A stretch of DNA of 64,000 nt from an uncultured Gammaproteobacteria bacterium. GTDB taxonomy: Bacteria > Patescibacteriota > Patescibacteriia > UBA1558 > GWA2-36-10. Below, one piece after another: positions 1 through 64,000 of the stretch. The translations under genes and the position numbers were made by a program. The DNA lies in the NCBI GenBank assembly GCA_964638415.1, contig CAZWYP010000005.1:4121-68120 (forward strand), written 5' to 3'. Each line of letters starts with the position of its first letter. The stretch's first letter is position 1. The notes under the pieces were generated by a model. That model had not been told where the DNA came from, did no database searches, and saw nothing but the letters and a program-made list of their open reading frames with translations.

Positions 1-543
1 CTTGGGATCGCCAGTGGTGCCGGAAGTATAAACAATGGTATGGACATCATCTTCTTGCACCACCGAGTTAATTGGTCTGGTCTTACTGTCAGCTACTAAC
101 GCTGACCAGGAAATTATCCGCTCATGGTTATATTCAAGCTCTCCAGAAACGACAATGATCCTCTTCAGATCCAAACTATCAATTAAACTCTGGTATTTAA
201 GGTAATATTCGCTGTGGATCACCAAATAATCGCTGTTAGAGTGATTAACCACTCGCTTGATATACTCCTGATTGAAAGTGGTATGAATAGGCACGACAAT
301 TACTCCCAAGGTAGCAGCCGCCAAATCTGCCATAATCCACTCCGGACTATTAGGCAACATAATGGCGACTTTCTGACCCGCCTGCCAGCCGACCGACTGC
401 CAATAGGCGGCAATTTTCTGCCGCTGCTTATCTAACTCTAAATAAGTAATTTTTTTATACTCTCCTTTATGCAAAAATGCCAAGGCAGTCTTGCCATTGT
501 ATTGATGCACGATTTCCGCAAATTTTTGGGGAATAGTTAACAT
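1..543 (-). CDS. AMP-dependent synthetase/ligase (acyl-CoA or acyl-ACP synthetase family), N-terminal 181 aa; gene continues beyond the window start
   Basis: Absent from the ORF track because it runs off the edge. Reverse-strand translation from ATG at 541-543 reads MLTIPQKFAEIVHQYNGKTALAFL...DDVHTIVYTSGTTGDPK, which contains the AMP-binding signature TSGTTGxPK. Only 4 nt separate it from the upstream hydrolase gene on the same strand. Confidence 0.7.
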   Translation of the reverse strand, partial: MLTIPQKFAEIVHQYNGKTALAFLHKGEYKKITYLELDKQRQKIAAYWQSVGWQAGQKVAIMLPNSPEWIMADLAAATLGVIVVPIHTTFNQEYIKRVVNHSNSDYLVIHSEYYLKYQSLIDSLDLKRIIVVSGELEYNHERIISWSALVADSKTRPINSVVQEDDVHTIVYTSGTTGDPK

Positions 544-547
544 AGCT

Positions 548-1354
548 TTAATGCTTTTTAATAAAATCCAAAATTTTGGTAAAGACAAAATCACGGCGGC
601 CGGATAAAACTGGATTGTGATCATGCTTGTTGAGAATATAGAGGCTTTTATCTGCTACTGTCAAATGATTAAATAAAAACTCCGAGCCGCGCGGATGGCT
701 GACTTCATCATCCCGCGAGTGGATAACCAGCACCGGCACTGTCACCTGGCTTAATTCTCTTTTGGTATAGTTGTCCAGAAAATGCGCCACCTTCCGCACT
801 GAACCCATAGTCAGCTGCACATGGCGGCCGATTTCCGGATAAACCCGCTTCTCTTCTTCCGTCAGCCAGCTCTTGGTATATACTGCATTGGGCATTAATC
901 TGGTAAAGGGCAATAAAAGCCGGCTTAAGATTTCTTTGCGCTTGTATAAAAAGATGCCTAAAGAAATAACTCCATTTAACACTTGCGGGTATTTAATAGA
1001 CAAATGCAAAGAAATATTAGCTCCCACTGAATAACCGATTAGAAAAATCCGGCTGTATTTATCCAGATTAGCCAATAAAACATTCTCAGCAGATTTAATC
1101 CAATCCTGATGATCAGTAGCCGCCAAAGTTTTCAAATCTGAACCATGCCCGGCCAATAGCGGCACTTCAACATCAATACCGTAAGCGGCCAGATTCTCCG
1201 CCAGCACATGCAAATCATAAGGCGAACCGCTGAAGCCATGGATTAAAATCGCCAGTGTATCATTATTGGGCTTGGCCATGATTTTAAACGGCCGGGCTTT
1301 GGCTGCCACGCCGTCAATGTCGGTATAAATCTTATTGGTCATTTCTAACATCAT
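548..1354 (-). CDS. alpha/beta hydrolase (esterase/lipase-like)
   Basis: HG-type oxyanion motif ILIHGFSGSP and nucleophile elbow GYSVGA (GxSxG); ATGA overlap with the upstream gene. Confidence 0.7.
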   Translation of the reverse strand: MMLEMTNKIYTDIDGVAAKARPFKIMAKPNNDTLAILIHGFSGSPYDLHVLAENLAAYGIDVEVPLLAGHGSDLKTLAATDHQDWIKSAENVLLANLDKYSRIFLIGYSVGANISLHLSIKYPQVLNGVISLGIFLYKRKEILSRLLLPFTRLMPNAVYTKSWLTEEEKRVYPEIGRHVQLTMGSVRKVAHFLDNYTKRELSQVTVPVLVIHSRDDEVSHPRGSEFLFNHLTVADKSLYILNKHDHNPVLSGRRDFVFTKILDFIKKH

Positions 1355-1896
1355 TCCACTTTATATTTATTCTGCAGATATTTCTGGTAGGACTCATCAT
1401 GCTCCATCATCACCTGCAGCTGATCTCTCAGCCAATAGGCTTTTTTCCTTTTGGCATTACCGATTTTCCAAGCCAGATAATCGGATATCTTCTGGTTTAT
1501 CCGCAGGGTATATTTAATATTAGCCACTTCCTGTCCGGCCTGGCTGTCTAATTCTTTCAAAAATGAAGACAAATAACCGGGTAAATCCTGGCTCTGGTAG
1601 AAAATAACTTTAACCTTGTCCTTGAAATTGCTACGATCTTCCAAAGTCTCTACTGTTTTATCTGCTGTTCTTTTGGTCAATAAGCACAAGACCGGCTTGG
1701 CTTCTGCAATAGCTAAAGCAATAAAATAATTAGCGTCATTATCTAACTTGTCGCCCTGCACTACCAAAGCATCAACGCTGGACAAATCAGCTTCCTGATC
1801 TTTCTGAGTAGCAGCCCTAACACCAAACTTCTTCAATTGCTCATTGACCAGCTTAGTGTCTTGGTTCTCCTGATTGTAATAAAAATAAACAACCAT
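1351..1896 (-). CDS. hypothetical protein; weak resemblance to a nucleoside 2-deoxyribosyltransferase-like Rossmann fold
   Basis: 181-aa ORF translationally coupled (ATGA) to the downstream hydrolase. The motif ANYFIALAIAEAKPVLCLL is reminiscent of NDT-like folds. No firm family assignment. Confidence 0.35.
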   Translation of the reverse strand: MVVYFYYNQENQDTKLVNEQLKKFGVRAATQKDQEADLSSVDALVVQGDKLDNDANYFIALAIAEAKPVLCLLTKRTADKTVETLEDRSNFKDKVKVIFYQSQDLPGYLSSFLKELDSQAGQEVANIKYTLRINQKISDYLAWKIGNAKRKKAYWLRDQLQVMMEHDESYQKYLQNKYKVE

Positions 1897-1899
1897 AAG

Positions 1900-2889
1900 C
1901 TAATTATATTCTCCGATGACATTAGCCATCATCTTATGATAAAAATCTTCGCGGCTATCGCTATTGGACAAAGCCCACATGGTTTTAACAATCGCGGTCG
2001 GCCAAGTGCAACCAAAAATTACCGGAATCTCCTGATCCGGCAGAAAATCTGCTCGGGCATAAATAGCTACCGGCAATTTAGCTTTGCGCAATAAGGCAAA
2101 TTTTTCTTTGGGCAGATCCGCAGAATTAACTTTAACTAATATTCCTTGGTATTTGCTAAGATCAACAGCTGTCCAGTCTAGCGATGAGCCGACAAAATCT
2201 TCAATGATTAATAAATTACTGTCAATTTTGTTATATACTTTTGGTTCCTTGAGAGAAAATTTCAAATTAGTCTTCAAACTAATACCAAAATCCACCTTGC
2301 CCCAGTAATTATCATCCACACTAGTAAAAACATTAGTACCATTCTGATTCTGCCAAATGGCTTTAACTCCCCACAACAGAGAATTACCGAACATAATCGC
2401 TGGCGCCGGCAAAGGCTGGCCGGCAATCTGCAGAGCATTAACTAAATTCGCTCTTAAACCCAAGCCCTTACGCTCTTTAATAAACTTAGATAATTGCTCT
2501 TTCTTGGTGGCCAAATAATTGCCGGACATCTGTGATCCCGTCACCACGATACTCACTGGGAAATCCTGCAAGAGAAAATTCAAAGCTAAAGAGGTATTAA
2601 CTATCTGCTCCGGCTTAGTGACAATAATAAATCCGGAAAATTCAGTTTGATGCTCTCTAATAAATTTAGCCTGCTGCTGCCAAGTCTTTGGGGATAATTC
2701 CGCTGTTTCCGGAGCAATAACCATAACCTGCAATTCACCTAAAATATTCAACTCCGGCATGGTTTTCAGCCAAGGCTCAACATCCTTAGCTTCATTAACC
2801 ATAAACAAAGCATCGTCCTTGTCAGTTGTCCAAGTACCGCCAGATAATAACAAAGCTATTTTTTTCTTGCTTTTAGGCATTATTAGCAA
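1900..2889 (-). CDS. asparaginase/GatD-like domain protein (probably not a canonical asparaginase)
   Basis: N-terminal LLSGGTW resembles the TGGTIAG nucleophile motif of L-asparaginases, but the second catalytic HGTDT motif is absent. 4-nt gap to the downstream gene (operon). Confidence 0.3.
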   Translation of the reverse strand: MLIMPKSKKKIALLLSGGTWTTDKDDALFMVNEAKDVEPWLKTMPELNILGELQVMVIAPETAELSPKTWQQQAKFIREHQTEFSGFIIVTKPEQIVNTSLALNFLLQDFPVSIVVTGSQMSGNYLATKKEQLSKFIKERKGLGLRANLVNALQIAGQPLPAPAIMFGNSLLWGVKAIWQNQNGTNVFTSVDDNYWGKVDFGISLKTNLKFSLKEPKVYNKIDSNLLIIEDFVGSSLDWTAVDLSKYQGILVKVNSADLPKEKFALLRKAKLPVAIYARADFLPDQEIPVIFGCTWPTAIVKTMWALSNSDSREDFYHKMMANVIGEYN

Positions 2890-2908
2890 TATTTATAAGC
2901 CGTCTTTC

Positions 2909-3059
2909 TCTATCGCCGTCTTTATTTTTATCCTAATAAATATACAATAATTTGTCAATTACCTATAAAAAGCCTTTAAAAAAGCTGTTGACAAGTTTTT
3001 TATAAATGATATATTAAAAATATAAACATTGCCGTCAATTGTGTTTAGACGGCGATAGA
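2909..3059. repeat. Perfect 13-bp inverted repeat (tctatcgccgtct / agacggcgataga) flanking a consensus promoter; extra GCCGTC half-sites at ~2899 and ~3031
   Basis: Read directly: 2909-2921 and 3047-3059 are exact reverse complements 125 bp apart. The GCCGTC hexamer recurs four times in this region. Confidence 0.55.
2988..3015 (+). promoter_or_regulatory. Strong sigma70-type promoter (TTGACA - 16 nt - TGaTATATT extended -10)
   Basis: TTGACA at 2988-2993 and TGnTATATT at 3007-3015. It points at the DUF397 gene, leaving a ~270-nt leader. Confidence 0.5.
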
Positions 3060-3289
3060 ATGTTCTTTTCACCACACTCTACTCAACACTCTCTAATGAA
3101 TTCTCCAAAAAACCATGAGGCGAAAATGAGAATAGTCACTATACTCGAGGGAATTTTTTTAATGTGGTCAGATAACCCTCGCTGGCCAAAAGATTACGGT
3201 CATCACGACTAACGACCGAACACACCTAAAAACGTGTCGGTAATTTTCATCAACCGCCAATAATTTATTGGCAGAAAGTGTTAAGTAGT

Positions 3290-3556
3290 ATGAACAGCAA
3301 CGGACAAAATCCCCCAATGGAGTTCGGTGTACAACCCGACGACAAGCAAGAATTGCGCAAAATTCAGTTTGCAGAAACTGACTTCGTGAAGGCCAGGCAA
3401 ACTCTAATGCGCAGAGTGTGTGTTCAGGTCGCGCGGAAAGAAGGCGCCGTCGCTGTCCGCGATTCCAAAGATGAATCACGGACGACTCTCCTGTTCAGCA
3501 ACGAGGAGTGGAAAGTTTTTGTCGAAGGCGTGAAAGCAGGTGAATTCGACGTATAA
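3290..3556 (+). CDS. DUF397 domain protein (Actinobacteria-type AbaA/BldB-like small protein)
   Basis: C-terminal VAVRDSKDESRTTLLFSNEEWKVFVEGVKAGEFD matches the DUF397 consensus (VAVRDSKdP.GP.L.F....W.AFv.gVK.GEFD); upstream CVQVA resembles the CVEVA motif. GC visibly higher (~50%) than neighbours. The track start at 3278 is GTG; the first ATG is at 3290. Confidence 0.6.
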   Translation: MNSNGQNPPMEFGVQPDDKQELRKIQFAETDFVKARQTLMRRVCVQVARKEGAVAVRDSKDESRTTLLFSNEEWKVFVEGVKAGEFDV

Positions 3557-3594
3557 ATCAATACGTCGATTAACCACATCTCACGCACGCAAAT

Positions 3595-3630
3595 CTGTGG
3601 GTAAAATATAATTTTTGCCCACTTTTTTTT
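3595..3630 (+). terminator. Rho-independent terminator (hairpin gtggg...cccac followed by T8)
   Basis: ctgtgggtaaaatataatttttgcccac followed by tttttttt, directly after the DUF397 ORF. Confidence 0.55.
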
Positions 3631-3658
3631 AAAAAAATTATATGTTAAAATATTAATT

Positions 3659-4393
3659 ATGGAAAAAAATATTAAAATTAAAATTTCAAAAAAACTATCA
3701 ATATACGGAAAGTTTAATGGATCATACAAACAACCTCTCTTTATAATTATCCACGGCTTAACTGGTAATATGGATGAGGAACTTTACCAATCAGCAACTC
3801 ACTGGTTTAGAAAAAATGGTTTTTCAACATTCCGCTTTAATTTATACTCCTACCAAAAAGATGCTAGGCAACTTATGAATTGCACTCTAAAAACCCACAG
3901 TAAAGATTTAGATAAGATAGTCAATTATTTTAAAAATAAGGGTGTACAAAATATATTTATCGCCGGACATAGTTTTGGTGGTCCAGTAATATTAGGCTCA
4001 AAAAAACAAAACTTCAATGCCGCCGTACTTTGGGATCCGACTTACAAAATATCTTTCATAAAAAAAGCTTATGGATTTCCAAAAGGAAAATATGTCAAGG
4101 AATTAAAAGCGTATATTACGAAATGGGGAGTTAATTTTGTTATAAGCAGAGCAATGGCAAAAGAAGTAGAGTCTTTTCCTCAGTCTTTAGCAGTAAAAGA
4201 ATTTAATATTCCCTTTCAAATAATCCTAGCCGGCGCTGGTGTACTACATCAGGCTAAAAAATATCTAAGGGGTGTAAAAGTTGAACATGATTTAATAATT
4301 ATAAAAAACGCGACTCATTATTTTAATGATACAAAAGATATGCGTAAAAAAGTTTTTAGATACTCAATGGAATGGTTTAAAAAATTTATGTGA
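3659..4393 (+). CDS. alpha/beta hydrolase (dienelactone hydrolase/esterase-like)
   Basis: IIIHGLTGN oxyanion region and IAGHSFGG nucleophile elbow. Confidence 0.65.
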   Translation: MEKNIKIKISKKLSIYGKFNGSYKQPLFIIIHGLTGNMDEELYQSATHWFRKNGFSTFRFNLYSYQKDARQLMNCTLKTHSKDLDKIVNYFKNKGVQNIFIAGHSFGGPVILGSKKQNFNAAVLWDPTYKISFIKKAYGFPKGKYVKELKAYITKWGVNFVISRAMAKEVESFPQSLAVKEFNIPFQIILAGAGVLHQAKKYLRGVKVEHDLIIIKNATHYFNDTKDMRKKVFRYSMEWFKKFM

Positions 4394-4484
4394 ATCAATA
4401 TTATTTTAAGATAAATAGAATAGTAATTATGTATTATTTATAATAAAAAAACTGAGTAAAAACATAAAAACCATATTATCCATA

Positions 4485-4889
4485 TTGCAGGATGAAGTGA
4501 ATGGAGATGCTAAATCTGCCTTAGCTAAGCTTGCTAAAGATTACTCAATGACCTGGGTATATCAAGGTAGGAAAACACTATTTCCAAAAACTTTCAAGAA
4601 TATTAAGAAAGAATTATCTCAAACATATCATATCAAGGGAAGAAAATATGAGATATTTAACATTGCAGAAAACAAAGATGCTGTCATGTTAGAATTAGTG
4701 GAAAGTTATCCTGATCCAAAAAATAAAAAAATTTATCGCACACCATTGGTTTTAGTATTGGAAATGGAGAAGGGTAAAATAAAAACTGGCCGGCATTATT
4801 GTGACCCCAGGCTTTCTTTTATGTATTTAAACCAAAACCAAATAAAAAAAGCACTGAAAAATAAAAAACCAATATTAACAATAAAATAG
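4485..4889 (+). CDS. hypothetical protein (possibly NTF2/SnoaL-like fold)
   Basis: 134-aa ORF with no recognisable catalytic motif. Confidence 0.35.
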   Translation: MQDEVNGDAKSALAKLAKDYSMTWVYQGRKTLFPKTFKNIKKELSQTYHIKGRKYEIFNIAENKDAVMLELVESYPDPKNKKIYRTPLVLVLEMEKGKIKTGRHYCDPRLSFMYLNQNQIKKALKNKKPILTIK

Positions 4890-4912
4890 CTCTGCTAATC
4901 AGAGCTATTTTA
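4888..4912. terminator. Bidirectional terminator hairpin between convergent genes (agctctgctaatcagagct)
   Basis: Perfect 7-bp stem between the + ORF stop (4889) and the cysS stop (4910). Confidence 0.4.
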
Positions 4913-6295
4913 AATCCTCATTTTCACTGCTTTTTGTCCTTCTTTAGTATCTTGTACTGCTATCCCCTGTCCAGCTAAATCTTCCCTTAATTTATCCGCT
5001 AATTCCCAATTTTTCTCATTCTTAGCCTTTAGGCGCTGAACTAATAATTCCTGTGCTTCCGCAGGTAACATTAAGGCCTGCTCCCGCAATATTTTCAAAT
5101 TCAAGCCCAAAACTTCATCCATTCGGTAAATAGTAGCCAGCTTCCGGCTGCTATCCATATCCAAAGCTATGGTTTCCTGCAATACTGCCAAAGCTTTGGC
5201 AATGTTCAAATCATCAGCTAAAGCATTATTAAACTTATCCAGCTGTTCAGTTATTATTTCTCCCGGTTCATTATACCAAACAATTTCACCGACAATACTA
5301 GTTAACCCGGCAACAGCAGCGGCTAAAGCTTCCCAAGTGAAATTCATCGGCTTGCGGTAATGCGTCTGCAATACTAAATAACGGTAAGCTAAGGGAGAAA
5401 GCTTCTTTGCCTGCAAATCCTGCAGAGTAATAAAGCTGCCGAGAGATTTTGACATCTTGCCATCCATGAATTTCACAAAATCATTATGCAGCCAATACCG
5501 AGCCTGCACTTTGCCAGTCACCGCTTGGCTTTGCGCCATCTCATTGGGATGATGGATAGTTAAGTGATCCACGCCGCCGGTATGAATGTCAAAGGTATCT
5601 CCTAAATTTAATCGGCTAATAACCGAACACTCTAAATGCCAACCGGGAAAACCCTTGCCCCATGGCGAATCCCATTCCATATCCCGCTGCGGACTATTAG
5701 CTGGAGAAAATTTCCAAACCGCAAAATCTGCCGGATGCTTTTTTTCCGGATTAACTGCCACCCTAGCCCCAGCTTGAATCTGCACTTGACCTAAATTAGC
5801 CAACCGGCCATAATCTGCTGATTTAGCCGTGTCAAAATAAAGGCCGTCCGCTAATCGGTAAAGAAATCCCTTACTTTCCAATTCTTTGACAAAGTCTATT
5901 TGCTCTTTGATGCAAGCGGTGGCTCGGACAAATTTAGTCGGCGGCAGAATATTAAGCTCCTGCAAGCCATCCTGAAAAACTTTAATAAAAAAGTCGGCAA
6001 TCGCCCAAGCATCTTTACCGGTACGCTGACTAGCTAGCTGCATCTTATCTTCGCCATCATCGGCATCTGAGGTTAAATGGCCGACATCGGTAATATTCAT
6101 AATATGATTAACTGCATAGCCTTGGCTTGATAAGAATCTTTTCAGCACATCCCAGACAATATATGCCCGCCAATTCCCGATATGAGGGTAATCATAAACA
6201 GTAGGTCCACAGCTATATAAACCAACTTGCCCGGATTTTAACGGAGCAAATTCCTCTTTTTGCTTGCTTAAGCTGTTAGTTAAGTATATTTTCAC
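4910..6295 (-). CDS. cysS: cysteine--tRNA ligase
   Basis: Class I motifs PHIGN and KMSKS; CGPTVYD; zinc ligands. Start is GTG by the track. Confidence 0.9.
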   Translation of the reverse strand: MKIYLTNSLSKQKEEFAPLKSGQVGLYSCGPTVYDYPHIGNWRAYIVWDVLKRFLSSQGYAVNHIMNITDVGHLTSDADDGEDKMQLASQRTGKDAWAIADFFIKVFQDGLQELNILPPTKFVRATACIKEQIDFVKELESKGFLYRLADGLYFDTAKSADYGRLANLGQVQIQAGARVAVNPEKKHPADFAVWKFSPANSPQRDMEWDSPWGKGFPGWHLECSVISRLNLGDTFDIHTGGVDHLTIHHPNEMAQSQAVTGKVQARYWLHNDFVKFMDGKMSKSLGSFITLQDLQAKKLSPLAYRYLVLQTHYRKPMNFTWEALAAAVAGLTSIVGEIVWYNEPGEIITEQLDKFNNALADDLNIAKALAVLQETIALDMDSSRKLATIYRMDEVLGLNLKILREQALMLPAEAQELLVQRLKAKNEKNWELADKLREDLAGQGIAVQDTKEGQKAVKMRI

Positions 6296-6392
6296 TCTCT
6301 TATTTTAACAGAAAATGCTGAAAATTAAAAACTCCAAACAAAAATCCCCGCGACCGGAATTGCTGCTGCAATTCAAGCTGCGGAGATTATCT

Positions 6393-7001
6393 TCACTGGA
6401 GAAAATGGCCAGCATGGGTGACTCTGACTTTCTCACCGTTATTCATCATTACCTGGCCAAAGCCATTATGGAATGGCCAGGCCGTCAGAAAAGACTGGTT
6501 GCGGATCAGAGGTGAGCCCATCATGGTGATATAGATATAGCGGCCGTTCTTTTGCCTGGCCACAGCTAAACCGTCATGGAATTCACCCACCTGCTCAAAG
6601 CCGACAAAAGGATTGAGACCCTTGACATTGATGTAGAAAAAATCACCTCGCCATTCCTGTGCCCTGGACTTAACCTCCACTCGCGCTAAGCCATGGCAGA
6701 AATCATGGGCAGTATCGAAAGTTTGACCCTTGAATGCCGGTTTACCGTCATAAGTCAGATAAGTCCAACGCAAGTCGCGGTCTTGGTAAAAACAAGCTGC
6801 GCGGAAACCGTCATAGACTTCGCCGATATAGCTATAATCTCGCTGACTGCATTTCTTGCCGAACTTGTCTACGATAAAACAGCGACCATTGACGGTAATT
6901 GAACGATAACCTCGGTAGGGTGCGCTAATATAATCAGCGCGATACTGTGATTTAATCTCTTCGGCAGTCAATTCCACTTTACCAGCTGATTGATGTCTCA
7001 T
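6393..7001 (-). CDS. WG-repeat (KWG-like) beta-propeller repeat protein
   Basis: Four tandem ~40-aa repeats with the Y-I...G-F-x-GLA-V......W-G pattern (e.g. FCHGLARVEVKSRAQEWRGDFFYINVKG). GC ~48%. Own hairpin plus T-run terminator at ~6350-6390. Confidence 0.55.
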   Translation of the reverse strand: MRHQSAGKVELTAEEIKSQYRADYISAPYRGYRSITVNGRCFIVDKFGKKCSQRDYSYIGEVYDGFRAACFYQDRDLRWTYLTYDGKPAFKGQTFDTAHDFCHGLARVEVKSRAQEWRGDFFYINVKGLNPFVGFEQVGEFHDGLAVARQKNGRYIYITMMGSPLIRNQSFLTAWPFHNGFGQVMMNNGEKVRVTHAGHFLQ

Positions 7002-7157
7002 TGCCTTCTCCCTTTGATTTACTCAATGAACTGTTTTGATTTTCTGATTATTACCACAAAAAACATTAAAAGTCAAAGCAGTATTGACTATTTACCCTAC
7101 TTTTACTAAACTTTTATTTTCCAGCGTTCTTAATAAGCAATAATCCAGGGAGAACTT

Positions 7158-7502
7158 ATGGCTCAATCTAAAAAAACCCGCTGGCTGACATCATTAGCTT
7201 TGCTAATCGGTGGCCTTGCCTTCGGCTATTACCTCAGTCTCCAGGAAGGTTGGATTTACTTAACAGCCATTTCTGCCGGCATGCTACTGGGACTAACTTT
7301 GGGCCTTAAGTATTCCTGGTGGTTGGTGACCGGAGTATTTTTAGGGTCATTACCTATTATGCTGATGCGCTGCTTAATTCTGTACAACATCAAGCAAATT
7401 TCCCTGCTGCAGTTTCTGGTCATGATGACTATCCTTCCTCTATTTGCTGCTGGCGGCGCTTGGTTTGGGCAATCTCTGCGCAAACCAAGAATCTCCCAAT
7501 AA
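7158..7502 (+). CDS. small integral membrane protein (3-4 TM)
   Basis: Hydrophobic 114-aa ORF. GGGAGA RBS 6 nt upstream. Candidate TTGACT - 17 nt - TAAACT promoter at ~7092-7120. Confidence 0.45.
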   Translation: MAQSKKTRWLTSLALLIGGLAFGYYLSLQEGWIYLTAISAGMLLGLTLGLKYSWWLVTGVFLGSLPIMLMRCLILYNIKQISLLQFLVMMTILPLFAAGGAWFGQSLRKPRISQ

Positions 7503-7570
7503 CTAAGGATTCTCAAAATCTAAAAAACCCTATACCACGACGGTACAGGGTTTTGTCTTTTAAAAAATAT

Positions 7571-8578
7571 TTATCCAATTTCCTTAGCCATTTCTACCAG
7601 TCTATTAGCATAACCCCATTCATTGTCATACCAAGCAATAATTTTCACCAAATCCCCACCAATAACCTTGGTTAAAGACAAATCAACAATAGATGAACGC
7701 GGATCCCCGATAAAATCCGAGGAAACTGCCGGTGCGGAAGTTACTCCTAAAATTCCCTGGTAATTCTTCTGCTTACTGGCATTAATTAAAGCCTTATTTA
7801 CCTGTTCTACCGTCACTTTCTTCTTTAAGACAAAAGTAATATCAGATAGAGAAACCACCGGGGTGGGAACCCTAATGGACAAACCGTCAAACAAGCCGGC
7901 TAATTCCGGTATTACCTGAGCGGTGGCAATTGCCGCGCCAGTGGTAGTCGGTACCATATTAAGACCAGCAGATCGCCCGCGGCGCAAATCCTTATGCGGA
8001 CCATCCACTAAGCTTTGGTCAGCAGTATATGAATGAATAGTAGTCATCACGGCTTTGGCCACTCCAAATTTATCCACCATCACTTTCGCTACCGGTGCCA
8101 GACAATTAGTAGTACAGGAAGCATTGGAGATTACCGACTGTTTTTTATATCCCTGCTGATTGACTCCCAAGAGAAAAGTCGGCACGTCCCCTGCTCCTTT
8201 GGTTGGTGCGGAAACTATTACCTGCCGAGCACCCGCCCGGATATGATCATAAGCAGCATTGTCTTTGACAAACCGACCAGTGCATTCTAATACAACATCT
8301 ACCTGCAGTTTTTTCCAAGGCAGTTTTTTCGGCTCCGGCTGAGCAGTAATTAAATACTTCTTGCCGCTAATTATTAAGTGCTGGCCAACTGCTTTAACTG
8401 CTTTGGGAAAAGTGCCGTAAACTGAATCATACTGCAAGAGATAAGCTAAAGTTTCTACTGGAGCTAAATCGTTAATCGCTACCACTTCATAATTTTTCTT
8501 GGCCAGCATGATCTTAAAAGCTGCTCGGCCAATCCGGCCAAAACCATTAATCGCTACTCTTACTTTTTTAGTTGCCAT
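7571..8578 (-). CDS. gap: glyceraldehyde-3-phosphate dehydrogenase (type I)
   Basis: NGFGRIGR NAD-binding motif and SNASCTTNCLAP active-site Cys motif. Confidence 0.9.
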   Translation of the reverse strand: MATKKVRVAINGFGRIGRAAFKIMLAKKNYEVVAINDLAPVETLAYLLQYDSVYGTFPKAVKAVGQHLIISGKKYLITAQPEPKKLPWKKLQVDVVLECTGRFVKDNAAYDHIRAGARQVIVSAPTKGAGDVPTFLLGVNQQGYKKQSVISNASCTTNCLAPVAKVMVDKFGVAKAVMTTIHSYTADQSLVDGPHKDLRRGRSAGLNMVPTTTGAAIATAQVIPELAGLFDGLSIRVPTPVVSLSDITFVLKKKVTVEQVNKALINASKQKNYQGILGVTSAPAVSSDFIGDPRSSIVDLSLTKVIGGDLVKIIAWYDNEWGYANRLVEMAKEIG

Positions 8579-8695
8579 AAATAAAATTTTAATTATTACT
8601 TTATTATTATAGCAAATTGGCTAAATAAAATCTAACCAAAAAGAAAAGCCCCTACTCTATTTAAGAGCAAGGGCTAAGATACTGAACAAGACGGA

Positions 8696-9088
8696 TCAAG
8701 CCGCTTGGTGTAATAGTCTCTGCACCGAATCAAAGAATTCGACAAGCCTAAAAGGCTTAACCAGCATCAGGTCTGGAGTCTCTTCCGGTGGACGCTTGCG
8801 CACCTCCCAAGGCTTGCCGGTCATCAAGATGGTTCGGATAGAAGGATATAATGCCTTAATTTCGGCAATGGCATCATCACCGTTTTTTCCAGGCATATGG
8901 CAATCCGAAACTACCAGCTCAACTGGATGTTCAGAAACCAATTGGCACAATTCCTCTCCATTAGAAACTTTGCCAATTTCATTATCCGTTAAACCGATAT
9001 TAGCCTGTAGAAGAATCTTCGCCACCAGTTCTCGGGATGGTTCATCGTCATCAGCTACTATGACTCGGAATTTTTTTTCCGTCTCCAT
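8696..9088 (-). CDS. single-domain response regulator (CheY-like receiver only)
   Basis: VIVADDD acidic pocket, phospho-acceptor Asp in LVVSDCHMPGKNG, and conserved T/K (ILMTGK...KP). ATG at 9088 with an AAAGG RBS is preferred over the GTG at 9115. Hairpin plus T-run terminator at ~8644-8680. Confidence 0.65.
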   Translation of the reverse strand: METEKKFRVIVADDDEPSRELVAKILLQANIGLTDNEIGKVSNGEELCQLVSEHPVELVVSDCHMPGKNGDDAIAEIKALYPSIRTILMTGKPWEVRKRPPEETPDLMLVKPFRLVEFFDSVQRLLHQAA

Positions 9089-9229
9089 GATCTGCCTTTC
9101 TATTGAAAATAACACAAATTATTAGGAATATACCATAAAAAAATGATTCTGTCAATCCTTGTATATAAAAAGAAGCCCCTAACAAGTATGGAACTTGCTA
9201 GGGACTTGGGGCGATCTGACGCGGGAGAG

Positions 9230-9949
9230 TCAGACGGTAGCTGGCATCGGTTGAGGAAGAATCACTTCTCCCAATTGGCGCAAACGCCCCACTATCATGA
9301 GGTGGGGCTCGGAATCTGGCTTGGTCAAACCCAATAAGCGTTGGAGGTATGATCGACTCTTGATCTTACTCACCTGATTTCTCAGGTGGGTCTGTGTAAG
9401 GCTGCTGCCTAAATCTTGTGGCATCATCTGATGGCACCGGATCAAAGCAACAGCATTGTGCTGCAACTGACAAATCTGACTGTCGAAAACTTGGAGTATT
9501 CTCCTGCGAACGAACAAGCGTTCTTTGGAATTAACTCCCAGAAGGTTTGCAATTTGGCACAATTCTTGCAAATCAGTAATACCTCCAACCAAAGTTTTCA
9601 ACTTGTTGAAAGCGACAAGTCTCTTTTGCACCCAGCTGTCGCGTTCTTTGTCGCGCCAAGACTGAGCAGAAATAAGAGCTTGCCAATAATTGATCTCCTC
9701 AGCCAGTGCACGCGCCAGACGCAATCTGACTACCTTGGTGGATTCTGGAGATTGGCACTTAGCAAGCAACACTCGCAAAGTTTCAATTTCCACTTCCGCT
9801 AAAGCAGTATTCAGCCTGGTGCAAGCCAAGGTGGATGCTGACTTCAAGCCGCGGCTGTAAGAAGCTTTGATCTGCTCTTGCAGATAATCAACGTATCGAA
9901 TCAAAGAAGCTGGTGCTGTAGGTGCTGGTGTTGGTGATGTTTCGGTCAT
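9230..9949 (-). CDS. hypothetical protein with a possible sigma70-region-4-like HTH
   Basis: LQELCQIANLLGVNSKERLFVRRRILQ resembles an r4.2-type HTH. Pro/Thr-rich N-terminus. GC ~47%. Confidence 0.35.
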   Translation of the reverse strand: MTETSPTPAPTAPASLIRYVDYLQEQIKASYSRGLKSASTLACTRLNTALAEVEIETLRVLLAKCQSPESTKVVRLRLARALAEEINYWQALISAQSWRDKERDSWVQKRLVAFNKLKTLVGGITDLQELCQIANLLGVNSKERLFVRRRILQVFDSQICQLQHNAVALIRCHQMMPQDLGSSLTQTHLRNQVSKIKSRSYLQRLLGLTKPDSEPHLMIVGRLRQLGEVILPQPMPATV

Positions 9950-10027
9950 TCAGACTCTCTCCCGATGTAAAAATTGAAGGGTACATTTTCGTAAAATGTA
10001 GATTAGCAAAAAAACTGCTATTTGTCA

Positions 10028-10066
10028 ATTAAAAAATCCCCATAATTAGGTATTATTGGGGATTTT
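10028..10066. terminator. Terminator hairpin downstream of tsf (aaaatccccataat...attattggggatttttt)
   Basis: Imperfect 10-bp stem flanked by A and T runs. Confidence 0.4.
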
Positions 10067-10074
10067 TTATGTTT

Positions 10075-10851
10075 TTATAAGCTGAAATAATAGAATTTTT
10101 CTACTTTAGCTTGATTGTTGGCAGCAAACTGCTCTACGCTCATTTTATCATCCTTGATATACGGCTGCTGCAATAAGCAGACTTCGCTGTAGAATTTATT
10201 GATCTTGCCTGAACTTATTTTCTCAATCATCTCGGCTGGCTTACCTTCATTTTTAAGCTGTTCAGCAATAATCTCTTTTTCCTTAGCCAGCACTTCTGCC
10301 GGAACTTCAGCAGGCTGCAAATATTTTGGCGACATCGCAGCTACATGCATAGCAATTTCTTTGGCAATAGCCTCATCGCCAGTGGCCAGCACTACTACGG
10401 AAGCCACCTTACGATTGGAATGCAAATAACTGCCAATTACCGGACCGTCAATGATATCGGCTCCGGCTAACTGGATATTCTCCCCGATTTTAACAATTAA
10501 ATTATTCTTAATTTCCTGATCAGCCCAAGCAGTAAACTCCGCTAAGCCTAAATTTAATAATTTATCGGCAAAGACTTGAGCGGCATCAATAAAATCCTGG
10601 TTGCGTGCTACAAAATCCGTTTCACAGCTTAATCTGACTACTGCTAATTTTCCAGCAGCAGCCGAAAAAGCAATTACCCCCTCTTTGGCAGTGCGGGAAC
10701 TTTTTTTCTCCGCTATTTTCTGTCCGGCTTTGCGCAGAATTTCTACCGCCTTAGTCTCGTCATCGCCAGCCTGTTCCAAAGCCTGTTTGACATCAACCAT
10801 GCCGGCGCCAGTCAATTCTCTTACTCTTTTAATTAAAGCTAAATCAGCCAT
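10075..10851 (-). CDS. tsf: elongation factor Ts
   Basis: N-terminal UBA-like LIKRVRELTGAGMVDVKQAL; sits immediately downstream of rpsB as in the standard operon. Confidence 0.85.
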   Translation of the reverse strand: MADLALIKRVRELTGAGMVDVKQALEQAGDDETKAVEILRKAGQKIAEKKSSRTAKEGVIAFSAAAGKLAVVRLSCETDFVARNQDFIDAAQVFADKLLNLGLAEFTAWADQEIKNNLIVKIGENIQLAGADIIDGPVIGSYLHSNRKVASVVVLATGDEAIAKEIAMHVAAMSPKYLQPAEVPAEVLAKEKEIIAEQLKNEGKPAEMIEKISSGKINKFYSEVCLLQQPYIKDDKMSVEQFAANNQAKVEKFYYFSL

Positions 10852-10868
10852 AATATTATTTTCTCTTA

Positions 10869-11561
10869 CTAATTATTTTTGTTTTTTGCCTCGCTAATGG
10901 CAGCGGCTACCAAATTGGTAATTGTTTCAATGGATTTAACAGCATCATCGTTAGCGGGAATCGGATACTGCACTAAGTCCGGATTGGTATTGGTATCTAC
11001 CAAAGCAATGATCGGAATCTTCACTTTATTAGCTTCGGCTACTGCTGTCTTTTCTTTCTTAATATCCACCACGAAAATCGCTTGTGGCAATCTCTTCATC
11101 TTGCGGATACCGCCCACGGTTTCTTCCAGTTTCTTAATCTGCTTTTCAAAAGTAACCTGCTCTTTCTTGGTATAACGCTCCCAAACGCCTTCTTCCCGGT
11201 CTTTCTCCAAACTTTCCAGCTTATTGGTCAGCTTCACGATATTGTCAAAGTTGGTGAAGGTTCCTCCCAACCAACGGCCGACAATATACGGCATATCCGC
11301 AGTCACTGCCGCCTTATGAATAATATCCTTAGCTTGTTTTTTAGAGCCAATGAATAAAATCGTGCCATTGGCTTTAATTACTTTCTCCACAAAAGCTAAA
11401 GCCTCATGCAATTTCTCTACTGTTTTCTGCAGATCAATTACATGGACGCCACTGCGTTTAGTGAAGATATACTGAGACATTTTAGGATAGCGCTTGGAAG
11501 TCTTATGACCAAAGTGCACTCCTTTTTTCAGCAATTCTTCTAAACTTGGTAAATTTACCAT
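10869..11561 (-). CDS. rpsB: 30S ribosomal protein S2
   Basis: LLKKGVHFGHKTSKRYPKM S2 signature. ATG at 11561 with an AAAGGA RBS is preferred over the upstream 11594 start. Confidence 0.9.
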   Translation of the reverse strand: MVNLPSLEELLKKGVHFGHKTSKRYPKMSQYIFTKRSGVHVIDLQKTVEKLHEALAFVEKVIKANGTILFIGSKKQAKDIIHKAAVTADMPYIVGRWLGGTFTNFDNIVKLTNKLESLEKDREEGVWERYTKKEQVTFEKQIKKLEETVGGIRKMKRLPQAIFVVDIKKEKTAVAEANKVKIPIIALVDTNTNPDLVQYPIPANDDAVKSIETITNLVAAAISEAKNKNN

Positions 11562-11791
11562 CTTATTTTTTCCTTTCTTACCTGCGTTTTTCATACTGTA
11601 GCCAGATCCTTAAGATAAGGACAAGGAAGCTAAGTCTTGAGTAAAAACGCTTGTATTTGTTAATTTATTAATACTTTATACAAAAGTAGCAAAAGTTTAA
11701 CACAAGGTGGTAATTTTGACAAGAGTAGCAAAACCGCCCTATCCCTTGACTTTATTAAGGTAAAATGATATTCTACCGGCACGATAAATTT

Positions 11792-12130
11792 ATGAAAAAA
11801 GACATTCATCCAAAATATTACCCTGAGGCTAAAATTATCTGCGCCTGCGGAAAAGTTTTTACCGTGGGTTCAACTAATCAGGAAATCCATGTGGAAATCT
11901 GCTCCAATTGCCATCCTTTCTATACCGGCAAGGAAAAATTAGTAGATAGTGCTGGCCGTGTTGATCGCTTCAAGAAAATGGAAAAACTCAAAGAAGTGGC
12001 AGCTAAAACCAGAAAAGGCAAAGCAGATAAAAAGAAAAGATCAGCCGCTCGCAAAGTGGAAAAAGAACGAGCTAAGGTTAAAGCAGAAATTAAAGACAAT
12101 AGCCAAGCTAAAGCCAAGACCAAAAAGTAA
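11792..12130 (+). CDS. rpmE: 50S ribosomal protein L31 (type A, Zn-ribbon) with a ~50-aa Lys/Ala-rich C-terminal extension
   Basis: [11 protein letters not shown]-terminus; CxxC...[11 protein letters not shown] zinc ribbon. The tail [32 protein letters not shown] is absent from typical L31. Confidence 0.85.
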
Positions 12131-12204
12131 CTGTTTTATATATAAAAACTCTTATTGTATTCATAAGAGTTTTTTGTTTACCTAAATTATACTATAATAA
12201 CAAT

Positions 12205-13254
12205 ATGATAGATATTAATAAAATAAAGCAAGAAATAGCTGAACTGGAAGACAAGATGCAACAGCCGGAAGTAGTCAAAGACACTCAGCAGATGAGCAAA
12301 CTTGGCAAGCAATACAATAAAGCCAAGGAGATTTTAAATTTAGCGGAAAGCTTGGAAAAAAATAAGGCGGAATTGGCCGGTTTGAAAGAAATGTCAATTA
12401 AGGAAACTGATCCGGAAATGGCCAGCCTGACTTTGGGTGAAATTGAAGATTTGGAAAAAAGAATTGCTGAACAGGAAAGTAAGTTGGATGACTTACTTAA
12501 TCCAGCTGATCCGGCCGATGAAAGAAATGTCATTTTGGAAATCCGGGCCGGTACTGGCGGTGATGAATCTGCTTTGTTTGCCGCTGATTTGTTCCGCATG
12601 TACGCCCGTTTTGCCGAAAACCAAAACTGGCAAGTAAAAGTTATTTCACAGAATCGCACGGAAATCGGTGGCTTCAAAGAAATTATCGCCGAAGTCTCCG
12701 GAGACAATGTGTATAAATATTTCAAATTTGAAAGCGGTGTCCATCGCGTCCAGCGCGTGCCGGAAACGGAAAAAGCCGGCCGCGTGCATACTTCAGCAGC
12801 CACCGTAGCAGTAATGCCGGAAGCTGAGGAAATAGATTTAAAAATCGAGCCAAAAGATTTAAAAATTGAAACCACTACTTCATCAGGACATGGCGGACAG
12901 TCAGTCAACACCACTTATTCAGCGGTCCGCATTACTCACTTACCCACTGGACTAATGGTGCAATGCCAGGATGAACGCTCCCAAACTCAGAATAAAGAAC
13001 GGGCCATGCAGGTTTTACGCTCACGGTTACTAGCTATGGAAGAAGAGAAAAAACACCAGGAACGGGCTGCCAACCGCAAAAGCCAGATTGGCACCGGCGA
13101 TCGTTCGGAAAAAATCCGTACTTACAATTTCCCTCAGGACAGGTTAACTGATCACCGCGTTAAACTTACTTTGCATAATTTAGCCAAAATCTTAGATGGT
13201 GACCTTTTGCCGATTATCACTCCCTTGCAGCAAGCCGCCAAAGAAATCAAATAA
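12205..13254 (+). CDS. prfA: peptide chain release factor 1
   Basis: GGQ motif ([12 protein letters not shown]). The tripeptide recognition loop reads RVQRVPETE (P-E-T at the PxT position). Confidence 0.9.
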
Positions 13255-13256
13255 TA

Positions 13257-14066
13257 ATGACCATCAAGGAATGCTTGGCTAAAAATTACCAAACAAAATA
13301 TCCCCGTCAAGAAATTGATGAGCTTTTAGCTTTAGCGCTCCACCGGCCGCTATCCTATCTGTACAAGCATCCGGAAAAAATTATCTCTTTTTCCGCTATT
13401 AAAGCTTTTAACAAACTGCTGAAATTAAGAGAAAATAATTTTTCCCTGGCCTATCTTAAAGGATATAAATATTTCTGCAATTTAAAATTCCTAGTCAATA
13501 AGCATGTCTTAATTCCCCGACCAGACAGTGAAATAATAATCACTGAAAGTTTAAAATTATTAGCTAAAATAAAAAACCCTAAGGTATTAGATATTGGAAC
13601 CGGTTCTGGCTGTCTAATTATCTCCCTAGCTAAAAATTATTTTCCAGCTAATTACTATGCCGCCGATATTTCTTCCCGTGCCCTAACTGTCGCTAAAACC
13701 AATGCCCGGAAGCATCAGGTTAAAATTAAATTCATTAAATCTAATTTGCTTAATAAAATACCGCCAATAAAATTCGATTTAATCATCGCTAATCTGCCCT
13801 ATTTAACCAAAGCGCAACTTTCCGAAGCTAGTATTAAGCAAGAACCGCAACTGGCTTTATTTGGCGGGCAAGAGGGCTTGGATCATTACCAAAAACTGCT
13901 TAAAAAAATTCCTGAATTCCTTACCGATAAAGGTAAATTAATTTTAGAAATTGATCCTGGACAAACTAAAAAAATAAGTGAAATAATTAAAAAATATTTA
14001 CCAACTAAAAAAGTATCCGCCAAAAAAGACTTGTCGGGATTAAATCGCTTAATGGTAATAAGTTAA
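13257..14066 (+). CDS. prmC: release factor glutamine N5-methyltransferase
   Basis: AdoMet motif VLDIGTGSGC; catalytic tetrapeptide reads NLPY (canonical NPPY). Immediately downstream of prfA. Confidence 0.8.
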   Translation: MTIKECLAKNYQTKYPRQEIDELLALALHRPLSYLYKHPEKIISFSAIKAFNKLLKLRENNFSLAYLKGYKYFCNLKFLVNKHVLIPRPDSEIIITESLKLLAKIKNPKVLDIGTGSGCLIISLAKNYFPANYYAADISSRALTVAKTNARKHQVKIKFIKSNLLNKIPPIKFDLIIANLPYLTKAQLSEASIKQEPQLALFGGQEGLDHYQKLLKKIPEFLTDKGKLILEIDPGQTKKISEIIKKYLPTKKVSAKKDLSGLNRLMVIS

Positions 14067-14094
14067 AAACCCTCAATAATAATTGAGGGTTTTT
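14066..14094. terminator. Bidirectional terminator hairpin (aaaaccctcaat aataa ttgagggttttt)
   Basis: Perfect 11-bp stem between the prmC stop and the convergent small ORF. Confidence 0.55.
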
Positions 14095-14108
14095 AGATTG
14101 GCGTAGCC

Positions 14109-14372
14109 TTAAACTCTGGCCACAAACTGACAGAAATCATTTTCTTCCGACTCCTTCATGGACAGCAGTTCTTGGAGCGTAACACTCCGGATTTGAAAAC
14201 TTGACCAGTGCATAATAAGGTACTCCACCACTTCGCTATGGTGAACTATCCGCCGCCGAACCAAGGTTTTGACCGGCAGAAATTTCGGATTATTTTGCCA
14301 GAGACGCTTAAGCTTCTCCAGCAAGGGAATAGAGACATCCACACCACTACCTAATGGATAAGCCGACAACAT
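14109..14372 (-). CDS. small hypothetical protein (87 aa) with its own consensus promoter and strong RBS
   Basis: AAGGAGG RBS 7 nt before the ATG; TTGACA - 17 nt - TATGTT promoter on the minus strand at 14425-14453. No family recognised. Confidence 0.45.
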   Translation of the reverse strand: MLSAYPLGSGVDVSIPLLEKLKRLWQNNPKFLPVKTLVRRRIVHHSEVVEYLIMHWSSFQIRSVTLQELLSMKESEENDFCQFVARV

Positions 14373-14528
14373 AATAGCCTCCTTTCTACTTGGCCCACCA
14401 AGTTATGAGGAACTTAACTATCTTCAACATAGCAATTATTAACTTTTTGTCAACACAAACATCCTAAGCAAAGCAAAAGACCTTACATTATGTAAGGTCT
14501 TTAACAATTCATTCTGACTGGTAAATTA

Positions 14529-14984
14529 TCAAGTAGCGATGACTTCAATTTCTATCAGCGCCTGGTCAAATTCTACCAACTGTCCATTTTCAACCAATAT
14601 CTTAACCACCTTGCCGCTGACTCCAGCTTCAATCTCATTCATCAACTTCATCGCCTCAATGATGCAGACAATCGTGCCGCTTTCCACCTGATCGCCAACT
14701 TTGACATAAGGCTGGGCGTCCGGATTTGGAGCGCGATAGAAAGTACCGACCATAGGAGATTTTATGGTGTAAATATTCTTGACTTCTTCCTCTTGAGCGG
14801 GATTTCCCGGGCTAACTGGCTGGCTGGCATTTAGCGGCGATACTGCAATTGGCTGGCTGGCAAAAGCGGCGGCAGTTTTCATGGAAATACGCCAACGATT
14901 TTCTTCGTCTACTACTTCCATCGAAGCCAGGCCGGAAGCAGTAAACATCTTCACCACTGACCTCAGGATCTTGAGACTTATCAT
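14529..14984 (-). CDS. accB: biotin carboxyl carrier protein-like (biotinyl domain)
   Basis: [11 protein letters not shown] biotin-attachment motif; Pro/Ala-rich linker; AccB-like N-terminus starting at the internal ATG 14984 (AAAGGA RBS). No accC, accA or accD in the window. Confidence 0.7.
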
Positions 14985-15085
14985 GGTATTATTCCTTTTG
15001 TGCAAATAACAATTATCCTTGTTATCTAAACTCTTTTTTGTCTTTTTGTCAATCAAAAAACCGCTATTTAAGCGGTTTGAACACG

Positions 15086-16108
15086 CTATTCAATAATCAA
15101 TTTGGCTGGATCATCAATTATGGCAATCCAGGTTTTGCCTGGCACTAATTTTAATTCCTGCTGGTTGCTGTCTAAAAAAATAGTCCGTTGGTCGCGGTAT
15201 TCCCATTTCCCAGTTTGTTGCCCCCCTTTATTAAACACAAACACCTCTCCACCCTGCTTAGTCTCCATAGCCCGGCGTTCAGCATCAATTAAAGTGCTGG
15301 GAACAATCTGCACAATAACATTATCCGCTACTAGGCTATTACCATCAGCATCAATATCTTTAGCTTCCTGCTGCCAACGCTGGTAAACAGACAATGCTTC
15401 ATTAAATCGCCAAGATACCTGGTATAACTCAGTGGAAAAATTAATGCTAAAATTCTTAATTTCCCCTACTGCCAAATCGTCAACAAAATTCCACTGCTTA
15501 AATTCCGAGGAAATGTTATTAACTTTTTTCATTTCACCGGCTCGGAGAATGTTACTGCTATTGGTAAAAACATTGTGCGGAGCAGATAACTTATCGTCAC
15601 GGAAAAAATAAATGCCACTGGCGCCCATTTCATCAATATTGGTAAAATCATAATCATCAATAACCGCCAAAGCTTGAGGACTACCGCCCACATGCATAAA
15701 CAGTCCGCGATATTCTTCAGCCCAGTCCATAAAATAATTCCGAGCTGATCTAACTGGACCGACTTTGACCAGCTTAGCTTGGCTGTCAAAAACTGCCAAC
15801 AGCCTGGTAATATTGCTTTCCGCCAAGGCTTCATAAACCACCACTGCTTCCGCTAAGCCGGCTTGGGGCGGAATATCAGCGGCATTATCCAACATTACTG
15901 CTACTGGAAAAAAATTATTCAATTCTTCTTCAATAATTAGCCCAGTTAAAGGATGGCGATTCTTATCTACTGCTTCATCTAAATTAACAACTTCATCTTG
16001 GCTATTATCAACTGAAAAAAAATAATTAACCAAGCCAGCGCCAAGCAAAATAACTGCCACGGCTATGACAGTTATTGGCCAAATTTTTCTTAATTTAAAA
16101 TTCAACAT
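15086..16108 (-). CDS. DUF3048 (YerB-like) membrane-anchored protein
   Basis: [40 protein letters not shown] matches the DUF3048 N-domain consensus; N-terminal TM helix. The internal ATG at 16108 is preferred and avoids overlap with L25. Confidence 0.5.
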
Positions 16109-16157
16109 GAAGTATTGAATGTTTATTTTTTGTTTTAGTCTTAAGGCGAAAGAGAAA

Positions 16158-16820
16158 TTACTCCTCTTTCTTTTCGGCTGTTTCTTCCTTAGCTTCCTCT
16201 GCCGGAGCTTCACCTTCAGCTGGAGCAGCTACGGTCGGGGCAGCAGCTTGTTCGCCCAAATCCAATTTCTTAGGAACAATTACTGAAACCACCGGATCAT
16301 TGGGATTATTTAAAATCGCTACTTTTTCTGAAACCGCTAAATCTTTGATGGAAATGGTTTGGTTTAAATCAATTAAACCGGAAATGTCAACTTCAATAAC
16401 CGCTGGCAAATCTAGCGGTAAGCATTTTACCTTCACCTGATTATTCTTAATATCCAGCTTTCCACCATGCTCTTTGACACCTAAAGATTCTCCAACAAAT
16501 TTCAACGGCACCTTGGTCATCACTGGCTGATCATCCGCAATATGCAAAAAATCCACATGGATTACTTTATCCGACAGCGGATCCTGCTGGTAATCCCGGA
16601 CAATCACCCGCAAATCCTGGTCATCCAGCTTTAAATTAATAATATTGCTAGTACCAGCGCCGTTTAATACTTTAATGAGGTCATTATAGCGCACGGCTAA
16701 GGCTTGCGGTTTTTCTTTAGGACCGTAAATTACGCCCGGAACTTGACCTTCGCCTTTTAAAGCAGACAGATCGCTGCCAGTACCGATTTCTCTAGTTTTA
16801 GCTTCAAGTAAGAAATTCAT
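16158..16820 (-). CDS. rplY: 50S ribosomal protein L25 / general stress protein Ctc, with an acidic Ala/Pro/Glu-rich C-terminal tail
   Basis: N-terminal LLEAKTREIGTGSDLSALKGEGQVPGVIYG matches L25/Ctc. Tail APTVAAPAEGEAPAEEAKEETAEKKEE. ATG at 16820. Confidence 0.75.
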   Translation of the reverse strand: MNFLLEAKTREIGTGSDLSALKGEGQVPGVIYGPKEKPQALAVRYNDLIKVLNGAGTSNIINLKLDDQDLRVIVRDYQQDPLSDKVIHVDFLHIADDQPVMTKVPLKFVGESLGVKEHGGKLDIKNNQVKVKCLPLDLPAVIEVDISGLIDLNQTISIKDLAVSEKVAILNNPNDPVVSVIVPKKLDLGEQAAAPTVAAPAEGEAPAEEAKEETAEKKEE

Positions 16821-16921
16821 ATGTTTCTCTTGGGAATTAATATTCAATAATAGTGCGTCTATTTAATCATAAAAAGAAAAAAGAGTCAAGATATCTACTC
16901 CCTGGTTATTAATAGCTAAAA

Positions 16922-18016
16922 TTAACTGTTCCTAATCCTAATATTCTGGACAATGCCCAGGGCAATCATCGTCGCCCAAAGGGAACTACCGCCAGCCGAG
17001 ACCAAAGGCAAAGGAATGCCGGTCACCGGAGAAATGCCCATATTCATCCCGATATTAATAAAAATCTGGACCAGCAGCATGGCCAAAAAACCCAAAACTA
17101 AATAGGAGCCGAAATTATCCTGCGCCCGGCGCATAATTAAAAACAAACGGTAAAACAGGAAACCGAATAAAAATAATAAAACCGTCACGCCCACTAAACC
17201 CAAGTATTCGGAAATAACGGCAAAGATAAAATCAGTTCCCGGCTCCGGCAGAAAACGCAGATTGCTTTGTGAGCCCAAAGCCAATCCCCGGCCAAATAAT
17301 TGCCCGCTGCCCACTGCTATAATAGACTGAATTACATTATAACCCTGTCCTTGCGGATCCAGACTGGGATTAATAAAAGTCAAAATTCTAAATTTCTGGT
17401 ATTCTTTTAAAAGCCAAAACCAACTGGCTAAAGAAACGGCAATGAAAATTCCGGACAGCCAGAAAAAATGCTGCTTGCTAATACCGGTAAACAATAACAT
17501 CACTACCCAAGTGCCTAATAATACCAAGGCGGAACCTAGGTCAGGCTGCAAAATAACCAGGGCGACAAAAATAAAAGTCAGTAAGCCGGAAACAATAATA
17601 TGCCGCCAGCGCTTGAAATCTGCCGCGTGGTCGGAAAAATACTTAGCCAGGATAATAACTAAGGCAATCTTGGCAAATTCCACCGGCTGAATAGTCAACG
17701 GTCCTAAGGTCAACCAGCCAGTAGTACCGCGCACTGCCGTACCGACAATAATTAGAATTGCTAAAATCAGAACGAAGAAAATAAAAATAAGCTTACTATA
17801 AGTAAACCAAAATTGGTAATTAATTTTAGCGGCTAAAAAAAATAAGACTAATCCGCTTAAAGCAAAAACAATCTGTTTTTTAAATACTACGAAACTGGTA
17901 TCTTCAGTATTGAGACTTAAACTGTATAAAACGCTGATGCTGAGGATTAATAAAATCAGAACTGCCAACAATAGTGCCCAATCCAATTTTTGCCAAGCGG
18001 AAATGAACGGTCTCAT
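16922..18016 (-). CDS. ftsW: SEDS-family peptidoglycan glycosyltransferase (FtsW/RodA)
   Basis: Ten predicted TM segments; conserved PEPGTDFIF and GLPLPLVSAGGSS SEDS motifs. Confidence 0.8.
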   Translation of the reverse strand: MRPFISAWQKLDWALLLAVLILLILSISVLYSLSLNTEDTSFVVFKKQIVFALSGLVLFFLAAKINYQFWFTYSKLIFIFFVLILAILIIVGTAVRGTTGWLTLGPLTIQPVEFAKIALVIILAKYFSDHAADFKRWRHIIVSGLLTFIFVALVILQPDLGSALVLLGTWVVMLLFTGISKQHFFWLSGIFIAVSLASWFWLLKEYQKFRILTFINPSLDPQGQGYNVIQSIIAVGSGQLFGRGLALGSQSNLRFLPEPGTDFIFAVISEYLGLVGVTVLLFLFGFLFYRLFLIMRRAQDNFGSYLVLGFLAMLLVQIFINIGMNMGISPVTGIPLPLVSAGGSSLWATMIALGIVQNIRIRNS

Positions 18017-18921
18017 GGCTCCAATCTTTCATCAACACGCAGAGGAATTTCCACCTGCTTGAAATTATCCTGATCCAACCAATTTACGTCTGGAATTACT
18101 TGGTAAGTGGTAACGCGGGGCAGATTATTCAGCCAAACAGCGGTTAATTCCTTAGTGGTCAGAGAATTAAAATCCGTGGCCTTGGCTAAATTAACCGCCA
18201 CCAACTGATCTCGGTTATACAAAGCTACCTGGAAATTCACCTGCCAGAAATTATATAAGCTCAAATTTCTTACCCGCCAAGTAAGGCGTGGATCTAATTT
18301 AATCTGCTCACCGTCAATTTCCTGAGTAGTGGCCGGTTCAAACTTCAAATCCGTAATTTCCCAGGCAATCGCCGGCAAGGAAGCATCTGCCCGCTGCCAC
18401 TTAATATTGTCATTTAATTTTATTTCCAAACTTTTTAGACCGGAAACATTCTCATAGCCTAGTTGCAAAATCATCTTGTCATCATTAGGCATCAACCAAC
18501 CGATTTCCGTTGCCAATGGTTGGCCGTTAACGACAAAGTTATATTCAAAAGATTTAACCAGCCAGTCAGGATTAGGATTCTTAATAAACGCTACTAGATT
18601 GTAGCGACCAGCACCGACGGCAAACCACTGAGGCCGGCTAATCTGTAAAGTCTGCGGCTGATGTTCAAGATGCCAGCTCTGCCAATTAACATCGGGAGAT
18701 AAAGCAGCAGCTTTACTCTGCCAACTGCTTTGGTTGAATAACTTAAAAATATTGGCTGCCAAAAAAAACAGCAAAATCGCTAAGATTCCTACAAAAAAAC
18801 CAAGAAAAATTCTGCGGGCAGTTTGACGATGAGTAATCCACCAATATCCCCTCTTTAAGTCTTTGTCACTAATTGGCTGAAATTCATTCATAATAAACAT
18901 ATTATAACCCAAACTTAACAA
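18013..18921 (-). CDS. single-pass membrane protein of unknown function, translationally coupled to ftsW
   Basis: N-terminal TM helix followed by a ~250-aa extracytoplasmic domain; 4-nt overlap with the ftsW start. Confidence 0.4.
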   Translation of the reverse strand: MLSLGYNMFIMNEFQPISDKDLKRGYWWITHRQTARRIFLGFFVGILAILLFFLAANIFKLFNQSSWQSKAAALSPDVNWQSWHLEHQPQTLQISRPQWFAVGAGRYNLVAFIKNPNPDWLVKSFEYNFVVNGQPLATEIGWLMPNDDKMILQLGYENVSGLKSLEIKLNDNIKWQRADASLPAIAWEITDLKFEPATTQEIDGEQIKLDPRLTWRVRNLSLYNFWQVNFQVALYNRDQLVAVNLAKATDFNSLTTKELTAVWLNNLPRVTTYQVIPDVNWLDQDNFKQVEIPLRVDERLEP

Positions 18922-19028
18922 TAAATCTACCTGGCTGCTAAAATTACGAGCTTTTGCCAGATAAAAATTTATGTTATAATAACCTTGTTAAAAAATAATC
19001 GTTTAAGAGCAAAAAATAAAAATAAAAT

Positions 19029-19313
19029 ATGTGGGAAACTTCAAAAGATATCTTTAATTTGCTTTCGGGAATATCCATCCTGCTGGTAGCCGCTTTCTTA
19101 TCTTATCTCTTCTACCAGATGGCAACTATGATCCGCAATGTCAACCGGACAATGTCAGCCGTGCAAAATATGGTGGAAGGAGTTAATCAACTGGTAAAGA
19201 AATTAAAAGATAAAGCGGATTCCGCCGGCACTTATCTGACTATTCTAGCTAAAAGCGCCCAGCAGATTTTTGAATACTTCAACAAAAATCAGAAATCTTC
19301 CCGAAAAAAATAA
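19029..19313 (+). CDS. small membrane-anchored coiled-coil protein (DUF948-like)
   Basis: One TM helix then a predicted helical region; hairpin terminator follows at ~19350-19400. Confidence 0.35.
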   Translation: MWETSKDIFNLLSGISILLVAAFLSYLFYQMATMIRNVNRTMSAVQNMVEGVNQLVKKLKDKADSAGTYLTILAKSAQQIFEYFNKNQKSSRKK

Positions 19314-19418
19314 AAAGCAAAAATAAAAATCTAGGTCAGCGCTGAAAGTAGCTGCCAAACCCCAAAACAAAAATTTTCTTGCGGGGTTTTATTATTAACT
19401 TTAAATAGTCATTTATCA

Positions 19419-22400
19419 ATGTTTGTCCATCTCCACACTCACTCCCATTACAGCTTACTTGACGGTTTAAGCACCATTGACGGTCTGGTGGCTAAAGCCA
19501 AGGAACAAGGAGCTAATGCTTTGGCGTTAACCGATCACGGTGTAATGTATGGCGTCATTGAATTCTACCAAAAATGCGTCAATGCCGGCATCAAACCGAT
19601 TATCGGAGTGGAAGCTTATGTGGTGGAAAATCTGCAAGACCGCCACAGCAAGGAAAAGCCTTATCATCTACTGCTACTGGCTAAAGACAATCAAGGCTAT
19701 AAAAATCTGTTAAAACTGGTATCCCTTGCTCATTTGAACGGCTTTTACTACAAGCCCCGCGTTGACTGGGCAACTTTAAAACAATACCAGCAAGGCTTAA
19801 TTGCCAGCACTGCTTGCTTGGCCGGTCCTTTAGCGCGCCATATCTTATCTGGCAACAAACAACAGACCGAACAAAATCTTCAGACGCTCATAGATATCTT
19901 CGGGACAGATAATGTCTGCCTGGAAATTCAGCATCGCAATTTTCCTGAACAAAAAATAGTCAATGAGGAATTAAAAAAATTAGCCAAACAATACTCTTTG
20001 CCGCTCATTGCCACTAATGATGTTCATTATCTCAATCCCGAGGATGATCAGGCGCATGATGTATTGCTTTGCATCCAAACCAAGCAAAAACAGTCAGATA
20101 AAGATCGCCTGAGCTATTTGGGAGAAAATTATGCCCTGCTGCCGGAAAACACTATGCGGGAACTGTTTCCTGACACTCCGGAAGCTATAGATAATACCCA
20201 AAAAATTGCTGACCGCTGCAATGTGGAGATTGAATTGGGAGTAATCCAGTTGCCACAATATTCCCTACCTAACGGAGTGACCGCTGAACAATATTTGGAG
20301 CAACTCTGCCTTAATGGTCTTAAAAGCCGCTTTAACCTCAGTCCGGAAAATACTCCTCAAGAAATAACCGAAAGGCTGCAGTATGAATTGTCAGTAATTG
20401 CCAAAACCGGCTTTGCCGCTTATTTCTTAATCGTCCAGGATTTTGTCAATTGGGCAAAAGATCAGCACATTATCGTCGGGCCTGGACGCGGTTCAGCGGC
20501 CGGTTCTTTAGTTTCTTATTTAATCGGCATCACCAATATTGACCCCTTAAAATACAATCTATTGTTTGAGCGTTTCCTTAATCCGGAAAGAATTTCCATG
20601 CCAGATATTGACTTGGATTTTGCCGATGAAAGAAGGAATGAGGTAATTGACTATGTAGAAAAAAAATACGGCAAAGACCATGTAGCCCAGATTATTACTT
20701 TTGGAACCATGGCCGCCAGAGCTGCTGTCAGGGACGTTGGCCGTGTCATGGGCTTCAGCTATATGTATTGCGACCAGCTGGCGAAAATGATTCCCATGTT
20801 CACTTCCTTGAAAGAAGCTTTGGAGACTGTAGAAGAGCTAAAAAAAGTTTATGAAGAAGATGCGGAAGCGCAGCGTCTGCTGGATATGGCTAAAAAGGTT
20901 GAAGGGCTAGCCCGCCACTCCTCTGTCCATGCCTGCGGGGTGTTAATTACTAAAGATCCGCTGACGGAATATGCTCCGCTGCAGTATGCCAGCGGCGATG
21001 ACAAGACTATTATCTCGGAATATTCCCTGCATCCAGTAGAAGACTTGGGCTTGTTAAAAATGGATTTCTTAGGGTTAAAAAACCTAACCGTCTTAGAACA
21101 GAGCATTAAAATCGTTAATAAGACTAAGGGAGTGAAAATAGACCTAGACCATCTTCCCTTGGCAGACAAAAAAACTTTCGCCTTGTTAAAAAAGGGAGAT
21201 ACTACCGGCGTATTCCAATTGGAATCTGGCGGCATGAAAAGATATTTAAAACTATTAAAACCCAGTGAATTGGAAGATATTATCGCCATGGTTTCACTTT
21301 ATCGCCCAGGACCGATGGAATTCATCCCGGATTTTATCAACCGCAAGCACGGCAAAACCAAACCCACTTACTTACATCCAAAATTAGAACCTATTTTGCA
21401 GAATACTTACGGCATTGCCATTTACCAGGAGCAAATCATGCAAATTGCCCGAGACCTAGCTGGTTTCAGCTATGGCCAAGCTGATGTGCTGCGCAAAGCA
21501 GTAGGCAAGAAAATTAAAAAACTGCTGGATGAGCAGGAAGAAGCTTTGGTTAAAGGCATGGTTAATCACGGCATTGACCAGCACACTGCCCAGCAGATCT
21601 GGGAATTTATCATCCCCTTTGCCCGTTATGGATTCAACCGCGCCCACGCTGCCTGCTATGCCATGATCGCCTACCAAACCGCCTATATGAAAGCTAATTA
21701 TCCGGAAGCTTTTATGGCGGCTTTACTTAGTTCCGACCAGGATAATATCGACCGCGTCACTATTGAAATCAATGAATGCCGGAAAATGGACATGGAAGTT
21801 TTACCACCGGATGTTAATGAAAGCTTTGCTACTTTTGCCGTCGTACCCAGCCAGCAAGAGCATGTTTTAGGAAAAATCCGCTTTGGCCTTAACGCCATTA
21901 AGAATGTCGGCCATCATATTGCCAGAGAGATTATTGAGGAGAGAAAAGCCAATGGCCCTTACCAATCTCTGGAAGATTTTCTTAATCGCATTACGGATAA
22001 GGATCTTAACCGCAAATCGCTGGAGAGTTTAATTAAATCTGGGGCTTTTGACCGCTTTATCGAACGCGGTCAAGCTTTAGGCAATTTAGACAAGCTGCTA
22101 CAATTCAATAAAAAAAATCAGACAGAATTAAAATCCGGCCAAAGCAATTTATTTGCCGATCTACCCTTAGCCCAGCCCGTCTTTAACTTGAAACTGGACG
22201 ATTTCCCTCCGGTTTCAATAAATCAGAAACTTTCCTGGGAAAAAGAATTATTAGGTCTGTATTTAAGCGACCATCCGTTTAAAGACTACTTACCGCTGCT
22301 TAAAAAACAGATAACCGCTCTTAATGAGTTAAAAAACTTAGAAGATAAGACAGTGAAAGTTGCCGGCATCATCACCAATATCCAGAAAATAATCACCCAC

Positions 22401-22856
22401 AACGGCAAAACCATGTTTTTTGTCACTATTGAAGATTCCACCAGCAATGTAGAGGTGTTGGTATTCCCCAAAGTTTTGGAAAACACTCATGGCCTATGGC
22501 AGGATGAAAAAATGGTAGTTGTTAATGGCAAAGTATCCAGCAAAGACGGACAGCCTAAAATTTTAGCGGAAAACGCCCAAGAGCTTACTACTGCTAAAAT
22601 CCAAGAATTGACTAAAGAATCTTTTTCCACCAACCGCCTATCCTTAAACCTGCCGGAAGGATTCAATAAAGAAAATATGCAAACACTCAAAGAGGCCTTG
22701 GAAGAATATCCGGGCTTGACTCCCGTTTATTTAATCATCAACAACGGCCATCAACGGCGGGTAAAAACTGACCTAAAAGTACTGCCAGATAAAAAATTAC
22801 TGGATAAAATAAGCTTGCTAATAGGGCAAGAAGCTTGGAAACTTGAGAATAATTAG
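19419..22856 (+). CDS. dnaE: DNA polymerase III subunit alpha
   Basis: PHP domain (HLHTHSHYSLLDG), Pol III alpha palm/fingers (FLGLKNLT, PDIDLDF) and a C-terminal OB fold. No intein insertion. Confidence 0.95.
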   Translation: MFVHLHTHSHYSLLDGLSTIDGLVAKAKEQGANALALTDHGVMYGVIEFYQKCVNAGIKPIIGVEAYVVENLQDRHSKEKPYHLLLLAKDNQGYKNLLKLVSLAHLNGFYYKPRVDWATLKQYQQGLIASTACLAGPLARHILSGNKQQTEQNLQTLIDIFGTDNVCLEIQHRNFPEQKIVNEELKKLAKQYSLPLIATNDVHYLNPEDDQAHDVLLCIQTKQKQSDKDRLSYLGENYALLPENTMRELFPDTPEAIDNTQKIADRCNVEIELGVIQLPQYSLPNGVTAEQYLEQLCLNGLKSRFNLSPENTPQEITERLQYELSVIAKTGFAAYFLIVQDFVNWAKDQHIIVGPGRGSAAGSLVSYLIGITNIDPLKYNLLFERFLNPERISMPDIDLDFADERRNEVIDYVEKKYGKDHVAQIITFGTMAARAAVRDVGRVMGFSYMYCDQLAKMIPMFTSLKEALETVEELKKVYEEDAEAQRLLDMAKKVEGLARHSSVHACGVLITKDPLTEYAPLQYASGDDKTIISEYSLHPVEDLGLLKMDFLGLKNLTVLEQSIKIVNKTKGVKIDLDHLPLADKKTFALLKKGDTTGVFQLESGGMKRYLKLLKPSELEDIIAMVSLYRPGPMEFIPDFINRKHGKTKPTYLHPKLEPILQNTYGIAIYQEQIMQIARDLAGFSYGQADVLRKAVGKKIKKLLDEQEEALVKGMVNHGIDQHTAQQIWEFIIPFARYGFNRAHAACYAMIAYQTAYMKANYPEAFMAALLSSDQDNIDRVTIEINECRKMDMEVLPPDVNESFATFAVVPSQQEHVLGKIRFGLNAIKNVGHHIAREIIEERKANGPYQSLEDFLNRITDKDLNRKSLESLIKSGAFDRFIERGQALGNLDKLLQFNKKNQTELKSGQSNLFADLPLAQPVFNLKLDDFPPVSINQKLSWEKELLGLYLSDHPFKDYLPLLKKQITALNELKNLEDKTVKVAGIITNIQKIITHNGKTMFFVTIEDSTSNVEVLVFPKVLENTHGLWQDEKMVVVNGKVSSKDGQPKILAENAQELTTAKIQELTKESFSTNRLSLNLPEGFNKENMQTLKEALEEYPGLTPVYLIINNGHQRRVKTDLKVLPDKKLLDKISLLIGQEAWKLENN

Positions 22857-22870
22857 GTATAATAACCTTA

Positions 22871-23998
22871 ATGGTTAATCGGCAGAAACCAAAAAATAAA
22901 ACTGGAATCTATACAAAAATCGTCGGCTTCTTTATGTTCCTGACAATTGTAGCTATTTTTGTTATTCTCCATTTTGCTTTAGCTAAGGTAACTATTAAAG
23001 TAGTTTCCCCCACCACTACTGAAAGCTACAGCGGTTTAGTGGAAATGCTGCCGGAAAACTCTTTGGAAGCTACTACAGAAAATATTCTAGGAAAAATAAT
23101 CACCAAAGAACTGGAATTAACTACAACAGTGCCAACCGAGCCTGAAGCTAAATCAGCCACTAAAGCTGGGGGTTATGTGACTATTATTAATAATTATTCC
23201 CAAAATCAGCCATTAGTAGCCACCACCAGGCTTTTAACTCCAGATAACAAGCTTTACCGCATTCAAACTGGGGTAACCGTACCAGCTGGCAGCAGCGTAG
23301 AAGTATGGGCGCAAGCCGATGAGGAAGGAGAACAGTATATTATTGGTGAGACTAAGCTTACTATTCCCGGACTATGGTCAGGCTTGCAAGACAAGATTTA
23401 TGCTGAAACCAAAGGTTTTAGCTTAGCCAGCGAGCCAATTTACCAAGTGACAGAAGATACCTTAGCAGCAGCCCAAGAAAAATTAGCCACCGAAGCTATT
23501 AACCAAGGACTGACTGCTTTTAATGAACTGCTGGCTAAGAATCTGCAAATTGGTAAAGAACAAATATTTGCCAATTATGAAACTCTGGAATCTTCCGCTG
23601 TCGGCGAAGAAACAGCAGAAACCAGCTTAAAGCAGAAAGTAACTCTCTATGGTCTAGTCTTCTCCCCTGCTGACTTACAAGCTATTGCGGAAAAAAAATT
23701 CCAGGATGATTTGGAAAGTAATCAAAAACTAACTAACCTTGTTCCTGGGACATTCCATTATCAAATCTTAGAAATGTATCCAGAGCAAGGTCGAGCGATT
23801 ATTGAAGTAAAACTCGATGGTCAGGTAATGTCCAGCCAGCATTTGCTAAAAATCAATAAAGATGAGTTAATCGGTAAAACTGAAAACGACATCCGCGAAT
23901 ATTTGCAGCAATTCAATATTGAATCTAGTGAAGTTAAATTCTTTCCTTTCTGGATTAAAACCGTACCTAAGCTTAAAGATCATATTATTATCGAATAA
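22871..23998 (+). CDS. membrane-anchored hypothetical protein
   Basis: N-terminal TM helix; 375 aa; no recognisable motifs. Confidence 0.4.
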   Translation: MVNRQKPKNKTGIYTKIVGFFMFLTIVAIFVILHFALAKVTIKVVSPTTTESYSGLVEMLPENSLEATTENILGKIITKELELTTTVPTEPEAKSATKAGGYVTIINNYSQNQPLVATTRLLTPDNKLYRIQTGVTVPAGSSVEVWAQADEEGEQYIIGETKLTIPGLWSGLQDKIYAETKGFSLASEPIYQVTEDTLAAAQEKLATEAINQGLTAFNELLAKNLQIGKEQIFANYETLESSAVGEETAETSLKQKVTLYGLVFSPADLQAIAEKKFQDDLESNQKLTNLVPGTFHYQILEMYPEQGRAIIEVKLDGQVMSSQHLLKINKDELIGKTENDIREYLQQFNIESSEVKFFPFWIKTVPKLKDHIIIE

Positions 23999-24004
23999 AT
24001 AACT

Positions 24005-24033
24005 TTGACATTTTCTGCCATTGCTCATATAAT
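24005..24033 (+). promoter_or_regulatory. Consensus sigma70 promoter (TTGACA - 17 nt - TATAAT)
   Basis: Both hexamers match consensus exactly: 24005-24010 and 24028-24033. Confidence 0.6.
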
Positions 24034-24039
24034 AACTAT

Positions 24040-24217
24040 GCTTAATGATTGGAATAGCTACCAACTATTCTGTATCCGTTTTTAGCGGATTTACCTCTTT
24101 GGCTAAGTTAAGCGGACAAATTAATCAATAAAGTGGTTTAGTATGCTGTATTTACTAGGCAACTTGGGTGGAACCGCCTAAAAACTTAGGTCCCAAGATA
24201 ATAATCTTGGTTTTTTT
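24040..24217 (+). promoter_or_regulatory. T-box-like riboswitch leader (Thr specifier ACC) with antiterminator/terminator switch
   Basis: cuuGGGUGGAACCGCC at 24163-24178 matches the T-box motif AGGGUGGNACCGCG. It can form the antiterminator CUUGGG-[UGGAACC bulge]-GCC...GGU-CCCAAG. The competing terminator is CCAAG-auaauaau-CUUGG followed by U7 (24193-24217). Upstream hairpin gaauag-CUACCAA-cuauuc (24052-24070) presents ACC, then a purine, in a 7-nt loop. Confidence 0.55.
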
Positions 24218-24228
24218 ATTTTAAAAAT

Positions 24229-24993
24229 ATGAAAGAGTTTATCAACAACCGCAAAAACCAAAAATTAGCAGTAATTATAGAACAGCCAGTTAATCCCCGT
24301 GGCTTAGCGATTATCATGCACGGCTTAGGCGGCTTTAAAGAACAAGAGCATATTGCTATGTTCGCTGAAACTTTTCTAGAAAATAGCTATACCACCATCC
24401 GCTTTGACGCTGCTGACACTATTGGTGAAAGTGAAGGTAAGATGGAAGAGGCTACGGTCACTAATTACTACGAAGACTTGGAAGATGTGATTACTTGGAC
24501 TAAAACTCAAAAATGGTATCAAGAACCGTTTATTTTAGTAGGACATAGTTTGGGAGCTGGTTGTTCTCTGTTATATGCGGAAAACCACCCTCAAGAAGTA
24601 AAGGCTATTGCTCCCATATCTACAGTGGTTTCCGGAGAACTTAGTTTTCAGACTTACACCCAAGAAGAATTAGATCATTGGAAACAAACCGGCTGGCAAA
24701 TTACGGAAAGTCGCGGTAAACCTGGTGTATTTAAAAAACTGCCCTGGTCACATATGGAAGATAGATTAAAGTATGATTTGTTGACTAAGGTAGATAAGCT
24801 GATTATGCCAATAATATTAATAGTCGGTGATCAGGATGACGCTACGCCTTTGGCACATCAACAAATATTATTTGACAAACTGCCCGGACCAAAAGAATTG
24901 CATATAATAAAAGGAGCTCCCCATACTTTTCGGGAAGAAAAACACTTAAAAGAAATTAAAGAAATATTAAATAATTGGATTAAAACTTTATGA
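24229..24993 (+). CDS. alpha/beta hydrolase
   Basis: IIMHGLGGF oxyanion region and VGHSLGAG nucleophile elbow; 4-nt overlap with the thrS start. Confidence 0.65.
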   Translation: MKEFINNRKNQKLAVIIEQPVNPRGLAIIMHGLGGFKEQEHIAMFAETFLENSYTTIRFDAADTIGESEGKMEEATVTNYYEDLEDVITWTKTQKWYQEPFILVGHSLGAGCSLLYAENHPQEVKAIAPISTVVSGELSFQTYTQEELDHWKQTGWQITESRGKPGVFKKLPWSHMEDRLKYDLLTKVDKLIMPIILIVGDQDDATPLAHQQILFDKLPGPKELHIIKGAPHTFREEKHLKEIKEILNNWIKTL

Positions 24994-26747
24994 AACAAGA
25001 TAAAATATTCAAAATCCGCCACTCGTTAGCCCATGTGCTGGCCATGGCTGTGCTTAAAAAATTTCCCGAAGCCAAATTAGCAATCGGCCCGGTAATCGAT
25101 AACGGCTTCTATTACGATTTCCTGCTACCGGCTAAAATCTCCGATGCCGATCTGCCGGCTTTAGAAAACATTATGCGGGAAATAGTAAAACAAAATATTG
25201 AATTTAAGAAAAAGGTAGTACCGCGAGCCAAAGCCTTGGACATAACCAAAGAGCAGAACCAGCCATTCAAGACCGAGCTAATTAACGATTTGCCTGACGA
25301 TGAAACTATTAGTTTCTACTCCTCCGGCAGCTTTAATGATCTCTGCCGCGGACCGCATGTCAAAGCAACAACGGAAATTAACACTGAAGCCTTTAAATTA
25401 ATCAGCGTAGCCGGTGCCTATTGGCGAGGTGATGAAAAAAGGGAAATGCTTACCCGTATTTACGGCGTAGCTTTTGCCACTAAAGAAGAATTAGAAAAAT
25501 ACTTGACTATAATGGAGCAAGCCAAAGAGCGGGATCACCGCAAGCTTGGCAAAGAATTGGACTTATTCACTTTTTCCGACTTAGTAGGACCTGGCCTGCC
25601 TTTATGGACTCCTCATGGCATGATCATCCGCGAACAAATAGACAATTTTGTCTGGGAATTAAGAAAAGTGCATGGCTACCAAAAAGTAGAAATTCCCCAT
25701 ATTACCAAAAAAGACTTATTTGTCACTTCCGGGCATTGGGATAAATTTTCCGATGAATTATTCAAATGCCAGTCCCGCGAAGGCCACTTATTTGCTCTCA
25801 AGCCCATGAACTGCCCCTTCCATACCCAGATTTTTGACCGCAATAAGTGGAGCTACCGGGATATGCCCCAGCGCTATGCTAATACTACCATGTGCTACCG
25901 GGATGAGCAGACTGGGGAACTTTCCGGCTTAAGCCGCCTACGCTCCTTTACCCAGGACGATGCCCATGTTTTCTGCCGTGAGTCCCAAACCACAGAAGAA
26001 GCTTTAAAAATCTGGGATATTATCCAGGCTTTTTACAAACAAACTGGCTTCAAATTAAAAGTTCGCTTATCTTTGCGGGATCCAAAACAGCCGGAAAAAT
26101 ACAAAGGTAGTGAAGAATTATGGTTAAGATCGGAAGAACAGTTAAGAAATATTATCCAGCAAAAGAAAGTTAAGTTTACCGAAGCCTTAGGTGAAGCAGC
26201 TTTCTATGGACCAAAGATAGACTTCTTAAGCCATGACTCTTTGGGACGCGAATGGCAGGTTGCTACTATCCAAATTGACCGCAGTATGCCGGACAGCTTT
26301 AACCTGCACTGCATTAATGAGAAAGGTGAAGAAGAAAGGATTGTCATGATCCATGCTGCTATTGCCGGATCTTTGGAAAGATTCATGTCTGTCCTCATTG
26401 AGCACTTAGGAGGCAATTTCCCTACTTGGCTGGCTCCTGTGCAAATAAAAATCTTAACTGTCAATTCCAGCCATGGAGAGTTTGCCCACGGCTTAGCTCA
26501 AGAATTTGCTAAAGCTGGATTAAGAATAGCTGTTGACGACTCCAGTGAGACTTTGGGCAATAAAATACGCAAAAGCGCCAAAGACAAGATTCCTTATGTG
26601 CTGGTAATTGGCGACAAGGAAATGAACTGCTCTGCTCTATCTGTACGCGTACGAGGCAGTAATGATCTATTAAACATTGCCAAAGCAGATTTTATCCGCC
26701 AAGTAAAAAATGAGGTGAAAAAAAGAAAACTAAAGCTCCTCAAGTAA
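24990..26747 (+). CDS. thrS: threonine--tRNA ligase (lacks the N-terminal TGS domain)
   Basis: Editing-domain HxxxH (HSLAHVLAMAV), class II catalytic motifs, C-terminal anticodon-binding domain. 585 aa versus ~640 for full-length ThrRS. Confidence 0.9.
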   Translation: MKQDKIFKIRHSLAHVLAMAVLKKFPEAKLAIGPVIDNGFYYDFLLPAKISDADLPALENIMREIVKQNIEFKKKVVPRAKALDITKEQNQPFKTELINDLPDDETISFYSSGSFNDLCRGPHVKATTEINTEAFKLISVAGAYWRGDEKREMLTRIYGVAFATKEELEKYLTIMEQAKERDHRKLGKELDLFTFSDLVGPGLPLWTPHGMIIREQIDNFVWELRKVHGYQKVEIPHITKKDLFVTSGHWDKFSDELFKCQSREGHLFALKPMNCPFHTQIFDRNKWSYRDMPQRYANTTMCYRDEQTGELSGLSRLRSFTQDDAHVFCRESQTTEEALKIWDIIQAFYKQTGFKLKVRLSLRDPKQPEKYKGSEELWLRSEEQLRNIIQQKKVKFTEALGEAAFYGPKIDFLSHDSLGREWQVATIQIDRSMPDSFNLHCINEKGEEERIVMIHAAIAGSLERFMSVLIEHLGGNFPTWLAPVQIKILTVNSSHGEFAHGLAQEFAKAGLRIAVDDSSETLGNKIRKSAKDKIPYVLVIGDKEMNCSALSVRVRGSNDLLNIAKADFIRQVKNEVKKRKLKLLK

Positions 26748-26801
26748 ATTTTCTCAAAAAGTGGTATAATAATCTTGCCACAATTAATTTTTAACATTAT
26801 G

Positions 26802-28058
26802 AAAAAAATAATCGCCTTATCTTTCCTACTGGCTTTAATAATCAGCCAGTCTGCGCAAGCGCAAGAAACAGTAAATCAGGAGATTGCCGCGGAATTAAGC
26901 GCCGATGAAATCACGGCTACTGACTTGGATTTAACCGAAGAGCAAGTTAAGCTGCCGGGGACTTTTGGCCACTGGTGGAGCAATGTAAAAATCAATACCA
27001 AAAGTTTTTTTGCCAATGATCCGACCAAAGCGGAATTAAAACTGAAACAGGCTAATTTGGAATTATTAGCCGCTAAAAAGCTGGCGGGAAACACTAATAA
27101 TGAGGAGAGTAAAAAGAAGCTGGAAAAAGCCTTGGCTAATTACCAAAAGCATACTGCTGTTTTAGAAGAAAAACTAAAAAAGGTACCAGCAGATAAAAAA
27201 GAACAGCTATTGGAAAAGCTGGCAGACAACCAATTAAAACATCAGGAAGTTTTCCAGAAGTTAATCTCCAGCGCCCCAGAACAGGCTAAAGAAACTTTAC
27301 TTACTGCCAAAAAAGAGGCGCTGCAAAATTGGTATGAGAATCATTCGGAAGATTTTGCCGCCAGATTAAAAGAAGCAGTAGATAATAATAATCAAGGCAG
27401 TAAGTTTAAAAATCTCCAGATTATGGCCACTCTGCAGGAAATGTCATCAGATTTACCGGCAGACGCCAAAGAAAAGATAACTGAAGCAACGCAAGCGGCA
27501 GAAGCTAAACTAAAAGAAAGAATACAAAATCTCCAAACAGAAGATCAGGATAAACTGGAAAAATACCTAAAAACATTACCCATAGATGATATTAAAAAAA
27601 CGGAGATCATCAATCGCTTACAAACCGATGATAATCTAAAAGAACTATGGGATCGCTTAGAAAAAATAAAAGAAGAGCAATTGGAAAAGATAAAAAATAA
27701 CCTGGAAAATCTAGATGAAGCAGGCAGAAAAAAATTCTTGGAAGATAATTTCTCCCAAGAAGCTAATGCTGCTAGAGTAATTATTTTAGATAAGATTAAA
27801 GATGATTTACCAGCTTTGAGAGAGAAGGTAAAAGAAATTGACGAAAAACAGCAGTTGATGATCAAAGAAAAAATAAAAAATGCTGGGGATGAAAAAAAGC
27901 TGGAAGAACTAAAAAAAGAATTAGAAACCATTAATCGTCCAGTTCTAAAAAAAGAGTTATTAGACAAGGAACAAGAGTTTAAACCAGAACTTAAAGAAGA
28001 ACTTCCTGCTAAACCCCTGCCGCAAATCCGCCCATATAATGCCAGTGCCAGCAATTAG
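26802..28058 (+). CDS. secreted Lys/Glu-rich coiled-coil protein
   Basis: Signal peptide MKKIIALSFLLALIISQSAQA followed by a long KE-rich helical region. TGnTATAAT extended -10 at ~26766-26775. Confidence 0.5.
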   Translation, partial: KKIIALSFLLALIISQSAQAQETVNQEIAAELSADEITATDLDLTEEQVKLPGTFGHWWSNVKINTKSFFANDPTKAELKLKQANLELLAAKKLAGNTNNEESKKKLEKALANYQKHTAVLEEKLKKVPADKKEQLLEKLADNQLKHQEVFQKLISSAPEQAKETLLTAKKEALQNWYENHSEDFAARLKEAVDNNNQGSKFKNLQIMATLQEMSSDLPADAKEKITEATQAAEAKLKERIQNLQTEDQDKLEKYLKTLPIDDIKKTEIINRLQTDDNLKELWDRLEKIKEEQLEKIKNNLENLDEAGRKKFLEDNFSQEANAARVIILDKIKDDLPALREKVKEIDEKQQLMIKEKIKNAGDEKKLEELKKELETINRPVLKKELLDKEQEFKPELKEELPAKPLPQIRPYNASASN

Positions 28059-28065
28059 ATAAAGA

Positions 28066-28097
28066 AAAAAGCGTTCCTAAGAAGGGAACGCTTTTTA
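28066..28097. terminator. Bidirectional terminator hairpin (aaaaagcgttcc taagaa gggaacgcttttt)
   Basis: Perfect 9-bp stem flanked by A and T runs, between convergent genes. Confidence 0.55.
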
Positions 28098-28505
28098 AAC
28101 AACTGACATCTGCAAATGGTCAAGTACTGTTTGCCAATCGGCAATAGACACTTGCCTAACGCCCAAGGCTTCCAGCCGGCTGGCAGTCTCCGGATCATCT
28201 CCGTCAACAATGATGCAGAAAATATTCTGCGGTGGTAGCTGCAAAAACTTAATAGCAAAATCCACAAAAGCCAATAACGGCCAGTCCGGCAAAGAACAAA
28301 GGATCACCAAATTGTTAATGCCCAACTCCTCCAGAATATGCGCTAAGCCATTGGGATCAGACAAATCATGAACCATGACCGTTGAGAAACTGTCATCATC
28401 CTGTGGCCGTTTAGTCCGGAACAAATTTGCTAGATGCAAGTTTTGGTCGGGATATGGCCCGACCACTGCCAATTTTCTTTTGGTTGTTGTAGTAACGGTT
28501 GCCAT
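28095..28505 (-). CDS. hypothetical protein (137 aa from the internal ATG; possibly a degenerate receiver-like fold)
   Basis: The track ORF extends to 28721 through a hydrophobic low-complexity stretch that overlaps the miaA start. ATG at 28503-28505 (MATVTTTTKRK...) is more plausible. Confidence 0.35.
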   Translation of the reverse strand: MATVTTTTKRKLAVVGPYPDQNLHLANLFRTKRPQDDDSFSTVMVHDLSDPNGLAHILEELGINNLVILCSLPDWPLLAFVDFAIKFLQLPPQNIFCIIVDGDDPETASRLEALGVRQVSIADWQTVLDHLQMSVV

Positions 28506-28563
28506 GTTATACTCCCTGATGTGAAGAACAAAATTTTCCCAAAGATACCAAAAAAAACAAATT

Positions 28564-29457
28564 ATGTCAATGGTTAAAAGAAAAAAAATTGTTATTATTT
28601 TAGGCCCAACTGCCACCGGTAAGACAAAATTTGCTGTTAAATTAGCTAAAATTTTTAATGCTGAAATAGTTTCTGCCGATTCCCGCCAAGTATATAAACA
28701 AATGGACTTAGGCACAGGCAAAGATTTAGAAGAATACCAGAATATTCCTTACCACCTCATAGACATTAAATCCCCTAAACAGCAATTTTCCTTAGCAGAA
28801 TTCCAAGCTAAAGCCTATCGGACAATTAACAAAATTCACCACTTAGGCAAATTACCTTTACTAGTCGGCGGCACGGGACTTTACTTGCAGGCAATTATTG
28901 AGGGGTGGCTCTTGCCGGCAGTTAAGCCTGATTATTCTTTAAGAATAGCCTTGGAGAAAAACAGCCTATCTCAATTACAAGCTTTAGCTAAAAAAAATAA
29001 ACTTAATCTCAATCAAAGCGATTGGCGGAATAAAAGAAGATTAATTAGATATTTAGAAATAACTGCTATTAACCAAAATATTGACTTTAAAAAACAGCCT
29101 AAATATGATTGCTTAATATTAGGACTGTCTCTGCCTAAAGAACAACTGGATAAAAAAATAAATGCCAGATTAAAAACCAGATTAAAACAAGGGTTAGTTG
29201 GGGAGGTTTCTAAATTGCATAAATTATTATCTTGGCAAAAGTTGGAAAGTTTTGGTTTAGAATATAAATGGATTAGCTTATATTTGCAAAATAAAATAAA
29301 TTACCAGGAAATGGTAATTAATTTACAGACTGCTATTCATCGTTATGCTAAAAGACAAATGACTTGGCTAAGAAGAATGGAAAGGCAAGGGATAAAAATA
29401 CACTGGAATCCAACTTTAACTGCCAGCAAAAAATTAATTAAGCAGTTTATAGACTAA
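28564..29457 (+). CDS. miaA: tRNA dimethylallyltransferase
   Basis: P-loop GPTATGKT; DSRQVYK and LVGGTGLY MiaA motifs. Confidence 0.85.
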   Translation: MSMVKRKKIVIILGPTATGKTKFAVKLAKIFNAEIVSADSRQVYKQMDLGTGKDLEEYQNIPYHLIDIKSPKQQFSLAEFQAKAYRTINKIHHLGKLPLLVGGTGLYLQAIIEGWLLPAVKPDYSLRIALEKNSLSQLQALAKKNKLNLNQSDWRNKRRLIRYLEITAINQNIDFKKQPKYDCLILGLSLPKEQLDKKINARLKTRLKQGLVGEVSKLHKLLSWQKLESFGLEYKWISLYLQNKINYQEMVINLQTAIHRYAKRQMTWLRRMERQGIKIHWNPTLTASKKLIKQFID

Positions 29458-29489
29458 AAATACCCCGAAAATAATCGGGGTATTTTTAT
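29458..29489. terminator. Bidirectional terminator hairpin (aaataccccg aaaataa tcggggtattt)
   Basis: Stem of 10 bp between the miaA and gatB stops. Confidence 0.55.
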
Positions 29490-30985
29490 TGCAATTTCTT
29501 TTTTAAAATCTCCTCCACCTTGGCTGGGTTAGCCTTGCCGCCGCTCTCCGCCATCACTTTGCCGACAAAAAATTTCAATAAAGCTTCTTTACCCTGTCTA
29601 TACTGCTCTGCTTGCTCCGGATGCATCATTACTACCTTAATCACTAGATCCTCCAAGGTGCTAAGATCTTCAATTTGTCCAAGATTGAGTTTTTCCACCA
29701 AATGCGAAGGGTCATCACCGGAAACAAACATTTCAGCTAATATCTTCTGGGCAGCCGTGCTATTGATTTTCTGGTAGTATATTAAGCTTAAAAATTCCGC
29801 CATATTTTCCGGGGTAATCTTTAATTCAGAAAAATGCCAATCCGTAGGCAATAATTTAAACAATTCGCTGGTTAACCAGCCATGAGCTAATTTAGCTATC
29901 TTCTTACGATTCTCCTGCCATAATTGCGCAGCCTTGGAACCTAATTTAGCTCCATCGGCTTTAAAAAGCCAAGCGCGCAATTCTGACATTACTGCCTCGT
30001 AAAAATCCGACCAGATTTTGTTATTTACCAAAACATTAACATCATCTATGTTTAAGCCATATTCTTCAGCTAAGCGCGCTCTCCGCTGATCCGGCAACTC
30101 CGGCAAAGACAATTTAACTTCTTTAATAGTTTCTGGATCAATGTCTAAAGGCGGCAAATCCGGTTCGGGAAAATAACGGTAGTCGCTAGAACCTTCCTTG
30201 CTACGCTGCTCAACAGTGATTTCTTCATTATCATCCCAGCCGCGGGTTTCCGTAAATTGCGGCGGATTGCTCTTTTCCCAAAGCTCGCGCTGCCGTTTAA
30301 CTTCATATTCCAAAGCTTTAAACACGGAACGGAAAGAATTTAAATTCTTTATTTCTGTTTTGGGATAATACCTATTATCTCCATTGGGTCGCAAAGAAAT
30401 ATTAGCATCACAGCGCATTTGCCCTTTTTCCATATCCGCATCGGATACTTCCAGATACCTGGCAATTAATCTCAACTCCTGCAAAAAATCCCTAGCTTCC
30501 TGAGGACTGCGAAAATCCGCTTTGGTCACAATTTCTGCCAAAGGTGTACCGCCACGGTTAAAATCTACCAAAGTCTTATCTTGGCGATGGATATTCTTAG
30601 CAGCATCCTCTTCCAAATGCAAGCGCTCAATGCCAATCTTAGTCTTATGGCTATTACTCTGCAGCATTAAATAACCGTCTTCGGCCAATGGTTCGTCAAA
30701 TTGGGAAATCTGGTAGCCCTTGGGAAGATCGGGATAAAAATAATTCTTGCGGTCAAACTTGGAATGAATATTAATACGGCAATTTAAAGCCAAAGCCATC
30801 GCCATACCTTGCTTTACCGCCTCTTCATTGACCGTCGGCAAAGTTCCCGGATGGCCAAGACAAATTGGACAAACTAAAGTATTCGGCGGCTGGTTGTCCG
30901 ACAAATTAGAACAGGCACAAAACATCTTACTCTTAGTCTTGAGCTGCAAATGTATTTCTAAACCGATGATTGTTTCAAAAGTCAT
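29486..30985 (-). CDS. gatB: Asp-tRNA(Asn)/Glu-tRNA(Gln) amidotransferase subunit B
   Basis: GatB N-terminal catalytic domain (GLEIHLQL) and C-terminal YqeY-like domain. Confidence 0.9.
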   Translation of the reverse strand: MTFETIIGLEIHLQLKTKSKMFCACSNLSDNQPPNTLVCPICLGHPGTLPTVNEEAVKQGMAMALALNCRINIHSKFDRKNYFYPDLPKGYQISQFDEPLAEDGYLMLQSNSHKTKIGIERLHLEEDAAKNIHRQDKTLVDFNRGGTPLAEIVTKADFRSPQEARDFLQELRLIARYLEVSDADMEKGQMRCDANISLRPNGDNRYYPKTEIKNLNSFRSVFKALEYEVKRQRELWEKSNPPQFTETRGWDDNEEITVEQRSKEGSSDYRYFPEPDLPPLDIDPETIKEVKLSLPELPDQRRARLAEEYGLNIDDVNVLVNNKIWSDFYEAVMSELRAWLFKADGAKLGSKAAQLWQENRKKIAKLAHGWLTSELFKLLPTDWHFSELKITPENMAEFLSLIYYQKINSTAAQKILAEMFVSGDDPSHLVEKLNLGQIEDLSTLEDLVIKVVMMHPEQAEQYRQGKEALLKFFVGKVMAESGGKANPAKVEEILKKKLQ

Positions 30986-31608
30986 TTTGCCAATAATTCA
31001 CTGACTACTTTTTTAATTTCTTCAGCTATGGACTGGATATCCCCGAAGCCGTTAACTACTGCCCAATTATTATTTTCCTTAGCCTGCTGCAAATAGCCCT
31101 CTCTTACCTGGTGGTGAAACTCTTCCGTTTCATTATCCAGCCTATCCTGTTTTTCTTCCCGCCTTCTTTGCGCCGCCTGTTCTACAGTCACATCCAGATA
31201 AATTACCAGATCGGGCTTTAGATTATCCTTAGCCCAGTCATTTAATAATTTGATATTAGCTAAATCCAAATGCCTGGCTGCTCCTTGATAAGCAAAGGTG
31301 GAGCCATCAAAGCGATCGCAGAGCACTATCTTGCCTAAAGACAAGGCCGGCTTAATTACCTGCTCAACATGCTGAGCCCGGGAAGCCAGATAAAGCAAAA
31401 GCTCGGTGCGCGGATGCATTTCCAAATGCTCTTTATCTAGAATAATTTCCCTGATTTTTTCCGAAATCGTGGTATGATCACCGCCCGGTTCTCTTGTCAT
31501 TAGCACTGCTAAACCTTGAGACTCCAAAAAACCTTTCAGTAAATCAATCTGGGTGGTTTTCCCGGATTTATCTCCTCCTTCAAAAACAATAAACTTACCT
31601 GTCTGCAT
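30982..31608 (-). CDS. tmk: thymidylate kinase
   Basis: P-loop FEGGDKSGKTT; DRF and LID-region motifs; ATGA overlap with gatB. Confidence 0.85.
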   Translation of the reverse strand: MQTGKFIVFEGGDKSGKTTQIDLLKGFLESQGLAVLMTREPGGDHTTISEKIREIILDKEHLEMHPRTELLLYLASRAQHVEQVIKPALSLGKIVLCDRFDGSTFAYQGAARHLDLANIKLLNDWAKDNLKPDLVIYLDVTVEQAAQRRREEKQDRLDNETEEFHHQVREGYLQQAKENNNWAVVNGFGDIQSIAEEIKKVVSELLAK

Positions 31609-31628
31609 AATCTAATTTTATCATAAAA

Positions 31629-32276
31629 TTAATATTGGCGGTAATTTCTATAAAACTCCCGTTTTAAATCCCGAGCAATCCTGTCTGTAGCTAATCTCCT
31701 TTTCCCTGGTGGCAAATTTCTTAAAATTCTGATTTTTTCCTGGCTATATTTTTTAAACACCCGCCGCCACTGCTTGTCTTCCAACGCCAATAAACTATAT
31801 TGCAAATCTTCTTTTTCCAAAGACTTTCTGATGTCATCATCATATCTGGCTGGCGAAGCATCAAATTCTATAGGAATAACTTTGGCCTGTTGGCTAAAAA
31901 TTTTCCTAGCCAAAGCCCTCATTTTAATTTCCCTGGTTTGCTCACAAAAATACCATAACGGCTTATTACCAATTAAAGACTTAATAGCCAGCATATTTTC
32001 TAAAGCACTTAGCTCCGTGGCACAGATTTTAATTTTCCACTTAACAGTCAAACCTCTTTCTTTAATCTTTAATTTAAACCATTTAGCCATTTCTCCTGCT
32101 TCTGTTTTACGGTAAGGCTTTATCATATCAGTATTTCCTCCGGCAGTAATGATAACAATATTTTGCTTTTTAAAATTCTTCCACAATAAATTAAAAACTT
32201 GGATCAGATAAGTGTGGTAATTATTATCTGTCCAAATATCTTGGGGTGTGCCGTAACCATTAACTACTACGAACAT
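31629..32276 (-). CDS. DUF218 (YdcF/ElyC/SanA-like) protein
   Basis: MFVVVNGYG...IVIITAGGNT...EAGEMAKW matches the DUF218 core. The internal ATG at 32276 avoids overlap with tdk. Confidence 0.5.
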   Translation of the reverse strand: MFVVVNGYGTPQDIWTDNNYHTYLIQVFNLLWKNFKKQNIVIITAGGNTDMIKPYRKTEAGEMAKWFKLKIKERGLTVKWKIKICATELSALENMLAIKSLIGNKPLWYFCEQTREIKMRALARKIFSQQAKVIPIEFDASPARYDDDIRKSLEKEDLQYSLLALEDKQWRRVFKKYSQEKIRILRNLPPGKRRLATDRIARDLKREFYRNYRQY

Positions 32277-32280
32277 AAGA

Positions 32281-32856
32281 CTATTTTTTATTAAACTGAT
32301 GCCAGCAAGCTCGGCATAAAGCCTGGTATTTATCCGCGCCGCCGACTTCAATTAATTCCTTGGATCCTCCCAAGCGATGAGTGCGGGAAGCCAAGCTGCC
32401 GCAGACTGAACAAATGGCATGAAGCTTTTTAATTACATCTGCTTCCACTAAAAGCTCTGCCATGCCGGGAAAAGGTTGTCCAGAAGCCGCTAAATCCAAA
32501 GCGGCCATAACTACTTTTTTCCCTTGATTAGCTAAGTCTTTCACTACTGGCAACAATTCAAGAACATCAAAAAATTGCACTTCATCCACTCCGATAATCT
32601 CCACGTCCCTGTATTGCTCTTGCTGTAAATAAGTTAGAAGGTCTTTAGCCTGTCCAACTACAACCGCATTAATCTTCTCACCGTTGTGGGTGACAATCTG
32701 ATCTTGGGAATAACGATTATCCCGCTGCGGCTTGAATACCACCACTTGTTTGCGGGCAATCTGCCACCGACGCATCATCCGCATTAACTCCTCAGTCTTG
32801 CCGGCAAACATGGGTCCGGTAATTACTGTAATAAATCCTCCGCGAAAATGTTCCAT
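32281..32856 (-). CDS. tdk: thymidine kinase
   Basis: P-loop GPMFAGKTEEL; C-terminal zinc ribbon CSVCG...CRAC. Confidence 0.85.
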   Translation of the reverse strand: MEHFRGGFITVITGPMFAGKTEELMRMMRRWQIARKQVVVFKPQRDNRYSQDQIVTHNGEKINAVVVGQAKDLLTYLQQEQYRDVEIIGVDEVQFFDVLELLPVVKDLANQGKKVVMAALDLAASGQPFPGMAELLVEADVIKKLHAICSVCGSLASRTHRLGGSKELIEVGGADKYQALCRACWHQFNKK

Positions 32857-32866
32857 AGTTTTTTAT

Positions 32867-33289
32867 TTAATAACCAGAAGAGCCAAAACGATTTTCACCT
32901 CTATCTGAATCTGCTAAATTATCTGCTTCTTTAATTTCTACCCGCTCTATTGGCTGAATTAACATCTGGGCAATTCTATCTCCAACTTTTATCTGGTAAT
33001 CCTCTGTTCCTAGGTTAATAATTACCACAAAAATCTCTCCCCGGTAATTACTATCCACAACGCCAGCTAAGGTATGCAAACCATGCTTGGCAGCTAAACC
33101 GCTACGGTCTCGAATATTACCAACCATACCAACTGGAATTTCCAAAGCAATGCCGGTAGAAACATTCTCCACTTTGCCTGGCAATAATATTTTATCTTCA
33201 GCCGCATAAAGATCCAAAGCTGCATCACCTTGATGCTGGTAAGCTGGCAAAATAGCTTGGGCAGATAATTTCTTGACTTTCAATACCAT
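32867..33289 (-). CDS. dut: dUTP diphosphatase
   Basis: dUTPase motifs AAGLDL-like (DAALDLYA), GVVDSNYRGE and RFGSSG. Confidence 0.85.
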   Translation of the reverse strand: MVLKVKKLSAQAILPAYQHQGDAALDLYAAEDKILLPGKVENVSTGIALEIPVGMVGNIRDRSGLAAKHGLHTLAGVVDSNYRGEIFVVIINLGTEDYQIKVGDRIAQMLIQPIERVEIKEADNLADSDRGENRFGSSGY

Positions 33290-33292
33290 AAT

Positions 33293-33778
33293 CTATTTAG
33301 TCAGTTCTACAAATTTAAAACGCAAACCATTTTCTTCCTGCTCCTCAGTACTGGATACTATATTCTTAAATTCAGAATAATCTGGGAAGAAAATATCTGC
33401 GCCTAAATCTGCATCAATTAAAGTCAGATAAAGCTTATCTGCTTTGCTAATAGCTTGGGCATAAACTTGCCCACCACCGATGATAAAAATCTCCTCCTGA
33501 TCATATTCCTTATGCTGCTGTAAAATATCTATTGCTTGTTCCAAAGAAGTAGCGGTAAAGAATCCCTCAACTTCCACTGGCTGATTAGATAAAACAATAT
33601 TCAGACGATTAGGTAATAACTTACCAATGCTTTTATAAGTATTAAAACCCATAACGACCGCATGGCCAGAAGTTATTTGCTTAAAATGCTTAAGATCAGC
33701 CGGTAAATAAGCTAATAATTGGTTTTGTTTACCAATTCCTCTTTTCTTATCTACGGCAGCAATTAAACTTATTTTCAT
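33293..33778 (-). CDS. folA: dihydrofolate reductase
   Basis: ISLIAAVDKKRGIGKQNQL N-terminus and VMGFNTYKS motif. Confidence 0.85.
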   Translation of the reverse strand: MKISLIAAVDKKRGIGKQNQLLAYLPADLKHFKQITSGHAVVMGFNTYKSIGKLLPNRLNIVLSNQPVEVEGFFTATSLEQAIDILQQHKEYDQEEIFIIGGGQVYAQAISKADKLYLTLIDADLGADIFFPDYSEFKNIVSSTEEQEENGLRFKFVELTK

Positions 33779-33780
33779 AG

Positions 33781-34710
33781 TTATACAGCAATCGGCGCTT
33801 TAATCGCCGGATGCGGATCATAATTCTCTAAAGTAAAATCTTCAAATTTAAAAGCAAAAATATCCTTAACTTCAGGATTAATCTTCATAGTAGGTAAGCT
33901 CTTAGGCTCACGACTTAACTGCTCATTCACCTGTTCAATATGATTATTGTAAATATGAACATCACCGAAAGTATGGATAAATTCACCCGGCTGCAAACCA
34001 ACTACTTGCGCCATCATCATCGTCAGCAAAGCATAAGAAGCAATGTTAAACGGCACCCCTAAAAATACATCAGCACTCCGCTGGTAAAGCTGACAAGATA
34101 ATTTATCTCCAATCACCATAAAATGGAATAGAGTATGACAAGGCGGCGGTGCGCTATGATGCTGTCTAATTAGCTCCTGCAATTCACCAACATTCCAGCC
34201 GGAAATAATTAAGCGTCTAGAAGTCGGATCAGTTTTAATTAAATCAATAACTCCCTGAACTTGGTTAATACTCTCTCCATTAATTCCAGTCCAATTAACC
34301 CACTGTTTACCGTAAATCGGGCCCAGCTCTCCCCAAGCTTTAGCAAAAGCATCATCTTCTTTCATTTTAACCACAAAATCTACTAAACCAGCTTGCCAGC
34401 TTTCAGAATAACGGGGAAATTGTTCACGTAAATTATTTTTCTTTAAATAATCCTCATAAGCCCATTCATTCCAAATCTTCACATCATTCTTCACCAGATA
34501 TTGGATATTGGTATCTCCCCGCAAAAACCATAACAACTCATGAATAATTGCTTTCAAAAAAACTTTTTTAGTAGTCAATAAGGGAAAGCCTCGGGATAAA
34601 TCAAATCTAATTTGTGCGCCAAAAATACTGCGCGTACCAACACCAGTACGATCCTCCTTACTGACGCCTTCATCTCTGATCTTTCGCAATAAATCTAAAT
34701 ATTGCTTCAT
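33781..34710 (-). CDS. thyA: thymidylate synthase (ThyA type)
   Basis: Catalytic Cys in the PPCHTLFHF motif; RR...D dUMP-binding residues. Confidence 0.9.
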
Positions 34711-35258
34711 TAATTTTTTATTAATTTATCTAATTGCTCATACAGGCCCGGCAAATCACCATTATTATCCATGGTGATATCAGCAATCTTCATAGTATCC
34801 AAAATAGTCAATTCTGTTTCCAGCTGATGCTCAGCCACAAACTCCTCCCAAGTCTTATTCTTATCATCCTCATTCTCACCTCTTTGCTTGATCCGCTCAA
34901 ATCTTAATTTCATATCTGCGTCAATACCTACTAGAGTAAAACCAGCTACTTCTTTAAGGTATTTAATATCTTCCAAACGACGAATGCCTTCCACTACCAC
35001 TAAACTGGCTGGAGACTTTTCTACATCCTGGGCAATAACTTTAGCTAATAGATCCTGACCGAAAAATTCCCGCAAGACCGTGGAAATACCGGATAAATTC
35101 TCTCTGGTATGCGGCAGATACAATCTGTCCATCACATCCCGCAAAATAGTAGAATAGCGGAAAGTCACCGCCTGATACTTATCTTTAAGATACTGGGCCG
35201 CTGCTCCTTTACCGGAAGCCGGCAAGCCAGTAATGCCAATGATTCTTTTTTCTGTCAT
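34710..35258 (-). CDS. P-loop NTPase, putative nucleoside/nucleotide kinase
   Basis: Walker [16 protein letters not shown]; small size (182 aa); embedded in the dTMP-synthesis cluster; TAATG overlap with thyA. Confidence 0.45.
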
Positions 35259-35761
35259 TATTGATTGGGATAATTTTCTACGCTGGCGTCAAAATAATCT
35301 AATTGCACACCAGACTGTTTAAACATCGCTTCCGACTCTTCACCGGCATGGTATTTTTTCTCGCAAACCACTCGCTTGATGCCGGAGTTAATGATCAGCA
35401 TGGCGCAAACGCGGCAAGGAGTCATCTTGCAATATAAAGTACCTTCATTGATGGAAATTCCTAAGTGAGCAGCCTGGACAATGGCATTCTGCTCAGCATG
35501 AATGGTACGTACGCAATGCGAGCTGGTGTGTCCGTCCTCATGAGTCACTGTTTTCATCTGGTGGCCGACTTCATCGCAATGAGCAAAACCTTTGGGTGAA
35601 CCGACATAACCAGTAACCACAATCTGCTTGTCTCGGGCAATAACGCAGCCGGAACGGCCGCGGTCGCAAGTGGCGCGCTTAGCTACGGCATTAGCCACTT
35701 CCATAAAATATTCATCCCAGGAGGGACGAATGTATTTTTCTTCCGCCATAAATTTATGCAT
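35258..35761 (-). CDS. dCMP deaminase (ComEB-like)
   Basis: Zn-dependent deaminase motifs HAEQNAI and CKMTPCRVCA. Confidence 0.8.
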   Translation of the reverse strand: MHKFMAEEKYIRPSWDEYFMEVANAVAKRATCDRGRSGCVIARDKQIVVTGYVGSPKGFAHCDEVGHQMKTVTHEDGHTSSHCVRTIHAEQNAIVQAAHLGISINEGTLYCKMTPCRVCAMLIINSGIKRVVCEKKYHAGEESEAMFKQSGVQLDYFDASVENYPNQ

Positions 35762-35862
35762 TTAATTATGACAAAACCGTCTAAATTTGACGGTATAAAA
35801 ACAATAATAAACCAATTTTATTTTAACAGACTTGGGTAGGAAAATCAAACAAAAAAATGAGA

Positions 35863-36420
35863 TTAAATTTGCCTTAATTTTCCCCTGATTTTCCGGTAGT
35901 CCGGCATGGTTCTGGCCACCAGCTGCCAGAATCCCCGCCCATGATTCATTTCCTGCAAATGGCATAATTCATGGACAATAATGTAATCAGATAAGGCTGG
36001 GGGTAATAAGCATAAGCGGCAGTTAAAATTAAGGTTCTTATTCTTAGAACAACTGCCCCAGCGGGTTGACTGGTTGCGCACAGTAATTTTTCTATAGCTG
36101 AAATTATAGAACTGATTAAAAAATAATAAACGCTCTCTTACCAAAGTATCGGTTAAAGCTTTTAATTTCTTAATCTCACTTAAGGAAAAACGGCGGGAAA
36201 AAATACTTTGCTGGCTAGCGATTTTTTGCCAATTAGCCAATAACCATTCCTGTTTTTGACTAATAAACCTTTGGATTAAATAAAGCGGAAAATATTTAGG
36301 CGCTGATACTAAAATATCCCCATTCTTCTTAATAGCTAAGCGCAAATGGCGATTACCTGCTCGCCTGTTTAATTTATAGGTTAAAACCAGCGGTCCTAAT
36401 TTTATCTTCTTCTCCAGCAT
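35863..36420 (-). CDS. YgjP-like metal-dependent hydrolase (DUF45, M48-related)
   Basis: WGSCS...HELCHL (HExxH) motif typical of DUF45. Confidence 0.6.
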   Translation of the reverse strand: MLEKKIKLGPLVLTYKLNRRAGNRHLRLAIKKNGDILVSAPKYFPLYLIQRFISQKQEWLLANWQKIASQQSIFSRRFSLSEIKKLKALTDTLVRERLLFFNQFYNFSYRKITVRNQSTRWGSCSKNKNLNFNCRLCLLPPALSDYIIVHELCHLQEMNHGRGFWQLVARTMPDYRKIRGKLRQI

Positions 36421-36440
36421 TGGTATTATTATACTGCAAA

Positions 36441-36462
36441 ACAAAAACCCCGCCTAACGGGG
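36441..36462 (-). terminator. Terminator of cspA (ccccgcctaacgggg followed by a T-run on the minus strand)
   Basis: Stem of 5 bp (GC-rich) followed by an A-run on the + strand, i.e. a U-run in the minus-strand transcript. Confidence 0.45.
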
Positions 36463-36514
36463 TTCTTGGTTTGAAGTTTACTATACTTTATTGTTTCAAA
36501 TAAAAATAGACAAA

Positions 36515-36709
36515 CTACAAAGGCTTAACATTGATGGCGTTAAGTCCTTTTGGTCCCTCACCGACTTCGTATTCCACTTTCTGTCCTTCTTGTAAGGATC
36601 CGCCGCCTTTGACGGCTGACTTATGGACAAACAAATCTTCACCTGATTCCTGTTCAATAAAACCGAATCCTTTGGTGACGTTGAACCATTTAACTGTACC
36701 TTGTGGCAT
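36515..36709 (-). CDS. cspA: cold-shock protein (CspA family)
   Basis: RNP1/RNP2 motifs GTVKWFN..KGFGFI and VFVH. Confidence 0.9.
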
Positions 36710-36783
36710 AGTTTTTTGTTACTTAATTAAAAATATTCTAATTAAAAATATTGGACTAGAATACTTTTAACTAAAACATCTTC

Positions 36784-36812
36784 AGTATAGCACAAAGGTT
36801 TAAGTTTGTCAA
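36784..36812 (-). promoter_or_regulatory. sigma70 promoter for cspA (TTGACA - 17 nt - TATACT on the minus strand), leaving a ~70-nt 5' UTR
   Basis: Reverse complement of 36807-36812 is TTGACA, and of 36784-36789 is TATACT. Confidence 0.45.
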
Positions 36813-36892
36813 TTAAAAGTTAAAAACAAAAAACCGCTCAAGCCTAGCCCAATAGGCTGCGACTGAAGCGGTTTTAATCTGTGCGTGGAGAC

Positions 36893-37252
36893 TCAAGAGG
36901 CAGGATTATGGATCTTCTCTTTGGGGAGTAAGTCATCATAGCCCGAGGGGAAAAAGATAATGCTCTGTTTCTTGTTTTTGATCATCAAAACGTGGCCGTT
37001 AACGGCTGGGTTAGGATCAAAGTCAGCCAAGTTGAATTGATCGCTATCGCGATCCTCAAATACCCAGTGAACATTGTTACCTTGGCCCTGACCAAAAGCT
37101 GACCAATTATAGCTCAAAATCAGCACACCATCATTGGTAACAGCTATGTCTTTGATTTCTGCACGGTGAGTGGCGTGCTTGTCTGGGGAGTTCCTGGTGA
37201 TAACTTGCACCTGTCCTCCGATAAAACCCTGGAAGGTTTCTGTAGTCAGCAT
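36893..37252 (-). CDS. small hypothetical protein, paralog B of a tandem pair
   Basis: Aligns with the upstream ORF (GGQvQV..I.D..L.I...W.A..G..NN..........H....IIFFP...LLP). GC ~50%. Followed by a long hairpin terminator at ~36828-36873. Confidence 0.45.
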   Translation of the reverse strand: MLTTETFQGFIGGQVQVITRNSPDKHATHRAEIKDIAVTNDGVLILSYNWSAFGQGQGNNVHWVFEDRDSDQFNLADFDPNPAVNGHVLMIKNKKQSIIFFPSGYDDLLPKEKIHNPAS

Positions 37253-37575
37253 GTTATCCTCGGTGGTAAAATATTTGATGAATGATCTTTTCGGAAAAAA
37301 GTAGCCAGGTCGCCGGTGGGCAAACTGACAATCAGGTGATCAGCTGCGACTTGCGCGTAGCAAATTCGCAAATCCCAAAAGTACTTTGGACGATTAAGCG
37401 GTAAGAAATTATTGCCGTCTTCAGCCAGCGCATTCCAAGCTAAGACAATAGTCAGCTGTTCATCGGTAAAAACAAAAGAAGACAACTGTCCGCGCTGAAT
37501 AGCTCTGCCCTGCCGACCGCGAATTTCTATTTGTCCCCCAAGATAAGGAGACAATGATTCCTGGTTCAATTCCAT
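37246..37575 (-). CDS. small hypothetical protein, paralog A of a tandem pair
   Basis: Internal ATG at 37575 with an AAGGAG RBS 5 nt upstream gives 110 aa, matching paralog B's length. The track ORF extends to 37668. 7-nt overlap with paralog B. Confidence 0.45.
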   Translation of the reverse strand: MELNQESLSPYLGGQIEIRGRQGRAIQRGQLSSFVFTDEQLTIVLAWNALAEDGNNFLPLNRPKYFWDLRICYAQVAADHLIVSLPTGDLATFFRKDHSSNILPPRITC

Positions 37576-37771
37576 GGAGTCTCCTTGTGAAAGAACATTT
37601 GCTGGTTTAAGCGCTACCTGCCAGAGTGTCCGGAAGCCAGCGATAAGGAGGGTCATCGCGGCCGGCACTTACAGATAGCGCCCAAACCACCATTGCCAAT
37701 TAAGGTCTTTGTTGATACACTAAATTAACAAAGAAAAGCGGATTAGTCAAGTTAGAAAAATTACTGCAGTT

Positions 37772-40732
37772 ATGGCTAAATTCGTAATCAGCGCTGACGA
37801 ACAAGCAGTCAGCCGGACCTTAAGCCTTGTCCTCTCCCCCCTACCGAAAGAAAACGGGGTGTTTTTGTGGTGTCTGGAAAATAATAAAGAGGTAAAAAAC
37901 TACTATGACTTGTTGCTCATTTGGCAAGAGCATTGTAACTTAAAAAATAAAATTATTGCCTGGCCAGATAAAGAGATTCCCGATTTAGCCACGCTTTCCG
38001 CTCTCTACCAAAACCAACCAGCTATTATCTTAACCACTGCTAATAATCTTAACCAAGCCATACCTGACTGGCAGCAACTGAAAGACCAGCGGCTTAGCTT
38101 AGAATTAGGACAAATAATAAATCTTCCGGATTTAATACAACAATTAGTATCTTTAGGCTTAAGCCGGGAAAATGAAGCCTGGCATAACCAAACTTTCAGT
38201 GTTAACGGTAGCTTAATTAACCTCTGCCAAAACAATACTCTTTACCGCCTTAATGTCTGGGAAAATAAATTGGAGAATATTAAAGCGATCAATCTTTTAG
38301 ATAATAACACCAGTGAATTAAAAAACTTAAATATCTGGCCGGCTAAAATAGTCCAAACTACCAAGCTTGGCAATAACTGGCCAAACCGCTGCACTCTAAT
38401 CACTGACCAGCCGGAAATTTTAAAATTTAATTTCAGCAGTAATAACATTATCTTTGACAACCTGTCTGTTAAACCGGATTTTAAACTGACTTCAGAAAAC
38501 ATTGACCTGAAGCTAAGCCAAAATGAACAGCTTAAATTCCTTTTAGCTAAACAAGACTGGCAAGTATTCTGGTTTAATAAAAACCAGACTTTAGCTCAAG
38601 AATTAATTAAAAAACAAAAATTAAACATAACTTTACTAAACTGGCAGCAAGGCTTAAGCTGGCCGCGCCCGCAAATATTCCCTGACCAGAAAATCATTGT
38701 CGTTAACGATAATCTGTTTTTCCTAACCGATGAGGAAAAAAGCCAAGCTCCTTTCAAAGAATTCATGCCGGATTTCCAAATTGGCGACTTGGTAGTCCAT
38801 CGGGATCACGGCATCGGCCAATTAGAAAAAATAACCGAGCTGGAAGTTGACGGACTTAAACACGAGTATCTGGTTTTAAGCTATGCAGATAATGACACGC
38901 TTTTTGTACCACTGGATTTGGCAGATAAGGTGGAAAAATATGTGGGACCGGCTAATCCTAAAATAAACCGCTTATCCGTAGGAAATAACTGGCCGCAGAC
39001 TCTGCGGAAAATTAAGGCGGAAACTTGGACACTGGCTAACCAGCTATTGCAAATTGAAGCTGCCCGCAAACTGCACCTTACTCCTTCTTTCACTAAAACT
39101 GACTTATTAAACAAAGTAATAAATGATTTTCCCTACCAAGCCACTCCTTCGCAAGCTCAAGCAATTAATGATGTGCTGCGCGATCTCAAAGCTTCATATC
39201 CCGCTGATCGTTTAATCTGCGGCGATGTCGGTTTTGGCAAAACCGAAGTGGCGTTACGGGCAGCAGCGGTAGTGGCAGACAGTGGCTGGCAAGTAGCCTT
39301 GCTCTGTCCCACTACTATTCTCGCCCAACAGCATTATGATAATTTCACCAGCCGCTTAGAAAAATACCATGTCCGTATTGGCTTGCTTACCCGCTGGCAG
39401 ACAGACAAAGAAATCCAAGAAACCTTGGGTAAAATAAAAAACGGCGAGATAGATATTATCATCGGCACGCACCGCTTGCTGTCTCGGGATATTCAGATTC
39501 CCAAACTGCAATTATTAATCATCGATGAAGAGCAAAACTTCGGTGTAGAAGACAAGGAAAAACTGAAAAAAAGAAAGGCGGAAATCAATGTGCTTACTTT
39601 GTCAGCCACTCCCATTCCCCGCACTTTAAACATGGCACTATCCTTAATTAAAGATATTAGCCTAATCACTCACCCCATTACCGACCGCAAGGACATTATT
39701 ACCCAAGTCTCCCCCACTTCAGATAAAATAATCCAAGAAGCAATTAACAGGGAATTATTAAGAAAAGGCCAGGTGTATTTTCTGCATAACCGGGTGGAAA
39801 CCATTAATTTCGCTTACCAGAAAATTAACAAACTTTTCCCGCAAGCTAAAATTGCTATTGCTCACGGCCAAATGGAAGACAAGGAATTAGCCGAAGTCAT
39901 GCATCAGTTTGACACCGGTAAAATTAATATCCTAATCTGCTCTACCATTATTGCCAATGGCTTGGATATTCCCAATGCCAATACTCTAATTATTACTGAA
40001 GCGGATCGCTTTGGCTTGTCCCAACTTCATCAATTAAGAGGCAGAATTGGCCGGTCCCATAAACAAGCTTTTGCTTACTTTCTATACAATGCTCCTAAAC
40101 TGCCGAAACTTGCTGCTCAGCGCTTAGCGCACTTAAAGCTGGCTTCTGGTTTGGGCGATGGCTTCAAAATCGCCCACCGGGACTTAGAATTAAGAGGAGT
40201 TGGCCAGATCTTAGGCAAGGCTCAGAGCGGTAAAGTAAAAAGCATTGGCTTGGGTCTTTACCAGCAATTAATCGCTGAAACTATTGCTGAACTAAAAGGC
40301 AATAAATACCAAAACTGGCGGGAGGTGGAATTAAAAATTAACTTAGATATTTCCCTGCCGGAAAAATTCTTTAAGTCGCCGGAAGATAAATTATCTTTTT
40401 ACCAAAAGATTGCCAGAATGCATAATCTAGCAGAGCTGGAAGCAATGTCTAAAAAAATTACCAACGAGAATCACCTAAATCTGCTCTGGCTACAAAAAAT
40501 AAAAATATTGTGCCAACAAACTAATATAACTTCCCTTAACACCTACCGGGGACAAGGTAAGGAATTTTTAAGCATTAATTTCCTGCCGCCTTTAAATTAC
40601 CAAGCCGTGGAAAAATTACTGAAAATAAATCCCGCTTGGAAATTTACCGACAGCCAATTAAAAATAGATAAAAGCCAATTAGGTAATAATATAAAATTAG
40701 AGATAGAGAAAGTAATAAGTTTATTCAAATAG
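37772..40732 (+). CDS. mfd: transcription-repair coupling factor
   Basis: RecG-like helicase motifs (GDVGFGKTEVA, DEEQ, LTLSATPIPRTL, HGQM), TRCF/CarD-like domain. 986 aa, with a shortened N-terminal UvrB-homology region. Confidence 0.9.
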   Translation: MAKFVISADEQAVSRTLSLVLSPLPKENGVFLWCLENNKEVKNYYDLLLIWQEHCNLKNKIIAWPDKEIPDLATLSALYQNQPAIILTTANNLNQAIPDWQQLKDQRLSLELGQIINLPDLIQQLVSLGLSRENEAWHNQTFSVNGSLINLCQNNTLYRLNVWENKLENIKAINLLDNNTSELKNLNIWPAKIVQTTKLGNNWPNRCTLITDQPEILKFNFSSNNIIFDNLSVKPDFKLTSENIDLKLSQNEQLKFLLAKQDWQVFWFNKNQTLAQELIKKQKLNITLLNWQQGLSWPRPQIFPDQKIIVVNDNLFFLTDEEKSQAPFKEFMPDFQIGDLVVHRDHGIGQLEKITELEVDGLKHEYLVLSYADNDTLFVPLDLADKVEKYVGPANPKINRLSVGNNWPQTLRKIKAETWTLANQLLQIEAARKLHLTPSFTKTDLLNKVINDFPYQATPSQAQAINDVLRDLKASYPADRLICGDVGFGKTEVALRAAAVVADSGWQVALLCPTTILAQQHYDNFTSRLEKYHVRIGLLTRWQTDKEIQETLGKIKNGEIDIIIGTHRLLSRDIQIPKLQLLIIDEEQNFGVEDKEKLKKRKAEINVLTLSATPIPRTLNMALSLIKDISLITHPITDRKDIITQVSPTSDKIIQEAINRELLRKGQVYFLHNRVETINFAYQKINKLFPQAKIAIAHGQMEDKELAEVMHQFDTGKINILICSTIIANGLDIPNANTLIITEADRFGLSQLHQLRGRIGRSHKQAFAYFLYNAPKLPKLAAQRLAHLKLASGLGDGFKIAHRDLELRGVGQILGKAQSGKVKSIGLGLYQQLIAETIAELKGNKYQNWREVELKINLDISLPEKFFKSPEDKLSFYQKIARMHNLAELEAMSKKITNENHLNLLWLQKIKILCQQTNITSLNTYRGQGKEFLSINFLPPLNYQAVEKLLKINPAWKFTDSQLKIDKSQLGNNIKLEIEKVISLFK

Positions 40733-40765
40733 AAAAGCCGCAACTTCAAGTCACGGCTTTTTTGT
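40733..40765 (+). terminator. Rho-independent terminator after mfd (aaagccg caacttcaagtca cggctttttt)
   Basis: Perfect 7-bp stem plus T6. Confidence 0.55.
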
Positions 40766-40778
40766 TGGCGGAAAAAAC

Positions 40779-41300
40779 TCAATTATCCAAGTATCCGGCA
40801 GCTTCATACAAGCTGTCAAATTTCTGCTTGGCCGGCTGCCAGTACTTCCACGCATCTTCCAGTCTACCTTTGGCGATGGCTATCTTCATGCTCATCTCGG
40901 AATGGATGGCGCTAGGAAAATATTCCGGCGCCCTCAAGGGCAATAGATAGACTGGCGACAACAACTGCTGGGGAAGATTGGAGTAAATAAGACCTGGCGA
41001 CTCGTATAACACATGAAACAGTTCAGTCTCATGCTGAGAGACATCTCTTGCCAGGTGAGCATACTCCGCATTCAAGCCGGGCTCGTCTTCATGACCGAAA
41101 TCAATATCTTGGATTACCACTTTCTGGTATTCCATTATCGCTTCATGGTAATTGATGCCGGCCAGCTCAAAGAACAATAAATGTTCTTGCAGCTGTTGCT
41201 GAGCCTCCTCTTGGTTGTTGCAACCTACCACTCCCAGTAAAGCAAAAAACGTGACAGCGGTAAGAGTAACAAAGCGAAACCAATAAAAAGACTTCTCCAT
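40779..41300 (-). CDS. putative lipoprotein of unknown function
   Basis: Start at ATG 41300 with an AAGGAGGTG RBS. Signal peptide with lipobox LLGVVGC. GC ~47%. Confidence 0.45.
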   Translation of the reverse strand: MEKSFYWFRFVTLTAVTFFALLGVVGCNNQEEAQQQLQEHLLFFELAGINYHEAIMEYQKVVIQDIDFGHEDEPGLNAEYAHLARDVSQHETELFHVLYESPGLIYSNLPQQLLSPVYLLPLRAPEYFPSAIHSEMSMKIAIAKGRLEDAWKYWQPAKQKFDSLYEAAGYLDN

Positions 41301-41408
41301 CTCACACCTCCTTAAGGCATGTTTGTGTATGGTGCTAATTAACAATGCTTTATATCATAAAACATCATAATTGTCAACTATAAATAAATATGTTAAATTT
41401 ACTCTACT

Positions 41409-41855
41409 ATGCCTATTCTAGCCCACAACAAGCGAGCAACCTTTGACTATCAGATTGAAGAAGAATTTGAAGCTGGCTTAAAATTGTCCGGGGCGGAAGT
41501 AAAAGCCGCTAAATTAGGACATATTAGCCTACAAGGCAGTTTTGTGACTATCCGGCATAATGAAGCCTGGTTAAGAAAAATGCATATTTCCCCTTATCAG
41601 AAAGCTAGTGGACAGCAAGTAGGCTATGAACCGGAACATGATCGCAAGCTACTGCTAAAGAAGAAAGAAATAGCCCATTTAACAGGAAAAATCCACGAAA
41701 AAGGCTTGACAGTAATACCCATTTCAGTGTATACTACGCGCAGGTTAATTAAAGTAAAAATTGCTTTAGTTAAGCCGACTAAGAAGTTTGACAAGCGTCA
41801 AATCATTAAAAAACGCGATTTAGATCGCGAAATAGCTCGCCATTTGAAAAATTAA
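41409..41855 (+). CDS. smpB: SsrA-binding protein
   Basis: SmpB N-terminus (KRATFDYQIEEEFEAGLKLSGAEVK) and basic C-terminal tail. Confidence 0.9.
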   Translation: MPILAHNKRATFDYQIEEEFEAGLKLSGAEVKAAKLGHISLQGSFVTIRHNEAWLRKMHISPYQKASGQQVGYEPEHDRKLLLKKKEIAHLTGKIHEKGLTVIPISVYTTRRLIKVKIALVKPTKKFDKRQIIKKRDLDREIARHLKN

Positions 41856-41882
41856 ATACTTTTATGCATTATTATTTTATGC

Positions 41883-42264
41883 GGGGATGTTTTATCTTCG
41901 CTGGCAATTAAAATAATAAATCGCAAGCTGAGCCGATCACCTCATAAAACTGGTCATTAAATTAAGTGCCAAAAACTTAGTTGCGAAAGCCAAAGAACTT
42001 TTCCAGGTTCCTCAACTTTCACCAGTCTTAGCTTAAGTGCTCAAGACCGTCTCTTAAGGCTTGTTTGGGGCTTTAAGTCAGGCGTCATTTTCCAAACTTA
42101 GAAATGCTTAATGGCCGGTGAGCATTTCAAAAACTTTCGGCCTGCAATTAGTAGTGTTTTGCTGGTTTTAGAGCTATTAATCAAAGTGGAAAAAACCAAC
42201 TAAGCTTGTAGAAGTTTGTTAGGCTAATTGTTAGACAGGGGCGCAATCCCCCTCATCTCCACCA
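41883..42264 (+). ncRNA. ssrA: tmRNA (SsrA), ~382 nt
   Basis: 5' GGGGAUG pairs with 3' CAUCUCC-A-CCA (acceptor stem, discriminator, CCA). T-arm-like AGGGG-cgcaauc-CCCCU sits just upstream of the 3' end. An in-frame tag-like reading frame ...AKAKELFQVPQLSPVLA-TAA lies at ~41968-42036. Directly downstream of smpB, and followed by a hairpin at ~42272-42288. Confidence 0.7.
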
Positions 42265-42300
42265 CTCAAGAAGCGGTCTAAAGCCGCTAACGGGGACCAA

Positions 42301-42870
42301 ATTATCATTAACCAAAAAAATATAAATAACTATTTCCAAAACCGCCAAGCGTCAAATAACCGACGCTATCGGATCAACCAATTCATTCGCGTACCGGAAG
42401 TGGTCGTTATTGACGAGAACGGCAATAATTTAGGCGCAATGCCGACCAGCCAAGCTTTACAGCTGGCGGAAGCAAGAGAATTGGACCTAATTGAAGTTTC
42501 GCCACTAGCTCAACCACCAGTTTGCCGCATTACTGACTACGGAAAATTCCAATACCAACAAAGCCGCAGCCAGCAAAAAGCCAAGCAGCATATTAAAAAG
42601 GTTGAAGTTAAAGGCGTTCGTCTGTCTTTCAAGATCGGAGAGCATGATCTGGAAGTTAGGCGCAAACAAACAGAAAAATTCCTGGAACAGGGGCATAAAG
42701 TAAGAATAGAAATGCGCCTGAGAGGAAGGGAAAAATCCCCGGCTTTTAGGGAAAAAACCAGGGAAGTGATTCATAAATTTATTTCCGGACTAAGTATTGA
42801 AGTCAAAACGGAAAAAGCAATGGATCAAATGGGCGGCACTATTACTATCATGATCAGTAAAAAACAATAA
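42301..42870 (+). CDS. infC: translation initiation factor IF-3 (probably initiating at a non-AUG ATT/ATA codon)
   Basis: The track ORF starts at a GTG (42400) inside the conserved N-domain. The frame is open upstream and encodes ...NRQASNNRRYRINQFIRVPEVVVIDENG, which aligns with E. coli IF3 residues [23 protein letters not shown]. In-frame ATT at 42301 and 42307 and ATA at 42322; GGGGA lies 4 nt before 42301. Confidence 0.75.
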   Translation: MIINQKNINNYFQNRQASNNRRYRINQFIRVPEVVVIDENGNNLGAMPTSQALQLAEARELDLIEVSPLAQPPVCRITDYGKFQYQQSRSQQKAKQHIKKVEVKGVRLSFKIGEHDLEVRRKQTEKFLEQGHKVRIEMRLRGREKSPAFREKTREVIHKFISGLSIEVKTEKAMDQMGGTITIMISKKQ

Positions 42871-42874
42871 TCTT

Positions 42875-43069
42875 ATGAAATTGAAGACTAAAAAAGCTTT
42901 GAAGAAAAGAGTAAAAATTACCGGACGCAAGAAAGTGATGATCCGTACCGGTGGTCAGGACCATTTTAATTCCCGCGAAAGCGGCAAAGTCACCCGCAAT
43001 AAAAGACGGGATAAATCCATTGCTGATGTTAATGTAAAAAACGTTAAGCAATTATTGCCTTATTTATAA
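42875..43069 (+). CDS. rpmI: 50S ribosomal protein L35
   Basis: MKLKTKKALKKRVKITGRKKVM matches L35; position in the infC-rpmI-rplT operon. Confidence 0.85.
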   Translation: MKLKTKKALKKRVKITGRKKVMIRTGGQDHFNSRESGKVTRNKRRDKSIADVNVKNVKQLLPYL

Positions 43070-43089
43070 ACCAGCATTAACAAAATACT

Positions 43090-43434
43090 ATGCCTAGAGT
43101 CAAAAGAGGAACTAGTCACGTTAAGAGACGAAAAAACTTATTAAAGAAAACCAAGGGATATAACTGGGGACGCAAGAAATTAGTCCGCTTAGCTTCTACC
43201 GCTGTTAAAAAAGCCGGCCAGCATGCTTTGCGCGACCGCCGCAAAAAGAAAAGAACTGCCCGCGCTTTATGGCAGACTAAGATAAACGCTGCTGTCCGTG
43301 AGCATAGCCTAACCTACTCCCGCTTTATCGATGCCTTGAAAAAATCAGGCAGTGAGCTAGACCGCAAAGTCTTAGCTCAATTAGCTGAAAAGCATCAAGC
43401 AGCTTTTGCTAATTTACTCAAAACTTTAAAATAA
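43090..43434 (+). CDS. rplT: 50S ribosomal protein L20
   Basis: MPRVKRGTSHVKRRKNLLKKTKGY matches L20. Confidence 0.9.
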   Translation: MPRVKRGTSHVKRRKNLLKKTKGYNWGRKKLVRLASTAVKKAGQHALRDRRKKKRTARALWQTKINAAVREHSLTYSRFIDALKKSGSELDRKVLAQLAEKHQAAFANLLKTLK

Positions 43435-43442
43435 TCTCAACG

Positions 43443-43480
43443 AAAAAAGCCGTTTCGCAATAAGCGAAGCGGCTTTTAAG
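43443..43480. terminator. Bidirectional terminator hairpin (aaaaagccgtttcgc aataa gcgaagcggctttt)
   Basis: Stem of ~13 bp with one bulge, between the rplT stop and the convergent membrane-protein gene. Confidence 0.55.
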
Positions 43481-43496
43481 TTGATCCTGAAAAGAA

Positions 43497-44081
43497 TCAG
43501 TTGGAATTTTCTTCCAGTTTGAGCTTGGCAAAATGGCCAGCGCGGATGTCAGCAACAAAGCAAGCAACATAGCCAGCAACACCAACCCAGAAAAGAAAGG
43601 CAGGAAATCCAGACAGCAAATCAGTGTAGAAGTAGTGCCAGAGACAAAAAGTTGCGACTGCTACTCCGAAACCATGGTAGAAGGAGTGAAATGTTCCGCC
43701 CCAACTAACCTTTCCAGCTTTCGGAAATCCCCAGTCAGGTTTATGCCTCTTATCTTTCGTACACATCTTACTGAACAGGCTTGAATCAACACAGAAGATG
43801 ATCACGAACACTACAGTGTTGAAAAATGTTATAGCCCCTGGCGCAAACAACAGCAAGTGCCAGAAAGCTATGAACATACCGTTCAAGAACACCGTGTCAC
43901 CAATTCTCTGCGCGTGGAAATCCTGCCAGTGCAGGAATTCCTGGCGCGTGCCGGGAATGATGCTTCCGCGCTCAGCAATCTTTCCCTTAGCCAGCTCAAG
44001 CTGCTGGATAAGGAAGTTTATGGCGATAACCGCCAAATTCAAGAAGATGACCGTCAGCGTCAATGGAAATGAAAATTCCAT
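43497..44081 (-). CDS. integral membrane protein of unknown function
   Basis: 5-6 predicted TM helices; Trp/His-rich loops. GC ~47%. Confidence 0.4.
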   Translation of the reverse strand: MEFSFPLTLTVIFLNLAVIAINFLIQQLELAKGKIAERGSIIPGTRQEFLHWQDFHAQRIGDTVFLNGMFIAFWHLLLFAPGAITFFNTVVFVIIFCVDSSLFSKMCTKDKRHKPDWGFPKAGKVSWGGTFHSFYHGFGVAVATFCLWHYFYTDLLSGFPAFLFWVGVAGYVACFVADIRAGHFAKLKLEENSN

Positions 44082-44199
44082 TGAAAAACTCCTTATTTTA
44101 AGTTATAGAGAACGATTAACTAATTACTATATATTAGCATATTTTCATATTTTTGTCAATAGTATACCAAAATACCCTATTTTACCATATAATTAAACT

Positions 44200-44829
44200 A
44201 TGAAAAGACTAATAATAATTAGCTTTATTAGCATTATCCTTACTGGCTGTTTCAACCAAAATAGCCAAGTAAACACCAATATCGAATCCAATGACTTCAG
44301 CAATAACCCTACGGATAATGCCCCTATAGAGTCATTTCACCCTCCCCTAACTCTGGTCAAGGAAAGAATAACCAAAAAACCTTTTGGCTTGAAAGTGTCG
44401 CCACAGAATTCTCCTGTAAAGCCGGAAATTTTTTCCGGCTATCATACAGGCACGGACTTTGAAATTTTCCCGGAAGAAGCAGATTTAGCCACTCCTGTTT
44501 CAGCCATTTGCGATGGTAAAATAATCTCCGCTAGAAATGCCAGTGGCTATGGCGGCGTAGTAATACAATCCTGTGAATATAACAATGAACCAATTACTGT
44601 TGTTTACGGACATTTGTCTTTAAGCAGTCTGCTTAAAGAAGCTGGCGAGGATATTAAAGCTGGAGAATATTTAGCTAATTTAGGTGATGGCTATTCTCTA
44701 GAAACAGATAATGAAAGAAAACATCTGCACTTAGGCATTCACTTAGGAACAGAGATAAATATCAAAGGCTATGTGCAGAATGAATCGGAGTTATCTCAAT
44801 GGCTGGATTACCAAAAAATAAACAATTAA
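44200..44829 (+). CDS. M23-family metallopeptidase lipoprotein (LytM-like)
   Basis: Lipobox ILTGC. M23 motifs HTGTDFE...(D) and VYGHLS. Confidence 0.7.
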   Translation: MKRLIIISFISIILTGCFNQNSQVNTNIESNDFSNNPTDNAPIESFHPPLTLVKERITKKPFGLKVSPQNSPVKPEIFSGYHTGTDFEIFPEEADLATPVSAICDGKIISARNASGYGGVVIQSCEYNNEPITVVYGHLSLSSLLKEAGEDIKAGEYLANLGDGYSLETDNERKHLHLGIHLGTEINIKGYVQNESELSQWLDYQKINN

Positions 44830-44866
44830 AAAATCACCACATAATAGCGGTGATTTTTTAATTAGC

Positions 44867-45097
44867 TTACATGCCAGTAGTTTTCATACCGCCTTTGTCG
44901 CAAACCTTACAATTACCCTTGTGAGTAAATAATTCATAGAGAGCGGAAAGACCTACCAAGATATAAATTATTCTGGCTGGCCACATATCCATACCGCCAA
45001 TCCAAGCACCGACATCAGTCATAAAAATACCATAAAGCAACCAATTCAAGCCGCCGATGACCAGCAGGATAAAGGTTATCATATGTATTCCTTTCAT
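44867..45097 (-). CDS. DUF378 small membrane protein
   Basis: IGGLNWLLYG motif typical of DUF378; two TM helices; C-terminal Cys pair. Confidence 0.5.
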   Translation of the reverse strand: MKGIHMITFILLVIGGLNWLLYGIFMTDVGAWIGGMDMWPARIIYILVGLSALYELFTHKGNCKVCDKGGMKTTGM

Positions 45098-45169
45098 ATT
45101 CTCACCTCCTCTCTCTGTCTTGATTAACCTAATTTAAGTATATTATATTGGCTAATTTAAGTCAAAACA

Positions 45170-46120
45170 CTAAGGTATTAATTCACTCCAAGCGCAATTA
45201 GCTATTTCCTGATTACAATTATACCTAACTTTTCTGGTAGCATTAGTGGTAGAAGCTGTAGCCTGGATATTGGAATTGCATTGCACTTCTTCGCCACAAC
45301 CTTCTGGCCAAGGGGTAATCACTAAATTAGCGTCATCAAAGCTGAAATCCATTGCCGATTGTACCGTATGCCTTTCCGCAAAATAAATCTCTACAATATT
45401 ATCTCCAGCTCGCAAAAACAAAGTTCCAACTTCCGGAGTATTAGCATGGGTACCACTATTATTCACCACCACAATGCCATTAACTAAAATCCAACTATCA
45501 TCATCCGAAGCCAGACTAAAGCCATAATTGCCGTCAATAGGAGCTGTCACTCTAGCCCGCCAATGCATACCAAAATGGTAATCATGATTATACCCCTCCA
45601 TATTTTCCCAAACCGTGCCGTCATACGGATACCAAGAGCTGCCAAATAATAAATCCGCATCAATCTGCTCGTGGGTTTTGTAAATATCATCATACCAATC
45701 ATGCTCAGTAGGTGTTGGTGTGGGGCCGGGATAAGGATTAACTTCCATATCTGGATGGGTGACGGAATAATTAAACCATTCTCCCCACCAGCCGGAATCC
45801 GGAACATACTGACACTCGGGAATCGGCTGGCAAGCACCTTCTTCTTCAACAAATTCGCTACTGACCGGAATACTATCCACGCTTAAAATTGGAAAGGTAT
45901 AATTATTATGATCTCTTCTTAACTGCATTAAAGACTCTCCTACTCCCGATTCAGCCGCATAAAAACTCTGGATAGAATCAGAAAAAGAATTAAAGCTTTC
46001 TTTGGTATTTAAAAAAATATGCATCAAGGACAACACAATGGATAAAATCCCTCCGGTAATTAACAAGGCGGCAACCAAAACCGCTGCTCCTGATTCAGAT
46101 TGTCTTATTCGTTTAATCAT
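45170..46120 (-). CDS. prepilin-like minor pilin (GspK/PilX-like, lacking Glu+5) fused to a C-terminal PA14 domain
   Basis: N-terminal MIKRIRQSESG|AAVLVAALLITGG hydrophobic helix without Glu at +5. C-terminal FSLASDDDSWILVNGIVVVNNSGTH...GDNIVEIYFAE matches the PA14 core. Last gene of the pilus operon (ATGA overlap). Confidence 0.5.
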   Translation of the reverse strand: MIKRIRQSESGAAVLVAALLITGGILSIVLSLMHIFLNTKESFNSFSDSIQSFYAAESGVGESLMQLRRDHNNYTFPILSVDSIPVSSEFVEEEGACQPIPECQYVPDSGWWGEWFNYSVTHPDMEVNPYPGPTPTPTEHDWYDDIYKTHEQIDADLLFGSSWYPYDGTVWENMEGYNHDYHFGMHWRARVTAPIDGNYGFSLASDDDSWILVNGIVVVNNSGTHANTPEVGTLFLRAGDNIVEIYFAERHTVQSAMDFSFDDANLVITPWPEGCGEEVQCNSNIQATASTTNATRKVRYNCNQEIANCAWSELIP

Positions 46121-46650
46121 CTTAAGCTAAAAAATACTTCAAATTGCTTTTGGTAATACCCATAAAATTCTTCGGGCTGTCCGACGGTTAAAGTAAAGTT
46201 AATCAAAACCCCCTGATTGGCATTGCCTTCACTATCGGCAACAGTGTCAATAGCAAAGTCAGAGACTGCTACCTGATCATTATTTAAAACTACTGGCTCC
46301 GCGGTAGACTGTTCAGGAAATCCAGTACCAGTATCTTGGACCTCCTGGTAAACTAAATCATTATTCTCTAATTTTAAACTAAAACGCTTATCTGGAATCT
46401 GGTAAAAATGCCAACCTTCTGGTGCCGGGGAAACATCATCTATTAAATCAACGTTATGCACTTTATTGTTCAATAAATTAATAATAAACCGGCCATTGCT
46501 CTGAACTAGATCGGCAGCACGGAATTGACGTCGGGTATTGAAAACATTAATAGCTACCGAAGCGATTACCAAAAGTAATAAGCCCATGATCATAAGATAC
46601 AAGAGTGTTTCTAATAAAGAAAATCCTTGTTGTCTATTTATCTTCATCAT
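46117..46650 (-). CDS. type IV prepilin-like minor pilin / pseudopilin
   Basis: Class III signal MMKINRQQG|FSLLETL with Glu+5; 177 aa. Confidence 0.55.
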   Translation of the reverse strand: MMKINRQQGFSLLETLLYLMIMGLLLLVIASVAINVFNTRRQFRAADLVQSNGRFIINLLNNKVHNVDLIDDVSPAPEGWHFYQIPDKRFSLKLENNDLVYQEVQDTGTGFPEQSTAEPVVLNNDQVAVSDFAIDTVADSEGNANQGVLINFTLTVGQPEEFYGYYQKQFEVFFSLR

Positions 46651-48548
46651 GGATAAGTTGAATAGCTAATAGTTACCTCTTCCAATACCGGGCCTTGCAA
46701 TTGGGAAGCGCTGCTTAAATACAAACGATAACGGAAATACCTCTGATTCAAATGATAATTATAGTTTATATACTCTTGAGCTGCGGTAGTGTAATAGGTG
46801 CCACTGGAAGCATCTGGACCGACAAAATTCCAAGGACCATTGGCATTATTGCTGGTTGCTAATTGGAATTTAATCTGCGTATTCAATGGTTGTGATCCGC
46901 TCCAAGCAATCCAATTATACGCCACATCACTTGCGCCAGTATCAAAAGTGGATGATTCTAAAATACCGGCATCAGTATAGCCGCAATCAGCTACTTCCGT
47001 AGAGATAATAAAGAATTCCCTGGAATTTCCAGTAGTTGCGGCATAAATAATGGAACAATTAGCTGACATGCCTTGAATATAACCTTCTAAATCAAAGCTG
47101 GAAATTTCATTAATCGTCGCTGGATAACTACCGTCCACTACTACTAATTCTTTATTGCCAATTTCTGCTCCTAATAATACATAAGGGCCCACGACCGCCA
47201 AGGAATAAATTCTGGCGCCGGCATTATAGTCTCCTAATAATAACGGGCTAGCTGGCGCGGAAATATCCAAAATGAATAATTCTGAGCCAGAACTGTTGTT
47301 CTGGGTCGCAAAATAAGCACGGTTACCTCTAACCGCCACGTCTGTTCCTAACAAAGATCCCGGCAGATTATATTCACCAATCTGATTCAAATTAGCTGGG
47401 TTTGTAACCTGAAAAATCTGCAATTCTTTAGTACTGTTTTCCGTAGCAACATACAGATTATCCTCTGATAAATAAATCTCCCGAGCGGTATTATCTGTGC
47501 CAATGCTATCTAAATACTGTACATTCTCCGGATCAGTGATGCTAAAAGAGTAAATATAGCTGCCGCGAGCTAAATAAACTTCAGTTTCACTGACTGCTAC
47601 ATCATAAGCGTTAGTAGTGCCAGATAAGTTATAAGTTTCAACAATACTTGGTCCATAAGGATTACTAATATCTACCACTGTTAGTTCGGCATTATCATGG
47701 TAAGTGGATAAATAAGCATAATCATCTTTAACTACTACCGCCGTAACCGTAGCTCCGATATTCAAAGAAGAAAGCTGCTGGGGGCTATATTTATTACTGA
47801 CGTCTAGAATAAAAAATTCCGCTCCGGAAGAATTATTCTGTGTGACTAAATAAGCTTTATTGTTTATAGCAAAGACATCGTTCTGGTCATAAGTGCCGGG
47901 AGTGTCAAAGTAAGCAGTGGTGGTTGCTTGGTTCCAATTCAAAAATCCTGATTGCAAAGTAGCAATACCGGCAGTAGAAATATCAATACCGGAATCACTG
48001 CTGAAATATCTGGTCTCATCTACAAAAGCCGCTTGGCCGTCACCTCCCGACCAATCATTCTGGCTCTGCCGGCTGGCCTGCCATTGATAAAGATAAGTTT
48101 CCAATGTTTGAGTCTGGTTATTGCCTAAAATACTGGGCCAGCTGACGGAAATAGTAATTTGCTTGGTGTCCGGATCCCAAAATCCTGTTTCAGATATTTC
48201 CCCATGCACTTGACCATTGGTAGAGTTTTCCCTATAAACATCGGAAATAGTGACAGTTCTGGTGTACTTATTCTCCAGCAATTCACTGCCGGCAGACAAT
48301 TCCCACTGCTCACCATTTAAAACTAAATGGTAATCTGCCGGAATTAATTCATCCCATGATAAGAGTTTGACTGCTTCCATGGCATTAGCCGCATAAACTA
48401 AGGCCATCCCCTTTTCTTCATTGTAACGCCGCAGCTTATTATTCACCGAAGTTAAATTAAAAATCAGCACCACTATTACGGAAATAAAAGTGATCGCTAC
48501 CATCAATTCAACCAAAGAAAAGCCTTTTTGATTTTTAATAAATAACAT
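46647..48548 (-). CDS. giant pilin-like protein: prepilin N-terminus fused to an LVIVD-repeat beta-propeller
   Basis: Class III signal MLFIKNQKG|FSLVELMVAI. At least five degenerate LVIVD-type repeats (e.g. AYLVTQNNSSGAEFFILDVSNKYSPQQL, AYFATQNNSSGSELFILDISAPASPLLL, LLGAEIGNKELVVVDGSYPATINEI). Confidence 0.55.
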   Translation of the reverse strand: MLFIKNQKGFSLVELMVAITFISVIVVLIFNLTSVNNKLRRYNEEKGMALVYAANAMEAVKLLSWDELIPADYHLVLNGEQWELSAGSELLENKYTRTVTISDVYRENSTNGQVHGEISETGFWDPDTKQITISVSWPSILGNNQTQTLETYLYQWQASRQSQNDWSGGDGQAAFVDETRYFSSDSGIDISTAGIATLQSGFLNWNQATTTAYFDTPGTYDQNDVFAINNKAYLVTQNNSSGAEFFILDVSNKYSPQQLSSLNIGATVTAVVVKDDYAYLSTYHDNAELTVVDISNPYGPSIVETYNLSGTTNAYDVAVSETEVYLARGSYIYSFSITDPENVQYLDSIGTDNTAREIYLSEDNLYVATENSTKELQIFQVTNPANLNQIGEYNLPGSLLGTDVAVRGNRAYFATQNNSSGSELFILDISAPASPLLLGDYNAGARIYSLAVVGPYVLLGAEIGNKELVVVDGSYPATINEISSFDLEGYIQGMSANCSIIYAATTGNSREFFIISTEVADCGYTDAGILESSTFDTGASDVAYNWIAWSGSQPLNTQIKFQLATSNNANGPWNFVGPDASSGTYYTTAAQEYINYNYHLNQRYFRYRLYLSSASQLQGPVLEEVTISYSTYP

Positions 48549-48550
48549 GC

Positions 48551-49024
48551 TTAATCTATTCTTCCTGAAGATAATATTTGTAAAGACTGGTTAACTTCTG
48601 AATTCTGGTCATAAATCATCTGCACTGTGCCGGTATTGTAGGTCTGGCCGGTGAATTTAATAAACACTACATCACTGCCCAAACCGCCAACGCCGTCGGA
48701 TACAGTGGTGCTGGCATTTAAAATCTCAATACCAGATAACTCTTTAATAATATTTAGGGGATCTTCTTCGTTATAGAAACTTCCAGAAAACAAAACATAA
48801 CGCTTGTCTTCCAAGTGCACTCCCCAGTTATTATTATTAGCCGCTGCGGTAGCCAATTGCTGTGCTCTTAACAAAGTGCTTTTTAACTCTTCTTTACCGT
48901 TAATTAACAATACATGGTGCCGCCAATTAATATATCCAGTAACGCCAATGGAAAAAACAATGGCCACAATTGCCAATACCATAGTTATTTCCACTAAAGT
49001 TACTCCTCCTTGGGATTTAATCAT
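48551..49024 (-). CDS. GspH/FimT-like minor pseudopilin
   Basis: MIKSQGG|VTLVEITMVLAIVAIV prepilin-type N-terminus (Val at +1, Glu at +5); 157 aa. Confidence 0.5.
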   Translation of the reverse strand: MIKSQGGVTLVEITMVLAIVAIVFSIGVTGYINWRHHVLLINGKEELKSTLLRAQQLATAAANNNNWGVHLEDKRYVLFSGSFYNEEDPLNIIKELSGIEILNASTTVSDGVGGLGSDVVFIKFTGQTYNTGTVQMIYDQNSEVNQSLQILSSGRID

Positions 49025-50266
49025 TTAATAAACTCCATAACTATTAGTCAGCTCATACATTGGACTAATCACCGACAGGGCAATAAAAGCTACAGCTACA
49101 CCAACTAGAATCAATAAGACCGGCTCCAAAATGGTAGATAGATTATTCAATACATTATTGACCCGCTCTTCATAAAATTCAGCTAGCTTGGTGAGAATAT
49201 TCTCCAATTCTCCGGTACTTTCCCCTACTTGTACTAATTGCACTGCCAGCGAAGGAAAAAGATCTGACCTTTCCCGCATAGCTTTTTCCAAGGATACTCC
49301 TTTTTGCAATTCTTCAGACATCGCTAAAGTCTGTTTGCGAAATTTTAAATTGCTTAAGGTTTTAGCCACAATATCCAGAGCCTGGACAATAGATAGTCCT
49401 GAAGCTAATAAAGCATGTAAATTACCGGAAAATCTGGTTAAAGATAGTTCTTTGACAATCTTACCGACAAAAGGCAATTTAAGCCAAAGCCAGCTTAAAA
49501 AATACTTGGGCTTAGGAAATTTAAAAATTATCCTCAAGGCGATGATTAAGATGATTAATGATCCTAAAGTATACCAACCATAAGTGGTCAGTAATGCATT
49601 CAACTGGTTAACAACCACTAAAATAATCGGCAATTTTACGCCAGCATCATTAAATAATCCTATTAACTGAGGGAATACCGACAAGGCTAAAAACAAGCTC
49701 ACACCAACTAAAGCAATTAAGACAATTACCGGGTACATCAAAGCACCAAAAACTTTGCTTTTTAATTTGCGTTGGGCTTTTAAAATAGCTGCTAAATTTC
49801 CGGCCGCTTCCGACAATTTACCGCTCTTTTCCCCTACTTCAATAGTAGCGATAATCATCTGGTTAAAAACTTTGGGATATTGCTCCATGCCCCTAGATAA
49901 TAATTGGCCATTCTCTACATATCTTTCCAAAAAATCAATAACATTAGAAAAATATTTATTCTTAATTTCTTTTTTCATGGTACTCAAAGCTGGAGTTAAA
50001 GATAACCCAGCTTTCAGCATGGTAGATAAATTGTCCAGAAATAAAATCTTTTCAGTGGCTTTAACACCACCCAAGGCTAACTTAGCTTTCAGTTTATTAA
50101 CCTTAGTCTTCTCCGGCAAAATCGGCTGAGCATCTTTTATTGGCTGCTGTCTGTTGGGACGATACAACTTAAAAGATGTCATTTGCTTTCTATTGGAAGA
50201 TAAAGTTATTGTCGGCTTAGCACTTGGGTCATCATAACTTTCATTCCTGCCTCCTAAATACTCCAT
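49025..50266 (-). CDS. pilC: type IV pilus assembly platform protein PilC (GspF family)
   Basis: Two GspF-type cytoplasmic repeats and three TM segments; conserved ...GESTGEL... motif. Confidence 0.85.
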   Translation of the reverse strand: MEYLGGRNESYDDPSAKPTITLSSNRKQMTSFKLYRPNRQQPIKDAQPILPEKTKVNKLKAKLALGGVKATEKILFLDNLSTMLKAGLSLTPALSTMKKEIKNKYFSNVIDFLERYVENGQLLSRGMEQYPKVFNQMIIATIEVGEKSGKLSEAAGNLAAILKAQRKLKSKVFGALMYPVIVLIALVGVSLFLALSVFPQLIGLFNDAGVKLPIILVVVNQLNALLTTYGWYTLGSLIILIIALRIIFKFPKPKYFLSWLWLKLPFVGKIVKELSLTRFSGNLHALLASGLSIVQALDIVAKTLSNLKFRKQTLAMSEELQKGVSLEKAMRERSDLFPSLAVQLVQVGESTGELENILTKLAEFYEERVNNVLNNLSTILEPVLLILVGVAVAFIALSVISPMYELTNSYGVY

Positions 50267-50267
50267 T

Positions 50268-51998
50268 TTATTCCCGCTTAATTCTCAGAACTTCTTCAAT
50301 CGTCGTTACTCCTAATAAAGCTTTCTGCATGCCATCTTCAAAAATGGTCACCATGCCCTGCTCTACCGCTGCTTTTTCTATCTCATTGGAAGAAGCATTT
50401 TTAATGATGCAATTCTGCACTGGCTCAGTATTTTCCATGATTTCAAAAACCGAAGTACGGCCGGCGTAACCGGAATTATGACAGCGTTCACAGCCCTTTC
50501 CCCGATAAAAAGTCAGTTCAGAGAATGAATTTACTTCTTGCTTGACTACTCCTAATTGCTTAAACCTATTAAGCATGTCATTGAGATTAAACTCCTTGCT
50601 TAAGCTCACTAATTGCTGCTCATTTAGATGGAAGCTTTCAATGCAGTCTAAGCAAATTTTCCTGACCAAACGCTGGGCAATTACCACATTCAAAGTACTA
50701 GCTACCAAAAACGGCTCAACTTCCATGTCCAATAATCGCGGGGGTGCGCCGGTAGCATTGTTGGTATGCAAAGTAGATAAAACCAAATGTCCAGTCAAAC
50801 CGGCCCGGACGGCAATCTGAGCAGTCTCTTTATCTCTAATTTCTCCAATCATAATAATATCCGGATCCTGGCGCAATAAAGATCTTAAACCAGTAGCAAA
50901 GTCGTAACCGGCTTTGACATTAACCTGAGTCTGGTTAATCCGACTAATACCGTATTCAATGGGATCCTCAATAGTAGAAATATTAACATCCTCAGTATTT
51001 AAAACATTTAAAATGGCGTACAAAGTGGTAGTCTTGCCAGAACCGGTCGGACCAGTGACTAAAATCATGCCAAAAGGCTTATCCAACTGACGCTTCATCA
51101 TCTCCATATTGCTGTCGGTAAAACCCAGATCTTCCAAAGTTAAATCATGCGATTCATCGGTCATTAAACGCATTACCACTTTCTCACCGTAAAAAGCCGG
51201 AATAACGGAAACACGAACCGATTCTTCTTCCCCCTCTATTTTAAAAGAAAATCTACCGTCTTGCGGTACGCGGTGCTCATCAATGCGTAGATTGGATAAA
51301 ATCTTAATTCTTGCCACTAAAGCATCATGAATCTCCAAGGGTAATTCCACCTTGTCATGCAAATCGCCGTCAATGCGGAATCTAACCACCACAGCATCCG
51401 GCAAAGCCTCCATGTGGATATCTGAAGCTAATTCAAAAACCGCTGCTTCTAGAATAGCATCCACAATCTTAATCACCGGCAATTCAATATCTACTGACTC
51501 CCCTTTTTCTTTGAGGATTTTATCGTTAATAATATTACTAAGCTCTTCCTTAATATCTTTTTCATAAAGATGGGCGCCGTAAATAAAATTCTTGTAGCTA
51601 GTGAGGAATATTTTTATTTTCTTACTAGTGGTTTTTTTAACCAAATCAACTTTAGTCACGCTTTTAGGACTAACAAAAGCTACAGACAAGGTGTTGCCAT
51701 CCAGCTCAAAAGGTATAGCCTGGGCTTCTCTGACTATTTTTTCCGGCAATTCATTCAATACTTCCGGCTTTAATTTACGCTTGCGTAAATTAACATAAGC
51801 AAATCCTAACTTATCCCCGATTAACTCATACAAGTATCGGTTATTAAAAAAACCCCGCTCAATCAAAATCTCTTCCACCCCCCGGCGGCGGCGATGAGCA
51901 TTCTCCGCTGCCTCTACCCAGTCTTTTTCCTTAATAACCTGAGTACTTAACAACAGCTGTTTTAACTCGTCTTGAGATATTGGTAATTTAGAAGGCAT
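50268..51998 (-). CDS. pilB: type IV pilus assembly ATPase PilB (GspE family)
   Basis: GSPII_E N-domain; Walker A GPTGSGKTTT, Asp box, His box, Walker B, and a C-terminal tetracysteine CLDC...CERC. Confidence 0.9.
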   Translation of the reverse strand: MPSKLPISQDELKQLLLSTQVIKEKDWVEAAENAHRRRRGVEEILIERGFFNNRYLYELIGDKLGFAYVNLRKRKLKPEVLNELPEKIVREAQAIPFELDGNTLSVAFVSPKSVTKVDLVKKTTSKKIKIFLTSYKNFIYGAHLYEKDIKEELSNIINDKILKEKGESVDIELPVIKIVDAILEAAVFELASDIHMEALPDAVVVRFRIDGDLHDKVELPLEIHDALVARIKILSNLRIDEHRVPQDGRFSFKIEGEEESVRVSVIPAFYGEKVVMRLMTDESHDLTLEDLGFTDSNMEMMKRQLDKPFGMILVTGPTGSGKTTTLYAILNVLNTEDVNISTIEDPIEYGISRINQTQVNVKAGYDFATGLRSLLRQDPDIIMIGEIRDKETAQIAVRAGLTGHLVLSTLHTNNATGAPPRLLDMEVEPFLVASTLNVVIAQRLVRKICLDCIESFHLNEQQLVSLSKEFNLNDMLNRFKQLGVVKQEVNSFSELTFYRGKGCERCHNSGYAGRTSVFEIMENTEPVQNCIIKNASSNEIEKAAVEQGMVTIFEDGMQKALLGVTTIEEVLRIKRE

Positions 51999-52069
51999 AA
52001 ATAAAAATAAAGTGGTAATTTACCACCTTATTATACCATAAATTAACAATTAAACAAAATAAAAAATGT

Positions 52070-52537
52070 TTAGTTTAACTGCCAAATAGAAAAATTTAAA
52101 AAAGCCGCAAAGCTTACCCACAATAAGTAGGGAAGCAGAAGATAAGAAGCTAATTTGCTAACTTTAGCAAAATAAATAATAGTCAGTAAAATAAATATCC
52201 AGAGCAGTATTATCTCTGCAAAAGCTAAAGCTGGATTCTGTTGGCCAAAAAACAAAAATGACCAAAGAATATTTAAAATCATCTGAGTAAAAAATAAAAC
52301 AATGGCTTCTTGTTGCTCTTTCTTTCTTCCCCTCTGCTCCCAAACCAAATACAAAGCAATGCCCATTAAAGTAAATAACAAAGTCCAAACCGGTCCGAAT
52401 ATCCAATTAGGCGGATTAAAGCTCGGTTTAACAACTTCTGCATACCAAGTGTTTACGCTTTGACTGGTAGCCAAAGAGCCGATTGCCCCTAGGCCATTAC
52501 AAATGATTATAAAAACTATTGCCTTTAAAATTCTCAT
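52070..52537 (-). CDS. tspO: TspO/MBR tryptophan-rich sensory protein
   Basis: Five TM helices with the conserved W/P-rich pattern (KPSFNPPNWIFGPVWTLLF). Confidence 0.75.
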   Translation of the reverse strand: MRILKAIVFIIICNGLGAIGSLATSQSVNTWYAEVVKPSFNPPNWIFGPVWTLLFTLMGIALYLVWEQRGRKKEQQEAIVLFFTQMILNILWSFLFFGQQNPALAFAEIILLWIFILLTIIYFAKVSKLASYLLLPYLLWVSFAAFLNFSIWQLN

Positions 52538-52543
52538 TTTATT

Positions 52544-53458
52544 TTAATTAGCTGTAAAATAAGCGCTTAAATAACTAGTAGTCTGATTTAAATCCGCTTT
52601 AAGTATTTTAGCAGAATTACTATGCTCAATAATCTGCAAATCCTGAGCTTGGCTTAACTCCATAATCTTTAGTAAAGCATTGAGCGAATCCGGAGAATCC
52701 AGATAGTCGCTGTTTAAATTACTAAGCAGTTGGTAGTCCTTGTTTTTAATCGCCGACAAGGTAATTTGATCATTCCTCTCCGCTTGCGACAAAGGCAGAT
52801 AATGGGATAGATCCAATGAATTAATCACTACCGTTCTCTCGTCAAGCCAAGGCAAAATTGCTGCCGCTAAAGAAAAAGATTTATCATTGGTCTGATGGGA
52901 AGTGAAAATAATCGGCGCTACTTTAGCTTGAGGAAAGTACTGCTTAATAAAAGGCAATAACACTGCTACTGAATGTTCTGGCTTAAAGTTGTCCAGATCA
53001 TAAGCAATAAAATCATCTTTAACCAACTGATCTAAAATTTCCTGATCCTGCTTAACTTCTCCTAAAAAAGTCTGCCAATTAACCGCAGCGGAAATAGCTG
53101 GTGCTTTTGCTAAATCCCGATGATTAGGGGCTAAAATAACAAAAGTATCTACTATCTGATTTTTAGATAAGGAAAGGAAAAAATCTGCCAGCAAATCACT
53201 GGCCAAATCATGGTGCGGCAAAATTGCCCCCATTACCCGTTGGCCATTATGGATATATTTTTCTCCCGCTTGAGCAAGAGACTGGTCAAATAAATAATTA
53301 TTGGTCTCAACTGTAATTACTGGGTAGCTTTCCTGACTAATACTGGTAAACGACTGGGTTTCCACTGACTTAAACATGGTGTAAATTAAAACCAGTCCAA
53401 CCGCTAAAATAATAGCGGCATTGAGTTTAAAAATGTGTCGGCTAAACCAATTCTTCAT
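52544..53458 (-). CDS. MEMO1-family (AmmeMemoRadiSam system protein B-like) protein with an N-terminal membrane anchor
   Basis: GAILPHHDLASDLLA, VILAPNHRDL, NSLDLSHY and IEHSNS match the MEMO1 pattern (IiPHAGy.ySG / iLgPsH / sSDLSHy / H). N-terminal TM helix. Its start overlaps the stop of the A2M-like gene by 1 nt. Confidence 0.5.
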   Translation of the reverse strand: MKNWFSRHIFKLNAAIILAVGLVLIYTMFKSVETQSFTSISQESYPVITVETNNYLFDQSLAQAGEKYIHNGQRVMGAILPHHDLASDLLADFFLSLSKNQIVDTFVILAPNHRDLAKAPAISAAVNWQTFLGEVKQDQEILDQLVKDDFIAYDLDNFKPEHSVAVLLPFIKQYFPQAKVAPIIFTSHQTNDKSFSLAAAILPWLDERTVVINSLDLSHYLPLSQAERNDQITLSAIKNKDYQLLSNLNSDYLDSPDSLNALLKIMELSQAQDLQIIEHSNSAKILKADLNQTTSYLSAYFTAN

Positions 53459-56400
53459 TATGGTTGAATGGTTACTTGCTGGCTATCGGCAAAATTCATA
53501 ATCTCCGGGACATTAAATGATTGGATGATAATCGGCTCAGCTTGGTAAGTCCCTGGATTGGTAATGCGGGCATAATAACTAAAGTAATCCTTTGCGCAGC
53601 GGGACTGTTTCCAATCTTTGCTGATACTGAACTTAACTTGCTGCCCCTCAATCTCATAAGGATAGTAATATCCGCAATCTACATAAGCCCCGCGATAATA
53701 CGGACGAGTAGTAACTTTCAAGCCGCTGGGCAGCAAGTCAATAATCTGGTATCTGCCCTGCAAAGCGCTGCTGGAAATAAAAGGATAAACCCTAACTTCT
53801 ACCAAATCACTTTCTTTAAAGCTACTAGTCTCTACGTCATTGACATAATATTTTCTGGCAATAGCGATATTGCGATCAACTGTCGCATCGCTAGCAGCTA
53901 ATGGTTTTTCGTAAGTACTTACCAAGCCAACTTCTCCCTCAATATTGCTGAATTTAATACTAGCTAATTCCTGAGGACTTACTTTAATTCTCCAGCTCCG
54001 GCCTTTATCTAAAGTCTGCTGATGCTCCTGCTCACCTACTTTAACCGTAAATTTAACTTCTCCTTCTCCTAAATTGGGCAGAGTATTAGCCACATAATGC
54101 AATTTTTCCAGATTAATCAATACCTCTTTAGTGCGGTTTTCTACAGTATACTGCCATAATGGCTCATGCAGTTTGTCATTCAAGCCACCGGCTAGAATTG
54201 CCGCTAAAGCAGTGACAGATAAAATATCGTCCATATCGCCGCCAGTATTTATTCGGGCATATTGCTCGCCATAATTTTCCCCATGTTTTTCTATTAACTC
54301 TAAATAAATACTCTTAGCCAGCTGATTATCCCCTAAACTCTGGGCACCTAAGGCAATATATAATTTCTCTTTAATGGTTAAATCCGGCAAAGCGGCAAAT
54401 TGCTGAAGAACCAAGAGAATCGGCTCATCTAAAGCTGCTAAGCCGGCCAGAGACATCACTACCTCTTCCTGGTTGGAATCCTCATTGTTCAACTTGCCGT
54501 AAAAATAATTAGCTAAACTAGTTTGATCAAATTTATCAGCGGCCACCATTGCTGTTCTGACGCTTAATTCCATTTCCGGATCGCTGTAAGGCAATAACGT
54601 GATGCCGCCGTTGTATTGGTATAATGATCCTTCAAATTCCGGCACATAAGTTTGGTCAGAAAAATAATCTTTAATCAACTGACTGCCAATAACTCTAGAG
54701 AACTTCTGATCAACCCGATCACCATAAGCCCAGGCTAAATGGGTTAAATAGCGATATAGGCGGCCGCGATTGCGATCAGAAAAAGTCAAAGTAGTAGCTG
54801 AATCCGAACTGCCTTTCACCTGCAACTCTGGAGATAAAATATAGTTTTCCTCCACTAATTTGCGCAAATGGGAATTAGTAACTAGAATCGGCAAATTAAC
54901 CGCATCCTGATATTCTCCAAATTCCACCCCATAGGTAAGATCATATTCTCCTAAAGACAATTGCGGTATATTAATATAACTTGGCTCGAAGGCCTTGCCG
55001 TCAACCGTAGTTTTATCCAAGCCTAAAGTGGCAGCGTCCAGACTAAATCTGACCTGATCGCCATTACGCAAGGCATCACCATAAGCCCGCAATTTAACCG
55101 TCGGCTGGTCAGCTGCCAGATACTCTTTAGCAAAGGTCCCTTCAACAAAAACCGGCAAGCTAACCATAATCTTACTGACTCCATCACCAGCATATAGATC
55201 TTTGGTAATTGCCTGGGCGGTTATCCTCCAGGAAGTAATATTATCCGGCACGGTAAAATTAACTGTCGCTTGTCCATTGCCGTCGGTAATCACTGAGGCA
55301 AATAAGGCATTGTCGGTAAAGTTGTCTCTAACTCCGCCACTTTTTTGGTTATGGACGTAAATACCGTCCGCTAAATAAGTATGATAATGCTTGGTCTGTA
55401 AATTATATACCTCCGCCACCTCTTCTGACTGCTCGATGCTGAAAATCTTAACTGGCTGACCATGATCATTCATCAGCCAATCGCCTACCGCTGCTTGGCC
55501 GATTGGCTGCCACTTATTATTCAATAATACTATATGCTCTGGCGTCACCTTCAATTGGTTGTTGATTATCAGATAACCGGAAACAACATGATAAAAGGTT
55601 TTTTCTACTTCTGTCGCCACTAATTTTCTTTCAAAGGGTGAAACAAAAGTCATTATCTGTTCACCAACAGCGATATCTTCAATATTCTTGGTAGAGCCAT
55701 CTGCCATAGTCACTTTAGTGCCAGCCAAGAAACAGCCACCTCCTTCCGCGCCCAAGCCAAAGTCTGCTAATGCTTCCAAACTTTCTGCCTTATTAGTGCG
55801 ATAAGAAGTAATTTCTCCTGAAGAGATATAGCCATTGTATAAGGTTTCCAAAGGATTAACATCGCCACCGTAACTGATATCATAATAGGCTTCATCTACT
55901 AAATTAACGTTAACACCAGCCGCTACCGGATTATTATTAAGATCGCTGACTTTAACCTGTAAGGTAACTTCTTCACCGGGCTTAAATTCTTCCTTATTAG
56001 CTTCTACTTCCACTTTTAACTCACGGTCGGAATATTTAAATTTAACAGCCGTACCGCCACTACCACCCCACCACCAATAATTTCCCTGGCTGCCGTCATG
56101 ATAAGACCGGCCATCAAACCAAACGCCTTTAACATAAACCACGGGTACATACTGAGCAGTAAAATCAAAACTGAATTCCGGCGCATTACTTAAACTATAA
56201 TCCAACAATCCTTGCTTGAGCTTGAAATACAAGTAATTTTTCTGATCGGATGTGGGTAATAATTCATCATTCTTCAAGAATTCGAATTCTACTGCTTCGC
56301 CTATAGAAAATTGCGAATTATCCCGTTTATCCTGGCTTTTCAACCTCAGCTGATAATAATCATAGCTGCCGCGGGAATCATAGCTACTGTTATAATAATA

Positions 56401-58875
56401 ACTGGTTAAATAATCATTCCTGCCCTGACCGTCGGAAACAATCACGTCTACCCGATAGCTTTTATCTTTCTCCACACTTAACCGATAACGATGCTCTCCC
56501 TGCTGATTGGAACTGCCGCTATAGGTGGTTAATTGCTTTTCTATGCGGTCATAGCGGTACTTCTTTCTAACTACTTTATTGATAAAATCATAATATTCCC
56601 CATCTTCTTTAGCCTCATAGCTAATTTCGGTAATCTTAGCAGAAATGGCTTTATTGACTGCCGGATCCCCTAAATAATCCTGGTAACCAGTAGCTTCCCC
56701 ATTATTAATTTTATCCAAATCAACATTATTCACCTTAGTTAAGATATCTACTGACACTGCACGACCAGCACTGTCTTCTTCATTCTCAAATTTAATCTGA
56801 CCAGCTATTTTAGGACCAAAAACTCTAACAGAAGCATAGGCGCTAATATCTGCCTCTTCGGATTTTACTGGATTAACATTAATGGAATAATATTGCGGAT
56901 AATCGCAGCCATAATAATCTCCGCTCTGCGGACAATCCTGGTATTGCGTTGGCAAGCTTAAATGCCCATTGCCAAAAATATCCGTCTTCAACTGGCCCTC
57001 TGGCTGTTCACTAGCCTGATACTTCAATTCTAAATTAGCTACCGGCGTTCCTTCAAAAAAATTAGCCTTAACATCTACCTTTACATCTTCACCGGCAAAT
57101 AAAGCGTTTTTCTCCGGCTTAGCTTCTATTTGGTAAGCTGGCTTAACATAGCGCTCTACTGTTAAATAATGAGTGCCAATTACTTCTTCTCCCAATAAAA
57201 TCTCCATACTATACCAGCCTGGCTCAACATTCTTAAGATCCAAACTACCGGAAAAAGTATTAGCTTCAGTTAATATTACCTGCGCTTGGGCGGTGGAAAT
57301 TCTTTCTAGATAATAATTATAATAGCTCTGGCCGTTAATTAACTTCACTGTCAATTCTTGGCCGGCGTTTATTTCTCCTGCTCGCGGCTTAACAAAGCCC
57401 CAAAAATTAACTTTATCGGTTGGCTGGTACATCGTTCGGTCGGTATAGAAATAAAACCAGTTATCCGGCCGAGTATAATCGTCCATTTGGAAAGAGACTG
57501 CCACTACATTAGTATAGCCGCCGCCGGTGATTTTAAGAAAATGGTAATTCCTTGACCAATCCTCATTTTGGTCAAAACCGGCGGCAGTATTCATAGTTGC
57601 CAAACCGTCATTGTTGGTATTCTGGATAATGCCTTTATCTACTGAGGTAACCTGCGCTTCGGCTATTGGTCCACCAGTATCCAGACTATTTACCCAGATC
57701 AAGGTATTGTTGGTGGTAATATCGGCATAGATTGCCAAATTATTTACCTGGAAAAAAGCCTGGCTGACAAAATCATCATACTTCATTTCAATCAGATAAA
57801 AACCATTGGGTAAAGTCTCGGGTAAAACCAGATATTTAGCATATTCATATTCTACCATCGGCAGATTATGCTCGCCTACCTTGGTTAAAGACTGCGGATT
57901 GTAATAGTAATTATCCCGGTGGTACCTGGCCCAATACGGCCATCTCTCTTTATCTTTAGCCGCTTCAATATACTGGTCAGCGCTGGCAAAAGCATAGACT
58001 GTTACCGGTACATTCTTGGATTCTTGGTTGTAATAGGCAGTTAAAGGAAATAGCGGCGGAGTATCCAAGGAAAATTCACTGAAACTCTCAGCAAAACCTA
58101 CCCGCCTATAATTACCCTGGCCATCTTCCGTATTAGCCGGCTCCGTCTCAAACCTAAAGATATGATCATTATTAAGCTTCAAATCACTGCCCTCTAAAGC
58201 AATACTTTTGTCCACCGTAACCTGGTAAATAGTGCCGTTTTGCAAACCGCCGCTGGGAACAAAAACCAAGGTTCTTTTATGCTTTTCATAACGCCCCTCT
58301 ATTGCCGGCTCAATTTTAATCTTGCCTTCGTAGTCAATAAAATTCTCATGGCTGAAAGTAATTTCAATACCGGTATTAACCGGCACATAAGAGCCTTTGT
58401 CTCTGGGTAGAGTGTTTAAAATCTTAAATTGATCCTTAACCTGAAAAGCCCAGGAATAATTGTATTTCTGCTCCTCACCCGCTTCATCCAGATAATTGGA
58501 GGTAATCTTCACCCGGTAAACTTTCTTTTGCTCCAAGGGATTTTTAGGAACTACTTCAAACTTATTCTGGTCAATGGTTTTAAAGTCAAAGTCAACTGTG
58601 GGCTCCAGGCTAATGTTAGAAGCTAATGCCTGAGGGTCCACCACATCCTTACTGGTAATAATAAAGGAGGTGGTATCTTCTACTCCAATACTGTCTGCTT
58701 TGGTAGGAATAATCTCAAAATTATCCTGAGCAAAAGCGGAGTTAATAAATAATTTAGTAAAATTGCGGGTATCCACTAAGCCCTGATCTTTAGGCCAAAG
58801 ATAAAAATAACCGGCTAATATTGCCACAATTAAAAAAATAGCAATAACGGGCACCCAGATTTTTGCTTTAAACAT
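53458..58875 (-). CDS. alpha-2-macroglobulin-family large surface protein (thioester-less) with an embedded Hint/BIL domain
   Basis: N-terminal TM anchor. Multiple Ig/MG-like beta domains. NFTVPDNITSWRITAQAIT...SLPVFVEGTFAKEYLAADQPTVKLRAYG aligns with the A2M/C3 MG6 signature ([10 protein letters not shown]...FFVELTMPYSVIRGE / DSITTWEIL). Helical TED-like C-terminal region without a CxEQ thioester. Confidence 0.6.
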   Translation of the reverse strand: MFKAKIWVPVIAIFLIVAILAGYFYLWPKDQGLVDTRNFTKLFINSAFAQDNFEIIPTKADSIGVEDTTSFIITSKDVVDPQALASNISLEPTVDFDFKTIDQNKFEVVPKNPLEQKKVYRVKITSNYLDEAGEEQKYNYSWAFQVKDQFKILNTLPRDKGSYVPVNTGIEITFSHENFIDYEGKIKIEPAIEGRYEKHKRTLVFVPSGGLQNGTIYQVTVDKSIALEGSDLKLNNDHIFRFETEPANTEDGQGNYRRVGFAESFSEFSLDTPPLFPLTAYYNQESKNVPVTVYAFASADQYIEAAKDKERWPYWARYHRDNYYYNPQSLTKVGEHNLPMVEYEYAKYLVLPETLPNGFYLIEMKYDDFVSQAFFQVNNLAIYADITTNNTLIWVNSLDTGGPIAEAQVTSVDKGIIQNTNNDGLATMNTAAGFDQNEDWSRNYHFLKITGGGYTNVVAVSFQMDDYTRPDNWFYFYTDRTMYQPTDKVNFWGFVKPRAGEINAGQELTVKLINGQSYYNYYLERISTAQAQVILTEANTFSGSLDLKNVEPGWYSMEILLGEEVIGTHYLTVERYVKPAYQIEAKPEKNALFAGEDVKVDVKANFFEGTPVANLELKYQASEQPEGQLKTDIFGNGHLSLPTQYQDCPQSGDYYGCDYPQYYSINVNPVKSEEADISAYASVRVFGPKIAGQIKFENEEDSAGRAVSVDILTKVNNVDLDKINNGEATGYQDYLGDPAVNKAISAKITEISYEAKEDGEYYDFINKVVRKKYRYDRIEKQLTTYSGSSNQQGEHRYRLSVEKDKSYRVDVIVSDGQGRNDYLTSYYYNSSYDSRGSYDYYQLRLKSQDKRDNSQFSIGEAVEFEFLKNDELLPTSDQKNYLYFKLKQGLLDYSLSNAPEFSFDFTAQYVPVVYVKGVWFDGRSYHDGSQGNYWWWGGSGGTAVKFKYSDRELKVEVEANKEEFKPGEEVTLQVKVSDLNNNPVAAGVNVNLVDEAYYDISYGGDVNPLETLYNGYISSGEITSYRTNKAESLEALADFGLGAEGGGCFLAGTKVTMADGSTKNIEDIAVGEQIMTFVSPFERKLVATEVEKTFYHVVSGYLIINNQLKVTPEHIVLLNNKWQPIGQAAVGDWLMNDHGQPVKIFSIEQSEEVAEVYNLQTKHYHTYLADGIYVHNQKSGGVRDNFTDNALFASVITDGNGQATVNFTVPDNITSWRITAQAITKDLYAGDGVSKIMVSLPVFVEGTFAKEYLAADQPTVKLRAYGDALRNGDQVRFSLDAATLGLDKTTVDGKAFEPSYINIPQLSLGEYDLTYGVEFGEYQDAVNLPILVTNSHLRKLVEENYILSPELQVKGSSDSATTLTFSDRNRGRLYRYLTHLAWAYGDRVDQKFSRVIGSQLIKDYFSDQTYVPEFEGSLYQYNGGITLLPYSDPEMELSVRTAMVAADKFDQTSLANYFYGKLNNEDSNQEEVVMSLAGLAALDEPILLVLQQFAALPDLTIKEKLYIALGAQSLGDNQLAKSIYLELIEKHGENYGEQYARINTGGDMDDILSVTALAAILAGGLNDKLHEPLWQYTVENRTKEVLINLEKLHYVANTLPNLGEGEVKFTVKVGEQEHQQTLDKGRSWRIKVSPQELASIKFSNIEGEVGLVSTYEKPLAASDATVDRNIAIARKYYVNDVETSSFKESDLVEVRVYPFISSSALQGRYQIIDLLPSGLKVTTRPYYRGAYVDCGYYYPYEIEGQQVKFSISKDWKQSRCAKDYFSYYARITNPGTYQAEPIIIQSFNVPEIMNFADSQQVTIQP
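55348..55734 (-). other. Hint (mini-intein-like / bacterial intein-like, BIL type A) domain, 129 aa, residues 1048-1176 of the A2M-like protein
   Basis: Intein block A CFLAGTKVTMADGS (Cys1 after GGG), block B LKVTPEHIVL (TxxH), blocks F/G VYNLQTKHYHTYLADGIYVHN ending in His-Asn. The +1 residue is Gln (HN|QKSGG), so canonical splicing is not possible. Confidence 0.65.
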
Positions 58876-58939
58876 ATTTTTTTGGTTAATAAATACGAGA
58901 TTATTATACCATAAAAACTAACTTTTTTTAACTTTAATA

Positions 58940-58974
58940 AAATGAAAAGCCGACCAAATTAAATTTGATCGGCT
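58940..58974 (-). terminator. Terminator downstream of pyrD (agccgatcaaatt aaa tttggtcggct followed by a U-run on the minus strand)
   Basis: Hairpin with one mismatch, followed by a T-rich run in minus-strand sense. A TATAAT box for the A2M-like gene lies just beyond. Confidence 0.4.
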
Positions 58975-58980
58975 CTTGAC

Positions 58981-59910
58981 TTATTGACTCCGAATGAGGA
59001 TATCAGTCCACTCGCTTAAAATACGAGTAAAAACTTTTGGCCCTTCCCTCAGTAAAGACGTAGCTATCTGCACGGCAGTAGCGCCTGCTCGCTGGAAATC
59101 AACTACATCCTGACCGGTGCTAATTCCACCGACACCAATGACACTAATCTGGTCAGTCAAAGCTTGTCGCCACTGATAAACTTGTCCCAAAGCAAAAGGC
59201 TTAATAGCCGAACCTGACAAGCCAGCTAGGCCATTAGCAACGGATATTACTGTCCGACCATCAGGAGAAAAACTCAAACAATTAGGAACGGTATTAATCA
59301 CCGTTACAAAATTTATCAATTCATTGCTATTTAACAAATCAGCAAATGATTTGATTTCTAAGGGATTAGTGATTGGCGAGACTTTAACTCCTATGAGCGT
59401 CTTCTTCGCCTGTAATGCAGGCAGCGTCCACAATCTGTCTAAAATTCGCTTAACATATGGGCGATTGAAACAAGCAATACCGTGTTGTCGGCCGTTATCC
59501 AAAACATTGGGACAACTGAGATTAATTTCCATGCCGTCAACTTTGCAAGCAGCAATGTGATTAACGAGGCGCCAATAATCATCCTCGCAAAAACCAGCCA
59601 CGCTAACAAATATTTTCTTACCCCTCGCCCCAGCTTGGTCAACCAAATTCTTTAAACATGATTCATAATAGCGTAATCCTGGATTAGGTAATCCCAAGGA
59701 ATTAAGAGCGAAGCCATCACTCTGATGATAAACATCGCCTTCATTACCTAATCTCCTCTCAACCGTAATTGATCCAATCATGACAGCGCTGGCGCTAGAT
59801 TGCAATAAATCTGAAAAATTCAAATCTCCTTCAACTTTCTTGCAAGTGCCGGCTGCATTCATCACTGGATGTTCTAATTCCATTCCCGATAAATCAACAG
59901 AAAAATCCAT
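58981..59910 (-). CDS. pyrD: dihydroorotate dehydrogenase (class 1)
   Basis: N-terminal NPVMNAAG, catalytic Cys region (NLSCPN), FMN-binding GGI.TG. ATG at 59910 with an AAAGGAGG RBS is preferred over the 59967 start. Confidence 0.8.
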   Translation of the reverse strand: MDFSVDLSGMELEHPVMNAAGTCKKVEGDLNFSDLLQSSASAVMIGSITVERRLGNEGDVYHQSDGFALNSLGLPNPGLRYYESCLKNLVDQAGARGKKIFVSVAGFCEDDYWRLVNHIAACKVDGMEINLSCPNVLDNGRQHGIACFNRPYVKRILDRLWTLPALQAKKTLIGVKVSPITNPLEIKSFADLLNSNELINFVTVINTVPNCLSFSPDGRTVISVANGLAGLSGSAIKPFALGQVYQWRQALTDQISVIGVGGISTGQDVVDFQRAGATAVQIATSLLREGPKVFTRILSEWTDILIRSQ

Positions 59911-60008
59911 GTTGACCTCCTTTGAAAAGTACTTAGTATTTAATTTAGATATTAAATAAAACCGCAATAAATGTCAAATAATATAAATAAAAAAACCTCC
60001 AATAATTA

Positions 60009-60085
60009 TGGCGGGATGGAAGGGACTTGAACCCTCGACCTCCTGCGTGACAGGCAGGCGTTCTAACCAACTGAACTACCACCCC
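60009..60085 (-). tRNA. tRNA-Asp (GTC)
   Basis: Reverse complement reads GGGGTGGTAGTTCAGTTGGTTAGAACGCCTGCCTGTCACGCAGGAGGTCGAGGGTTCAAGTCCCTTCCATCCCGCCA. The acceptor stem GGGGTGG/CCATCCC pairs, the anticodon loop is CTGTCAC (GTC), the T-loop is GGTTCAAGTCC, and CCA is encoded. Confidence 0.9.
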
Positions 60086-60146
60086 CTCATAATCATTGAA
60101 GATTTACTGCAATAATATACAGCATTTTCTGTTGTTTGGCAAGGGG

Positions 60147-60950
60147 TTAGGTTAAGAATATCGGCAACCAGTCTGGATGGTGGGCATTAATTAAGGCCAA
60201 AAACAAAATAAAATCCAAAGTTAAGTGAATGGTAATAATATAAAGCAATGACTCGGTCTTTTGAAAAATATAGCCTTGGATCAAAGCAAAAATGAGAATC
60301 ATAATCCAACCCCAGCCGGTAAACCCTAATTCATACAAAAAAGAAGTGAATAATATTGCCTGGAAAAAATTAGCAACATTAGCAGATAAATACTGCCGGA
60401 AAATGGCATAAACCGTGCCGACAAAAAACAACTCATCCCAAATACCTAAAGCATTGGTACCAATGAATAATTTGAAAATATTGTAAGCTCCAGGCTCCAC
60501 TGTCCAGTTCAAATAAGCGCCGGTATTTTCAAGGTAGAAAGGCAGCAGTAAATAAGCAATAATTGCGGTAAAAAATATATAAAATATTTCCGACTTAAAC
60601 CACTTCCGGCCATGATGCCAAGGAAAGCTAATGACCTTGCTGCGATAAATATACTTTACTACCAAATAAGGCAAGCTGACCGCCAAAATCAAAGCGATAC
60701 CCATCGCCAGCATGTGCTCTCCACTAGTATCAGTATTAATTTCCGTAACAGCCAATAAGGCTAAGGAAAAGTAAAGCAAAATTAAATACTTTCGGACTTC
60801 TCCCTTAGCTAATAGCAAAAAGACTAAGCCAAGCAGCCACAATATCCAACCGACTATTTTAATCTGTAAACCAATGAGCATTAAGCCGCTGACCACTAAC
60901 AATAGCAAGCCTAACCACTCGGTAAATTTTAATTTCTGTGCCGCCGCCAT
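60147..60950 (-). CDS. CPBP-family intramembrane metalloprotease (CAAX protease/Abi-like)
   Basis: Multi-TM protein with WDELFFVG (EExxxR-like), FTSFLYE and IHLTLDFILF (HxxxN/D-like) motifs. Confidence 0.5.
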   Translation of the reverse strand: MAAAQKLKFTEWLGLLLLVVSGLMLIGLQIKIVGWILWLLGLVFLLLAKGEVRKYLILLYFSLALLAVTEINTDTSGEHMLAMGIALILAVSLPYLVVKYIYRSKVISFPWHHGRKWFKSEIFYIFFTAIIAYLLLPFYLENTGAYLNWTVEPGAYNIFKLFIGTNALGIWDELFFVGTVYAIFRQYLSANVANFFQAILFTSFLYELGFTGWGWIMILIFALIQGYIFQKTESLLYIITIHLTLDFILFLALINAHHPDWLPIFLT

Positions 60951-61714
60951 AAACTAAAAATAATTACCATCAAAATAAGTAAGAGGCTATAAATTTGCGG
61001 CCAGCGCAAACCTAAAATCATCGGTGCCGGATCCAGCCTAATGAACTCCAGGCTAAACCTAATGATGGCATAACCAATAAGGTAAACAGCAGTAATTAAA
61101 CCTGAAAAATTCTTAGTTTTTTTAACCAAACGCCAAATAATAATAAAGAGAATTAAACTAAGGACGGACTCATAAAAGAAAGTGGGATGGAAATGACTAT
61201 ACTGCTCAAAACCCGGCAGACGATTATCTATGCTAATAGGAATCCCCCACCAACCAGCTGTCGGTAAGCCATAAAGTTCCTGGTTAAAATAATTACCCCA
61301 GCGGCCAATAGCCTGTCCTAAAGCCAAAGCTGGCGCTAGCCAGTCAGCTAAAGACCAGAAACTAAGATTATGTTTTTTAGCCCAATAATATAAAACTAGC
61401 ATTACGGCAATAATAGTACCCAGAATAGACAAACCTCCTTGCCAGATAAAAAATATTTCTACCAAATTTTGGCTAAAGTATTCCCAACTGTAAAAAAAGA
61501 CATGACCTAACCTTGCTCCGATCAAACCAAAAATTATCAAATAAAAAAACAGGCTGTCTAATTTATCCGACTTAATTGCCGGACGATTAACAGCCCGTAA
61601 GGCATAAAGCCAGCCAGTTAAAATTGCCGATACCATGATTACTCCGTACCAATGCACTGGCCAAGCTGCTAAAGAAAAAATAATTGGCTGTGGTAAATAG
61701 TTATACCAAAACAT
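60929..61714 (-). CDS. lgt: prolipoprotein diacylglyceryl transferase
   Basis: Lgt signature GRWGNYFNQELYG and GARLGHVFFY. The internal ATG at 61714 gives a 1-nt overlap with the upstream DsbA-like gene. Confidence 0.8.
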   Translation of the reverse strand: MFWYNYLPQPIIFSLAAWPVHWYGVIMVSAILTGWLYALRAVNRPAIKSDKLDSLFFYLIIFGLIGARLGHVFFYSWEYFSQNLVEIFFIWQGGLSILGTIIAVMLVLYYWAKKHNLSFWSLADWLAPALALGQAIGRWGNYFNQELYGLPTAGWWGIPISIDNRLPGFEQYSHFHPTFFYESVLSLILFIIIWRLVKKTKNFSGLITAVYLIGYAIIRFSLEFIRLDPAPMILGLRWPQIYSLLLILMVIIFSLWRRHRN

Positions 61715-62487
61715 TACTCCGCTTCCTGCTGAATAATATAAGCCAAAATCTGCTCCCACAGATCAAAAGTGATAGCTCCCGGTATTAGCTTACCATTAAT
61801 CACATAACTAGGGGTACCAACTACCCCTAAATCCACACCCTGGGCAAAATCCTGACGGATCTCTTGAGAATGCTTTTCATTATCCAGACAAGCGTCAAAT
61901 TCCGCAATATTAAAACCTAGATTCTCCGCATAACTTTTTAGATCTGCTTTGGTGTGTTTACCCTGATTAGCAAATAAAACATCATGATACTCCCAAAATT
62001 TTCCTTGATCTTGAGCACAGCCAGCTGCCAAATGAGCAGAAAAAACATCAGGATGAAGACTTTCAGTGGGAAAATCCTTAAAGATAAAGCGTACTAAACC
62101 CCCATATTTTTCCATCATTCTCTTAATGTCCGCCTGATTTTCTTTACAGAATGGGCAACCAAATGACTGGTAGGAAACAATATACAATAGTGGTTGATCA
62201 GTTCCTAAAAAAGGATCATCTTCGGTTAATAAAGAACTGACTCCCTCCTGACTCTGATGATAATCATTTTTACTAATCCAAATATTCAAATCCTTATCAA
62301 AAAAATCTCCGCGACTAAAATGCCAAAGATGATTGAAGAAAGTCAAACTGAAATATATTGCTCCCAAAAAAACCAAAACAATAATTATGGTAGCAAAACG
62401 GCCAGGCAACCTTTTACGCCAAGGCTTATAATAACTATTTCTAACTACTTCTTCTAATTTATCTTTTATTTTATCTTGTGTTCCCAT
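61714..62487 (-). CDS. DsbA-like thiol:disulfide oxidoreductase (thioredoxin fold), membrane-anchored
   Basis: CPFC active-site motif (FGCPFCKEN); N-terminal TM helix. Confidence 0.65.
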   Translation of the reverse strand: MGTQDKIKDKLEEVVRNSYYKPWRKRLPGRFATIIIVLVFLGAIYFSLTFFNHLWHFSRGDFFDKDLNIWISKNDYHQSQEGVSSLLTEDDPFLGTDQPLLYIVSYQSFGCPFCKENQADIKRMMEKYGGLVRFIFKDFPTESLHPDVFSAHLAAGCAQDQGKFWEYHDVLFANQGKHTKADLKSYAENLGFNIAEFDACLDNEKHSQEIRQDFAQGVDLGVVGTPSYVINGKLIPGAITFDLWEQILAYIIQQEAE

Positions 62488-63916
62488 TTTTTTCTATATA
62501 ATTTCCCATAATAAATAATTTTTCTTCCTGGAAGCTGTCTGCTAAAAGTTGCAAACCAATCGGTAAATTATTACTGTCCTGTCCAATCGGCTGTACTAAT
62601 CCGCAAACACCTCCTAAATTAGCGCTGACTGTAAAAATGTCAGATAAATACATTTGCAAGGGATCGGAAATTTTCTCTCCTAGTTTAAAAGCCGTCGTCG
62701 GAGTAGCTGGAGACAGTAAAACATCAACCTCCTTGAATACTCTGGAAAAATCCCGCCTAACCAAGGTGCGGACTTTTTGCGCCTGCTTGTAATAAGCATC
62801 ATAATATCCCGCCGAAAGAATATAGGTGCCCAGCATGATCCTGCGTTTGCTTTCTGCGGAAAACCCCTCTCCTCTCACCTGCTTATACCATTCATCTAAA
62901 GTTAAATCTTTTTGCGGACGCCAGCCATAAAGCAAGCCGTCAAAACGAGCTAGATTAGAACTTACTTCCGCCGGCATCAATAGATAATAAGCTGCTAAAG
63001 CATAATCGCTGTAAGCTAAACTTACTTCTTTAATTACGAAACCGTCATCGGCTAATTTTTTAATCTGCGCTTCTAGGCAATTTTTAACTTCCTTATCTAT
63101 TCTATCATTAAAAAACTCTTTTGGCACGCCCAGACTTAATTTCTTAGGATCGGATTTTTCTAGAATATCCAAATAACTAGGAACAGCGCTCCGAGAACTA
63201 GTCGCATCCGCCGGATCATAACCAGCCATTGTTTGCAACAACAAAGCAGCGTCGCTAACAGTTTTGGCAAAAGGTCCAATCTGATCCAAAGAAGAAGCCA
63301 TTGCTATCGAACCATAGCGAGATACTCGACCATAACTTGGCTTAACGCCAACTATACCGCAAAAAGCTGCCGGCTGCCTAATTGACCCGCCAGTATCCGT
63401 GCCTAGAGAAGTGGGAGCTAGATTACCAGCTACTGCTGCCGCCGATCCGCCACTAGAACCACCCGGCACTCTAGTTTTGTCACGAGGGTTTAAAACCGGA
63501 CCGAAATAAGAATTCTCATTAGAAGAGCCCATAGCAAACTCGTCGCAGTTGGTTTTTCCCAAAACTACCATGCCCTGATCCGTTAAGCGCTTAACAGCTG
63601 TCGCCGTATAACTGGCTAAATAGTCTTCCAAAATTTTTGAAGCGGCAGTAGCTGGCAAGTCTTTTACCAAAATAATATCCTTAACTGCTAAAGGCACGCC
63701 TTTAAGCCAATTGCCTGACTCACTGGTGAAAGATTTGTCAATTTCCTTGGCTTGCTCAATCGCTTGATCATTAACACTAATAAAGCTATTTGTTTCATCC
63801 TTACTGATTTGCTCTAAATAACTAGACGTTAATTCAACGCAGGAAAATTCCTTATCCAGCAAAGCCCGATGGATATTGCTAATATTTAATTTTTCTAATT
63901 CACTCTTTGACAACAT
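62471..63916 (-). CDS. gatA: Glu-tRNA(Gln)/Asp-tRNA(Asn) amidotransferase subunit A
   Basis: Amidase signature GGSSGGSAAAVA and catalytic Ser-cisSer-Lys triad context. Confidence 0.9.
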   Translation of the reverse strand: MLSKSELEKLNISNIHRALLDKEFSCVELTSSYLEQISKDETNSFISVNDQAIEQAKEIDKSFTSESGNWLKGVPLAVKDIILVKDLPATAASKILEDYLASYTATAVKRLTDQGMVVLGKTNCDEFAMGSSNENSYFGPVLNPRDKTRVPGGSSGGSAAAVAGNLAPTSLGTDTGGSIRQPAAFCGIVGVKPSYGRVSRYGSIAMASSLDQIGPFAKTVSDAALLLQTMAGYDPADATSSRSAVPSYLDILEKSDPKKLSLGVPKEFFNDRIDKEVKNCLEAQIKKLADDGFVIKEVSLAYSDYALAAYYLLMPAEVSSNLARFDGLLYGWRPQKDLTLDEWYKQVRGEGFSAESKRRIMLGTYILSAGYYDAYYKQAQKVRTLVRRDFSRVFKEVDVLLSPATPTTAFKLGEKISDPLQMYLSDIFTVSANLGGVCGLVQPIGQDSNNLPIGLQLLADSFQEEKLFIMGNYIEKNGNTR

Positions 63917-63918
63917 AA

Positions 63919-64000
63919 TTATTTTTTAAAAACCGCTGGTGAAACCACATAACCTTCCTGTAAATTAACTGCCTGTTTAATAACCGAGGGAGTTGAATCA
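63919..64000 (-). CDS. gatC: amidotransferase subunit C, C-terminal fragment (gene begins beyond the window end)
   Basis: Reverse-strand frame reads ...DSTPSVIKQAVNLQEGYVVSPAVFKK-TAA, ending 2 nt before the gatA ATG. The ...Y/F.VP.V... C-terminal pattern fits GatC. Confidence 0.45.
   Translation of the reverse strand, partial: DSTPSVIKQAVNLQEGYVVSPAVFKK

Follow-up and report, generated by a model that had tools for sequence, protein, structure and literature searches.

What does a DUF397 protein work with when the regulator that accompanies it in Actinobacteria is missing? Decades of work on Streptomyces development and antibiotic regulation have dealt with DUF397/BldB proteins; to our knowledge, no biochemical mechanism is known for them, and they are described as confined to Actinobacteria. 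The question is raised by a locus located at 2899-3640 in 64,000 nucleotides of a Patescibacteria (CPR) genome (the window, i.e. the whole stretch of DNA analysed here), which a preliminary description had presented as a self-contained regulatory cassette, horizontally acquired and conceivably from an actinobacterial host. We find a genuine DUF397 gene, followed by a serine esterase gene. With a probability of about 0.6, the two form a CPR-specific module, in which the DUF397 protein would be a small protein-binding partner of the hydrolase.

Identity of the DUF397 gene

The ORF scores 44.3 bits against the Pfam DUF397 family (PF04149; cut-off 24, E 2.1e-11), i.e. above the gathering threshold, and the same domain is present in 21/21 database homologues. 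The DUF397 signature recognised in the preliminary description was thus rightly assigned. The 89-aa ORF proposed there is real as well, but its length is not the one we favour: translation probably starts at ATG 3317, giving 79 aa, because this start is chosen by one gene caller and homologue N-termini align there (the NCBI annotation has 88 aa, from 3290). Homologues (53-70% identity) share 20 invariant residues, and pairwise identities of 0.81, 0.86 and 0.47 at first, second and third codon positions point to purifying selection on the protein; the gene is intact. An antisense ORF (3168-3479, 103 aa) was rejected as a gene: it is a by-product of the GC-rich coding strand, and its apparent homologues are the antisense of DUF397 genes.

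The hallmarks of DUF397 proteins are a CxE motif in strand 2 and an RDS motif closing strand 3 (Kaur et al. 2020, PMC7159879). The Cys and the RDS (VRDSKD) are invariant. The Glu of CxE is Gln in the window protein (CVQVA), most members of its subfamily have Met, and CVEVA is kept in other CPR members. The AF2 model (pLDDT 74.6) predicts a beta-meander and a C-terminal helix (short bridge 33-34; strands 45-50, 53-58 and 66-70; helix 71-80), in keeping with the four beta-strands and terminal alpha-helix expected of DUF397. In a neighbour-joining tree, the window protein is the most divergent of its subfamily.

A Patescibacteria branch of the family

The preliminary description held DUF397 to be almost restricted to Actinobacteria, which is the view of the literature (PMC7159879) but is untrue of current genome data, and it regarded the gene as a horizontal import, conceivably from the actinobacterial host if the window came from a Saccharibacteria-like epibiont. 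A recent acquisition of this kind, whose high GC would be left over from the donor, has some arguments in its favour: DUF397 is the gene of highest GC in the window, Actinomycetota have by far the most DUF397 proteins (genome data; PMC2701414), and the family is found on actinobacterial plasmids and in one actinophage. However, Patescibacteria account for the best 20 database proteins (53-70% identity) as well as for the best genome matches, and all of the closest homologues, at 60-70% over their full length, come from Patescibacteria or from metagenome contigs. Closest homologues in CPR rather than in Actinobacteria are the outcome that the preliminary description had itself named as refuting its inference. 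Among actinobacterial, plasmid and phage sequences, the best matches reach only 35-62% identity: most actinobacterial matches cover just the C-terminal ~45 residues (50-62%), longer alignments fall to 35-45%, and the phage and plasmid collections contain only actinobacterial DUF397 proteins, below 50% identity. CPR sequences cluster on their own in the neighbour-joining tree, apart from Actinobacteria, the nearest neighbour of every one of them being another CPR sequence, and they have a conserved, CPR-specific N-terminal extension (DDKxELRK). On these comparisons, the window gene belongs to a separate CPR branch of the family. As it sits in this branch with a neighbouring esterase, a recent import from an actinobacterial host is scarcely credible.

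The ThrRS of the host is closest to those of Nomurabacteria, Komeilibacteria and Paceibacterota, i.e. to Parcubacteria-type CPR, and its named matches include no Saccharibacteria. Type IV pilus genes and a tmRNA are present in the window, the genome is compact (~40% GC), and the host is not a member of the Actinomycetota.

The ORF had been correctly perceived as richer in GC (~50%): its GC is 0.504 and its GC3 0.55, versus 0.408 +/- 0.041 and 0.403 +/- 0.073 for the genes of the window. This excess recurs in 26 of 33 CPR loci although third codon positions are saturated among homologues, so that high GC is a family-wide property of CPR DUF397 genes, and neither a transfer scar nor an inherited donor composition. 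The codon bias of highly expressed genes was rejected as the source of the high GC3, the window genes for ribosomal proteins S2, L31 and L25 and for EF-Ts showing GC3 values of 0.38-0.45. The DUF397 mRNA has an excess of predicted structure (mean z -1.21 versus -0.29 in neighbouring genes), which would fit selection on GC at the mRNA level. A gene whose GC3 stays high while the neighbour inherited with it is AT-rich would provide a clean natural case for gene-specific selection on composition.

Promoters, repeats and leader

Table 1. Coordinates of features identified or predicted around the DUF397 gene, numbered within the window
Feature	Position	Strand	Remarks
Direct pair of GCCGTC boxes, GCCGTCTTT x2	2899-2904, 2915-2920	+	16 bp apart; 5' region of divergent asparaginase-like gene
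Left arm of 13-bp perfect inverted repeat	2909-2921		TCTATCGCCGTCT
Weaker divergent promoter-like site	2930-2958	-	TTGACA-17-TAGGAT; 10/12, consensus match only; faces asparaginase-like gene (1900-2880)
Near-consensus sigma-70 promoter, extended -10	2988-3015	+	TTGACA (2988-2993), 16-nt spacer, TG (3007-3008), TATATT (3010-3015)
Leader, ~295 nt	3022-3316	+	From predicted start near 3022 to ATG 3317; lineage-specific, no Shine-Dalgarno
Palindrome GCCGTC-N11-GACGGC	3028-3056	+	As DNA, candidate operator just downstream of start site; as RNA, 5'-proximal hairpin
Right arm of 13-bp perfect inverted repeat	3047-3059		AGACGGCGATAGA
Upstream ORF in leader, 50 codons	3060-3212	+	
DUF397 small-protein gene, probably 79 aa	3317-3556	+	Pfam PF04149; alternative starts 3290, 3278
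Intrinsic terminator, 10-pair stem then T8	3597-3630	+	Stem 3597-3622, -14.1 kcal/mol, z = -5.5
Conserved extended -10 box, putatively of esterase gene	3643-3651	+	TGTTAAAAT; 5' UTR very short or absent
Partner gene, predicted alpha/beta-fold serine esterase or lipase, 244 aa	3659-4393	+	Invariant GHSxGG, invariant H220

Both the strong promoter and the clean terminator of the preliminary description were found (Table 1). The promoter scores 11/12 with TG and is the best promoter-like site within 2600-4000; the equivalent -35 position reads TTGACA in the related loci L090 and L104 and TTGACT in L095. The same three loci carry a terminator at the matching location. They also share with the window a (T)ATGTTAAAAT box located 7-14 nt ahead of the esterase start codon (protein MEKN...), and we infer that this box is the promoter of the esterase gene. 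Because a terminator and a separate promoter intervene, DUF397 and the esterase would not be co-transcribed in the window's subfamily. The DUF397 unit thus has its own promoter and terminator, as had been proposed, but it is not entirely self-contained, because its neighbour gene is conserved.

The perfect inverted repeat bracketing the promoter and the extra GCCGTC half-sites are likewise present. There are four GCCGTC boxes (2899, 2915 and 3031 on the + strand, 3048 on the - strand), two of which fall inside the repeat. The direct pair and the inverted pair each occur once in 64 kb, versus 0.02 and 0.01 occurrences expected, respectively; the cluster formed by repeat and boxes is non-random, and could be the operator suggested earlier. 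The four boxes surround the divergent promoters and are most likely operator sites, through which one regulator would govern DUF397 as well as the divergent asparaginase-like gene. In the mRNA, the downstream pair may double as a 5' hairpin (-12.8 kcal/mol, z = -3.43). A search for further exact copies of the 13-bp repeat, which the preliminary description had recommended, found none within the 64 kb. Against an operator function, GCCGTC boxes are absent upstream of every DUF397 homologue, and the inverted repeats by homologue promoters are unrelated in sequence to that of the window. A Pfam scan of ~45 window proteins for HTH regulators or recombinases detected only a lone response-regulator receiver (8696-9112).

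Perfect 13-bp inverted repeats enclosing a 125-bp segment with promoters could also be the recombination sites of an invertible promoter, i.e. a phase-variation switch flipping the strong promoter between DUF397 and the asparaginase-like gene. We regard such a switch as extremely improbable: as promoters face each way in the segment, its inversion would give no ON/OFF switch, no recombinase was found among the proteins scanned in the window, the orientation is one and the same in two independent assemblies, and the boxes lying beyond the repeat suit an operator better. A MITE with target-site duplication was also considered and rejected, as the flanks of the repeat (GTCTTTC and ATGTTCTTTT) show no clean duplication and no further copies are present in the window.

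The leader is long and contains the hairpins previously named, but it is not GC-rich, as its GC of 0.40 equals the genome mean. This gene-like composition (ordinary spacers: 0.31 +/- 0.08), a whole-leader fold with z = -3.35, a length unmatched by any other non-coding gap of this compact genome (median spacer 105 nt), an ORF without a preceding Shine-Dalgarno, and a 13-mer box that immediately abuts the AUG of the upstream ORF would all suit a functional cis-regulatory RNA (riboswitch-like or leader-peptide-driven), or an independent small RNA, controlling DUF397 translation. We nevertheless consider this role quite unlikely. The Rfam scan recommended in the preliminary description returned no relevant match in the leader (Rfam 15; none when the whole window was scanned at gathering score, and four weak, unrelated ones at E <= 10 in 2850-3700), and neither blastn nor tblastx detected any similarity to the leader, whether in more than 100 retrieved loci or elsewhere in the window. 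A search of 1.84 billion representative proteins with the upstream ORF (taken as 3039-3209) gave one spurious repeat-protein match and no homologue, and the leader has no internal terminator. Furthermore, leaders of roughly 50-100 nt bearing GGAGG suffice in relatives. Rfam searches of 18 related loci identified tmRNA and tRNAs only; in L061, the long gap upstream of DUF397 corresponds to a tmRNA gene.

A serine hydrolase as neighbour

The preliminary description had noted that no XRE partner is present, and our searches agree. We built an XRE/DUF5753 HMM from actinobacterial loci; in 46 of 60 of these, it recovers the gene as the immediate upstream neighbour of DUF397, while the window (best E 1.4) and 26 CPR/metagenome loci yielded no partner. 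The gene that follows DUF397 in the window encodes a protein with weak Pfam matches to DLH and Hydrolase_4. Its AF2 model (pLDDT 93) has cinnamoyl/feruloyl esterases, TTL lipase and monoglyceride lipases as top Foldseek matches (TM ~0.8, E 1e-15). The protein contains GHSFGG with S105, and H220 and D83/D85/D126 are invariant across 35 sequences. On its modelled structure, it is an Est1E/monoglyceride-lipase-like serine esterase of the alpha/beta-hydrolase fold. NCBIfam contains nothing specific for DUF397, the esterase or a 134-aa neighbour, and PADLOC returned no matches.

The esterase adjoins DUF397 in ~16 close relatives, and a hydrolase follows DUF397 in 10 of the 18 named CPR genomes. Esterase orthologues located beside DUF397 are 57-68% identical (loci L083/84, 85, 89, 90, 92-95, 97, 100, 101 and 104/105); both gene orders occur among the pairs, and the flanking genes are unrelated. 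More distant pairs are found in L096, L005, L011 (with overlapping stop and start codons) and L029. In addition, DUF397 is directly followed by a member of a second, minimal serine-hydrolase family (invariant GFSxG, C-terminal His) in L008, L010, L014, L017, L023, L048 and L028. Among the 3063 ORFs of all loci, every match to either hydrolase profile directly adjoins a DUF397 gene, and hydrolases are strongly enriched in the downstream slot (9/18, versus 0/105 other genes; Fisher p = 4e-9). The pairwise identities of DUF397 also correlate with those of the hydrolase (Spearman 0.90 overall and 0.79 in the subfamily; Mantel p = 0.002). No DUF397 gene adjoins the hydrolase orthologues of 50-54% and 37% identity, and in 8 of the 18 named CPR loci DUF397 lies in other contexts, e.g. 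PheS/T, RuvA, a PLP enzyme or tmRNA.

Possible functions of the pair

In the reading that we favour, 2899-3640 would be the DUF397 half of a Patescibacteria-specific two-gene module, completed by the serine esterase that follows. The near-consensus sigma-70 promoter would drive DUF397 and the strong intrinsic terminator would end its transcript, the esterase being presumably expressed from its own conserved extended -10 box. In Actinobacteria, DUF397 works with a partner protein, the XRE/DUF5753 regulator; in CPR, it may be produced in excess as a regulatory or inhibitory subunit that binds the adjacent hydrolase and modulates it. Both the physical interaction of DUF397 with the hydrolase and its direction are what we infer from the data above. 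In agreement with such a role, BldB shows no DNA binding and forms oligomers with its paralogues (PMC10294661). Against this reading stand the terminator and separate promoter between the two genes, the hydrolase orthologues and the CPR DUF397 genes that occur without the other, a leader with no counterpart in relatives, and the divergence of the window protein within its subfamily. A broader scenario is possible but doubtful: rather than an accessory of actinobacterial developmental regulators, DUF397 may be an ancient portable docking module for differing partners, the ancestral partner in Patescibacteria being a serine esterase/lipase gated by DUF397, possibly for scavenging of lipids or host-derived esters, with mRNA selection holding the gene at ~50% GC in AT-rich genomes.

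Adjacency to a hydrolase might instead reflect shared history or regulation rather than physical interaction, DUF397 being an orphan BldB-like protein acting in trans on an unlinked partner. Canonical bldB is itself unlinked to its whiJ/abaA paralogues (PMC10294661), DUF397 and the esterase are separated by a terminator and a promoter, and the named CPR DUF397 genes without a hydrolase neighbour could be taken in the same sense. Such an orphan is nonetheless unlikely, since at least two distantly related hydrolase families and an S9 peptidase recur beside DUF397, the linkage persists through gene-order inversion and complete turnover of flanking genes, and the divergence of DUF397 is correlated with that of the hydrolase.

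The variable contexts and the two gene orders of so compact a pair are also what a toxin-antitoxin-like addiction or conflict module would show, in which one member (esterase/lipase or DUF397) is harmful and the other neutralises it. This would account for the spread of the pair among CPR genomes. The small gene precedes the other and its promoter is the stronger one, a transfer of the pair is hinted at by a hydrolase GC below that of the host locus (window and L104), and a toxin role has been predicted for DUF397 (PMC2701414, PMC7159879). However, fourteen DUF397 proteins are not toxic in S. coelicolor (PMC10364602), PADLOC has no match, and mobile-element genes are absent nearby. Moreover, the divergence of the pair (~60-68%) resembles that of ThrRS from its nearest relatives (67%), which fits vertical descent. 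We thus hold a conflict module to be decidedly improbable, and retain the hydrolase-binding role of DUF397 as our preferred reading.

A large, separate Patescibacteria branch with one copy per locus, no XRE and a recurrent enzyme neighbour shifts the question towards the generic effect of the DUF397 fold on a partner protein. It offers a simpler two-protein system, in which the esterase would be an easy activity read-out with and without the 79-aa protein. Regulatory candidates are very few in ultra-small CPR genomes, and the branch contributes a conserved, uncharacterised gene pair to them.

Comparison with known systems

The partner enzyme is similar to Est1E/LJ0536 cinnamoyl-feruloyl esterases and bacterial monoglyceride lipases in predicted fold, GxSxG elbow, conserved His and size (~245 aa), but it is only 15-21% identical to them and no characterised enzyme has a DUF397 neighbour. 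Prophage morons are autonomous promoter-gene-terminator units of atypical base composition, and DUF397 resembles them by its own strong promoter, its terminator and its deviant composition. In contrast with morons, it is not located in a prophage, its atypical composition is common to homologues in many genomes, and it is co-inherited with a neighbour.

The predicted DUF397-Xre type II toxin-antitoxin systems (Makarova et al. 2009) are, like the window pair, compact two-gene DUF397 modules found in variable contexts. The window pair differs from them in having no HTH/RHH antitoxin, its second gene encoding an esterase/lipase-type enzyme. We know of no DUF397 protein for which toxicity has been demonstrated.

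Another close parallel concerns the XRE (WhiJ-like, DUF5753)-DUF397 pairs of Actinomycetota (Scr1/Scr2, WhiJ9/BldB9, BldB). Unlike them, the window has no XRE/DUF5753 gene, adjacent or elsewhere, and a serine hydrolase takes the place of the partner; within the pair, DUF397 comes first instead of second; the host belongs to Patescibacteria, with one copy per locus versus a median of 26 per actinomycete strain; and the protein has Gln or Met (in its subfamily) for the Glu of CxE, as well as the additional N-terminal DDKxELRK. Both nevertheless have in common the PF04149 domain, the C..V and VRDSKD (RDS) motifs, the EW..F..GVK.GEFD tail, a short chain (65-90 aa), a fold predicted as beta-strands with a helix at the C-terminus and, probably, a function through protein-protein contacts rather than DNA binding.

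A Patescibacteria-specific DUF397 clade

The window gene belongs to a DUF397 clade that is specific to Patescibacteria and has a serine esterase as its conserved genomic partner. The preliminary description had recognized the gene as DUF397, and this observation is confirmed, as the ORF matches the Pfam family with 44.3 bits (E 2e-11). The NCBI version of the gene begins at 3290, while one gene caller uses ATG 3317 (79 aa), at which the N-termini of homologues align; judging from both, ATG 3317 is most likely the start codon.

A word-indexed protein search returned 20 homologues (53-70% identity, 67-87 aa), all metagenomic and all with PF04149, in most of which an N-terminal extension (DDKxELRKIxFxDxDF) precedes the canonical domain. 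Scanning the GTDB species genomes yielded more than 535 relatives, the best of which belong to Patescibacteria (CPR) and are recorded as Saccharibacteria, Taylorbacteria, Paceibacterota, Parcubacteria, Nomurabacteria, and Yanofskybacteria. Streptosporangiaceae and other Actinomycetota rank next, mostly over the C-terminal 45 residues alone. In a neighbor-joining tree of 54 domain columns, CPR sequences, including that of the window, stand apart from actinobacterial ones and each has another CPR sequence as nearest neighbor; as the tree carries no bootstrap and the sample is biased toward the query, this is a tendency rather than a resolved phylogeny. DUF397 proteins encoded on actinobacterial plasmids and by one actinophage are just 35-49% identical to the window protein.

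Thus, the import from an actinobacterial host that had been proposed for the cassette is not supported: the closest homologues lie in CPR genomes, an outcome that the preliminary description had itself taken to speak against its proposal. Nor do the data point to a Saccharibacteria-like epibiont, which had been raised as a possibility. The window is an ordinary CPR chromosome segment (EF-Ts, S2, L31, L25, RF1, FtsW, ThrRS, GatA/B, ThyA, Tmk, IF3, tmRNA, and type IV pilus genes), and its ThrRS is closest to that of Nomurabacteria (67%), followed by Komeilibacteria, Uhrbacteria, Paceibacterota, and Wolfebacteria, with no Saccharibacteria among the named matches. The statement that DUF397 is "currently found only in actinobacteria" (PMC7159879), echoed in the preliminary description as a near restriction to that group, is out of date. 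No literature linking DUF397 to Patescibacteria was found in the papers searched.

DUF397 homologues also occur in two gammaproteobacterial MAGs (L015, an Endozoicomonas MAG, and L025), so the family reaches beyond Actinomycetota and Patescibacteria. In addition, the window protein (3317-3553) matches phrog_10815, of unknown function (E 9e-13), indicating that DUF397-domain proteins exist in phages; the phage collection yielded a single match, Saccharomonospora phage PIS 136, which is 49% identical across the C-terminal domain.

A serine hydrolase in place of the XRE partner

We built an HMM from the XRE/DUF5753 gene of the actinobacterial loci fetched; it places this gene directly 5' of DUF397 in 46 of 60 such loci. 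The same HMM has no match among window ORFs of at least 35 aa (best E 1.4) or in 26 CPR loci, in keeping with the earlier remark that no XRE partner is present. The recurring neighbor is an alpha/beta-fold serine hydrolase, which in the window is the downstream gene. Orthologues of this esterase, 57-68% identical, lie beside DUF397 in many related loci (L083/84, L085, L089, L090, L092-095, L097, L100, L101, and L104/105, the last annotated as Brennerbacteria), in both gene orders and with otherwise unrelated flanking genes. More distant hydrolases of the same family follow DUF397 in L096, L005, L011, and L029, the stop and start codons of the two genes overlapping in L011. A second, minimal family (138-197 aa, invariant GFSxG and C-terminal His) follows DUF397 in L008, L010, L014, L017, L023, L048, and L028. 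The two families are just distantly related (hhalign probability 86%), and the L011 protein matches both profiles. Finally, in a sister DUF397 branch (L086, L087, L098, L099), marked by PAYPF inserted ahead of the conserved Cys, the gene is always tail-to-tail with one for an S9 prolyl-oligopeptidase of ~690-740 aa, itself an alpha/beta-fold serine hydrolase.

Among the 3063 ORFs of all fetched loci, every match to either hydrolase profile adjoins a DUF397 gene. In 18 named CPR genomes, a hydrolase occupies 9 of 18 downstream slots versus 0 of 105 other genes (Fisher test, p = 4e-9), or 10 of 18 when L028 is added. Divergence of DUF397 and hydrolase is correlated (Spearman 0.90 overall, 0.79 within subfamily; Mantel p = 0.002). 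The two genes are not invariably linked: DUF397 is missing beside hydrolase orthologues of 50-54% and 37% identity, and eight named CPR loci show other DUF397 contexts. The structural model of the esterase is confident (pLDDT 93); its matches, at TM ~0.8, are with cinnamoyl/feruloyl esterases, one thermophilic lipase, and monoglyceride lipases. GHSxGG and one His are invariant.

Several other features of these loci deserve mention. The 64 kb of this reduced genome carry three alpha/beta-hydrolase genes (548-1354, 3659-4393, and 24229-24993), only the middle one being paired with DUF397. In L061, a Patescibacteria MAG, 150 nt separate DUF397 (4986-5210) from the tmRNA gene upstream of it (4459-4836), a classic integration hotspot, and the SmpB-like gene and IF3 homologue beside tmRNA have counterparts in this locus. 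L016, another Patescibacteria MAG, is the only multi-copy CPR DUF397 locus seen, with tandem genes (4983-5198 and 5282-5494) followed by a HAD-family hydrolase.

Promoters, repeats, and leader

Features of the DUF397 region (window positions unless a related locus is named)
Feature	Position	Strand	Details
Asparaginase/GatD-like gene	1900-2889	-	divergent neighbor
GCCGTC direct pair	2899/2915
13-mer TCTATCGCCGTCT	2909-2921
Weaker promoter-like site	2958 down to 2930	-	TTGACA-17-TAGGAT
Promoter	TTGACA 2988-2993, 16-nt spacer, TGaTATATT ending 3015	+	11/12, extended -10 TG
GCCGTC inverted pair	3031/3048
Exact complement of the 13-mer	3047-3059
DUF397 gene	3317-3556	+	79 aa
Terminator	3597-3622 + T8	+	strong, z = -5.5
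(T)ATGTTAAAAT extended -10-like box	3640-3661; L090 2390-2416; L095 4365-4392; L104 2478-2503		7-14 nt before esterase start (protein MEKN...); conserved
Esterase gene	3659-4393	+

Reading of 2500-4000 and mechanical scans bear out each element first described for the cassette, with some corrections given below. Beyond these two, the 64 kb contain no exact copy of the 13-mer, and the strong promoter between them is the region's best promoter-like site. The gene has its own terminator; the cassette is nevertheless not fully self-contained, as it has a conserved neighbor gene. GCCGTC, noted earlier for its extra half-sites, makes up four boxes within 155 bp of DNA with a GC of just 23%, each pair arrangement occurring once in the window versus 0.01-0.02 expected. 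The boxes frame two divergent promoters; each predicted start site is closely followed by one pair, and both transcripts would thus start with AGACGGCGAUAGA. GCCGTC is over-represented across the window (24 copies versus 10.5 +/- 3.2 expected; 20 of 24 on the + strand). The genes are mostly on the minus strand, and their codon usage (GAC-GGC and the like) is the probable cause; the one cluster to stand out is that between genes at 2899-3053.

On the simplest reading, the boxes would be a candidate operator set through which one regulator controls both DUF397 and the divergent gene. The latter encodes an asparaginase/GatD-like protein scoring far below equivalog cut-offs, and the shared promoter region means that both genes may be co-regulated. 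The identical 13-mers could be brought together by looping, as their centers are 138 bp apart (~13 helical turns). The inverted pair, which is the downstream one, folds as RNA into a 5'-proximal hairpin (-12.8 kcal/mol, z = -3.4) and might stabilize the mRNA 5' end in this form. The search for a regulator gave no candidate, homologue loci lack the boxes, and the inverted repeats close to other DUF397 promoters have different sequences. That the 13-bp repeats delimit an invertible promoter is unlikely: the segment has promoters facing both directions, its orientation is identical in two assemblies, and no recombinase is present among the ~45 window proteins scanned.

The window, L090, L095, and L104 share a layout in which a TTGACA-type promoter is followed by DUF397, an intrinsic terminator, and the (T)ATGTTAAAAT box. 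With a terminator and a separate box between them, the two genes are adjacent yet transcribed as separate units, the stronger promoter being that of DUF397; the position of the box implies a very short or absent esterase 5' UTR. DUF397 leaders in relatives measure roughly 50-100 nt and carry a GGAGG Shine-Dalgarno sequence; that of the window (~295 nt) has none and is the window's longest truly non-coding gap. Of the long, GC-rich, hairpin-bearing leader initially described, length and structure stand (folding beats shuffled controls, z = -3.35), but its GC of 0.40 is the same as the genome average and counts as high only beside that of spacers (0.31 +/- 0.08). No Rfam family matched the leader, no similarity to sequence elsewhere was found, and for a 50-codon upstream ORF within it, 1.84 billion representative proteins yielded no homologue. 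Shine-Dalgarno-like motifs precede just 14 of 57 window genes, and in many genes a TATAAT-like box immediately precedes the ATG (e.g., 12205, 22871, 35863-36420, and 44200); this sequence pattern suggests that leaderless or short-leader mRNAs are widespread in this organism.

Base composition

The higher GC of the DUF397 ORF, previously taken as a foreign mark, is real but no mark of foreignness. GC (0.504) and GC3 (0.55) are at the top of window genes (0.408 +/- 0.041 and 0.403 +/- 0.073), but the excess recurs in CPR homologues: GC3 exceeds the neighbor mean in 26 of 33 CPR and metagenome loci and every neighbor in 25, by +0.15 on average (Wilcoxon p = 5e-6, 33 loci). CPR DUF397 genes are mostly ~0.45-0.55 GC (range 0.32-0.62; GC3 up to 0.77), in host loci of 0.29-0.58. 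Pairwise identity by codon position among homologues is 0.81/0.86/0.47; third positions are thus saturated, so that the composition must be maintained rather than inherited. Ordinary expression-linked codon bias does not account for the excess, since the window's ribosomal-protein and EF-Ts genes have a GC3 of just 0.38-0.45. Under synonymous-codon shuffling, DUF397 mRNAs (n = 30, window and loci) are predicted to carry a modest surplus of structure, with a mean z of -1.21, with 8 of 30 below -2, versus -0.29 for 56 neighboring-gene segments (MWU p = 0.002); the window's own gene reaches just -0.57. The excess might stem from selection acting on the structure or stability of the mRNA, which we offer as a lead.

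The co-inherited hydrolase beside DUF397 has a GC at or below host level. In the window, the esterase and the next gene (134 aa, no family match; together 3659-4889) are the lowest in GC (0.305 and 0.309 versus a mean of 0.408), and the L104 esterase has 0.327 versus 0.479 for its locus. These values hint at an arrival of the pair, or of the esterase, from CPR relatives of lower GC.

Comparison with known DUF397 systems

BldB and XRE-DUF397 pairs show non-DNA-binding, partner-dependent behavior (PMC10294661, PMC10364602, PMC6262351). By analogy to them, and given the gene linkage and correlated divergence, we propose that DUF397 may bind and gate the hydrolase. Relative to the known DUF397 family, the system described here is new in its different partner, its different phylum, and its compositional signature.

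Follow-up and report, generated by a model that had tools for sequence, protein, structure and literature searches.

A putative threonine-specific T-box riboswitch with an ultrashort Stem I in the leader of a CPR hydrolase-thrS operon

Described T-box systems and the CPR thrS leader

T-box riboswitches are the textbook example of tRNA recognition by an RNA. In the current picture, fast enough binding by transcriptional T-boxes depends on a long Stem I with a distal platform that grips the tRNA elbow, and ultrashort Stem I forms occur only in the translational ileS leaders found in Actinobacteria (PMC7583486; bioRxiv 10.1101/2023.02.28.530422). This ultrashort class, known from the ileS leaders of M. 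smegmatis and M. tuberculosis (Sherwood, Grundy & Henkin 2015, via PMC7583486, bioRxiv 10.1101/2023.02.28.530422), is described as serving ileS and tRNA-Ile exclusively, acting through a Shine-Dalgarno sequestrator and relying on three motifs, namely a K-turn, an S-turn in stem II and a IIA/B pseudoknot (PMC7583486; bioRxiv 10.1101/2023.02.28.530422).

The window analyzed here (a single stretch of 64 kb) contains a 179-nt leader (24039-24217; this and all features below lie on the + strand) upstream of a hydrolase-thrS operon. We are highly confident that this leader is a Thr-specific T-box riboswitch acting by transcription attenuation, with tRNA binding and termination in vivo inferred in the absence of experimental data. 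The leader resembles classical class I transcriptional T-boxes (RF00230; e.g. B. subtilis tyrS, thrS and glyQS) in its T-box sequence, its UGGN bulge and the opposition of helices A1/A2 to an intrinsic terminator, in a stem III following a purine run, in an A-rich linker with an F-box-like motif, and in a specifier that matches the regulated aminoacyl-tRNA synthetase gene and is followed by a purine. In contrast to the classical form, its Stem I is a 19-nt hairpin instead of about 90 nt, its codon lies in a terminal 7-nt loop rather than within the 3' strand of an internal loop, and it lacks the S-turn, the AG bulge and the distal T-loop platform. Only a degenerate form of the K-turn 5' strand (GAUUG) is present, without the GA partner on the 3' side, and its base helix, here called P0, encloses stem I together with stem II, and sometimes a third hairpin, instead of stem I alone.

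The leader shares with the actinobacterial ultrashort class a short helix whose terminal loop holds the specifier and the absence of an elbow-binding platform, thus meeting the published definition (bioRxiv 10.1101/2023.02.28.530422), as well as a retained discriminator core (stem III, A1, bulge and A2). Unlike that class, it ends in a terminator with U7 and leaves the start region outside the hairpin, failing the anti-Shine-Dalgarno sequestrator criterion, and it serves thrS and tRNA-Thr with the codon ACC in a CPR/Patescibacteria host, failing the ileS/Actinobacteria criterion. It presents a short stem II, the F-box-like linker and P0, with no S-turn or K-turn consensus found and no pseudoknot supported.

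A third point of comparison is provided by short-stem thrS leaders on higher-GC, Firmicute-like metagenome contigs (L014, L020, L028, L037, L039), none of which matched the Rfam T-box model at E<0.05. These leaders likewise precede thrS, display ACC in a terminal loop and carry UGGA and an intrinsic terminator. Unlike the CPR leader, they have retained the canonical K-turn (GC-GAU-GA ... GA-GC), immediately flanking a 4-5-bp stem that ends in CUACCA, a 6-nt loop; they lack the P0/GAUUG/CUAA arrangement and are not detected by the covariance model R1 described below. The CPR thrS leader represents a stripped-down and apparently undescribed T-box build, in which the Thr codon sits in a small hairpin loop and the terminator is retained. 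In the literature searched, we found no paper joining T-boxes with CPR, Patescibacteria, Parcubacteria or Saccharibacteria.

Detection and conservation of the leader

The leader is preceded by a sigma-70-type promoter (24005-24033) consisting of TTGACA (24005-24010), a 17-nt spacer and TATAAT (24028-24033), with 12/12 consensus matches. A TTGAC(A/T)...TATA(A/C)T promoter occupies the same location in six related loci (L002, L003, L005, L008, L010 and L044). Transcription is inferred to start at ~24039-24041, about 6 nt past the -10 box.

An Infernal search of a 351-nt stretch with the RF00230 T-box model yielded 43.2 bits (E 1.8e-8) for the leader. This score lies under the curated Rfam gathering score of 93 bits, so that the gathering-threshold test is not met and a default Rfam scan remains silent on the leader. 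The 3' half aligns to the model with high posterior probability; the 5' half aligns poorly, with 89 model positions replaced by 37 nt. Sub-threshold scores were also obtained for relatives (36.9 bits in L005, 43.1 in L044 and 46.2 in L029). An earlier note, made without database searches, had proposed this Infernal check, and under its own rule for refutation a score below the family cut-off meant that comparative evidence was needed to settle T-box identity. The question it had posed, whether the T-box block and the ACC loop are kept in orthologous thrS leaders, can be answered in the affirmative: both are kept, with compensatory changes.

Comparative analysis identified ~20 distinct orthologous thrS leaders in CPR/Patescibacteria metagenomes that keep the build of the leader, stem III being missing in some, and compensatory changes were detected in four helices (the specifier hairpin, A2, the distal terminator and P0). 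A metagenome scan returned 29 loci, and the linkage to thrS is shown directly, thrS being the regulated gene in essentially every locus. Among CPR thrS loci reached via protein homologues, 7/8 have the leader; the exception, the Magasanikbacteria locus L048 with thrS at 60% identity, has no T-box, and the element is therefore not universal in the CPR group. A ThrS search of genome contigs gave an unrelated Spirochaetota sequence as its sole match, because the closest ThrS was only 67% identical.

To complement the Rfam model, a covariance model (R1) comprising P0, GAUUG, the 6-bp/7-nt specifier hairpin, stem II, CUAA, P0' and the CAAUU linker was trained on 17 relatives, leaving out the window and L044. 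On the 64 kb window, R1 returned a sole match at 24038-24128 (61.1 bits, E 4e-9). The motif GGGUGGNACC occurs exactly once in the window, and no further T-boxes were found there by the Rfam T-box scan, the GGGUGGNACC motif search or R1; cysS, also present in the window, has no leader.

The earlier note had read this region as a compact Thr T-box with its specifier in a terminal hairpin loop, akin to the actinobacterial ultrashort Stem I forms and located in a CPR-like genome. Three lines of evidence support this reading: the Infernal E-value, the compensatory changes seen across the ~20 orthologous leaders, and the way in which the literature defines the ultrashort class. The sequence features it listed (promoter, T-box motif, antiterminator, terminator and hairpins) are all present where it placed them, including the perfect consensus promoter, the GAAUAG-CUACCAA-CUAUUC hairpin with ACC followed by A in a 7-nt loop, helix A1 with its 7-nt bulge, and the alternative use of the A1 3' strand in a terminator with U7 just before the first gene. 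Its 3-bp A2 (GCC/GGU) held only in part, A2 being present with 6 bp. Added here, and not part of that note, are stem II, the GAUUG/CUAA junction strands and the long-range helix P0.

Decoding module and expression platform

The ultrashort Stem I (24052-24070) consists of 6 bp (24052-57/24065-70) closing a 7-nt loop, CUACCAA (24058-64), that resembles an anticodon loop and in which the specifier ACC (Thr, 24060-62) is followed by A. In the alignment of relatives, this hairpin is 93% paired, all six of its pairs show compensatory changes (6/6) and 0/500 shuffles reach the observed score. Within the loop, A, C and A are invariant among relatives, and the loop codon varies solely among Thr codons (ACC, ACA in L019 and ACU in L040). 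With thrS downstream and a purine after the codon, the T-box criterion of a specifier matching the amino acid of the regulated gene is met.

Further analysis of the 5' half revealed a long-range helix, P0, formed by UGCUUAAU (24039-24046) and GUUAAGCG (24107-24114). P0 has 80% of cells paired, versus 56% in shuffles and 22-44% in slid controls, and shows compensatory changes in 9/9 pairs; in 14/19 leaders, an unbiased scan found the sequence most complementary to the 5' 9-mer immediately 3' of CUAA. The conservation and covariation of these elements are shown, and P0 likely closes a junction holding GAUUG, the specifier hairpin and the short stem II; the three-dimensional role of P0, GAUUG and CUAA is inferred. 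The conserved junction strand GAUUG (24047-24051) lies always exactly 6 nt ahead of the specifier loop, with AUUG invariant wherever the motif is present (17/19 leaders, alignment A4) and G or A as the first base. As inferred from the sequence and PMC7583486, GAUUG would occupy the place of the classical K-turn 5' strand GAUGA, the 3' partner GA being missing. Stem II (24074-24090, AUCCG-UUUUUAG-CGGAU) corresponds to a hairpin found 0-3 nt 3' of stem I in 18/19 leaders with a different sequence in each, the closest relative (L044) having UUUCU/AGAAA at this position. The second conserved junction strand, CUAA (24103-24106), adjoins the P0 3' strand on its 5' side.

No canonical K-turn, specifier S-turn, distal elbow-binding platform or recognizable stem II S-turn is visible in the leader, and the criterion of a long Stem I with K-turn, S-turn internal loop and double-T-loop platform is not met, Stem I being 19 nt with no 3' GA and no distal domain. 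Because the K-turn, S-turn and platform are absent, the speed of tRNA binding remains unexplained. Two additional long-range candidates were rejected, and a third found no consistent support. Pairing of GAUUG with the F-box-like CAAUY showed complementarity no better than shuffled sequence, and the connecting loop would be too short for it to cross P0. A IIA-type helix proposed by RNAalifold, G(A/G)CU...(A/G)G(U/A)C, showed one-sided changes only, is interrupted in the window by a G-A mismatch and shares positions with P0. By inspection, complementarities for a IIA/B-like pseudoknot between a third hairpin loop and downstream sequence were inconsistent across leaders.

The A-rich linker (24115-24135) carries the F-box-like ACAAAUUA and a purine run AAAGUG (24130-35) ahead of stem III. 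The Rfam T-box model aligns here to CGUUA...AAuaaAGuG with high posterior probability, and the segment forms a conserved block among relatives. Stem III (24136-24160) pairs GUUUAGUA (24136-43) with UACUAGGC (24153-60), and is found with differing sequences in most relatives, being absent in L002, L003, L024 and L031. A RRRNG motif before stem III has been described (PMC7778990), and the succession of AAAGUG, stem III and AAC meets the T-box criterion of RRRNG before and AA after this stem.

The T-box sequence and antiterminator span 24163-24197. The T-box sequence UUGGGUGGAACCGCC (24164-24178) matches 11/13 specified consensus positions; aligned as UGGGUGGAACCGCC (24165-78) against the consensus AGGGUGGNACCGCG, it gives the same 11/13 with an Rfam posterior probability of '*', and the criterion is met. 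Helix A1 pairs CUUGGG (24163-68) with CCCAAG (24192-97), the 7-nt bulge UGGAACC (24169-75) presents UGGA at 24169-72, and the 6-bp A2 pairs GCCUAA with UUAGGU (24176-81/24186-91), with compensatory changes in 4/5 pairs. The intrinsic terminator (24193-24217) pairs CCAAGAU (24193-99) with AUCUUGG (24204-10) around a 4-nt loop (AAUA) and is followed by U7 (24211-17). Folded in isolation, it is matched by 0/200 shuffles, and its distal part shows compensatory changes in 3/3 free pairs. Because the search pattern prescribed A1 and the proximal terminator, these carry no covariation information. The 5' strand of the terminator is the 3' strand of A1, with CCAAG common to both, which makes the two folds mutually exclusive; their exclusivity is shown, and termination in vivo is inferred. 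The predicted energies of the antiterminator and terminator states (-32.7 and -32.9 kcal/mol) are nearly identical, and the leader is therefore suited to a ligand-tipped switch.

The N allowed in UGGN is A in all leaders with a Thr codon, and the three non-Thr matches have UGGU or UGGC. As inferred from sequence alone, the constancy of UGGA in Thr-codon leaders provides indirect evidence for discriminator pairing, which, like tRNA binding itself, is inferred. The earlier note had predicted a tRNA-Thr with a U73 discriminator; ARAGORN found no tRNA-Thr gene in the window or in 50 loci, among them three Magasanikbacteria loci of 21 kb and L047, which covers ~9 kb of this genome outside the window, and U73 remains a prediction.

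The first gene of the operon (24229-24993) encodes a 254 aa alpha/beta-fold, esterase-like hydrolase (Hydrolase_4/Abhydrolase_1). Its stop is overlapped by 4 nt by the start of thrS (24990-26747), which encodes a 585 aa threonine--tRNA ligase (TIGR00418, 654 bits versus a cut-off of 384). The leader-hydrolase-thrS arrangement held as gene order, and the suggestion that the hydrolase is an unusual T-box target failed as a conserved regulatory target: the slot between leader and thrS is occupied by other genes, or by none, in relatives, and the hydrolase is a lineage-specific insert, a passenger gene. No substrate could be assigned and no functional tie to threonine or tRNA was found, the only matches being generic and esterase-like. 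A 65%-identical homologue lies in an unrelated context, and a Hydrolase_4 gene near thrS in L007, considered as a counterpart, is not a homologue.

Proposed mechanism, alternatives and implications

In the proposed mechanism, transcription would begin ~6 nt past the -10 box, and the P0 5' strand, GAUUG and the 6-bp hairpin would emerge. The loop CUACCAA would offer ACC, a Thr codon, framed as in an anticodon loop by a U at loop position 2 and by purines after the codon. After the short stem II, P0 would close (24039-46 with 24107-14), and the decoding module would therefore be a small junction and not a classical long Stem I. The anticodon of tRNA-Thr(GGU) would pair with ACC. In an uncharged tRNA, the 3' end (predicted UCCA) would pair with UGGA in the 7-nt bulge, stabilizing A1/A2 stacked on stem III and allowing RNA polymerase to read through into the hydrolase gene and thrS. 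With tRNA charged or absent, the CCAAG of A1 would form the terminator (24193-24210) with U7, and transcription would end upstream of the ATG at 24229.

tRNAs whose anticodons are complementary have long been known to form complexes (Eisinger 1971; Grosjean, Soll & Crothers 1976). The putative contact resembles these complexes in its two 7-nt loops, its U at position 2, its purines 3' of the triplet and its three central pairing bases. By this analogy, a loop-loop complex is a plausible physical picture of how CUACCAA might meet the anticodon loop of tRNA-Thr, and of that one contact only.

The strongest alternative, which we regard as unlikely, is that the switch is translational, or combines translational with transcriptional control, like the ultrashort Stem I T-boxes of Actinobacteria, the 3' hairpin being a sequestrator. 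In its favor, all ultrashort Stem I T-boxes so far described are translational (bioRxiv 10.1101/2023.02.28.530422; PMC7583486), and the kinetic argument of the field holds that platform-less T-boxes suit translational control. Against it, U7-U8 lies directly 3' of the hairpin in every relative, the hairpin excludes the start codon and the 11 nt before it (the ATG at 24229 being 12 nt past the U tract), and the spacing from U tract to start ranges from 3 to >200 nt among relatives, which a sequestrator could not tolerate.

There is very little to recommend a specifier located elsewhere, such as the second ACC at 24094-24096, with another role for the 5' hairpin. This ACC sits in the stem II/CUAA spacer and the Rfam alignment of the 5' half is poor, but it is missing from the closest relative (L044) and from others, whereas the loop ACC is invariant or replaced by synonymous ACA/ACU, in a hairpin that covaries strongly and keeps a constant distance to GAUUG. 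Also very improbable is a 5' hairpin serving as a ThrRS operator, with the 3' T-box part as a relic. Autoregulation of E. coli thrS by ThrRS through anticodon-arm mimics is established, and the hairpin size and loop length are those of an anticodon arm; however, the loop bears the codon ACC and not a Thr anticodon (NGU), and a relic would not show the conservation and covariation seen in the 3' T-box, antiterminator and terminator. Finally, chance resemblance or a decayed, non-functional leader, suggested by the Rfam score under the gathering cut-off and by an AT-rich genome in which hairpins and U runs are common, is practically ruled out by the E-values of the Rfam T-box model (1.8e-8) and of the independent model R1 (4e-9) and by compensatory changes in four helices across ~20 independent lineages.

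The reading as a terminator-coupled, Thr-specific T-box thus being preferred, a bolder interpretation, which could as readily prove wrong as right, is that the CPR thrS leaders form a separate structural class of T-boxes, defined by a P0-closed junction, an anticodon-arm-like hairpin, the lack of K-turn, S-turn and elbow platform, and a termination output. If so, a T-box would decide co-transcriptionally without the elbow contact that current models call kinetically necessary, and the P0/GAUUG/CUAA junction would be a new way to position the codon relative to the discriminator. The pairing of an ultrashort stem with transcription attenuation would be a new combination, disfavored by the kinetic argument. 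At about 150-180 nt, these leaders would rank among the smallest natural transcriptional T-boxes, making them attractive for structural work and engineering. A terminator-coupled ultrashort form in CPR bacteria would add a second amino acid to the ultrashort repertoire and extend the mechanism to a major branch of the bacteria that has received little study, where T-box regulation is probably under-counted because the Rfam threshold misses the whole group.

The leader and its switch half

The 179-nt leader RNA at 24039–24217 lies ahead of an alpha/beta hydrolase–thrS operon, and the description that an earlier note had given of positions 24005–24231, that of a compact T-box-like riboswitch with a Thr specifier, held when the sequence was re-read. 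Its promoter (TTGACA-17-TATAAT, 24005–24033), which the note had called perfect, scores 12 of 12 matches. Downstream, and likewise on the + strand, the T-box sequence UUGGGUGGAACCGCC is able to form an antiterminator comprising helix A1 (CUUGGG/CCCAAG, 24163–68/24192–97), the bulge UGGAACC (24169–75) and helix A2 (GCCUAA/UUAGGU, 24176–81/24186–91), which together fold at −12.7 kcal/mol. The CCAAG of helix A1 can alternatively pair into a terminator hairpin, CCAAGAU-AAUA-AUCUUGG (24193–24210, +, with seven U 3' of it), which was matched by a terminator scan and was equalled in folding by none of 200 shuffles. Folding also identified stem III (24136–43/24153–60, +) and a 5' hairpin, GAAUAG-CUACCAA-CUAUUC (24052–70, +). 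By the computed energies of the full antiterminator (−32.7 kcal/mol) and terminator (−32.9 kcal/mol) states, the two are nearly iso-energetic, as expected of a ligand-tipped switch. Once the terminator has formed, the T-box sequence at 24164–24181 is able to fold back on itself (UUGGGUG-GAAC-CGCCUAA), hiding UGGA, and RNAfold favours this fold combined with the terminator (−15.4 kcal/mol).

An Rfam scan of the window at gathering thresholds returned only tmRNA (41883–42264, + strand, 113 bits) and tRNA-Asp(GUC) (60009–60085, − strand). The earlier note had also proposed a comparison with the Rfam T-box model. In a scan of 351 nt under an E-value threshold, RF00230 matches 24029–24198 with an E-value of 1.8e-8, yet its 43.2 bits fall below the curated cut-off of 93. 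The 3' half of this alignment (linker, AAAGUG, stem III, T-box sequence, helices A1 and A2) has near-maximal posterior probability; the 5' half fits poorly, with 37 nt standing for 89 Stem I model positions. The alignment thus identifies a canonical T-box in the discriminator half and places the decoding half outside the classical model; this mismatch accounts for the sub-threshold score.

The best matches of ThrS (57–67% identity) are exclusively Patescibacteria/CPR proteins, from Nomurabacteria, Komeilibacteria, Magasanikbacteria, Wolfebacteria and Paceibacterota. A leader of the same design lies upstream of thrS on all seven of the contigs compared that encode one of these proteins, most of which share the gene order dnaE, 373-aa hypothetical, thrS, IMPDH, DUF5667 gene, miaB; at the exception, locus L012, only dnaE of this order still adjoins thrS. 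A metagenome scan with the pattern TTGGGTGGNACC..CCCAAG..CTTGGTTTT, which constrains neither any part of the 5' half nor the variable base of UGGN, yielded 29 loci, and about 20 distinct CPR-type leaders were available once the closest relative, L044, was added. The covariation among orthologous leaders that the note had suggested looking for is present. From specifier region to U tract, the leaders that were measured span 149–216 nt.

In an alignment anchored on the search pattern with loops excised (alignment A2), helix A2 reaches 92% pairing, and four of its five pairs show compensatory changes, as do all three terminator pairs left free by the pattern; helix A1 and the proximal terminator are fixed by the pattern and therefore carry no covariation information. 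Every relative has U7–U8 directly 3' of the terminator hairpin, and the U tract and first start codon lie 3 to >200 nt apart, a variation that fits termination rather than sequestration of a ribosome-binding site. Control of the leader would be tRNA-dependent, an inference from homology and covariation with no experiment or cognate tRNA sequence behind it. The apical loop of helix A2 holds 27–39-nt inserts in two relatives, L010 (2819–2866) and L025; A2 insertions have been noted as typical of translational T-boxes (review PMC7583486).

The decoding half: specifier hairpin and helix P0

When 20 leaders are aligned without gaps on the specifier loop (alignment A1), the 6-bp stem of the 5' hairpin is paired in 93% of cells and all six pairs are changed on both sides. 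Doubly changed cells number 39 against 9.4 in shuffles, none of 500 reaching the observed value, and sliding the partner strand lowers pairing to 27–56%. This covariation shows that the specifier hairpin exists and is maintained by selection. The loop reads N-U-A-C-C-A-A, with U conserved at 90% or more and no variation at A, C or the last A; the triplet departs from ACC only to ACA (L019) and ACU (L040), both Thr codons, and the gene downstream of the L040 leader is clearly thrS. A second ACC (24094–96), considered as an alternative specifier, is not conserved and is absent even from L044. With its 7 nt, a U at position 2 and purines following the triplet, the ACC-bearing loop of the 5' hairpin is built like an anticodon loop. 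tRNAs with complementary anticodons form classical complexes and, given this shared format, the leader's contact with the anticodon loop of tRNA-Thr would by analogy resemble them.

With the last base of UGGN left free by the pattern, every leader with a Thr codon carries UGGA. Three hits lack a Thr-type leader (L021, L034, L027) and carry UGGU or UGGC; in L021 and L034 the gene downstream encodes a class I aaRS. The variable base of UGGN covaries with the tRNA discriminator (PMC7778990); the UGGA pattern fits this covariation and, from sequence alone and without a tRNA-Thr sequence, predicts U73 in tRNA-Thr. No tRNA-Thr gene was found in the window, in ~9 kb more of the same genome or in any other locus examined, which leaves this prediction, made already in the earlier note, neither confirmed nor contradicted.

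A further helix, P0, had been overlooked in that note. The 6–9 nt immediately upstream of a conserved GAUUG differ by lineage and are complementary to the nucleotides after a conserved mid-leader CUAA: UGCUUAAU with GUUAAGCG in the window (24039–46/24107–14, +), GCUUUAAAU with AUUUAAAGU in L008, CCUGAGGU with ACUUUAGG in L032, CGCAGAC with GUUUGCG in L036, and UGGAAC with GUUUCA in L025. An unbiased scan of the region between stem I and the T-box, which sought the longest stretch complementary to the 5' 9-mer, located it directly 3' of a CUAA in 14 of 19 leaders. In anchored alignment A4, 80% of P0 cells pair versus 56% in shuffles and 22–44% in slid controls, and all nine pairs are changed on both sides (52 doubly changed cells versus 20 in shuffles). 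Five rows (L005, L010, L023, L026, L044) are biased, the pairing one of several CUAAR motifs having been picked. P0 pairing therefore closes a junction containing GAUUG, the specifier hairpin, a short stem II and CUAA, with a third hairpin inside it in some lineages. Of 19 leaders, 18 have a stem II (AUCCG/CGGAU in the window, UUUCU/AGAAA in L044) that begins 0–3 nt past stem I. No K-turn, specifier S-turn, stem II S-turn or distal platform was recognised in the leader.

Two near-duplicates in the window, AGCGGAU (24084–24090) and AGCGGAC (24111–24117), can both pair with AUCCG (24074–78), which gives stem II a choice of 3' partners, the second overlapping the P0 3' strand; L044 echoes this more weakly (AGAAA and AGCAGAU). 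In two unrelated leaders, L031 and L041, P0 has a 3x3 purine-rich internal loop after its third base pair.

R1, a covariance model spanning the decoding module from P0 to the linker and built from 17 relatives with the window and L044 excluded from training, gives a single match in the 64-kb window (24038–24128, 61.1 bits, E 4e-9) and detects L044 at 62.2 bits. It has no match in L012, L018, L029, L040, a group of Firmicute-like leaders or unrelated loci.

Operon context and distribution

The hydrolase (254 aa) starts at 24229 and thrS at 24990, overlapping the hydrolase stop by 4 nt, both on the + strand. The hydrolase–thrS order claimed by the earlier note held; the relatives show that the hydrolase is not a conserved target. 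Its family is well conserved in Patescibacteria (60–67% identity in many genomes), its matches are generic esterase-like only, and a 65% homologue elsewhere sits between HTH and EamA transporter genes. The leader–hydrolase–thrS order is common only to the window and L044 (81% identity). In most relatives thrS lies directly 3' of the leader, and the slot between terminator and thrS is elsewhere occupied by D-Tyr-tRNA deacylase (Dtd; L026, L036, L041), a GNAT acetyltransferase (L015, L032, L023), an AAA_33 kinase-like protein (L029) or a NUDIX fragment (L019). With slot genes so varied or missing, the hydrolase is a passenger specific to its lineage, in an insert-tolerant slot. The recurrence of Dtd in three lineages hints at a Dtd–ThrRS functional pairing under Thr control.

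Directly after thrS, 26775–28058 (+) encodes a 427-aa Lys/Glu-rich repeat protein without a Pfam match of its own. IMPDH (guaB) follows thrS in relatives, and the 427-aa protein occupies the place of their post-IMPDH DUF5667 gene; the absence of IMPDH there, together with the hydrolase, indicates loss or relocation of IMPDH and acquisition of the hydrolase in the window's lineage. Farther away, 53458–58875 (−) encodes a 1804-aa alpha-2-macroglobulin-like protein (Big_5, A2M_BRD, A2M) with Hint/intein-like matches (Hom_end_hint, PT-HINT) at residues ~1047–1175, which may reflect an intein or Hint-domain insertion.

Of the two aaRS genes in the window, thrS alone has a leader; the ~97-nt gap upstream of cysS (tRNA-synt_1e; 4910–6295, − strand) contains no T-box. 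At L048 (9730–10000; Candidatus Magasanikbacteria, GCA_001782955.1 relatives), whose thrS is 60% identical, no T-box was found by eye, R1 or Rfam and no terminator was recognisable upstream of thrS; the element thus has a patchy distribution in CPR. The thrS leader of L012 (2780–2990, CP064996.1) is divergent: its specifier hairpin, GCAG-CUACCAA-CUGC, is the only element inside helix GGCUC/GAGCC, its T-box sequence is GGGACGGAACC, in which ACGGA replaces UGGA and would mispair with A76, and its terminator is much longer.

Relation to known T-box classes

Classical T-boxes carry GAUGA as the K-turn 5' strand, whereas the CPR leader has GAUUG in its place and lacks the 3' GA partner. Ultrashort Stem I (US) is a feature of translational T-boxes that has been explained kinetically (review PMC7583486). 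The US class and the CPR leader have a terminal-loop specifier in common, but the CPR leader differs in four respects: Thr, terminator output, CPR host and a P0 junction, in which no K-turn or S-turn consensus was recognised. In higher-GC Firmicute-like thrS leaders (L014 1200–1423, L020, L028, L037, L039), a canonical K-turn (GC-GAU-GA...GA-GC) surrounds a 4–5-bp stem capped by a 6-nt loop, CUACCA; these leaders also carry UGGA and an intrinsic terminator, and were undetected by Rfam (E<0.05) and by R1. By their sequences, they form a second kind of transcriptional T-box with a terminal-loop specifier; since they carry terminators, this combination is not confined to CPR. A search of a limited literature collection found no paper joining T-boxes with CPR, Patescibacteria, Parcubacteria or Saccharibacteria.

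Overall, the earlier observation is confirmed and its interpretation as a compact Thr T-box supported. With its tRNA-dependent mechanism inferred, the CPR leader is best filed as a new structural T-box variant, belonging neither to the US class nor to classical class I.

Follow-up and report, generated by a model that had tools for sequence, protein, structure and literature searches.

Binding modules built into minor pilins have been described for several type IV filament systems. In the Saccharibacteria member Nanosynbacter lyticus TM7x, PilX2 of T4P-2 is required for efficient host binding and not for filament extrusion, with host-wall glycans implicated (Grossman et al. 2024, PMC11623550). 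In S. sanguinis the pilins PilB (vWA) and PilC (lectin) carry a functional module on a pilin module and, with PilA, have been proposed to form an adhesive tip complex (Raynaud et al. 2021, PMC8179133; Shahin et al. 2023, PMC9934059). A 2021 census of InterPro entries already listed pilins combining N_methyl with LVIVD (IPR013211, 1-12 copies, including a Falkowbacteria protein) and N_methyl with PA14 (IPR011658, 9 proteins; PMC8179133). In T4aP the four priming minor pilins FimU-PilVWX stay at the tip with a beta-propeller adhesin, PilY1/PilC (Treuner-Lange et al. 2020, PMC7541494; Ellison et al. 2026, PMC12918778), N-terminal PA14 domains being frequent in PilY1 proteins (76 in Dataset S2; PMC8179133). 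A layout described for K-type subunits combines a large middle module with a C-terminal strand that complements the subunit itself (PMC12918778).

Here we describe a six-gene operon in a 64 kb stretch of DNA from an uncultivated, ultra-small member of the Patescibacteria (CPR), referred to throughout as the window. We put at roughly 0.6 the probability that the region is a core CPR type IV pilus operon encoding PilB, PilC and a full H-I-J-K set of minor pilins, with binding modules built into two tip subunits (Table 1).

Table 1. Features of the operon, in window positions (p157, p633, p177 and p316 are the four pilin-like proteins).
Feature	Position	Strand	Evidence
Six-gene operon (PilB, PilC and four pilin-like proteins)	45170-51998	-	Open reading frames at these coordinates
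PilB-type extension ATPase, 576 aa	50268..51998	-	T2SSE 436 bits, MshEN 41.9 bits
PilC/GspF-type platform protein, 413 aa	49025..50266	-	T2SSF 186 bits, in two stretches
p157, putative H-type minor pilin (GspH/ComGD/FimU-like)	48551..49024	-	Leader MIKSQGG/VTLVEIT, Glu5 present
p633, putative I-type modular minor pilin, whole gene	46647..48548	-	N_methyl (PF07963) 24.5 bits (cut-off 21.2), LVIVD (PF08309) 72.2 bits (20.2), Beta_propel 30.5 bits (22.4)
p633 residues 1-165: class III signal, alpha1 helix (12-61), pilin beta-sheet (71-163)	48054..48548	-	AF2 secondary structure
p633 residues 166-204: conserved linker with DWSGG motif	47937..48053	-	W166, G171 and Q172 invariant
p633 residues 205-520: LVIVD beta-propeller, seven-bladed (predicted)	46989..47936	-	LVIVD HMM and AF2
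p633 residues 521-633: conserved C-terminal beta-sandwich without database annotation	46650..46988	-	AF2 strands 527-631
p177, J-position minor pilin	46117..46650	-	Leader MMKINRQQG/FSLLETL, Glu5 present; N_methyl 24.8 bits
p316, putative K/PilX-type pilin-like protein without Glu5, whole gene	45170..46120	-	PA14 (PF07691) 46.5 bits (cut-off 24)
p316 residues about 108-265: PA14/fibro-slime-like domain	45326..45799	-	Pfam match over 172-255; D207-D208 pair invariant

Organization of the operon and its surroundings

Little space separates the genes, the junctions ranging from -4 to +2 nt. The ATGA overlap of 4 nt that the preliminary description placed at every junction occurs at two of the five (p633/p177 and p177/p316), the others being spacers of 1, 0 and 2 nt, with 1 nt between pilB and pilC. 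The PilB protein has an N-terminal MshEN domain, a Walker A motif (GPTGSGKT) and a C-terminal tetracysteine motif, and scored 525 bits against PilB (TIGR02538, equivalog cut-off 676) and 520 bits against GspE. The PilC protein scored 253 bits against GspF, below the cut-off of 424. Judged by their sequences, both are members of the type IV filament ATPase and platform families, with the superfamily domains matched and the equivalog cut-offs missed.

In keeping with the earlier observation that the operon lacks a major pilin, a six-frame scan of the 64 kb returned just three canonical prepilin motifs, those of p157, p633 and p177. Other components lie 2-7.5 kb beyond the end of the window on contig L006, which overlaps the window and is identical to it over the 3000 bp of overlap compared. 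These are PilD, three candidates for the major pilin and a second set of plain minor pilins. PilD is a 263-aa prepilin peptidase (A24_N_bact and Peptidase_A24) about 5 kb past the window end (window-equivalent 68845-69636), so the genome does encode a prepilin peptidase, on the same contig as the operon. The major-pilin candidates are three tandem canonical pilins with KGFTLIELLVVIAIIGILS next to pilD. The second minor-pilin set has the same gene order and is paralogous to the operon pilins position by position. PilT and PilM/N/O were not seen in the approximately 73 kb covered by the window plus L006; of the missing machinery named in the preliminary description, pilD and candidate major pilins were located there. 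The idea of a self-contained tip module does not hold, since PilD and the major-pilin candidates outside the window are needed; the operon does hold the only PilB and PilC pair in the approximately 73 kb.

Assignment of the minor pilins

From sub-threshold family matches and gene order, the pilins p157-p633-p177-p316 would correspond to H-I-J-K (ComGD-E-F-G). The first, p157, passed TIGR02532 (19.4 bits, cut-off 16.3) and just missed N_methyl (19.8 bits, cut-off 21.2). Its class scores were sub-threshold with PpdA-like PRK10506 (33.8 bits, below 158), ComGD (20.5 bits, below 70) and GspH (18.6 bits, below 80). Among seven orthologues, ComGD and PRK10506 were each matched by all seven and GspH by six, with a best E of 7.8e-9, all likewise sub-threshold. 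ComGF scored 17.8-19 bits in the operon (below 80) and was matched sub-threshold by 5/6 orthologues of p177 (best E 1.8e-5), while the GspJ model found no match in the family. The likeness of p157 and p177 to GspH and GspJ proposed earlier thus reduces to sub-threshold matches, with none to GspJ in the p177 family. By its gene position and its likeness to the 194-aa pilin in the corresponding slot of the second set (E 5e-8), p177 is a putative J-type pilin. When compared with solved pilins, the p157 and p177 profiles matched over the N-terminal helix only.

The leader of p633 (MLFIKNQKG/FSLVELM) passed N_methyl and is the textbook class III signal that had been reported, with G9, F10 and E14 (Glu5) invariant across 30 homologues. 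Its weak class matches were to GspI over residues 9-96 and ComGE over residues 5-58, the sub-threshold scores being 24.8 bits for ComGE (below 49), 22.3 bits for GspI (below 44.35) and 12.7 bits for T2SSI (below 25). ComGE was matched by 29/30 of the homologues, XpsI by 16 and GspI by 13, all sub-threshold.

The p316 N-terminus (SESG/AAVLVAALL) lacks Glu at +5, which can be read directly in the protein, and its pilin-like character, also proposed earlier, finds agreement in homology to a PilX_N protein: the N-terminal 78 aa align with the second-set paralogue (E 2e-7), which itself scored 31.2 bits with PilX_N (PF14341; cut-off 25.5). PilX_N did not match p316 but gave weak matches in 5/34 homologues (best E 0.0076). 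N_methyl did not match p316, and T2SSK was absent from its Pfam scan at E<=1. Among the families named at the outset, LVIVD, PA14 and N_methyl (in p633 and p177) thus exceeded their cut-offs, with the GspH and GspK families sub-threshold or unmatched.

The recurrence of ComG models raises the question of whether the product is instead a Com-like (competence) pseudopilus that takes up DNA, in which the genes would be equivalents of comGA-GB-(GC elsewhere)-GD-GE-GF-GG, the tip modules serving to capture DNA or to hold a short fibre in the wall and the function not being adhesion to a partner cell. For the three Glu5 pilin families the best NCBIfam matches, albeit sub-threshold, are to ComGD (7/7), ComGE (29/30) and ComGF (5/6), and comG operons have the same gene order. 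CPR bacteria are also thought to rely on scavenged nucleotides and DNA. Nevertheless, this reading is unlikely. The ATPase that scores 525/520 bits as PilB/GspE reaches 261 bits as ComGA (below 300), and the platform protein 140 bits as ComGB (below 240) against 253 bits as GspF, while the ComG-like scores may simply mirror monoderm-type short pilins. PA14 domains of solved structure are carbohydrate binders, and the propeller-bearing pilus of TM7x made no contribution to competence (PMC11623550). Membership of the comG operon family itself was rejected, all ComG scores being below their cut-offs and the operon having no major pilin.

Binding modules of p633 and p316

The AF2 model of p633 (pLDDT 88, pTM 0.74) places the propeller between the linker and the C-terminal domain. 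Seven LVIVD-type blades were counted, consistent with the at least five repeats noted previously. By both sequence and Foldseek the propeller comes closest to an enzyme, a phosphotriesterase of Sphingobium (5hrm), but the one conserved Glu per blade lies inside the repeat motif and looks structural rather than catalytic. The view that the propeller is PilY1-like was abandoned and p633 was rejected as a PilY1 homologue, there being no match to a PilY1-type propeller (IPR008707) by HMM or by structure. To our knowledge, a bulky propeller on an I-type subunit is without solved precedent, and there might be a steric clash between it and the K subunit.

The C-terminal domain of p633 gave no match in Pfam and PDB sequence searches. 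A search of 1.84 billion representatives returned 1970 clusters at E<=1e-3, and the domain is equally common on proteins with ordinary signal peptides and giant surface proteins (20/40 sampled). What follows the DWSGG linker varies among relatives of p633, and in those lacking a propeller the linker joins the C-terminal domain directly. The modules encountered in the family are propellers of the LVIVD or NHL type, ConA-like lectin domains, DUF4082 and WxWND repeats. As such, p633 is a member of a large family with a common pilin module, an unannotated C-terminal domain and interchangeable inserts.

For p316 (AF2 model pLDDT 75.5) a PA14 fold is predicted, with short beta segments flanking the domain, whose limits were read from sequence and secondary structure. 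The PA14 domain proposed earlier is therefore present, at roughly residues 108-265 and not strictly C-terminal. Foldseek matched it to the PA14 domains of 3ac0, Cea1A, Epa1A, Flo1, RsgI (6qe7) and MpIBP 6m8m (E 3e-6 to 2e-4), the PDB entries matched being 3ac0, 5a3l, 4af9, 4lhn, 6qe7 and 6m8m, and the p316 profile matches the RsgI3 PA14 domain at 1.5e-5. Fibro_Slime scored 32 bits, under its cut-off of 45, while the PA14 model was matched by 34/34 family members. In the alignment to the PA14 domain of RsgI3, the D207-D208 pair falls on DDG, at what we take to be the position of the Ca2+-binding DcisD motif of yeast PA14 lectins. Six Cys are invariant in the family and the extreme C-terminus is near-invariant.

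It could be argued that the filament contains neither p633 nor p316, their helix providing only a membrane anchor or a signal for the PilD-dependent export of surface proteins that are static adhesins or enzymes. The frequency of the C-terminal domain on ordinary-signal-peptide and giant surface proteins, the phosphotriesterase match and the lack of a recognisable N_methyl motif in p316 would be consistent with this. We regard it as marginally less probable even than the competence reading, since both genes share a compact block of conserved order with pilB, pilC and two plain minor pilins, all p633 homologues compared keep Glu5 and the propeller Glu residues look structural. Furthermore, a set of four subunits of which the last alone lacks Glu5 is the signature of an initiation complex (GspHIJK, FimU-PilVWX).

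Conservation among relatives

The six-gene order is kept in three relatives (L007, L010 and L011) with differing flanking genes, while two diverged relatives (L009 and L014) have an extra canonical pilin of 149-150 aa at the operon end; the relatives are labelled Komeilibacteria, Nomurabacteria or Parcubacteria. In at least 16 cluster pairs, the longest contigs listed for the p633 and p316 homologues in the match tables were of equal length, which suggests that the two co-occur on the same contigs. It is highly improbable that the operon alone makes a separate, self-contained filament with p157 as major pilin, the pilD-linked pilins forming a different pilus. The protein is the first pilin past pilC, the major-pilin slot in comG operons, has Glu5 and a typical size, and TM7x makes two distinct pili (PMC11623550), but with N_methyl it reaches 19.8 bits where the canonical 169-aa pilin near pilD reaches 35.5 bits, its family matches GspH, ComGD and PpdA and not GspG, PilA or ComGC, its position-matched paralogue (leader MIKNQGG/YTMFE) heads the second minor-pilin set, the extra pilin of L009 and L014 suggests that the major pilin is a separate gene, and PilB and PilC are single in the approximately 73 kb.

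The plain minor pilins are 35-49% identical to the window proteins. Mean pairwise identity is 68% for the PA14 domain and 63% for the p633 C-terminal domain, the most conserved part of p633, against 48% for the pilin modules. Conservation is higher in the binding domains than in the pilin modules and the plain minor pilins, which argues against a fast-evolving specificity determinant, and the proposal of a host-recognition determinant, read as a variable one, is not favoured. The high conservation of the binding modules fits a common ligand rather than recognition of a specific host.

More tentatively, p633 may represent a cassette pilin platform of Patescibacteria, with a constant scaffold and swapped modules, paired with a K-type subunit that also has swappable modules, the combination setting the range of partners or substrates; we hold this to be possible and rather doubtful. 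The scaffold would comprise the I-type pilin module, the DWSGG linker and the C-terminal beta-sandwich of about 110 aa, and there appear to be two insertion sites at which binding modules are exchanged. Were this so, the C-terminal domain would serve either to bind a common ligand or to join the module to the tip complex.

Proposed assembly of the tip

Returning to the core pilus operon with built-in tip modules, we infer prepilin processing, assembly of the tip complex, the order within it and its ligand as follows. PilD would cleave the three Glu5-bearing prepilins p157, p633 and p177, and the N-terminal helices would bring these and p316 together on PilC as an initiation complex, with the Glu5-less, K/PilX-type p316 probably on top. 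PilB would then power polymerisation of major pilins, probably at least one of the three tandem canonical pilins beside pilD, below the complex, which would thereby finish at the filament tip. There it would present the propeller of p633, inserted between the conserved linker and the conserved C-terminal beta-sandwich, and the PA14 lectin-like domain of p316, most likely to a glycan or other surface ligand on a partner cell or substrate. A separate PilY1-type adhesin would not be needed because the adhesin modules are fused in cis.

Comparison with known systems

The TM7x pili are likewise CPR type IV pili in which the largest minor pilins have a grafted seven-bladed propeller (PilX2) or lectin-like beta-sandwich (PilX1 of T4P-1; PMC11623550), a likeness drawn from their published description, in another lineage. 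The PilX2 propeller consists of RCC1 repeats on a pilin with no predicted PilD signal, whereas p633 has LVIVD repeats on a putative I-type pilin that has both Glu5 and a canonical class III signal, and its propeller is followed by an extra conserved C-terminal domain. In addition, a single operon here encodes both the propeller and the PA14 domain, each on its own subunit of one minor-pilin set.

In comG operons, which encode monoderm competence pili (ComGA-GG), the order of ATPase, platform and pilins is the same and the ComGD, ComGE and ComGF models weakly match p157, p633 and p177, but the present operon has no ComGC-type major pilin, its ATPase is nearer PilB/GspE, and ComG minor pilins are not known to have adhesin modules. 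Like GspK (T2SS) and CpaL/TadG (Tad pili), p316 has no Glu5, a pilin-like N-terminal helix, a large middle module and a conserved C-terminal end with predicted beta-strands; where GspK has its alpha-domain and CpaL its middle region, the insert of p316 is PA14.

The propeller and PA14 domain are the same two module types that recur in PilY1. In contrast to the present proteins, where the modules are covalently part of two pilins, PilY1 is a non-pilin that docks by a C-terminal strand donated to the K-type pilin (PMC7541494, PMC12918778). The modular-pilin census gave architectures only, treated LVIVD as a motif of unknown function and did not describe the operon (PMC8179133); p316 would escape it because the N_methyl signature is absent, and the C-terminal domain of p633 bears no signature. 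The operon would therefore be a further form of the described modular pilin design for tip adhesins, as in S. sanguinis, the new element being that two of the four priming minor pilins have binding domains.

Organization of the operon

The arrangement proposed in a preliminary description, in which pilB, pilC and four prepilin-like genes form one minus-strand operon, was confirmed by open reading frames and profile scores, the four pilin-like proteins being named here by their length in amino acids (p157, p633, p177 and p316). PilB (576 aa) matches T2SSE (436 bits) and MshEN (41.9 bits) and PilC (413 aa) matches T2SSF (186 bits) in Pfam. All of these scores exceeded the Pfam cut-offs, as did those of p316 (PA14 46.5 bits), p177 (N_methyl 24.8 bits) and p633 (N_methyl 24.5, LVIVD 72.2 and Beta_propel 30.5 bits), with p157 falling below the cut-off for N_methyl (19.8 against 21.2) but passing TIGR02532 (19.4 against 16.3). 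The six genes are closely packed, with spacers from pilB to p316 of 1, 0, 2, -4 and -4 nt, such that the tight coupling reported previously stands, with ATGA overlaps at two of the five junctions rather than at every one. The MshEN domain lies at the N-terminus of PilB, this family being a c-di-GMP receptor in MshE/PilB-type ATPases.

A promoter scan returned 20 candidates against 22.7 expected from shuffled sequence and was thus no better than chance. Only a few nucleotides separate the end of a terminator-like hairpin from the start codon of pilB. The terminator scan found no such site directly after p316; further downstream, a strong 18-bp hairpin with a T-run follows the small gene for DUF378. 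In a six-frame scan of the 64 kb, the canonical G↓(F/V)(S/T)L(V/L)E motif occurred three times, in p157, p633 and p177, and no major pilin was detected either in the operon, as had been described, or in the rest of the window.

Coordinates of the features described (window numbering or its equivalent unless a contig is named)
Feature	Residues	Coordinates	Strand	Remarks
Operon		45170-51998	minus	PilB, PilC, p157, p633, p177, p316; consecutive ORFs
PilB MshEN	65-137	51588-51806		
p633 alpha1 helix	12-61			AF2
p633 pilin beta-sheet	71-163			AF2
p633 propeller	209-516			AF2; 28 strands, seven four-stranded blades
p633 C-terminal beta-sandwich	527-631			AF2
p633 C-terminal domain	521-633	46650-46988	minus	~110 aa
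Hairpin before pilB		52006-52032	minus	
18-bp hairpin		44823-44864	minus	
Second pilin cluster		66205-71548	as operon	L006:1872-7215; includes a 142-aa membrane protein
Minor-pilin set		~66205-68842		plain; four genes, same order as operon
PilD		68845-69636		A24_N_bact, Peptidase_A24
Tandem pilins		70127-71548		156, 140, 169 aa; canonical KGFTLIELLVVIAIIGILS N-terminus
Rce1-like protease, Lgt, DsbA/thioredoxin-like protein		60147-62487	minus	between the pilin clusters
A2M-like protein		53458-58875	minus	1805 aa
Salvage cluster		30982-35761	minus	dCMP deaminase, P-loop kinase, thymidylate synthase, DHFR, dUTPase, thymidine kinase, thymidylate kinase
SmpB		41409-41855		
tmRNA		41883-42264		113 bits
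tRNA-Asp		60009-60085		
Pilin after K-type gene		L009:13752-14204		
Pilin after K-type gene		L014:10496-10945		
Shortened p316 orthologue and adjoining integrase gene		L008:12472-13665		orthologue 135 aa

A second pilin cluster beyond the window

The contig L006, which overlaps the end of the window with no mismatch across the 3000 bp compared, extends it to ~73.4 kb and carries a second pilin cluster. Both PilD and candidates for the major pilin, which had been left to be located elsewhere in the genome, are encoded there, the candidates being three tandem pilins of which that of 169 aa scores 35.5 bits for N_methyl. The cluster also contains a minor-pilin set whose last member, of 285 aa, scores 31.2 bits for PilX_N, above the cut-off of 25.5. 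Its first gene starts MIKNQGG↓YTMFE, close to the MIKSQGG↓VTLVE of p157, with position-by-position alignment of the two sets giving E-values of 0.11, a match of the helix only, 5e-8 and 2e-7. A role for p157 itself as the major pilin was rejected given this paralogue at the head of the second set, the matches of its family to ComGD/GspH and the N_methyl score of the 169-aa pilin. Only one PilB-type ATPase is present in the ~73 kb of window and L006, in which neither PilT nor PilM/N/O was seen. Pili without PA14 or propeller modules may be made by this one machine when primed by the plain set; several minor-pilin/PilY1 sets are known in Myxococcus (Treuner-Lange et al., 2020, PMC7541494; bioRxiv 10.1101/2021.07.28.454143).

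Class of the four pilins

All class matches were sub-threshold. Orthologues of p157 matched ComGD and PRK10506 in 7/7 cases and GspH in 6/7, homologues of p633 matched ComGE (29/30), XpsI (16/30) and GspI (13/30), and orthologues of p177 matched ComGF (5/6) and never GspJ (0/6); the GspH/GspJ likeness suggested earlier is a sub-threshold one. When the p157 and p177 profiles were run on PDB sequences, the matches to assorted pilins covered the N-terminal helix only, and no H or J fold was assignable from this search. Because the class matches are consistent and accompanied by the gene order and the pattern of Glu5 (Glu at position +5 of the mature pilin), the sequences support, but do not prove, that the four pilins are an H-I-J-K (ComGD-E-F-G) set.

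The propeller pilin p633

The AlphaFold2 (AF2) model of p633 (pLDDT 88, pTM 0.74) has four parts, with the class III signal and LVIVD propeller noted previously both above cut-off and the 'at least five' repeats resolving as seven blades. Pfam and structure searches led to the rejection of p633 as a PilY1 homologue. A catalytic role for the Glu conserved in each blade was likewise rejected, these residues sitting in the repeat motif.

Mean pairwise identity is highest in the last 113 residues (63%), followed by the propeller (53%) and the pilin module (48%). This C-terminal domain, with the consensus LxSSTFDTG...W.G..P.GT.V.FQ.A.SN...GPW...GPDGT..TYY...RYFRYK..L....P.V.DV..N.SP, has no match in Pfam, NCBIfam or PDB sequences except chance antibody matches. 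Used as the sole query against 1.84 billion representatives, it retrieved 1970 clusters with E<=1e-3, of which 576 reach E<=1e-10, and its position is nearly always the extreme C-terminus. Carriers include many CPR pilins, again at the C-terminus, and signal-peptide proteins, and giant proteins of 1.5-4.4 kaa contain several copies of the domain. Half of 40 sampled carriers (20) show a pilin-type N-terminus (G↓QxLxE), in most cases together with a DWSGG linker, and the stretch between pilin module and C-terminal domain differs among the carriers, being absent ('base' forms, 314-341 aa) or comprising a Laminin_G_3 module, an NHL propeller, an LVIVD propeller, DUF4082 or WxWND repeats. The counterpart in a related operon (L014) has the same design with Ig-like repeats as the insert. 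Given these varied inserts, p633 belongs to a large family of pilins in which modules are swapped, its propeller inserted between linker and C-terminal domain.

The PA14-bearing protein p316

As described previously, p316 begins with a pilin-like N-terminus lacking Glu5 (SESG↓AAVLVAALL), and its PA14 domain was borne out by both profile score and Foldseek, the latter matching PA14 domains of K. marxianus beta-glucosidase, of RsgI anti-sigma factors and of the adhesins Cea1, Epa1, Flo1 and MpIBP (RTX type). With the family profile, the PA14 domain of RsgI3 was matched at 1.5e-5. In the AF2 model (pLDDT 75.5) a long N-terminal helix (2-69) and a few strands precede a beta-rich core, which is followed by three C-terminal strands (280-315). 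PilX_N has no match in p316 itself and weak matches in 5/34 relatives, while residues 1-78 align with the 285-aa protein of the neighbouring cluster (E 2e-7) through a common SFYxAESG motif. A Glu5-less pilin-like N-terminus, large middle module and conserved C-terminal strand are the layout described for GspK, CpaL and other K-type subunits that complement themselves (Ellison et al., PMC12918778), to which p316 would correspond. Invariant in the family are the D207-D208 pair, six Cys and most of the last 17 residues. A DsbA/thioredoxin-like protein is encoded between the two pilin clusters, alongside an Rce1-like protease and Lgt; an oxidoreductase of DsbA type would bear on these Cys and on those of the major-pilin candidates.

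Conservation in related genomes

The exact window proteins were found in metagenome assemblies, with close homologues assigned to Candidatus Komeilibacteria, Nomurabacteria, Parcubacteria or 'Patescibacteria group'. The searches retrieved ~60 full-length cluster representatives for p633 (45-61% identity) and ~60 for p316 (48-70%). In at least 16 pairs of clusters the longest contig has an identical length in both hit lists, suggesting that the two proteins co-occur on contigs. Across the 6-7 operons compared, the order pilB-pilC-p157-p633-p177-p316 is kept between unrelated flanking genes in L010, L011 and L007, the last a contig of 842 kb, while L009, L012, L013 and L014 hold diverged variants. 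In L009 and L014 a canonical pilin of 149-150 aa (N_methyl 37 bits in L009) follows the K-type gene at the operon end, and some relatives therefore keep a major-pilin candidate within the operon. In L008 the first ~98 residues of the shortened p316 orthologue align with p316 residues 1-96 and there is no PA14 domain; the gene directly after it, on the opposite strand, encodes a phage-type integrase, which suggests that a mobile element caused the disruption.

In L007, L010 and L011, p316 (60-64% identity) and p633 (51-59%) are closer to their window counterparts than are p157 (35-46%) and p177 (40-47%), making a rapidly diversifying specificity determinant unlikely; fast-evolving specificity domains were rejected, the binding modules being more conserved than the plain minor pilins. 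Such conservation at the sequence level argues for a conserved ligand, and variation seems to arise by whole-module swaps between lineages.

Other genes in the window

Past Memo and TspO, the third gene upstream of pilB encodes an alpha-2-macroglobulin-like surface protein in which a Hint/intein-like segment (GGCFLAGTKV...YVHNQ) is embedded; it matches A2M_BRD and, weakly, A2M, PT-HINT, Hom_end_hint and Vint. A compact dTMP/nucleotide-salvage cluster stands out here, poor nucleotide metabolism being the usual description of this lineage. SmpB adjoins a full-length tmRNA, and a tRNA-Asp is also present.

Proposed mechanism

PilD would process p157, p633 and p177, with the four pilins assembling as an initiation complex on PilC capped by the Glu5-less p316. 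Major pilins would be added beneath, driven by PilB, with the complex staying at the tip, where the displayed PA14 and propeller/C-terminal domain may bind a glycan or other surface ligand.

Significance and comparison with known systems

What the preliminary description observed is confirmed and its interpretation partly supported. Partner-finding and attachment are little understood in CPR outside a few cultivated Saccharibacteria, and the operon offers candidates from another CPR lineage that is itself uncultivated, namely four defined proteins of a putative tip set that includes two recognisable binding domains, expressible for glycan or cell-wall array tests. The widespread, unannotated C-terminal domain and module-swapping scaffold could serve to mine CPR genomes for adhesins.

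Modular pilins have been defined, with N_methyl+LVIVD (IPR013211, checked here to be LVIVD) and N_methyl+PA14 architectures already listed (Raynaud et al., 2021, PMC8179133, Dataset S1), and a glycan-binding tip complex of modular minor pilins has support (Shahin et al., 2023, PMC9934059). In the saccharibacterium TM7x, a CPR member, the propeller-bearing minor pilin PilX2 is needed for efficient host binding (Grossman et al., 2024, PMC11623550). The concept is thus published and the advance incremental. No description of this operon was found in the literature searched, which is not proof of absence; new here are a conserved six-gene operon with modules on its K-type as well as its I-type subunit, a canonical Glu5 pilin that bears an LVIVD propeller, and the unannotated C-terminal domain with its cassette scaffold. 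Among non-pilin tip adhesins, 76 PA14-PilY1 proteins are listed (Raynaud et al., 2021, PMC8179133, Dataset S2), and PilY1 systems likewise place propeller and PA14 at the tip, an arrangement that this operon would reach by fusion to pilins.
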